From Eremomyces bilateralis CBS 781.70 (taxonomy: Eukaryota), in NCBI GenBank assembly GCA_010015585.1, contig ML975197.1: a stretch of DNA of 32,273 nt; one strand, given 5' to 3'. Below are positions 1 to 32,273 of the stretch, piece by piece. The position numbers and the translations under genes were made by a program. Position 1 is the stretch's first letter. Each line of letters starts with the position of its first letter. Under the pieces are notes generated by a model that was given only the letters and a program-made list of their open reading frames with translations, searched no databases and was not told the DNA's origin.

Positions 1-672
1 ACTCGAAGGATAAGATCGGCCGGACGCCGCTGTCGTGGGCGGCTGAGAACGGGCACGAGGGTATCGTCAAGCTGCTGCTCGAGGCCACGGCCGACACCTA
101 CTCAAAAGATAGCTACGGTCGGACGCCGCTGTCGTGGGCGGCCGATAACGGGCACGAGGGTATCGTCAAGCTCCTGCTCGAGGCCACAGCCGACGCCGAC
201 TCGAGGGATAAGGACGGTCGGACACCGCTATGTTCGGCGGCCGAGAACGGCCACGAGGGTATCGTCAAGCTGCTGCTCGAGGCTACGGCCGACGCCGACT
301 CGAAGGATAACTACGGTCAGATACCGCTGTGGTGGGCGGCCCGGAACGAGCACGAGGGTATCGTTAAGCTGCTGCTCGAGGCCACGGCCGACGCCGACTC
401 AAAAGATGGCTACGGTCGGACGCCGCTATCGTGGGCGGCCGATAACGGGTACGAAGGTATCGTTAAGCTCCTGCTCGAGGCCACAGCCGACGCCGACTCG
501 AGGGATAAGGACGGTCGGACACCGCTGTGGTGGGCGGCCCGGAGCGAGCACGAGGGTATCGTCAAGCTACTACTCGAGGCCACGGCCGACGCTGACTCGA
601 AGGATAAGGACGGTCGGACACCGCTATGTTCGGCGGCCCAGAACGGGCACGAGGGTGTCGTCAAGCTGCTGG
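1..672 (+). repeat. 99-bp tandem coding repeat, about 7 units
   Basis: The GRTP-type codon block recurs at 18, 117, 216, 315, 414, 513 and 612. Confidence 0.95.
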
Positions 673-857
673 AGTCCTTCAGCGCTCCCCTATCATCATT
701 CATGGATCTACAATACTTATTACCACCAGAGGCACTTTACTTCGGTTTTGACGCGCTGTTCGACTTCACTTTTTTCCTGGAGGAGGGCGAGTCTCCTGCT
801 GAGAGTAGTTCTTCCGCCGACGAAGCGCTGGCGTCTTCCCTCATCGACAACCACTAA
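3..857 (+). CDS. 3' part of an ankyrin-repeat protein (5' end outside window), probably the sensor domain of a fungal NLR-like protein
   Basis: Manual translation of frame 3 (absent from the ORF track because it lacks a start) gives 7 copies of a 33-aa ankyrin unit such as GRTPLSWAAENGHEGIVKLLLEATADADSKD. The frame is open to TAA at 855-857. NLR identity is inferred from the high internal repeat identity. Confidence 0.85.
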   Translation, partial: SKDKIGRTPLSWAAENGHEGIVKLLLEATADTYSKDSYGRTPLSWAADNGHEGIVKLLLEATADADSRDKDGRTPLCSAAENGHEGIVKLLLEATADADSKDNYGQIPLWWAARNEHEGIVKLLLEATADADSKDGYGRTPLSWAADNGYEGIVKLLLEATADADSRDKDGRTPLWWAARSEHEGIVKLLLEATADADSKDKDGRTPLCSAAQNGHEGVVKLLESFSAPLSSFMDLQYLLPPEALYFGFDALFDFTFFLEEGESPAESSSSADEALASSLIDNH

Positions 858-1636
858 GCCTGAGAGCGTTGACATTCCGCTCGTAGGGCCGGGCACTACG
901 GCACTGCCTGCGACAGCGACCGCGATGGTATTTGAGGCGCTATCGTGCATAGCTAACGTAGAGTCCAGCGAACGTGGCTAATGATTGTCAACCCTATCCT
1001 CACGTCTTTACTCGAAGCTCCCCCGTCCATAGCATAGGTTCTTCACAAGCTTCTCGTATGGAAGATGCCGCCCATCGCCAAGGAGGGACCAGGAAGCGGA
1101 AAGCGGCGAGTTGGGACCGCAATCTTCATGGTGTTACTGTGGGGGGTTTCTGCAATTTTGACGGCGCTCTGCACTACGAGAGCACAACTAGACTGTTAGT
1201 CCCTCATCAAGAGCTTTGCAGGAATACCATCGCACTCAGGGCGGAAGAATTTGAAAAAGAGAAGGTCTATGAACTGGACGGGGAATCAAATCGGCGCTCA
1301 AAACGAAGGCGGAGAGCGCAAGCGGGAGAGGAAACACATGCTGGGCTTAGAGTTGGGCTTGTCATGAATGATTCTCCTTATCAAGGGCACCCTTTGGACA
1401 GCTTTCTTTGATTTATTTCAAGCTAGAGAATAGAGTTTGGGTACATGAATATTGGGAAAGATCAAGATACTTGGCCCGCAATGAGAGCTCTGCCACTCTA
1501 CGAGCACCTGTCCACGAGAATTTGGTTGTTAGAGTAGGCCACCGCAGGTCAATCAATCAATGCCTAAGCCAGACTCTGTCAGATTATCATCTAGCTTGCA
1601 ATCACAAAGATAATTTACTCTCTTCGCCTGTTATTA

Positions 1637-2940
1637 AAGTACTAAGCCAAGAGTCTGCGCACAGACCCCAGTCTCAGCTGATATCTCTACACCCACCACT
1701 TACTTGGACAATCAATAACTTTACCAAAATGAGGTCTTTTGGCACAGAAATTAGTGGTAATCGAAGGCCTAATAAGGAGTTATCAGTCTCTCAAAGAGCT
1801 GGGATTATTCAGGCTGTTGAAGATGGGAAACCAAAGACTGAAATCGCGCGCAACTTTCGCGTCTCTCGACGCGCGGTGTATGGGACTATGGAGAGGTGGG
1901 AAGAACACAAAGCCACCATATCCTTACCTCGTGAAGGGGGTCCCCATAAGTTATCACGCTCTGACGAACGGCATATCGTTCAAATCGCGCGTCGATTTCC
2001 TCAAATGGAGTACGGAGAGCTCCTCGCAGGTATTTCGTACCTCCGCTTTTCTAGGAAGACCATCTACCGAACCCTTAAGAAATATCACCTTACGAAATGG
2101 CGAGCGAGGAAGAGGCCTTACCTGAAGCCTTACCGCGCAAAAGACCGCCTTCGGTTTGCCCACGAATTCCTTAAATTCGACTTCTCCTGGACCCACTCCA
2201 CGGACGAGTGCTCGTATGAGAAAGGGGCGGGCGGTAAGCAGGTATGGGTATGGCGACTGTACCACGAGGCATATGATCCGCAAATGGTAGAGCCTAAGAC
2301 CTCTGGCAAGGCCATTTCACAGATGATATGGGGCTCAATCTCGCGTGATGGGAGGTCAGACCTGGTGATCATGGACCGCGACGAAACCTCCGCAAGACAG
2401 GGCTATTCCGCGAAATCCTACATCGCTACGTTAGAGGAGGGACTTCTCCCTACGTATGAACCCGGGGATGTTGTTATCCAGGATAACGCAAGGATCCATA
2501 CGGCCAAAATCACCCAAGAATGGCTGGAGACGCACGGCATTTGGGTCATCGATTGGCCGGCCAATTCCCCAGACATCAACCCCATCGAACACATGTGGCA
2601 TCTGTTGAAAACCATGGTCCTAGAGCTCCACCCTGAATTGAAGACGATGGGCGCCTCGGAGGAGGCACGGGAGGCCATGAATGCGGCGTTAAAGGAGGCG
2701 TGGTGGGCGATCCCGCAGGAGACGATCCGAGAGCTGATCGACTCAATTCCGCGACGTCTACAGGCGGTAAGCAAGGCAAAAGGGTGGCATACGAAATATT
2801 AGATATTTCCCAATTAAGCAATCAAAAAAGTAAACTGAATTTGCATTTGTATGTGTTTTTCAGCGTATCTCAAGATACGGTGTATGGCGATCAGATTTGG
2901 TGATTTTCGGGGGTGTGCACAGACACATGTCTACTTATTG
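1637..2940 (+). mobile_element. Tc1/impala-like DNA transposon (~1.3 kb) with degenerate 27-bp TIRs and TA flanks
   Basis: TA at 1635-1636 and 2941-2942. 1637-1663 matches the reverse complement of 2914-2940 at 18/27 positions, best in the inner GTCTGYGCACA. Encloses a DD34E transposase. Boundaries are tentative. Confidence 0.7.
1729..2802 (+). CDS. Tc1-family DD34E transposase, 357 aa
   Basis: ATG at 1729 within ORF 1408..2802. N-terminal HTH-like region (KTEIARNFRVSRRAVY), catalytic STDECS, IQDNARIH and SPDINPIEHMW with 34 residues between the second D and the E, C-terminal KGWHTKY. Confidence 0.92.
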   Translation: MRSFGTEISGNRRPNKELSVSQRAGIIQAVEDGKPKTEIARNFRVSRRAVYGTMERWEEHKATISLPREGGPHKLSRSDERHIVQIARRFPQMEYGELLAGISYLRFSRKTIYRTLKKYHLTKWRARKRPYLKPYRAKDRLRFAHEFLKFDFSWTHSTDECSYEKGAGGKQVWVWRLYHEAYDPQMVEPKTSGKAISQMIWGSISRDGRSDLVIMDRDETSARQGYSAKSYIATLEEGLLPTYEPGDVVIQDNARIHTAKITQEWLETHGIWVIDWPANSPDINPIEHMWHLLKTMVLELHPELKTMGASEEAREAMNAALKEAWWAIPQETIRELIDSIPRRLQAVSKAKGWHTKY

Positions 2941-3445
2941 TACCTCCTCTTAACTTCTTGCGAAGCGCTCTCAGCTCTGGTTCGCAGGTAGCCGTAGCTT
3001 GGCCTTTTCCCGCTTCTCCTACATAATAAGGGCCTTCTTCAACCGCTTAACCTCGCTCTACAAGTTAGGGCATCGGAACGCGTAGCATTCCTTCCCATCT
3101 ATTGCCTGACGAAGGTTCTCATGGTAGTGATACAATTCCTTGCGCTGAAAAATTAATGGCGAAGACACCGATTGTTATACTAAAGTACAATAATTGCACT
3201 GCAGTTACAGGTCCTAACTACCTTGTCCCTGTGTCCAGCGACCGTGGTAGCTCTGGTGCTCCCCTCGTGCTATACGCTTTTCTACTGTTACTATAGTTAG
3301 CGAACTCGAAGTTCCGTTATATATATCGCGCAACTTTGTAACGGATCACATAAATGGATAGTGATACCGGTTCTAACGTTATGGAATTTACTAGCGAGAA
3401 AGAGAGAAGTTCTAAGTCTCCTCTCTACAATTATCTCAGTTGGGA

Positions 3446-3582
3446 CTCAGGCGGCAATGGTGCCCCCTGGCCATTATGGGGCTCCGCTATACCCAATGAA
3501 GCCCAGCCTCTTCTTTAGCACACGCCACTAAATATTGACCAATCATGCGCCTTGAAGGCAGAGGGCACCACTGCCGTCTGAG
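3446..3582. repeat. Inverted repeat with 24-bp arms, possible MITE-like relic
   Basis: 3446-3469 vs reverse complement of 3559-3582 match at 21/24; all mismatches are transitions. No clear TSD. Confidence 0.55.
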
Positions 3583-4137
3583 AGACTCCTGCATAGTTTG
3601 TGTGGATGTGTCGAGTATCAAATCATGATATAGGTGAGGGGAACTCCCATCGCTAAGTGTGCTTGATCCGGAAAGGCTATCGCTAATCTGTTTTCAGAAA
3701 TTGATCGTACGCGTTGACTTCTACATTTCATCAAGATTTAGGACCAATCCAAACACTCTACATGTTATGGTTCTGATCCTGCGTGCCGAACTTCGTATCA
3801 CGTGACTACGTCATTCCTCTCAAGCGATATATATTCTAACAAGAGATGCGAACCCGCAAGCGGGTGTCGCTGAAAGAGAGCCTGGAGGAACGAAGCTAGA
3901 GTTCGCAGTCTTCGAATCTCCCTTAAAAGAGTACTCGAATTATATTCACAGAAGCATCATAAAAGGCTTATTTTCCATTATTCTAGGTTGGTTTTAAGAT
4001 ATGATGCTACGGCAGTCATATGATAGGCCAAAGAGTCAACATGTTGTATACCATAAAGATTTTGGGCAATCAGAGCTTCCTGCGTGACTAGTTATTATAG
4101 TCTGTAATAGCAAGCACTAGAAATTCTGCATCGTAAT

Positions 4138-4189
4138 ACGCGTGGGAAGTTAAGGTGATCGGCAAGCAAACAAACGCGTCGCGACGCGT
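4138..4189. promoter_or_regulatory. Cluster of three ACGCGT (MCB-like) motifs, two forming a perfect 16-bp palindrome, upstream of LINE ORF1
   Basis: ACGCGT at 4138-4143 and ACGCGTCGCGACGCGT at 4174-4189. Function is inferred only. Confidence 0.35.
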
Positions 4190-4324
4190 CAAGAGCGCAC
4201 ACATCCAGCAACAGACGAGCATCACGAACCTACACGACTAGTGGCCATCATCTGTGGTAGCGACCACTGAAGCCCTATACCACACTACACGTAGGAACCC
4301 GGGCAATAGAAAGGACTACCAGGA

Positions 4325-5671
4325 ATGCCCCCCGCCCTCCCGAGGGCGCCTCCAGGAAGAAGGGGCACAGTAACACCGACATCCCGAGAGCCGCCAAGCA
4401 CGGGATCGACCCCTATGGCATCAGGAGTCACAACGAGAGCAGGGAAGGTAACCCAAGAGACGGCAAAGGCCAGAGCCCGGGAGGTAAACGAACGACTGCA
4501 ACAAGAGATGGCGGCTAGCCAAAAGAAGGATCACGGCTCGAGTGACGCGATTACCAAGATGCTCCGAGATGGCATCGCGGCAATAGAACAAGGAATCAAA
4601 GCACAGACAATGGAACTGAAAACCGAGAACGAAAGGCTGAAAAGCGAACTAAACAGCATGACCAACAAATTCGAGAACGTCACGAACAAATTCCAGGATA
4701 TGGAGAAGACGGTCGAGACGCTAAGACAAACCGTAGAGAGAGTAGAACAAACCGTGCTTAGCCAGCCTAGTATAGCTAGCCCCGTAGGAAGCACGCGAAC
4801 GGGATCATACACCGCAATCGCCGCGGCAAGATCGAACAGCCTGACAGTCCCTTCCCCGACGATGCTCTCACCATCGATCGCCATTACACCACCAGACACC
4901 ATCCCAGATCTTCGTTCCGTCTCCGACCCCGTCGTGACACGTATCCCCTCTCCAGGAAACGGCCAGATAAGGAGGGAAAACCACAGGCCACCGACGGTTA
5001 ACCTCAACCTTTCGGCTTCTCGATATAGTTCGGCCGGTAATAAGGAGCTTAAGGAAATGATGAACAGGACCCTACAGGCAACCGACGAAACGAAGAATTG
5101 CAAGTGCACCGCCGTACTAAACCGCCGACCAGAGAGCATAGGCTTCGTCTTTCGATCACAACAGGAAGTCGAAACCATAGAGACAGCACTACCATGGGCC
5201 AACGATCCAACGCTCCAGGACATAAAATTGAATATCCGCGAGGATTTCAAAGTCAAAGCAACAGGAGTCGACAGATTCTCGGTAGGCAACCCAGAGACAG
5301 GTCGACGGATCGATGAAGATATTGTTAAGGCCATCTGCATCGAGAACGATGCCCAGATCCGCGGCATGCGACTACTTAGCCGGCCATCAGCCAACCTGAG
5401 AATCGAGTTAGTAGTCTTCTGTAGATCGCAAGCAGAGAAAGATAGACTACTCAACGAAGGATCGATCTCTATCCAGGGATCATACGTGAGAATTAAAGAG
5501 TTCTTCGAAACACCACGAAGCAGACAATGCTTCAAGTGCCAAGGTCCCAACCATAACGCAGCGGACTGTACAGAAGACGCAAGGACTAGAAACGCCCCCC
5601 AGGTAGAAGACCCCCTCCGGGTAGTAGACGCATGGTCTAGAGACGTCCCCCAGGAATTCTTTAATGCGTAG
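4325..5671 (+). CDS. LINE ORF1 (gag-like): coiled coil plus zinc knuckle
   Basis: 448 aa with a heptad-rich segment (MELKTENERLKSELNSM...) and CFKCQGPNHNAADC, a CCHC-type knuckle. Overlaps the ORF2 start by 8 bp. Confidence 0.85.
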   Translation: MPPALPRAPPGRRGTVTPTSREPPSTGSTPMASGVTTRAGKVTQETAKARAREVNERLQQEMAASQKKDHGSSDAITKMLRDGIAAIEQGIKAQTMELKTENERLKSELNSMTNKFENVTNKFQDMEKTVETLRQTVERVEQTVLSQPSIASPVGSTRTGSYTAIAAARSNSLTVPSPTMLSPSIAITPPDTIPDLRSVSDPVVTRIPSPGNGQIRRENHRPPTVNLNLSASRYSSAGNKELKEMMNRTLQATDETKNCKCTAVLNRRPESIGFVFRSQQEVETIETALPWANDPTLQDIKLNIREDFKVKATGVDRFSVGNPETGRRIDEDIVKAICIENDAQIRGMRLLSRPSANLRIELVVFCRSQAEKDRLLNEGSISIQGSYVRIKEFFETPRSRQCFKCQGPNHNAADCTEDARTRNAPQVEDPLRVVDAWSRDVPQEFFNA

Positions 5672-8597
5672 TAAACCTCTGAGAATACTACAGGCCAACA
5701 TGAGGAAAATGCCAGAAGCACAGCACGCACTGATGAACGACGAATTATTACAGGATATCAGCGTTATCCTGATACAGGAACCATCTTGCTTCCTGACAGA
5801 CGACGATCGAGTGGTCGCAGCACCATCTACACACTCATATTTCCAACAGTTCATCCCAAACGAAACCCATAAGACACTACGATACCCAGTGCGGTCACTG
5901 ATCTATGCAAGCCACCAACTGCGACCCAGGCAGATAGAGGTAGGGTCACCAGACATCACAGCAATCGAAGTGGAGATCAACGGACGAGAGATGATTATCA
6001 TATCAGTCTACGTACCAATACAAGCAGCAACAGTCGCGGAGAGCCAAGCCCAGGTTAGAGAGATACTAGACTTGATTGAGAACACGACAGTAAGATTCCC
6101 GTCCCATGATCTACTAATTGCTGGGGACTTCAACCGTCACGATCAGCTATGGGGAGGGGACAGGGTCAGAGACAACCATGGGGAGGATATTATCCAATTC
6201 ATGCATAAGCAAGGATTACAACTTGCCCTCCCCAGGGGTACCTCTACACACAACTCAGGAACCACGATCGACCTCTGCATGGTATCAAGCCGGCTATTCG
6301 AAGACATGCTCCGATGTACAATCTGGCCTACCGAGTATGGCTCGGACCATAAAGCAATCGAGTCCCAATTTGACCTAGTCCTATACGACTGCACGAACGA
6401 ACCAAGAAGGCTCTTCCGGAAGACTAACTGGAAGAGGGTAGCAAAAACCACCAAGGAAGGGATAAAGAACCTGCAAATCCCACCAGACAAGATAATCCCA
6501 AAAGAGAAAATCGACGAGTTCAGTACCCAGCTAGTCCAGATTGTTACAGAGGCGGTCCTTCAAGACACCCCAGTCGCCAGGCCATCGGCATTCTCAAAGA
6601 GATGGTGGACAATGAACCTCACAGACCTCAAAAACGCGCATACAAGGGCGAGAAACGAAGCAGCCTCAACGCGAAGAGCAGGAACCCCCAACAACCGCCT
6701 AGAAGAGAAAGCCAGGGTAGCTAGGAAAACCTTCCACGATGCGATACGGAGACAACGAAGAACATGCTGGAAGGAATTTCTTAGCGACAACAACAATATC
6801 TGGAAAGCCGCAAAATACCTTCACCCAGCCCAGTCAAGCGCGTTTAGGAGGATATCAGTCCTTAAGATAAACGAAGGGCTAGCGAAAACAGACCAGGCAA
6901 TATCAGAGGAACTCCTTATACAGTTTTTCAGCCAACCGGCAGACGCCCTAGAGCCACCCGAAGCTAGAGAAGGACACCAACACCCATGGAAAGAGATCAC
7001 CAAAGAGGAAGTGCGAGAGGCGATCTACAGAGCAAAACCCTTTAAGGCACCAGGACCAGATGGGCTCCCACCAGCGGCCTGGCAGAAACTGTGGCCAGAA
7101 GTGGGAGACCACGTACATGTACTCCTGCAAGCGTCAGTCAGAGAATCGTACCTCCCAGAGCAATAGAAGATTGCGCGGATCGTCCCGCTTAGAAAACAAG
7201 GCAAACCAGACTACACCCTCGCGAAGGCATATAGGCCTATCTCCTTGCTTTCCACCCTGGGCAAGGCGCTAGAGTCGGTGCTCGCAGAACGCTTATCTTT
7301 TCTAGACGAAATGCACGGGATACTCCCAAAAGCCCACTACGGAGCAAGAAAGCAGAGATCGACGACCGATGCCCTCCAGCTAGTTACAGAGCAAATCTAC
7401 CAAGCATGGAAACAGAAGAAGATACTATCGCTAGTTACCTTCGATGTCAAAGGCGCCTTTAACGGAGTCAACAAGGGAGTACTATGCCAAAGACTCAAGG
7501 AAAGAGGAATCCCACCAGAGATTACAAGATGGGTGTACGAATTCTGCGGAAATCGGAAGGCATCAATCATGGTTAATGGCACTGAATCAGAAGTTATGGA
7601 CATCGCCCACGCTGGTTTACCACAAGGGTCGCCACTCTCCCCTATCCTCTTTCTCTTTTACAACGTAAACCTCGTCGCAGGGAAGGTAACAGACCGCTCG
7701 GGAACGATGGCTTTTGTAGACGACTTCACAGCCTGGGTAACAGGCCCAGACATCAAGAGCAATATCCAGCGAATCCAGGAACAAATCCTACCGAACACCG
7801 AAAAGTGGAGCCAGGAAAGCGGTGCGCTGTTCGAACCGGACAAGACCCAACTTATTCACTTCACCAGACGCTGGAAACGGGACGAGAACGAGCTCCTGCC
7901 ACTGGTATTTATGGATAACGAGATAGCCCCAGCATCAGAGATCAAACTCCTTGGAATCATACTAGACCAAAAACTCAATTTCCAGAGCCACGCGAGAAGA
8001 GCAGCGAAACGAGGGGAAATCGCGGCAATGGCGCTCCAGAGACTCAAGGGACTCAACCCGAAAACAGCGAGACAGATCTTTACGGCAACAGTTACACCGA
8101 CCACCGACTATGGGGCTCAGATATGGTTCCCAGGATCGGCAGGTACAGTAGCCCGCCATATCGAGAGAGCTACCAAACTAGGAGCGAGTGCAATCACGGC
8201 TATATTCAGATCGGCAGCGAGCGAGGTCGCAACCGCGGAAGCAGGAGTCGAAACGGTCCAGGAAAGACTCCACGAACTCACCCGGAAACACTGGATCAAG
8301 ATGCATACAAAACCACAGAATCACTACGGATGGAGACTCATCAAGCGTCTGTTTAAAGCTAAGACACACAGATCCCCACTCGAAGCTACAGCCGAGCTCT
8401 TCCAACACATCAATCTGAAATCGCTTGAGAAGACAGCAGAATTCGTCAAGCCGCCGTGGCAAGACCCGCCAAGAGTCATCATCGAAGAGGAAGCGGCCGC
8501 AATAACAAGGGCAGCCCAGCTCGGCCTCAGAACTATCTTTACGGACGGATCATGCAGAAACGGCCTTACCGGCATCGGAATTCACGCACCAAATATC
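5664..8597 (+). pseudogene. LINE ORF2 (AP endonuclease, reverse transcriptase, partial RNase H), disrupted
   Basis: APE motifs ILQAN, IQEP, AGDFN, TIDL, GSDH; RT motifs KAPGPDG, YRPISLL, GLPQGSPLSP, FVDD; RNase H start IFTDGS. In-frame TAG at 7164-7166 falls where the conserved W of PxxWK is expected. Cut at 8597 by an LTR. Confidence 0.92.
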
Positions 8598-8797
8598 TGT
8601 GAAGGATCGAAGATTGAATTCAGTCTGATGCCTTGGGGCCTTGGGATGTGGAGGCCTTACGGCCTCACGATGTGTTGTGGTCACCCCAAGGCCTACTGAA
8701 TATTTCCCCTCACACTTAGATCTCCCTTTCCCCTTTGTAGATTGATTCTAGTATATCACGAATCACAGAGTTTTGCCTCATTCTTCGTGCCCTGACA
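8598..8797 (+). repeat. 5' LTR, 200 bp, TGT...ACA
   Basis: Starts TGTGAAGG and ends CCTGACA. Matches 15017-15212 at 195/196 (T8614 vs C15033). Confidence 0.96.
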
Positions 8798-8798
8798 T

Positions 8799-8809
8799 AA
8801 TCAATCTAC
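8799..8809 (+). promoter_or_regulatory. Primer binding site complementary to the element's own LTR (self-priming type)
   Basis: AATCAATCTAC is the exact reverse complement of GTAGATTGATT at 8737-8747. Confidence 0.8.
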
Positions 8810-8930
8810 CTCCCCATAAAAGTTGAGGCTTCATCCGGAATCAGAAAAGACAAATCTGGCTAGACTGAACACAATCCTCGAGTCCGACGACTCACCCTCG
8901 GAGAATTACCCTACATTAAGAAGAGAACCC

Positions 8931-10715
8931 ATGTCTCATTCAACCTCTCAGGTGGACGACCATTCCCAGACCTCCGGCATGTCCCAAACTACGTACCCCC
9001 GCCTAGACTCCAATAGGAGATACTCCTTACGAAAGGTAGACCTAGGTGGAGGCAACGTTGGCGTCGGAATTGCTGAACAAACCGTCCCCGGAAGTTATGA
9101 GAGTGATGGAGATGGTTCTCATGAAAACGATGACGAAAACGAAGGACAGCCTGATCGCCGACGATCATCGATCCGACGGCCTATCGCGCTGCCCCCAGCT
9201 GAAGCCCTGCACACTTGCCAGACTGTAGAGAACTTCGCCGCTCAGGTGAAGCACGAACCAAAAGCTTGGTTCAACGGAATGATTGCTCTTACCGAAGAGG
9301 CTGAAGGCATGGAAAAAGAGCATAAGAAAATGATGATTAGGATCGCCGCACTGAATCATGAAGCGGCCAATCTCGAATCTAAACTGATTGAAACCGAAGA
9401 CGAACTGAAAACCACACGAACCATGCTTAAGGAGAGGACGTTCCTTCCTAATCGCATCGAAGCTCTAGAAAAGGATATCCAACGAGTCCGCACCAGACGT
9501 GATCATTGGCGCCTAGTGTCCGAGACATCCTAGAAGGACTTGAACGCAGCTAATGATAAGATTACTGAGCTGATGAACCGACTCGAAACCGAACCTAAGC
9601 AATCACACGACGATGGGCCGTATGATTCGGACAGAGACGACCGGTCAGTGATTATTGGTGAGGAACGCCGTCGACAAGAATCCCGTATCGAAACTCCGGA
9701 ATCTAGAGTCACTTGCCAGTCCGTAGCACCTTCGTCGTCTACTCCCGGATTCTCACGGAGGAGATACCCTAACCCCCTAGTCTTCACTGGAGACTCAGGC
9801 AAGGACGATTACGAACCTTGGAAGCTGCAACTCACGAACAAACTGAGCCAAGAAGCCAACATCTACCCAGACACGGCTTCGCAGGTTGGGTACGTTATGC
9901 ACTTCTTGTCTGGCACCGCATTCAAAGTGGTAGCCCGTAGAGTCAGCCCAGAAACTCCCTAGAATGAACGCTATCAGACCTTGCAAGAACTCTTACACGA
10001 TTTGGATAACAACTTTCGTGTTAAACATAGGGAGGAAAAGGCGGAGAGGCAGATCTTTAACCCGACGTTTCAACAGAAAGACTCCGAGTCTTTCGACGAA
10101 TTCTGGCCTCGATTCAACTCGACGATCGCAGATATCCCCAGCCTTAGCAGTGAGAAGAAGGTACGTTACTTGAGGCGTTGTTTAAAACCCGCATTGCAAG
10201 ATGCAATGTCGAGCAACCTTTCGGAAGATTTCGTATCGTTTGCAGAGGCCTGTCGGAAGACGGAAATAAATATGACCGACGCCAAGAGGGCCGCCAACAG
10301 GTCACGTGCAGCGCCGAACAGCCAGAACTCGACGAGTACCTCTCGTCGTCTGCCTAACAAGAGCGGCACGGCCACGGATACTTCGAACGCCACTGCAAGA
10401 GACCTAAGGAATTTTCCTTGGGGACGAACTGCGGAGCAACGAGAACGCCTGAAGAGGCTAGGGAAATGCTACAAGTGCCTACAGAAAGGCCATGTCGCAA
10501 ACGACGAGAACGCACCATGCAAGAATGGCTACCCACCTAAGCTCAAGGAATCGGACCTGGAGCTTCGGTCTTACCTGGTGGGCATATCGACCAACTCGTC
10601 CAATGCAAGGATTTCTGAACCAAATGCCCCTGCCCAGGTTCCGCGGACCAAGACGGCACAGGCCGAGCCGCGAGCGTCCTACCAATCGGACTCTGACTCG
10701 GATCAGGGAAACTAG
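8931..10715 (+). pseudogene. gag: Gag with two in-frame TAG stops (9531-9533, 9960-9962)
   Basis: ORFs 8823..9533, 9540..9962 and 9981..10715 share one frame. Capsid-like PNPLVFTGD...YEPWK and QQKDSESFDEFWPRF, knuckle-like CYKCLQKGH. Confidence 0.88.
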
Positions 10716-10750
10716 GAGCTCTCACTCACAGTCGCGAGTGGGAAGCGAAT
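10706..10750 (+). promoter_or_regulatory. -1 programmed ribosomal frameshift signal
   Basis: Slippery heptamer G GGA AAC at 10706-10712 directly before the gag TAG, a 7-nt spacer, then stem TCTCACTC/GAGTGGGA. The -1 frame is open into the protease. Confidence 0.8.
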
Positions 10751-13700
10751 CAGTCGCGCTTAGCCACCTTATCCGAACCCGTTAGACTGAGACTAACCTG
10801 TATAATTACTCCTGAAAACAAAAACAAAAAAAACGAGAAAAACTCCTTAAAAGCAGGAAAACAACTGGAAGCCACTTGTCATATTTTTTCCCCCAGAACC
10901 CAATTGTACACTAGGAGTAGGAGTCTCTTCGACACCGGTGGATCCGGGACTGCTTTTGTCGATGCTTCGTGGATCCGCCAGCACAAGGTAGCAACCATTG
11001 CCTTAAAACGAAAGCACACGTTACACTACGCGGACGACGACTCGACGGCCAATATTACACATATGGCATTGGTGAGGTTCCGACACAGGGACCACTACGT
11101 TGAAGAATTGGCATATGTCACCAACCTTGGACGATTCGATTTGATTCTTGGGATGCCTTGGCTTGAGGACCACGACGCGAACATTGCTTGTAAAGACCGC
11201 ACTGTCACATTTGCCGGAGACGAGTGCCTCGGAAGGTGCCTACTTTCCCACAGACCTGTCAAGATACGCTGCCAAGGGGCCTCGAAGATCATAGAAGAGA
11301 TAGGAAACGACCCGAATGGTCCAGACATCGAATTCATCTCTGCATCAGCCTTTGTGAAAATGGCCTCCCGTCCCGATCATGTGGAGACAGCCCTCTGGCC
11401 ACAGGATTTCGAACGGCTAACCAACAATGCGACCAGCTCCAAGCCACCCGTTACTATGGACTTAGCAGCAGCTGCAGTCTCCGATGACTACAGCAAATTC
11501 TATGAGAAACTTAATCAGGAACCGATTTCGAAGGAATTACTCAAGAAGCTCATCCTACCGGATTTCCATGAATTTATCGACAGGTAGGACCCTAAGGAAG
11601 CATCCAAGCTCCTACCGAAGCGACCTAGAATTGACCATCAGATCAAACTTGACCCCTCTGCACCACCTCCAGCGAAACGCCTTTTCGGAGTGTCCAACAA
11701 GGACGCGGAGGTTGTGAAAGCTTATGTCGATAATATGCTTGGGAAAACCTACGTTCGAAAAAGCACGTCTCCGTACGCAGCCCCGGTCCTGGTTGTGAAG
11801 AAACCTGGAGGGGGACTACGGATTTGCATAGACTATCGATCTCTGAACGCAGTCACTATCCGGAACAGGAACGTGCCCCCCTTGATCAAGGAGACTTTGG
11901 CCAAGCTATGCTCAGCTCGATGGTTCACGAAACTCGATGTGATAGCAGCGTTCAATGAGATAAGGATGGCGGAAGAAGATATTGAAAAGACCGCATTCTT
12001 GACCAGATATGGACTATACGAATATGTCGTCATGCCCTTCGGATTGACAGGTGCCCCTGCAACGTGGCAAGCTTTCATCAATGACACGTTGAGGGAATAT
12101 CTGGATCTGTTTTGTACGGCTTATTTGGACGACATCCTGATCTACAGCACGAATAGAGAGGACCATGTCTCTCACGTTAAGGCAGCCTTGACCAAGCTCA
12201 GAGGCGCAGACATTTACCTCGACGTCCATAAGTGCTCTTTCTTCACCAAGGAAGTCACTTACCTAGGATTGATAGTCTCCACCGAAGGAATCAACATGGA
12301 CCCATCGAAAGTGAAATCGGTCCTAGATTGGCAAACACCTCGCAACCTGAAAGACGTACAGGCATTTATCGGCTTCTGCAACTTCTACCGACGATTCATC
12401 AAAGGATTCGCTAGCATAGCGGAACCGCTCACTACATTGACAAAGAAGGAGAATAGGGACACCAAGTACCCCTGGCCTGCTGATGGACCTGAAGATAGGG
12501 CATTTGAGAAGCTAAAGAAGGCCTTCACCACAGCTCCCGTTCTAGCACACTTTAACCCGGACAAACAGTCGTGGGTGGAAACTGATGCGTCCGACTATGT
12601 TACCGCCGCAGTTCTCTCCCAAGAGGACGAGGATGGGGTTTTGAAACCAATAGCGTTCCTGTCAAAACGCATGGCTCCGGCAGAAACGAACTACGAGATT
12701 TATGACAAGGAACTGCTCGCGATAGTTCGAGCATTTGAGGAATGGCACCCAGAGCTAGCAGGATCGCCAGTCGAACACCCCATTCAGGTACTCTCCGATC
12801 ATAAGAGTCTTGAATACTTTATGACAACGAAGCGGTTAAACCGAAGACAAGCAAGATGGGCTGAGTTCCTTGCGGAATTCAACTTTATCATCAAGTACAG
12901 ACCGGGACGACTTGGCACTAAACCGGACGCGTTGACAAGGAGACCAGGTGACCTTCCAGAAGATGAATCAGATCCTAGAATCACTTTGCAGCAGCAGGTG
13001 ATATTGAAGCCAGAGAAAGTCGATCTAGAGATACGCAGACAGGTGTCGTTGGCGACACTTTTGATTGATGACTTCTCTATGACAGTCAAAGACCTGGCTT
13101 TAGCCGTAAACGATTTCCACGAATCACTAAGACCTGATGACCCAATAGTCGCCACCGACACATTTCTAGACGATCAACAAGACGCCCCCTCAACTGATGA
13201 TCTTCGATCCAGAATCATATCGCTTAGCAAAACCGACTCAATCATCCAGATGTTGACGAAAGCCAAACGGAGAGGGGACCGAATAATTCCCCACGCTCTC
13301 CTACATACCCACAGGCTACGGATAGACCTTGCAGACTGCTCGGTCTGCGACGACGGGGTGTTGCTTGTGCGGGGGAGACCCTTTGTCCCAAACGATGAGA
13401 AGCTGAGAGTGGACATCTTGAAATTAGCGCACGACGCGCCGGTGAGCGGTCATTCTGGGAAGAACAATACCTACTCGAGACTAAGCAGACTCTATTACTG
13501 GCCAAAGATGACGGAAGACGTGACACGCTATGTGAAAGCCTGTCACAGGTGCAGGGTCACCAATGTGAACAGAGATGGCCACAAGGGCCTACTTCATCCC
13601 CTCCCAATTCCAGAGAGGTATTGGACGGATATCTCGGTCGATTTCATCGTTGAATTGCCTCCGTGTCTCTACAACGGCACCGAATTCAAGAACATCATGG

Positions 13701-14830
13701 TCGTCGTCGACAGACTCTCGAAAAAGAAGAAGTTCATCCAGATCAGATCGCTGGAAGTAGAAGACGTGGTCCAGGCATTTATTGAATATGTCTGGCGCGA
13801 GGAGGGATTCCCAAGGACTGTCGTCTCTGATAGAGGCAGTCAATTCGTCTCTCAGTTCTGGAAGAATCTCTGTAAGACCATTGGAGCGAAGCCGAAACTC
13901 TCTACCGCGCATCATCCAGAAACAGATGGACAGACTGAGTCAGCGAACGCTTCACTGAAACAGTTCCTGAGAACGTTTGTGAATTATAAGCAAAATGATT
14001 GGGTCACGTGGTTACCTATCGCCGAATTCGAATCAAACGCGTCACCGAATGCATCAACATCCGAATCACCTTTCGTACTCACCAAAGGTTACCTGCCACG
14101 CATGGGCATCGAAATGGACGAATCCCTCCGCACCTCTCAACCTGCCGTCAAGTTAGCTACGCAAATTCGTGACATTCAATTGAGAGTCCGGAAACAGCTA
14201 GAGTGGGCGCAAGCGCTGCAGAAGGAACACGCAGATAAACACAGACTGCCTGCTCCGCAGTTCAAAGTAGGTGATTGGGTCTACTTAGACACTCGGTACC
14301 TTAACTCAGCTCGACCTTCGAAATCACTCGATTTGAAGAACATTGGCCCGTTCCAGATTACTCGAGCGATCGATCACTTTGCTTATGAACTAGACCTCTC
14401 ATCGAACGCCCTCGAAGGAGTCCACCCTGTATTTCACCTATGGCTACTCCGACTCGATGACAGCAAGCCATTCGATGGCCAACGACCTCCAAGAGCAGAA
14501 GCCGAAAACCAAAATGACGACGGAACTCGGGCAGACTACGAAGTGAAAAAGGTAGTAGACTGTAGAATCGACAATAGAAGGAAGGACAAAGCGACAGGAT
14601 AGAAGGGCTGCATCATGTACCGAGTACAATATGAAGGATGGGACGCATGGAACGAAAAACCGAAATGGCAGCCATGGTGGGAACTCACGGGCGCGCCTGA
14701 TCGAGTGAGAGAATATCACGATGCACACAAGGACTCCCCTGCGTTATATCCATCTTTCTTCGACGAGGAAATTTGGCGTGACTTCGTCTACGCCCTTGCG
14801 ATTGATACGTTCCGACAATCGGAACAATGA
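10709..14830 (+). pseudogene. pol: Pol polyprotein (protease, RT, RNase H, integrase, chromodomain) with in-frame TAG at 11585-11587 and 14600-14602
   Basis: LFDTGGSG (protease); LRICIDYR and YLDDILIYS (RT); ETDASD and YDKELLAIV (RNase H); HHCC, ISVDFI, VSDRGSQF, TDGQTE and GPF (integrase); YEVKKVVD...YRVQYEGW...WQP (chromodomain). All in one frame. Confidence 0.94.
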
Positions 14831-15003
14831 GATGCGATGGACTGAAGCAGACGCTAGAACCGCTCTGCCGACCAAGGTACCGGCCTAGATGATAGCGGGA
14901 CACCTTCTCGACCACTCTGACGAGACGAGGCATCTAGACGAGGAGCTACTGAATAATCGTCTGGAGAGGCCTATCTCAAGACTCAGAGGACTTCGCGTGT
15001 TTT

Positions 15004-15016
15004 GAGGAGGGGGTAG
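15004..15016 (+). promoter_or_regulatory. Polypurine tract
   Basis: GAGGAGGGGGTAG directly before the 3' LTR. Confidence 0.85.
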
Positions 15017-15212
15017 TGTGAAGGATCGAAGACTGAATTCAGTCTGATGCCTTGGGGCCTTGGGATGTGGAGGCCTTACGGCCTCACGATGTGTTGTGGT
15101 CACCCCAAGGCCTACTGAATATTTCCCCTCACACTTAGATCTCCCTTTCCCCTTTGTAGATTGATTCTAGTATATCACGAATCACAGAGTTTTGCCTCAT
15201 TCTTCGTGCCCT
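15017..15212 (+). repeat. 3' LTR lacking its last 4 bp (GACA)
   Basis: Identity to the 5' LTR ends at ...GTGCCCT, followed by AAACTAAA. No target-site duplication of the left flank (ATATC). Confidence 0.93.
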
Positions 15213-15980
15213 AAACTAAATCGTGCAAAGAAGTGTTGGTAGACTTCTTTGGAGTTGTATGAGGGACAAAACCTCAGGGTTTAAATTTACAGAGTAGACT
15301 TCTTTGGAAGTTTGAGCCATAGAACACTTCCCTGAACATGGTTTAATTACTATAAAAACCGATACAAAAGAATCACACCTCTTACTTCTACCAGCTCTAT
15401 CAGTTTCTAGATAAAAAAACCAAAATTCTATGAGATATCGATGGTTGAAGTTGTTGGCGATTTTGATGGGGTAAGGTTAGCTAGGTGGCCATGTAACGGT
15501 ATGTAGGCCTCAGGCATTCAGGCCAACATCAGATATTAGCTCACACAACTGTCACGGTCGCACTTTTTCGTGCTTCAAGGCGTCGAGAGATTACTGCCTT
15601 ATAGCCTGACGATCACAGGACAGTCGCATGTATTGAGAGGTAAAAAGCAAATAACCACTGCGGCAAGAGACACATGTAGATCAGATTCCTCTTTCGTTTC
15701 TATTTCCTTTCCCTTTCTTTATCATTCGTTTCATTGAATGTAAGCTACTTTACCATCGTGATCCATCTCTATGGTCCTCTATAATAGCACTGTAACACAA
15801 AGTGAGTTAGATTTAGTTGCTTAGATCTATTGTAGATGAAAATATAGCTAATATAATCATAGTCGATCAAATCTAGAGTCGTTTTAATCCTGAATCCACC
15901 CGATCCCGAACCAAGCCGATCTAACCACACATAAGCCCCCAAACCGCTCTAAACCCGTCAATACAATCCTCACCAGTGAC

Positions 15981-18900
15981 ATGAATCCAGAGGCGTATTT
16001 CACCCGGATCCGTGAATATGGGTTAATTGTATGCAAAGAGTGTCGGTACTGCGTATGGCCACAGGATATCCGAGGCCATTTAAAGGGAGAACATCATAAA
16101 GCGAAGAAAGAGGTAGTCGATGCGATAGATACGGTCGTCCAACGATGGCGGGGATTAGTCCGGGATCCTATAGAGTTTCTAGTCCCCCAGGCGGTCGCTG
16201 AACCGTTCGAGGCGTTACCATTGTTCGAGGATGGGTTAATGTGTCGGTTACCGGTTAACAACGAATCTATCGATGTGGTATGTGGGAAGGTTTCCCGTAA
16301 CCGTAAGGCATTGATCACTCACTGGCGGACCGTCCACGATTGGACTATGACCAAGAAGCGAGGACAAGGACAGGGCGGTGGACAGACCAACGAGGGGAAA
16401 ATCGCTGTACAACGGCGATTTAACAACGCAGTCGAGAAGGTGTTATGCCAACGATTTTTCACAAGCCGCCATTGTTCACAGTATTTCCGCATCGCCCCAC
16501 GCATACCAGGGCAGATGCCCCAAGAGCGAATCGACTCGTGGAAACGCATTCAACAGATGGCGGAGGAGAAGTTCCAGGGGATCGAAAAGCGTATTCGAAC
16601 AAATATTGAGGCTGGGGAGAAGGATGAGCCGAATCCATGGTTAGCGTGCAGTGGATGGCACAAGTATTTAGGCGATTTAGACCGGGAGGATCTGATGGCG
16701 TCGGTGGCGAAGCCTGGCGATGGTGGGAAGGATGCCGACCCATTAGAGCAAGTCGTATGGAAGGCTATGACCGATGTTGTCCGGATCAGCCAAGAAACGG
16801 TATCGAAAACCGGCATGTTCATCCGGTTGGAAGCTGTTCGGACAGAGGAGCATCAGACGAAATATGTGCCGTTAGAGATCTATTGGGATCCAGATTCCAT
16901 CGACCGACGAGCACAGCCATGGAGACAGATATTGATGTTTTTCATCCGAACCCAAAAACAGCACGAATGGGAGAGTCCAGCGTACAAGTTCACCCAGGCG
17001 CAGATGCAGGCGTTTGTCCGGTTAATAGCGGAGGCCGAGAAAGTACAGGACGAAACGGAGGAGAGAGAAGAGGACGACAACGACGACGACGACGACAACG
17101 ACGACGACGAACCACGTCCTGACAAGAGCGACGAGTTCCCTACGATGACACCCGTTCAAACAGCATGCTTAGAGTTTTGCATCCAGTTATTGAACCACAA
17201 AGTCATGCGGAACGAGTACGAAAGTGCGTTGGTATGCGTATTAGCTGTATTGGGCGTTAATGGCGACACATGGAGGGATCCGGAGACATATCCACCTATC
17301 CTGTCGTCTATCATCAAGTGTGCTCGGTTTATGGTTATCCAGAAAGCTGTGAATATGGCCGGTCCCCCAGACGAGCCAGATGGATATCGACAAGGGTCGG
17401 TTATCGATTTCGAGGGTAGTAATAGCGAGTACGAAAGCGGCAACCGGTCCCCATCCCTAGGAGCATCCCCAGCGGCATCCCTAGGAACATCCCCACCCGA
17501 AAGGTCGTCCCAGACATCCCCTAAAACCGCAATATTCCCATGGTCTAGCCCACCCGTTCGGTTAGTCCGATCGAGCCGCCAATCAGACGAGCCGGACTGT
17601 TTAGAATGGGTTAACCGGATGATGGATGGGTTCATGGTTCGCGGTAGCAAAAGTCCTATGCAATGGATGTTGAATTTGCGCACGTATGGGCTGAAGATCC
17701 ATTATAACACAACCGCTCGCGGCCATGTGGAGTGGAACGATGGCGAGACGTTACTGTACAAGGGCACTCAGTTCAGTATGGCCCAGTTCCGCGGTATGAT
17801 CCACGGAATACTGTTCGAGACGCGCCAAATCATGGCTGAATTATTATTTTGTACTGACGGAGTGGGAGACATGCCCATCGTCCCATGGGAGCTATTGCGC
17901 GACGACCCGACCAATGGACGCCCCGGATGGAACTTTTTACAGGACCAACGGACTCGATTCCCTGTGAATGGAGAGACATGGCTGTTTGACCGAATTGGTA
18001 AGCACGAGGCAATGCGGCGGGAATTTGAGCGACCTGATAGCGAGAGCGGTGTCCGCCGGAAGGGAGTGAACGATTATATGACCAAGCTGTCACGGTTTCG
18101 CGAGAAGTTGCTAGTATTGATGCACATTACTGGCGGACAGCCTGCAAGAGGGACTGAGCTATTGAGCATTCGACATCAGAATACCGCTAAAGGGGCCCAT
18201 CGGAACGTTTTCATTGAGGACGGTATGGTCGTGTTTGTAACCCAATACCACAAGGGATACGCTATTAGTGGCAACGTCAAGATTATCCATCGGTATGTGC
18301 CACGGGAGGTCGGCGAGTTGGTGGTCCGGTATTTGTGGTTGGTATTACCGTTCCAGCAGCGCATGCAGTCGTTGATCGATGGCCATATCCCGTCCCCAGC
18401 CCATATGTGGCCTAAGCAGCAGTATCGGCAGTCGTGGACGTCGGAACGGATGGCCACGGTATTGCGGCGCGAGACGGAGATCGGATTGGGGCATCGAATA
18501 GGCATTATGGATTACCGGAACGTTGCTATTGGGATTAGTCGACGATTCATGCGCGCGCCGACTGCGTTCCAGCAAGACGACGAGGAAACTCCCGATCCTG
18601 AGCAAGCCGAGGCAGAGATTGCGGATCTACAGGCAGGCCATTCCACGCATGTGGCTGGAATGGTGTATTCCCGCGGTATCATAGAGATGGCCGGCGCGGT
18701 AGCCGACACACGGATGCGGTTCCGAGGATCTAGCGTCGATTGGCATCGGTTTTTGGGTTTCGAGAGCGCCCAGGAGCCGAGAGGGAGCTCTAAACGACGG
18801 TGCCTATTCGAAGACGACGCTAACGAGGCGCGGTTCGAGCGATGGGCGCGAATACGGAGGATGAACGCCGCCGAGCAGTTCCAGCGTATGATGGGGAGGG

Positions 18901-20774
18901 AGGCTACGTTCCGGGGGGTCCAACAGGAAGCCATCGAGGCGATTCAAGCCGGGGTTAGCCCCGTAATATCGATCATGCCCACCGGGTCTGGCAAGTCGGT
19001 ATTATTTATGTTACCAGCATGGGTCGAGCCGGGAGGGACGACCATTATCGTTGTACCATTGGTCGCATTGCGCAAGGACATGAAACGACGATGCAAGAAG
19101 CTAGGGATCGGATGCGCCGAATGGAACGGTCGTAGGCCACCCGATGCCGAAAGCATTGTGCTGGTGACGCCAGAGTCGGCCGTGTCCGGGGAATTCCAGA
19201 CGTTCATTAACCGGTTGAAAGCGACGAGGCGGTTAGATCGGATCGTGATCGACGAGTGCCACGTCATATTGAACGATCAAACTGGTTTCCGGCCCATATT
19301 GCAAAGGTTAGGGTCGTTAGTAGCCGCCGAGACGCAGATGGTGCTATTGACGGCCACGTTGCCACCTAGCAAGGAGAGGGTACTACGGGAGCGTATGCAT
19401 TGGCAGGACGAAGGCGTCGTGATTCGAATGCCCACCGTCCGGACGAATATCCGGTATTCAGTGGCTTCAGTAGACCCCCGGGCTAGGCAGGAGGACCAGG
19501 ACGCCGTGATCGAAGCGTTGGTGGACCAGGAGGACGGTAAGGTGGTGGTATATTGTAATTCCCGATCCCGGGTCGAGCGGTTAGCACGAAGCGGGTTAGG
19601 CGTCTGCGAGGCGTTCCATGCGGGTTTACCAGACAAGAAAAAGGCGGAGGTTTTAGAGGAATTTCGTACTGGAGAGATCCGCATCGTCGTGGCTACTAGT
19701 GCGTTAGGGATAGGGGTCGATATTCCCGATATCCGGCTAATTATTCATGCCGATGTGCCACGGAATTTGATAGATTTCGCACAGGAAAGCGGACGAGCGG
19801 GACGGGACGGACAGCCCAGTCGATCGATCGTTGTCGGGAATTCCAGTAAGGATGAGTTAGTGCAGCGGTTTTTACGAAGTGATGGAGGGTGTCGGCGGAT
19901 AGTGCTCGACGAGTACTTAGATGGGCACCAGGGGCGACGTAGATGTGAAGGAGCGGAGGCATGCGATTTATGTCGGCCCGGTCATCAATCCATAGACGGC
20001 GAATCGGTAGAGGCGTTAAGCGAGACAATCGATGCATTCGAAGAGTCCAATGCGTTGGGAGAGCCGGGACATGTTCAAGGATCGAGAGAAGTCGACGTGG
20101 GAGAGGAAGAACGACCTATAAACGAACATGATCCCCCAGACGGCGAATCGACGGACGACGACGAATCGACGGATGACGACGAATCGATAGATAGCGAATC
20201 AACGGAGGAAGCCAATTTCGCGATACAATTCGATCAGCAGCAGAGGGAGTTAGCAGCGATCCGCCGACGAGCGGTCCAGGCACGACAGGACGAGGCACTA
20301 GGAGTGGATGAATTGCAACAGCGATTGGACGAATGGCTGGGCGTATGTGTGGTATGTCGCAGGCACGATCACGTCGTTACGGCATGTCCACAGGTCGAAG
20401 CACAGGAGGCACGAGTAGAGATCGACCGGCGACGAACCAGAATCCGATACGCGGCATATTCGTGTTGTTTCCAGTGCGGGGTAGCGCAGGCACTATGCGA
20501 GCGGTATACGGCGGATGAAAACGGACGATGGAGGACGACGGGGAAGAGGTGTCAGTATTTTGGAGTGGTCAAGGCGGTGGTTTGGGGGCTACGGTGGATC
20601 GATCCAGGGGTATACCAGGAGTGGATATCGCGGTTAGACGGGTTCGGCGTTAGCATTAGTTCCGAAGTAGCTATTGACGAGTATTTAGCGAGGCGCGAAT
20701 ACAAGAGCGGGATTGAAGGGGGGAGTTTGATGTGGGAGTTTGGCTGGATTGCGGGGCGGTTAGCAGGTCGATAG
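15981..20774 (+). CDS. TLH: Telomere-linked RecQ-family helicase (TLH-like), 1597 aa: N-terminal Zn-finger region, central putative tyrosine-recombinase domain, RecQ core, C-terminal Cys clusters
   Basis: Single uninterrupted ORF. FRGVQQEAI (motif 0), MPTGSGKS (I), VIDECH (II), LTAT (III), ATSALGIGVD (V), QESGRAGRDG (VI), CRR...CDLC Zn site. N-terminal CKEC...HLKGEHH and C...C...HWRTVH...QRFF (DUF3505-like from recall). Confidence 0.9.
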   Translation: MNPEAYFTRIREYGLIVCKECRYCVWPQDIRGHLKGEHHKAKKEVVDAIDTVVQRWRGLVRDPIEFLVPQAVAEPFEALPLFEDGLMCRLPVNNESIDVVCGKVSRNRKALITHWRTVHDWTMTKKRGQGQGGGQTNEGKIAVQRRFNNAVEKVLCQRFFTSRHCSQYFRIAPRIPGQMPQERIDSWKRIQQMAEEKFQGIEKRIRTNIEAGEKDEPNPWLACSGWHKYLGDLDREDLMASVAKPGDGGKDADPLEQVVWKAMTDVVRISQETVSKTGMFIRLEAVRTEEHQTKYVPLEIYWDPDSIDRRAQPWRQILMFFIRTQKQHEWESPAYKFTQAQMQAFVRLIAEAEKVQDETEEREEDDNDDDDDNDDDEPRPDKSDEFPTMTPVQTACLEFCIQLLNHKVMRNEYESALVCVLAVLGVNGDTWRDPETYPPILSSIIKCARFMVIQKAVNMAGPPDEPDGYRQGSVIDFEGSNSEYESGNRSPSLGASPAASLGTSPPERSSQTSPKTAIFPWSSPPVRLVRSSRQSDEPDCLEWVNRMMDGFMVRGSKSPMQWMLNLRTYGLKIHYNTTARGHVEWNDGETLLYKGTQFSMAQFRGMIHGILFETRQIMAELLFCTDGVGDMPIVPWELLRDDPTNGRPGWNFLQDQRTRFPVNGETWLFDRIGKHEAMRREFERPDSESGVRRKGVNDYMTKLSRFREKLLVLMHITGGQPARGTELLSIRHQNTAKGAHRNVFIEDGMVVFVTQYHKGYAISGNVKIIHRYVPREVGELVVRYLWLVLPFQQRMQSLIDGHIPSPAHMWPKQQYRQSWTSERMATVLRRETEIGLGHRIGIMDYRNVAIGISRRFMRAPTAFQQDDEETPDPEQAEAEIADLQAGHSTHVAGMVYSRGIIEMAGAVADTRMRFRGSSVDWHRFLGFESAQEPRGSSKRRCLFEDDANEARFERWARIRRMNAAEQFQRMMGREATFRGVQQEAIEAIQAGVSPVISIMPTGSGKSVLFMLPAWVEPGGTTIIVVPLVALRKDMKRRCKKLGIGCAEWNGRRPPDAESIVLVTPESAVSGEFQTFINRLKATRRLDRIVIDECHVILNDQTGFRPILQRLGSLVAAETQMVLLTATLPPSKERVLRERMHWQDEGVVIRMPTVRTNIRYSVASVDPRARQEDQDAVIEALVDQEDGKVVVYCNSRSRVERLARSGLGVCEAFHAGLPDKKKAEVLEEFRTGEIRIVVATSALGIGVDIPDIRLIIHADVPRNLIDFAQESGRAGRDGQPSRSIVVGNSSKDELVQRFLRSDGGCRRIVLDEYLDGHQGRRRCEGAEACDLCRPGHQSIDGESVEALSETIDAFEESNALGEPGHVQGSREVDVGEEERPINEHDPPDGESTDDDESTDDDESIDSESTEEANFAIQFDQQQRELAAIRRRAVQARQDEALGVDELQQRLDEWLGVCVVCRRHDHVVTACPQVEAQEARVEIDRRRTRIRYAAYSCCFQCGVAQALCERYTADENGRWRTTGKRCQYFGVVKAVVWGLRWIDPGVYQEWISRLDGFGVSISSEVAIDEYLARREYKSGIEGGSLMWEFGWIAGRLAGR

Positions 20775-20864
20775 GAAGATCAATCCAATGATTTTTAGCG
20801 AAGACGATTAGCGACCTAGTAATAAGTAATGATTTATATATGGAGCGACTTCAGTCGATATCAG

Positions 20865-23570
20865 GAGTTATAGAAGGTCAGACGAAGTAGTAAGACGAAG
20901 GGGCAAGACCATACACGCAAGACCAAGAAACAAGATGAAGAGGTAAGATGAAGAACACGATAAAAGAGCAGGACCACGCAGCAAGACCACGCATTAAGGC
21001 GAAGAATCAAGACGAAGGAGCAAGACGATGCAGCAAGACGACGCAGCAAGACGAAGAAGTAAGACCATACAGAAAGACGACGGAGCAAGACGAAGGAGTA
21101 CGACCACGCAGCAAGACGAAGGAGCAAGATGAAGGCACAAGACGAAGGAGCAAGACGAATAAGTAAGACGACGCAACAAGACGATGTAGCAAGACGAAAG
21201 GGCAAGGCGGCGCAGCAAGACGAGGAAATAAGACGAAGAAGCAAGACGAGGACGCAAGACTATAGAGCAAGACGACGCAGTAAGACGAAGGAGCCAGATG
21301 AAGAAGCCAGACGAAGGAGCGAGAATATAGAATAAGACGACGCAGCGAGACGATACAGCGAGACGAAGGGAGATGAATTGAGACGAAGACGTAAGACGAC
21401 AGAGCGAGAGGAAGGAACAAAACCACGGAGTAAGACGAAGAAGCAGGACAATGGAGCAAGACAAAGCCAGACAATAGAGCAAGACAAAGCCAGACGAATA
21501 AGTAAGGCAACGCAGCAAGACGAAGGAGCAAGACGATAGAGTAAGACGATGGGGCAAGACGATAGAGGAAGACAATAGAGTAAGACGAAGAAGTAAGATA
21601 AAGACGTAAGACAAAGAAGTAAGACGAAGGAGTACGACGATGCAGTAAGGCGAAGAGGCAAGACCACGCATTAAGACGAAGAAGCAAGACGAAGAAGCAA
21701 GACGAAGAAGCAAGGCGAAGAAGCAAGACGAAGAAGCAAGACGAAGAAGCAAGACGAAGAAGCAAGACGAAGAAGCAAGACGACACAGCAAGACGAAGAA
21801 GTAAGACTACACAGGAAGACGAAGGAGCAAGACGAAAGAGTACGACTACACGGTAAGACTAAGGAGTAAGATGAAGGTACAAGACGAAGGAGCAAGACGA
21901 ATAAGTAAGACGACGCTACAAGATGACACAGCTGGACGACGCCATAAGACGACGCAGCTAGACGACGCAGCAAGACGATAAAGATAAAGCCAGACGAAGG
22001 AACTAGACGAAGGAGCTAGGCGAATAAGTAAGGCGACGCAGCAAGACGAAGGAGCAAGACCATAGAGTAAGGCGACGCTATAAGACGATGCAGCGAGACG
22101 AAGGAGCAAGACGACGCAGCAAGAAGAAGAAGTAAGACCACACAGAAAGACGAAGGAGCAAGACGAAGGAGCAAGACGAAGAAGCAAGACGAATAAGTAA
22201 GACGACGCAATAAGACAAAATGGCAAGGCGGCGTAGCAAGACGAGGAAGCAAGACGAAGGAGCAAGACGAGGACGCAAGACCATAGAGCAAGACCATAGA
22301 GCAAGACGACCCAGTAAGACGAAAGAGCCAGATGAAGAAGCAAGATGATAGAGCAAGACGATGGAGCAAGACAATGGAGAAGGACGATGGAGTAAGACGA
22401 TGGAGCAGGATGATGGAGCAAGACGATGGAGGAAGACGATAGAGCAAGATGATGGAGCAAGACGATGGAGGAAGATGATGGAGCAAGACGATGAAGGAAG
22501 ACGATGGAGCAAGATAATGGAGAAGGACGATGGAGCAAGACTATGGAGCAAGACGATGGAGCAGGATGATGGAGCAAGACGATAGAGCAAGACGAAGAAG
22601 CAAGGCCACCCAGGAAGACGAAGGAGCAAGACGATGGAGCAAGATGATGGAGCAAGACGAAGAAGCAAGATGAAGAGGTAAGACAAAGAAGCAAGACGAA
22701 GGAGTACGACGACACAGCAAGGCGAAGAAGCAATACCACGCAGCAAGACGACGCAGTAAGACAAAGGAGCCAGATGAAGGAGCAAGATTACCCAACACGA
22801 TAGAGGAGCAAGATCACGCAGCAGGACCACGCAGCAACGCCACGTATTAAGACGAAGAAACAAGACGAAGGAGCAAGGCGACGCAGCCAGACGATGGAGC
22901 ACGATGACGCAGTAAGACGAAGAAGCAGGACCACGCAGGAGGACGAAGGAGCAAGACGAAGAAGCAGGACGATGGAGCAAAACAAAGCCAGACGATGGAG
23001 CAAGACAAAGCCAGACGATGGAGCTAGACGAAGGAGCCAGTCGAATAAGTAAGGCGACGCAGCAAGACGAAGGAGCAAGACCATAGAGTAAGACGACGCT
23101 ACAAGACGATGCAGCGAGACGAAGGAGCAAGACCATAGAGTAAGACGACGCTACAAGACGATGCAGCGAGACGAAGGAGCAAGGCGACGCAGCAAGACGA
23201 AGGAGGAAGACGAAAGAGCAAGACCATAGAGTAAGGCGACGNNNNNNNNNNNNNNNNNNNNNNNNNNNNNNNNNNNNNNNNNNNNNNNNNNNNNNNNNNN
23301 NCAGCGAGACGAAGGAGCAAGGCGACGCAGCAAGACGAAGGAGGAAGACGAAAGAGCAAGACCATAGAGTAAGGCGACGTAGCAAGATGATACAGCGAGA
23401 CGAAGAAGCAAGACCATAGAGTAAGGCAACGCAGCAAGACGATGCAGCGAGACGAAGGAACAAGACCGTAGAGCACGACGCCGCAACAAGACGATACAAC
23501 AAGACAAATGAGCAAGACGACGCAGCACGATGATAGAGCCAAATGAAGGGTCCAGACGAAGGAGCAAGAA
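20865..23570. repeat. 13-bp variant minisatellite array, consensus about GANNNAGYAAGAC, roughly 200 units
   Basis: Variants GAAGAAGCAAGAC (homogeneous run ~21678-21781), GATGGAGCAAGAC (~22350-22650), GAAGGAGCAAGAC, GACGCAGCAAGAC, CATAGAGYAAGAC, GAATAAGTAAGAC. Assembly gap 23242-23301. Confidence 0.92.
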
Positions 23571-23659
23571 TTTCAGGAGGATAGGGAGTAAGGGAGGAGT
23601 GCGGTTGTGAAGGCTGCGAAGTTGTAGGGAGGAATTTGCCATGTTGGTGGATTGCGGCA

Positions 23660-25040
23660 ATTGGAAGAGATCAGGCGACGATGGCGATAATGCGACGAGA
23701 TGAAGGGAAGATAGACGGCCACAACGAACAAGTTAAGAGTTACAATTTACACAAAACAAAAGATTAGCATCCGCAGAAGGACGTGGAAAGGTACCAAATA
23801 TTTAGCAGAGGCTGGGGAATTGGTGATTGGTGGTAAAGGTGGCGGCATAGTAGGAGAGATGGCAACAATGCGACGAGACCCAGGGAAGATAGACAGCTAC
23901 AACGAACGAGTTAAGAGTTGTAATTTGCATAAGTCGAATAGATAGCATCCGCATAAGGCCATGGAAAGGCACCAAATGTTCGTTAGAGGCTGAGGGAGTG
24001 GTGATTGGTGGCAAAGGTAGTATAGTGGTGGGAGAGATAGTAACAAGACGACGAGATGAAAGGAACGTGGATAGCCACAACGAACGACTTAAGAGCTATA
24101 ATTTACATGAAACGAAAGATTGGCATCCCGATAATGCCATAGAAAGGTGTAGAATGTTTATTCAAGTGTGAAGCGCTGGTGGTTGGCGGCAAAGGTGGCG
24201 GCGTGGTAGGAGAGATGGCAGCAAGACGGCAAGGCAAGGGAGCATAGACAGCCACAACGAACGAGTTAAGAGGTATGATAGGTATGAAACAAAAGGTTAG
24301 CATCCGCACAAGGACGTGGTAAGGTATCAAATGTTTAGTAGAAGCTGGGGAATTGGTGATTGGTGGCAAAGATGGCGGCATAGTGGGAGAGACGGCAACA
24401 ATGCAACGAGATCAAGGGAAGATGGATAGCCACAATGAACGAGTTAAGAGTTATAATTAGTATAAAATAAAAATATAGCATCCGACCAAGAGCATAGATA
24501 AGCACCAAATTTTTATTAGAGGCCGAGGAGTTGGTGGTGCGTAGGAAAAGATGGTAATATAGAGAGAGACATGGCAGTAATACAAGTTCAAAGGAAGATG
24601 CACAGCCACAACGAACGAGTTAAGAGTTACAATAAGCATAAAACGAAAGGTCAGCATCCGAACATGGCCATAGAAAGGTGCATAATGTTTATTAGAGGCT
24701 GAAGGATTGGTGGTTGGTGGTAAGGGTAGTAGCATGGTAGGAGAGATGGCGACAAGACGACGAGATCGAGGGAAGATGGACAGCCACGACGACAAGATCA
24801 AGGGAATATGGACAGCCACAACGACGAGATCGAGGGAAGATGGACAGCCANNNNNNNNNNNNNNNNNNNNNNNNNNNNNNNNNNNNNNNNNNNNNNNNNN
24901 NNNNNNNNNNNNNNNNNNNNACGACGAGATCGAGGGAAGATGGACAGCCACGACGACGAGATCGAGGGAAGATGGACATCCACGACGACGAGATCGAGGG
25001 AAGATGGACAGCCACAACGAACGAGTTAAGAGTTACAAGA
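23660..25040. repeat. ~178-bp tandem repeat (about 7 diverged units) with an amplified 32-bp subunit in the last unit
   Basis: ACAACGAACGAGTTAAGAG-like core at 23721, 23899, 24077, 24254, 24432, 24608 and 25014. 32-bp CGACGACGAGATCGAGGGAAGATGGACAGCCA repeats at ~24755-25014 (gap 24851-24920). Confidence 0.92.
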
Positions 25041-28000
25041 AGGGAAGAAGAGGGAGAAGTTAGAGGGAGAATTAAGAATAAAGAATGGAGAAAGGCGATA
25101 AATAATGAGACGGAGGAATAAAGTAGAAGTAGGAAGTAGGAAGTAAGAACGAGAAAGGGAAAATGTGGATAGAAGAGTAAAGGAAGAGGGGAGGAGGAGA
25201 AAAGGAGGAATAGAGTAGGAGAAAGTATATAGGAAGAGAGGGAACGGGGGAAGGAAGTAGGAGAGAGAGGTAAAAAGTAGGAAAGAAGATGGAAGAAGGA
25301 GGAGGAGAAAGGGAGAAGGAGAAGGGGAGAAGGAGAAGGAGAGAAGGAGAAGGAGAAAGGGAGAAGGAGAGAAGGAGAAGGAGAAAGGGAGAAGGAGAGA
25401 AGGAGAAGGGGAGAAGGAGAAGGAGAGAAGGAGTAGGAGAAAAGGAGAAGGAGAAGGGGAGAAGGAGAAGGAGAGAAGGAGTAGGAGAAAAGGAGAAGGA
25501 GAGAAGGAGAAGGAGAAAGGGAGAGGGAGAGAAGGGGAATGGTAGAAGGAGAAGGAGAGAAGGAGTAGGAGAAAGGGAGAAGGAGAAAAGGAGAAGGAGA
25601 AAGGGAGAATGGTAGAAGGAGAAGGAGAGAAGGAGAAGGAGAAAGGGAGAATGGTAGAAGGAGAAGGAGAGAAGGAGAAGGAGAAAGGGAGAAGGAGAAA
25701 GAAGGAGAAGGAAGGGAGAAGGAGAAAGGGAGAAGGAGAAGGAAGGGAGAAGGAGGTAGGATAAAGTAAAAAGTAAAAAGGGAGAAGCACGGAGGGAAGA
25801 AGGGAGAAAAGAGAAGGAGGAAGTAGTAGGAAGGGAAGAGGACGTAGCAGGAAGGGAGAAGGAAGTAGGATAAAGTAAAAAGTAAAAAGGCAGAAGTAGG
25901 AAGTAGGAAGGAAGGAATAAAGGAAGAAGCTAGAAGTAGGAAGAGACGTAGCGAAGAGGTAAGAAGGGAGAAACAGGTAGTAGGAATTAAGAAGAAAGAA
26001 AGCGTGTGGTATGTTAATGGGAGAGGTATAGTAGAAAGCATATGGTGTATTGAAGGAAGCATATAGAAGAAGGCGTATGGTGTATTAAAGGAAGTGTGTT
26101 AAGGGAAGCGTGTGGATGGAAGTGTGCAATGGATTGAGAGAAGCGTGTAATGAATTGAAGGAAGCGTATAATGAATTGAAGGAAGCGTGTGGTGTATTGA
26201 GGGAAGCGTTTGGTGTATTAATAGGAAGCGTATAATGGATTGAAGGGTTTTATAGAGGGAAAGAGAAAGGAGAGAAGTGGGGAGAGAGAAGTAGAAAGAT
26301 AAGAAGAGGGGAGGAAGAGGGGAGAAGGGGAAGGAGAAGTAAGAGGGTTGTATAAGGAGAGTAGAAGGAGAAAAGTGAAGGAAGTAAGAGGGTTGTATGA
26401 GGAGAGGAGAAGGGAGAAAAGAGAAGGAGAAGAAAGGAGGAGAAGAATAAAAGATGGAAGGTATGAAAGAGAGGAAGAACGAAAGAGGGATGAATAAGAA
26501 GAAGGAAAAAGAGAAAGAGGGGAGGAATGAGAAGAGTATAATAGATAGGAAGAGTATGATGGATGGGAGAAGCATAATAGATGGGAGGAGTATGATGGAT
26601 AGGAGGAGTATAATGAATAGGAGGAGAATAATCAATGGAAGAGTATGATAGATTAAAGGCTTTAATAGATAGGAGGAGTGTAATTAATGGGAAGAGTATA
26701 TGGGATAGGACGAGTATATAGATTGAAAGGTTTAATAGATAGAAGGGAGGAAGGAGAGGAGAAGTAAAAGGTAGGAGGAATGAGAAGGAGGAATGAGAAG
26801 GAGGAATAAGAAGGAGGAATGAGAAGGAGGAATAAGAAGGAGGAATAAGAAGAAGGAAAGTGGAAAGGAGAAGGGAGAAGTAAAAAGGAGACGTGGGGTG
26901 AAAAAAGAGAGCAGTAAGAAGAAGAAGTGGGAAAGATGTGTATATTAATGATAGGAGTATGATGAATAGGAATGGATAGGAGTATGATTAATAGGAAGGG
27001 TATAATGGATGTGAAGTGTATAATGGGTATGAAGAGCGTTGTAATGGGAGAAGTGAGAAGGAGGAGTTAAGAAGGGAGAGTAGGAGGAAGTAGGAAGGTA
27101 GAGAGGAAAAGGGAGGGATAAGAAGGGATAAGAAGGGATAAGAAGGGATAAGAAGGGATAAGAAGGGATGAGAAATGAGATAGAAGAAATGAGGTAGAGA
27201 AATGGGAAGTGGGAAGGGAAGTAAAAGAGGAGAGGAATGAGAAGAAGGAAAAGGAGAAGAGAAAGAAGAGGGAAGTAAGAAGTGGAAAGGAGAAGGGAGT
27301 GTGTATAAATGGGAGGGTATGGTAGATATATTGAGAGAAGAAGGAGGAATGAAGTTGGAGGGGTTATAGGAGGTAGAAAGAAGTAAAAAGGGAGATAAGA
27401 AGGGAGGAAGAGAGGGAGAAGAGAAGGAGGAAGAGAGGAGAAGAGAAGGGAGGAAGAGAGGAGAAGAGAAGGGAGGAAGAGAGGAGAAGAGAAGGGAGGA
27501 AGAGAGGAGAAGAGAAGGGANNNNNNNNNNAGGAGAAGAGAAGGGAGGAAGAGAGGAGAAGAGAAGGGAGGAAGAGAGGAGAAGAGAAGGGAGGAAGAGA
27601 GGAGAAGAGAAGGGAGGAAGAGAGGGAGAAGTGGGAAGGTAGGGAGATAGGAGAGGTGAGGAGATGGGAAGGAGATAAGATAGAAGAGGTGAAGAAATGA
27701 GAAGGAAGTAAGAAGGAAGAAGGGAGAGAGTGATCGAAGAAGAGAAAGGAGATAGAAAAGGGGAAATAGAAGTATAAGAAGGGGAAGTAAGAGGGAGAAG
27801 TAAGATAGAAAAAGTGAGAATAAGGAAGAAGGAAGAAGGAAGGAAGAAGTAGAAATAGGAGGAAGAGGAATAAAGTGAGAGGAAGAGAGGAGAAAAGAGA
27901 AGGAAGTGGAATAAAGGAGAAGAAATAGAATAGGAGGAATAAAGGAGAAGGAATAGGAAGGGGGAGAAAGAGAGAACGGAAAGAAGGAGTAAGAGAGAAA

Positions 28001-31000
28001 GGAAAGAAGGAGTAAAAGAGTGGAGGAAGAGGGAGAAATAGGAATAGAATAGGAAGGGGAGGAAAGAGAGAAAGGAAGAGAGGAAAAGTAAAATAGAGAA
28101 GTAGGAAGAAAAGGAGGAAGAAAAGAAGAAGAGAGGGAAGAGAGATAGAGAAAAGGAGAAGTAAGAAGGGGAAGTAAGAGGGAAAGTAAAGGAGAAGAGA
28201 GAATAGAGAAGGAGAAGAGAGGATAAAGAAGGAGAAGAGAGAATGAAGAGGGAGAAGAGAGAATGCAGTAGCAGAGAGAATGAAGGAGAAGAGAGAATGA
28301 AGAAGAAGAGGGAATGAAGAAGGAGAAGTAAGAAGAAGAGGGAATAAAGAAGGAGAAGTAAGAAGAAGAGGGAATGAAGAAGGAGGAGGAAAGGGAGGAA
28401 GAGTAGAGAAGGAGGGAAGAGGAGGGAAGTAGAAGGAAAAGTAGAGAAGGAGGGAAGAAGAGGGAAGGAGGAGGAAAAGTAGAGAAGGAGGAAGGAAGAA
28501 GAGGGAAGGAGGAGGAAAGGGAGGAGATGTAAGAGGGTGGGGGAAGAAAGAAAAGGAGAAAATGAGAAAGAGAAGAGAGAAAAGAGATAGAAGGGGAAGT
28601 AAGAGGGAGAAGTGTGATAGAAGTGTGATAGAAGAAGTGTAAATAAGGAAGTAGGAAGAAGGGGGAGAAAGAGAAAGAAAGGAAGGAGTAAAAGAGTAGA
28701 GGAAGAGGGAGAAGTAGGGAGAAAGGATGAGGAATAGAATAAGCGGAATAAAGGAGGGAGGAAATAGGAAGGGGAGAAAAGAGAGAAAGGAAGAAAGAAA
28801 GAGTTGAATAGAGAAGTAAGAAGGAAGGGAGGAAGGGAAGGAGAAGGAGAAGGGAAAGGGAGAGATGGGAAGAAGAAGGGAAAGGGAGAGATGGGAAGAA
28901 GAAGGGAAAGGGAGAGATGGGAAGAAGAAGGGAAAGGGAGAGATGGGAAGAAGAAGGAAAAGGGAGAGATGGGAAGAAGAAGGGAATGGGAGAGATGGGA
29001 AGAAGAAGGAGAAGGGAATGGGAGAGATGGGAAGAAGAAGGAGAAGGAAAAGGGAGAGATGGGAAGAAGAAGGAGAATGAAAAGGGAGAGATGGGAAGAA
29101 GAAGGAGAAGTAAGAGGGGAAAGTAAGAGGAGAAGAAAAGAGAAGAGTGAATGAAGAAGGAGAAGTAAGAAGAAGAGAGAAATAGAAGAGAGGAAAAGGA
29201 GAAGGGAGAAGGAAATTTTGGATAGAAAGTATATTATGAATTGGAAGAGTATTATAGATTGAGGAAAGATATTATAGGATGGATTGTAGGATTGGGGAAG
29301 AAGAGAGGAATTGTATTAGTAGAAGAGTTAATAGGTTGATATATTATATGATTGTAGGATTTAAGGAAGAGGGAGGAATAAGTAGTAGGTAAAGGAGAGG
29401 AGGGAGGAAGAGTAAGAAAGGGAGAGGAAGAGGAAGAAAGAGGGAGGAAGAGGAAGAAAGGGAGTAGAAGGGTAAGAAAGGGAGGAGAAGGGTAAGAAAG
29501 TGAGATGAAGAGGAAGAAGAGGGAAAGGAGGGGGAATTGAGAAGGAGAAGTAGGATAAGAGGGAGAATGGTAAAGGTAAAGGATAAGGGAATAGTATATT
29601 AATGAAAGAATATGGGTTGTAAGTATAGGATTGAGGTGGAGGAGTAGTTTAGATTGAAGGGATTTGGAGAGAGGAGGTGTATTAGAGATTGAAGGGATTA
29701 GAAGAGGGAAGTATATTATGGAGGTTGTTGGGAAGTATATAAAGGATAGTAGAAAGAGAAGTATATATTTAATGGGAGGTAGTTAAGGAGTAATGGGAAG
29801 TATAGAAGGTAGAAATAAAGAAGGAAGTAGATTATAAATTGTAAGGAAGTATATGGAGGATAGATAGGAAGTATATGAAGAAGAAAGGGGTTATATAGGG
29901 ATTATAAGAGGGAAGTAAGAAAAAGAGAAAATAAGTTGGGAATAAAGGAAGAATTATAGGAAGTAGAGATTGGGAAGGAAGTAGTATAGGAAGTAGAGAT
30001 TGGGAAGGAAGTAGTATAGNNNNNNNNNNTATAGGAAGTAGAGATTGGGAAGGAAGTAGTATAGGAAGTAGAGATTGGGAAGGAAGTAGTATAGAGGGAA
30101 GTATAGAGTGTAATAATAGAGAGGATAGTAATAGAAAGAAGAGGTTGTAGGTTGTATATTGGGGGGGGTATGTGGAGTGTTAAAGAAGTATGTTAATAGA
30201 AGGGAATGGAGTAATAGGTTGTATGTGGTGTATTAGATAAGGGTACGGGATGATAGAAAGAGGAGAATGAAAAGGATAGAGAGGATTAATAGAAAGAGGG
30301 ATGGATGTTAAGGAGAAGTGTATAGTATATGAGAGAAAAGTGTATAGAATATGAGGAAAGGGTAGAAAGGTATAAGGTGTTAATAGAAAGTAGGTAAAGT
30401 GTTGGAGTTTGGTATAAAAGAGTATGGTATAAAAGAGAATGGGAGGGAAAGTGGTTAATATTAGAGGGAAGTATATGTTGTATGAATAGAGAGGATATTA
30501 ATAGAGAGGGTAGAAGGAATATTAATAGAGGGAATAGAAGAGTATAGGAGGTAAATAGAAGAGTATATGATAGAAGGGTATAGGATAGAAGAGTATAAGA
30601 TATTGATAGAAAGAGTGTAGTATAGAAAGTAAAGAGTATAATAATAGAAAGTGGATAGTATATTATTAGGAAAGTATAGGTTGAGGATTAATAGAGAGAG
30701 TTGTATAGGAGAGGGAAGTATAATATATTAAAGGGAAAGGGTATGTTATGTTAATAGAGAGGATAGAAGATGTTAATAGAAAGGAGATTAAAGAAAGGGT
30801 AGAGGGGTATTAATAGAAAGAGTATAGGATATTAGAAGAAAGAGTAGAGGATATTAGAAGAAAGAGTAGAGGATATTAGAAGAAAGAGTAGAGGATATTA
30901 GAAGAAAGAGTAGAGGATATNNNNNNNNNNNNNNNNNNNNNNNNNNNNNNNNNNNNNNNNNNNNNNNNNNNNNNNNNNNNNNNNNNNNNNNNNNNNNNNN

Positions 31001-32273
31001 NNNNNNNNNNNNNNNNNNNNNNNNNNNNNNNNNNNNNNNNNNNNNNNNNNNNNNNNNNNNNNNNNNNNNNNNNNNNNNNNNNNNNNNNNNNNNNNNNNNN
31101 NNNNNNNNNNNNNNNNNNNNNNNNNNNNNNNNNNNNNNNNNNNNNNNNNNNNNNNNNNNNNNNNNNNNNNNNNNNNNNNNNNNNNNNNNNNNNNNNNNNN
31201 NNNNNNNNNNNNNNNNNNNNNNNNNNNNNNNNNNNNNNNNNNNNNNNNNNNNNNNNNNNNNNNNNNNNNNNNNNNNNNNNNNNNNNNNNNNNNNNNNNNN
31301 NNNNNNNNNNNNNNNNNNNNNNNNNNNNNNNNNNNNNNNNAGGATATTAGAAGAAAGAGTAGAGGATATTAGAAGAAAGAGTAGAGGATATTAGAAGAAA
31401 GAGTAGAGGATATTAGAAGAAAGAGTAGAGGATATTAAAAGAAAAGAAGTAGTATGTTAATGGAAGAGGGTAGAATATAGGAGGGAAAGTGTAGTGTAGA
31501 AGAGGAAAGTATAGTAGAGGAAGAAAAGTAGAGTAGAGGAGAAAAGGATATGATATATTAGAGGAAAGGATAGAGTGTATTAATAGAGAGGATAGTAATA
31601 GAAAGGAGAAGTTGTAGGTTGGATATTAGAGAGAAGTATGTGGAGTGTTAGAGAGAAGTATATAATAAATGATTAGGAAGTGTGTAGAGTGTGAATAGAA
31701 GTATTTTAATAGAATGGAAGAAAGTAGAGTAAAAGGTTGGATATGTGTATTGAAGAGAAGTGTAAGTATGTTAAAGATGTTGTAGAGGTAGTATGTGGTG
31801 TAATAAAGAGAAGTGAAATATTAGGAGAGATTAGAGGTAGTATAGAGGGTGTTAATAGGAGGATATTAATAGAAAGGAAGTGGTATATTAGATAAGTTTA
31901 TTGGATGAATAGGAGTATATTAGTAGAAGGAAGTGGTTGTTATAATAAGTGTATAGGATGAATAGGAGTATATTAATGGAAGGAAGTGGTTGTTGTGATA
32001 AGTGTATAGGATGAATAAGAGTATATTAATGGAAGGAAGTGGTTGTTGTGATAAGTGTATAGGATGAATAGAAGTACATTAATAGAAGGAAGTGGTATAT
32101 TAGATAAGTATATAGGATGAATAGAAGTATATTAATAGAAGGAAGTGATATATTAGATAAGTATATAGGATGTTAATAGAAAGGGTAGAATGAAAAGGAT
32201 ATAGAGGATTGATAGAAGGGTAGAATGAAAAGGATATAGAGGATTGATTGAAGGGTAGAATGAAAAGGATATA
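25040..32273. repeat. Purine-rich, C-depleted low-complexity domain made of many short tandem arrays (probable distal subtelomere)
   Basis: GGAGAA variants 25290-25760; 21-bp ~26100-26245; 18-bp ~26530-26650; 10-bp AGAAGGGATA ~27111-27170; 23-bp ~27410-27630; 26-bp ~28852-29100; 30-bp ~29955-30093; 22-bp ~30826-31440; 53-bp ~31875-32170; 35-bp 32181-32273. N gaps fall within the arrays. Confidence 0.9.

Follow-up and report, generated by a model that had tools for sequence, protein, structure and literature searches.

A probable telomere-linked helicase subtelomere with a nearly cytosine-free repeat tail in Eremomyces bilateralis

Telomere-Linked Helicases at Fungal Chromosome Ends

To our knowledge, telomere-linked helicase (TLH) genes were recognized at the chromosome ends of fungi over two decades ago, with no mechanism assigned to them since. 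In fungi other than the one considered here, homologous recombination or break-induced replication carries regions of this kind from one chromosome end to another. With Magnaporthe oryzae, the TLH genes were described as flanked by tandem 'helicase-associated repeats' (HAR), the gene lying as much as 5.5 kb from the telomere, and the printed units of HAR-H and HAR-I are G-rich and C-poor (PMC1635262, in the portion of the article available). The accessible text on Fusarium oxysporum describes TLH-containing regions (TLHcr), units of 6-13 kb found at most chromosome ends; published TLH proteins are encoded by open reading frames (ORFs) of ~4.7 kb and have two N-terminal C2H2 motifs and a ~250-aa TLH domain preceding the helicase (bioRxiv 10.1101/2024.02.27.582403). 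The Y' elements of Saccharomyces cerevisiae and tlh1/tlh2 of fission yeast are likewise telomere-adjacent helicase genes, amplified or induced upon telomerase failure; they are likened here by description, and the descriptions consulted do not assign them a recombinase-type domain.

The window analyzed was the whole 32,273-nt stretch of contig ML975197.1. Its segment 15213-32273 probably represents the inner portion of a filamentous ascomycete's TLH-type subtelomere, with RIP-like loss of cytosine and a rearrangement breakpoint as its left edge. The locus would be one more TLH end beside a transposon nest, of a known kind. A close described counterpart, TLH region I of M. oryzae, is comparable in its RecQ-type gene with tandem blocks, its kb-scale repeats to the telomere and its transposon crowding (PMC1635262, available portion). 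It differs in that M. oryzae has 11 near-identical copies at 11 ends and a repeat-defined inner boundary, whereas here one leader version abuts an LTR. The tail of at least 11.4 kb, essentially C-free, also contrasts with the 5.5 kb at most of M. oryzae, as compared by description, and the available text of that report makes no mention of strand bias (PMC1635262). The TLHcr of F. oxysporum share ~4.7 kb ORFs, C2H2 motifs, a RecQ helicase and, by position, a TLH domain with the present gene; as described in the accessible text, they are near-identical, reach 22-43 copies per strain and have telomere repeats at both borders (bioRxiv 10.1101/2024.02.27.582403), whereas the window holds neither telomere repeats on either side nor identical copies.

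The Left Edge

Two features define the left side of the locus:

8598..8797, + strand: 5' LTR (TG...CA, ~200 bp) belonging to a Ty3/gypsy retrotransposon that is inserted in or beside a LINE
15017..15212, + strand: 3' LTR of the same element without its last 4 nt; its end is the sharp junction remarked on earlier

A previous sequence-only reading of this DNA had placed the abrupt start of an unrelated block at 15213 and taken it for the possible terminus of a mobile cassette. The coordinate was borne out. The direct repeat of 8598-8797 and 15017-15219 is 98% identical; both LTR copies read TGTGAAGG identically up to ...CCCT, after which the 5' copy continues with GACA, and the identity between the LTRs ends exactly at 15212, making 15213 the first unrelated base. 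Other LTR copies in short-read runs X1 and X3, found at loose contig ends, carry GACA beyond this point. The interpretation as an element terminus was rejected because the boundary coincides with the end of the Ty3/gypsy 3' LTR, truncated by 4 nt.

The internal genes of the retrotransposon are gag, protease and RT-RNaseH-integrase. It has no 5-bp target-site duplication (its flanks are ATATC and AAACT), and the LINE frame that breaks off at the 5' LTR is not taken up again beyond 15212. No terminal inverted repeats were found in the block beginning at 15213. We infer that the left edge is a rearrangement breakpoint at the LTR end, which may have originated by deletion, by LTR-LTR exchange, or by a broken chromosome capturing a TLH end.

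The Gene and Its Transcript

The block to the right of the junction opens with a leader and one large gene, the features of which are:

15213..15980, + strand: leader, 768 bp between LTR end and start codon
15213..15670, + strand: non-transcribed part of the leader, promoter region for the helicase gene, from the coverage of run X3
15239..15308, + strand: 15-nt direct repeat in two exact copies (15239-15253 and 15294-15308), each starting with GTAGACT
15671..15980, + strand: 5' UTR with a 61-nt GT..AG intron (15802-15862), from a spliced X3 contig
15981..20774, + strand: intact telomere-linked-helicase-type gene, 1597 aa, from the open reading frame and its translation
15999..16337, + strand: N-terminal paired C2H2-type zinc-finger domain, Pfam OrsD PF12013, aa 7-119 (E 2.7e-18)
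17706..18761, + strand: TLH domain, aa 576-927, predicted by model to have a tyrosine-recombinase/topoisomerase-IB fold; candidate residues R723, K758, R846, H887 and Y896
18918..19811, + strand: RecQ-type SF2 helicase core, DEAD aa 980-1131 (PF00270, E 9.7e-21) and Helicase_C aa 1175-1277 (PF00271, E 6e-22)
20346..20387, + strand: C-x2-C-x4-H-x4-C zinc-knuckle-like motif, aa 1456-1469, read off the translation
20775..20802, + strand: short 3' UTR, to the end of the RNA contig (X3 record 23 stops at 20802)

The leader, put at ~770 bp by the earlier reading, was thus present, and the single intact gene was confirmed as one frame. DNA contigs of runs X1 and X2 cover 15183/15199-16638 with zero differences from the window. 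The RNA-like run X3 had a depth of 0.93 over 15380-15609 and its contig begins at 15671; record 20 is spliced from 15801 to 15863 and extends to 17947. With a spliced X3 contig and the promoter uncovered, the helicase gene is transcribed. The DNA contigs of X1 and X2 extend ~290 nt past 20880, whereas the X3 RNA contig ends at 20802, which hints weakly at an mRNA end near there. Paired GTAGACT repeats were also found 320-360 nt 5' of the start codon in related metagenome loci (L005 and L021/L022/L062).

A search that scored 8000 candidates returned 278 homologues at E <= 0.001, the best of which is 48% identical across 100% of the length and has the same Pfam domains; the source annotations call the homologues RecQ helicases. 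Across 33 sequences, C18, C21, H33, C88, C101, H114 and H119 of the OrsD region are invariant, as are C1456, C1459, H1464 and C1469 of the C-terminal motif, which has no Pfam match and which resembles a zinc knuckle. Protein length and domain order agree with the published TLH proteins, as compared by description. The assignment as a TLH-type gene with associated repeats was supported, and the orientation matches that of relatives in which the tail terminates in (TTAGGG)n.

The Repeat Tail and Its Relatives

Downstream of the gene lie three blocks of repeats:

20880..23527, + strand: 13-bp minisatellite, consensus AGACGAAGGAGCA, about 200 units, 18% C, from tandem-repeat analysis
23680..25036, + strand: 178-bp array of 6.3 units, followed by a 32-bp array whose unit comes from the beginning of the 178-bp one, from tandem-repeat analysis
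25037..32273, + strand: mosaic of short purine-rich arrays, nearly without cytosine, reaching the window end with no telomere

The 13-bp array has a core at 20880-23224 (181 copies, 70% matches) and extends to 23527; the 178-bp unit occupies 23680-24792 and the 32-bp unit 24756-25025, followed by dozens of GA-rich arrays up to 32273. Tandem repeats make up 75% of 20775-32273. These 11.4 kb confirmed the ordered arrays of more than 11 kb claimed previously, as well as their purine richness on the sense strand of the gene, to which near absence of cytosine from 25037 can be added. The + strand of the tail is purine-rich from end to end. Its cytosines number 46 in 25001-32273, with only 8 beyond 27000, and the distal + strand retains 32-42% G. 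No tandem array was found upstream of the gene, arrays of the helicase-associated type being confined to its downstream side. The telomere expected to the right does not appear within the window, in which telomere-like 12-mers number 18 against 23.3 expected.

The comparison set consisted of 77 related metagenome loci (671,454 bases). Runs of (TTAGGG)>=3 were found in 7/77, in every case at the downstream end and in sense orientation, with CCCTAA runs in 0/77. Tracts with <=3% C totaled 40,124 of the 671,454 bases, all on the sense strand and downstream of the gene, and tracts with <=3% G, A or T totaled 0 bases. When a tail was scored by a 250-bp bin with <=3% C in loci with at least 500 bp downstream (n=50), C-poor bins occurred in 26 of the 50, or 17 of 30 sequence clusters; G-poor bins (<=3% G) occurred in 0/50, and 1/39 loci were positive in the upstream control. 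The C-poor tails are up to 9 kb long and have no sequence homology across lineages, and %C declines toward the telomere in all seven telomere-ending loci. Internal copies of the family with normal downstream DNA were found at L027/L069, L032, L015 and L039.

Because the like tracts of relatives run up to (TTAGGG)n, the present tail most likely leads, by analogy, to a telomere beyond the window. The gene would then read toward the presumed chromosome end, with helicase-associated polypurine repeats extending at least 11.4 kb downstream. The C-free composition rule bears on RIP, methylation, R-loops and end resection at chromosome ends.

Loss of Cytosine

Ordinary RIP yields AT-rich DNA in which C and G are depleted on both strands; its conventional thresholds are TpA/ApT above 0.89 and (CpA+TpG)/(ApC+GpT) below 1.03. 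The distal tail passes both, at 1.17-1.31 and 0.61-0.81, respectively; the 13-bp array is borderline, at 1.02 and 0.96, and the 178-bp array misses both, at 0.88 and 1.17. As in RIP-degraded repeats of ascomycetes, the locus presents an excess of TpA, a loss of CpA and TpG, and divergence between paralogs dominated by transitions, the differences among diverged gene copies in the genome being chiefly C>T (42) and G>A (42). Within the 13-bp array, C>T variants amount to 14.7% per consensus base, compared with 11.6% for G>A and 4.4% for A>G, and CpA sites are altered more often than CpG sites. The difference from ordinary RIP is that one strand keeps its G and loses essentially all of its C, which is attributed to the starting sequence having been polypurine. 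Cytosines on a polypurine strand would occur almost only in CpA or CpG, the targets of RIP-like and methyl-C deamination, and those of the complementary strand, in CpT or CpC, would survive. The present composition accords with this: 87% of + strand C in the 13-bp array is in CpA or CpG, and 82-93% of the remaining - strand C of the distal tail is in CpT or CpC. Cytosine may have been erased from one strand only because repeated rounds of deamination struck the former contexts and spared the latter. Context-dependent, RIP-like deamination acting on a polypurine repeat is the best account of the cytosine loss.

As a full account of the loss, RIP appears to be insufficient. The tails of L021 and L025 are C-free with no RIP signature (TpG 1.21, TpA/ApT 0.95), and within the final third of the gene purine bias climbs at fourfold-degenerate sites, a rise that counts against a full RIP account because deamination leaves it unexplained. 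The cause of the polypurine bias itself stands outside the deamination account.

The tails of L021 and L025 also lend something to a different explanation, that the C-free strand records strand-specific damage: the strand ending 3' at the telomere would be repeatedly single-stranded, through end resection, break-induced replication, or R-loops from telomere-directed transcription, and its C would deaminate to T. The C-free strand always runs 5' to 3' toward the telomere with %C falling nearer to it, and both GC skew and RNA:DNA hybrids have been published for human subtelomeres (PMC5286223, in the portion available). Deamination alone should raise T, yet T is also depleted, making up 6% of the 13-bp array and 7% of fourfold-degenerate positions in the final sixth of the gene. 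Moreover, C drops abruptly at 25037, from 14% to 2%, in a step that coincides with a block boundary instead of following a smooth gradient, G>A is nearly as common as C>T in the 13-bp array, and, of lesser weight, the RNA contig stops at 20802. Strand-specific damage is accordingly judged unlikely as the source of the C-free strand, and RIP-like deamination is preferred.

A Predicted Recombinase-Type Fold in the TLH Domain

A strongly conserved block at aa 690-930, directly ahead of the helicase, matches the position described for the ~250-aa TLH domain (by description only). The domain had no Pfam match, including Phage_integrase, DUF3435 and DUF3504 (protein E <= 0.01; domain E <= 10), and a search with the fragment found 3631 representatives at E <= 0.001 and 459 at E <= 1e-30. 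An AlphaFold model of the domain was obtained with pLDDT 71.7 and pTM 0.72, its Tyr segment being of low confidence (pLDDT 30-42). In a wide VIA-align search with this model, the top 24 rows all belonged to the tyrosine recombinase (YR)/topo IB superfamily (Z 10.3 to 5.0), led by XerA 4a8e (Z 10.3, rmsd 3.5, 164 residues aligned), with XerH at 8.8, XerD at 8.6/8.4, Cre at 8.2 and topo IB at 8.0; below these rows, the Crypton-derived QRICH1 scored 4.5. The best Foldseek rows were Cre and Xer, with weak E-values of 0.012 at best. At the level of fold, as modeled, the assignment of the TLH domain to the tyrosine recombinases/type IB topoisomerases holds; Xer, Cre, phage integrases, Crypton, Starship captains and Ndc10 would share its catalytic-domain fold.

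Five residues, R723, K758, R846, H887 and Y896 (R194, K229, R317, H358 and Y367 in fragment numbering), are invariant in two alignments and are among just 15 invariant columns in 32 sequences of 32-48% identity. Assigned by motif spacing and conservation, they form a candidate R-K-R-H-Y active site, to be set beside the Arg-Lys-(His)-Arg-His/Trp-Tyr residues of the superfamily, and its spacing we take to be XerD-like. The site lacks the His that normally stands three residues ahead of the second Arg (H-x-x-R motif), and the domain further differs from known tyrosine recombinases in being fused to a RecQ helicase and in having no Pfam family. The naming of the gene as a recombinase was upheld in part, by the fold and the five invariant candidate residues, and failed as to a match with the Starship captain family. 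No paper tying TLH to tyrosine recombinases was found in the openly accessible literature searched. A survey of Cryptons mentions helicase 0 times (PMC3212892). The predicted fold and candidate active site make the TLH mechanism biochemically testable, by assay and a single-residue mutant.

Mobility and the Status of the Tail

The sequence-only reading had proposed a semi-autonomous unit whose own tyrosine-recombinase-helicase grafts it onto chromosome ends, with its 5' terminus near 15213 and, a single crossover sufficing, no target-site duplication. Beyond the predicted fold with its invariant candidate site, several observations on relatives are in keeping with such a unit. Many of their short-read contigs (L002, L004, L005, L011, L013, L016, L017, L024, L028, L047, L066, L074, L075 and L077) break off 0.46-1.08 kb ahead of the start codon, a pattern expected where a repeated unit has its edge; units are stacked or in tandem in L021 and L053; L030 begins with an older C-free telomere-like tract beneath the unit; and telomere-like 8-mers 5' of the gene are sense-biased, 32 vs 9. 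In the available text of the F. oxysporum report, TLH-containing regions are in arrays with telomere repeats on both sides (bioRxiv 10.1101/2024.02.27.582403).

Against this, the contig starts of the relatives have no common terminal motif, and the 15213 boundary is an LTR end. Short-read contigs, whose depth does not equate to copy number, hold the leader in a single version, attached to this LTR alone: 15380-16529 is covered solely by the exact contig, which starts inside the LTR, and no alternative left flank at 15213 was found among them. Additional diverged partial gene copies (contigs of X1 and X2) occur only over 16530-18139. As far as the contigs show, then, the supposed multicopy leader with a shared 5' boundary is a single version. 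Terminal inverted repeats are lacking, as are matches to Pfam Phage_integrase, DUF3435 or DUF3504, and homologous recombination accounts for the known spread of TLH regions, making an enzyme unnecessary. The semi-autonomous unit is for these reasons improbable. With an LTR-end boundary and a single leader version, a self-propagating cassette is unsupported; nothing at the locus shows a single-crossover graft onto a new end, and the window is not a demonstrated mobile cassette.

Transposons with tyrosine recombinases differ from this locus, where neither terminal repeats nor target duplications were found. Starships begin with the gene of a DUF3435 captain recombinase and have terminal repeats, a target site and a large cargo; identification as a Starship was rejected, there being no DUF3435 captain, a single gene with no cargo, and a left edge formed by an LTR end. 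Cryptons, which are multicopy units with a tyrosine recombinase gene between short direct repeats, would have the fold in common; no DUF3504 match was obtained, and the short-read contigs show no multicopy unit. A broader proposal, which we consider a long shot, is that TLH proteins are active recombinase/topoisomerase-helicase fusions from a Crypton-like ancestor that would cleave and religate DNA at chromosome ends, thereby copying or grafting gene plus tail onto eroded or broken ends, with the strand-asymmetric, C-free polypurine tail as cis substrate or footprint. If true, a whole class of fungal subtelomeres would constitute a domesticated or semi-selfish end-repair transposon.

An inner TLH-type subtelomere remains the preferred reading, and an artefact of long-read assembly or base calling near the end of a contig is a very improbable source of its distal tail (25037-32273): the tail does lie at the window end, is of low complexity, shares in the five N runs of the window's arrays and extends beyond the short-read contigs examined, but independent metagenome assemblies from short reads place like tails of up to 9 kb after homologous genes, in seven loci such tails link the gene to telomere repeats, and the arrays are internally structured, with units 89-100% identical. 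Nearer the gene, the independent short-read contigs examined confirm the tail to about 21170, ~290 nt into the 13-bp array.

The locus belongs to the known class of telomere-linked helicase (TLH) subtelomeres and adjoins transposons; terminal, multicopy or self-mobile status is beyond the evidence. Two general points outweigh the locus itself: a recombinase-type fold predicted for the TLH domain, which comes with an invariant candidate active site, and the absence of cytosine from one strand between gene and telomere, which extends over many lineages.

Organization of the locus

The sequence-only reading had described a block that begins abruptly at 15213 and comprises a leader, one large gene and a tail of arrays, and this description was correct in content and position. 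The left 15 kb of the window is a transposon nest, and no Rfam family reached its gathering score anywhere in the window.

Features of the window
1-981: open reading frame built of 99-bp repeats; Pfam found no family in it and so did not confirm the suspected ankyrin-repeat origin
1408-2802: Tc1/mariner-type transposase, DDE_3
4325-8597: LINE with endonuclease and reverse transcriptase, interrupted by the 5' LTR inside the RNase H motif
8598-15212: Ty3/gypsy element with gag, protease and RT-RNaseH-integrase; LTR pair 98% identical
15213-15980: leader of 768 bp
15981-20774, + strand: helicase gene, open frame of 1597 aa
aa 7-119: OrsD/C2H2 zinc-finger domain (Pfam)
aa 980-1131: DEAD helicase domain (Pfam)
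aa 1175-1277: Helicase_C domain (Pfam)
20346-20387 (aa 1456-1469), near the C-terminus: invariant C-x2-C-x4-H-x4-C of the retroviral zinc-knuckle type, without a Pfam match
20880-32273: tandem arrays downstream of the gene, up to the window end
23242-23301, 24851-24920, 27521-27530, 30020-30029 and 30921-31340: runs of N inside regular arrays, with lengths in multiples of ten

The Helicase Gene and the TLH Domain

Among 8000 candidates scored, 278 homologues of the gene product were recognized with E <= 0.001, the closest sharing 48% identity over its full length together with an identical domain set; the named sources are Alternaria, Didymella, Pyrenophora, Plenodomus, Hortaea, one lichen fungus and Aspergillus. 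Published TLH proteins are described as products of ORFs of ~4.7 kb, with a pair of C2H2 motifs at the N-terminus, a 'TLH domain' of ~250 aa standing ahead of the helicase, and RecQ motifs (bioRxiv 10.1101/2024.02.27.582403). Compared by description, the layout of the window protein matches theirs exactly. In X3, an RNA-like run, cover is zero across 15380-15609, one contig begins at 15671 and omits a 61-nt GT..AG intron (15802-15862), and a second ends at 20802; this RNA-like pattern indicates that the gene is transcribed and its 5' UTR spliced.

The region preceding the helicase returned no match at E <= 10 in either a PDB sequence search or Pfam. The structure of aa 530-965 was predicted with AlphaFold from 37 homologues (pLDDT 71.7, pTM 0.72). 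When this model was compared with the PDB by Foldseek, Cre, XerH, XerA, Flp, topoisomerase IB and a protelomerase ranked highest, with weak E-values, the best being Cre at 0.012 and none reaching E <= 0.001. The fold claim rests on a VIA-align search, in which the model was aligned to 48,161 representative chains. Its first 24 rows all belonged to the tyrosine recombinase/topoisomerase IB superfamily, Ndc10 among them, led by XerA (Z 10.3, rmsd 3.5, 164 residues) and including XerH (Z 8.8), XerD (8.6 and 8.4), Cre (8.2) and a bacterial topoisomerase IB (8.0); as modelled, the TLH domain is shown to have the fold of this superfamily. Leads from a protein atlas were only weak, at 0.85; they were NDC10_II and a cluster of which 17% was Phage_integrase.

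Just 15 columns stay invariant when 32 sequences of 32-48% identity are aligned, and these include R723, K758, R846, H887 and Y896, which we take to be the residues expected of the G-x-R-x-x-E-L motif, the beta-hairpin Lys, the Arg and the G-H-x(8)-Y motif. The name 'recombinase', which had been given to the gene at the outset, thus holds for the fold as found by VIA-align; the five invariant residues constitute a candidate active site, and both catalysis and enzyme function are putative. With 3631 cluster representatives at E <= 0.001 for the TLH-domain fragment, the domain is widespread.

Telomere Linkage of the Relatives

A scan of metagenome contigs identified 77 related loci (designated by L numbers). 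Seven of the 77 carry at least three consecutive TTAGGG repeats, in every case at the downstream end, in gene-sense orientation and 1.2 to 3.8 kb past the stop codon; CCCTAA runs were found nowhere in the 77. Because the telomere repeats always lie downstream in the sense orientation, the family is telomere-linked, reading toward the chromosome end. The TLH gene of Magnaporthe is likewise telomere-linked and end-directed; the report on it places the gene, flanked by 'helicase-associated repeats' (HARs), at <=5.5 kb from the telomere (PMC1635262).

Other arrangements were also observed. Ordinary DNA follows the internal copies L027/L069, L032, L015 and L039, and in L033/L034, L037, L048/L049 and L054 the gene is followed by a brief C-poor stretch that gives way to ordinary DNA. 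Three loci are stacked: L021 (2616-7650 and 10001-14638) and L053 (642-5034, 5030-9421 and 10001-16147) hold two and three diverged helicase genes, respectively, head to tail on a single contig, and positions 1-290 of L030 form a C-free degenerate telomere-like tract, with GGGTTAG-type motifs at its end, which sits 6.5 kb ahead of the helicase gene and shares its orientation. The arrangement in L030 resembles the addition of a unit beyond an older chromosome end. In the upstream regions of related loci (39 loci, 139,622 nt in all), telomere-like 8-mers were counted 32 times in the sense (G-strand) orientation versus 9 times in the opposite one, concentrated 180-800 nt ahead of the start codon; the leader of the window has none, and no common terminal motif was seen at the contig starts of the relatives.

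One Strand of the Tail Lacks Cytosine

In the 13-bp array, the + strand is composed of 44% A, 32% G, 18% C and 6% T; after an abrupt shift at 25037, C falls to 0.1-1.3%, beside 43-48% A, 32-42% G and 11-25% T. These values are those of the window sequence, which read contigs follow to about 290 nt past 20880. The 22-bp array stays in register on either side of the 420-N run. Minus-strand ORFs of 156-474 aa between 20994 and 26635 are not genes; they stay open only because stop codons require purines and that strand is pyrimidine-rich.

The same composition recurs among the relatives. Within 671,454 bases of related loci, 22 loci carry C-poor tracts (length at least 400 bp, C no higher than 3% in each 200 bp) with a summed length of 40,124 bases. 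Every such tract lies on the sense strand and downstream of the gene, and tracts poor in G, A or T total 0. Of the loci having at least 500 bp past the stop codon, 26/50 include a 250-bp bin with <=3% C, corresponding to 17/30 when such loci are grouped into clusters at 88% identity, as against 0/50 for <=3% G and 1/39 for <=3% C in the upstream control. The percentage of C drops toward the telomere in 7/7 telomere-ending loci. Between lineages, nothing in the tails aligns except low-complexity matches of ~65% and the telomere repeats themselves; composition, and apparently not sequence, is conserved. The HAR-H and HAR-I units of Magnaporthe, as published in 2006, are likewise rich in G and contain 1 C among 25 letters and 3 C among 48, respectively (PMC1635262). 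A literature search conducted outside the subscription journals found no paper stating a one-strand absence of cytosine at TLH tails, nor any linking TLH to tyrosine recombinases.

Origin of the Cytosine Loss

Derivation of the window's tail from degenerate telomere was rejected, with TTAGGGTTAGGG occurring 18 times at <=3 mismatches versus 23.3 expected. The long tails of L010, L030, L006, L040, L016, L017 and L066, with a TpG observed/expected of 0.01-0.18 and TpA/ApT of 1.45-2.41, represent RIP (the repeat-directed C>T mutation of fungi) taken to exhaustion. RIP-type indices are milder in the distal tail of the window (TpA/ApT 1.17-1.31 and (CpA+TpG)/(ApC+GpT) 0.61-0.81). Variants of its 13-bp array, expressed per consensus base, comprise C>T at 14.7%, G>A at 11.6% and A>G at 4.4%, and the CpA site is altered at roughly twice the rate of the CpG site. 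CpA and CpG account for 87% of + strand C in this array, and CpT and CpC for 70% of - strand C; in the C-free part, 82-93% of the surviving - strand C is in CpT or CpC and CpG is gone. Given these dinucleotide contexts of the two strands, context-dependent deamination acting on a polypurine repeat would remove cytosine from one strand only, and it probably explains the loss. The pyrimidine share is about constant, at 24% C+T proximally and 11-25% T distally.

Deamination of this kind leaves L021 and L025 unexplained: their tails are free of C yet show no RIP signature. Strand-specific deamination of single-stranded DNA is a possible source of cytosine loss, as is selection favoring R-loop- or triplex-prone DNA. 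Differences among the near-identical tails of L010, L030 and L040 numbered 38 A/G, 58 A/T, 30 G/T, 1 C/T and 1 A/C in a comparison whose repeat units are misaligned, as is evident from its many indels.

Context-dependent deamination leaves the primary polypurine bias unexplained, and this bias already begins to rise over the final third of the gene. Over six gene segments the purine share at fourfold-degenerate sites is 0.60, 0.61, 0.53, 0.60, 0.66 and 0.76, climbing on the sense strand across 19176-20774 toward the 3' end; in the last sixth these sites are A 0.36, G 0.40, C 0.17 and T 0.07.

The Inner Edge and Copy Number

The identity between the two LTRs of the Ty3/gypsy element ends exactly at 15212. 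Beyond the point where homology to the 3' LTR ends, the 5' LTR continues with GACA, as do other genomic LTR copies (loose ends in X3 and in the short-read DNA run X1, two contigs each, with a consensus agreement of 0.67); hence, the LTR has the form TG...CA and its 3' copy lacks the final 4 nt. The 5-nt flanks of the element are unlike (ATATC versus AAACT), so that a target-site duplication was ruled out, as was resumption of the LINE after 15213, where no matching frame was found. The two retrotransposon flanks were therefore not originally adjoining. At its inner edge the locus shows a rearrangement at the LTR, with 15212/15213 the breakpoint left by a deletion, by LTR-LTR exchange or by the capture of a helicase-bearing end; the sharp junction, proposed earlier as the terminus of a mobile cassette, is neither that nor an integrase-made end. 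Contigs of X1 (15183-16638) and of X2, a second short-read DNA run (15199-16638), begin within the LTR and cross the junction with zero differences from the window, placing it in the short-read data; the X1 contig has 30 letters left of the junction, one under the 31-letter bridge rule, and X1 and X2 are possibly the sample from which the window was assembled.

Over 15380-16529 the summed depth is that of a single exact contig (283 in X1, 178.6 in X2), and no second leader copy at >=90% likeness occurs among the X1 and X2 contigs. Relative to this stretch, depth rises two- to six-fold over 16530-18139, contig depth not being equivalent to copy number, and the extra X1 contigs there differ by C>T 42, G>A 42, T>C 26 and A>G 20, with few transversions. 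Together, the rise and the dominance of transitions point to a genome in which partial gene copies, diverged in a RIP-like manner, exist beside one version of the unit start; this single leader version speaks against the many copies with a common 5' boundary that had been predicted.

Paired direct repeats starting with GTAGACT stand upstream of the helicase gene, at 15239-15253 and 15294-15308 in the window, at -359/-335 from the start codon in L005, and at about -336/-320 in L021, L022 and L062. They occur in three separate lineages in all and could serve as a promoter element or bind a protein.
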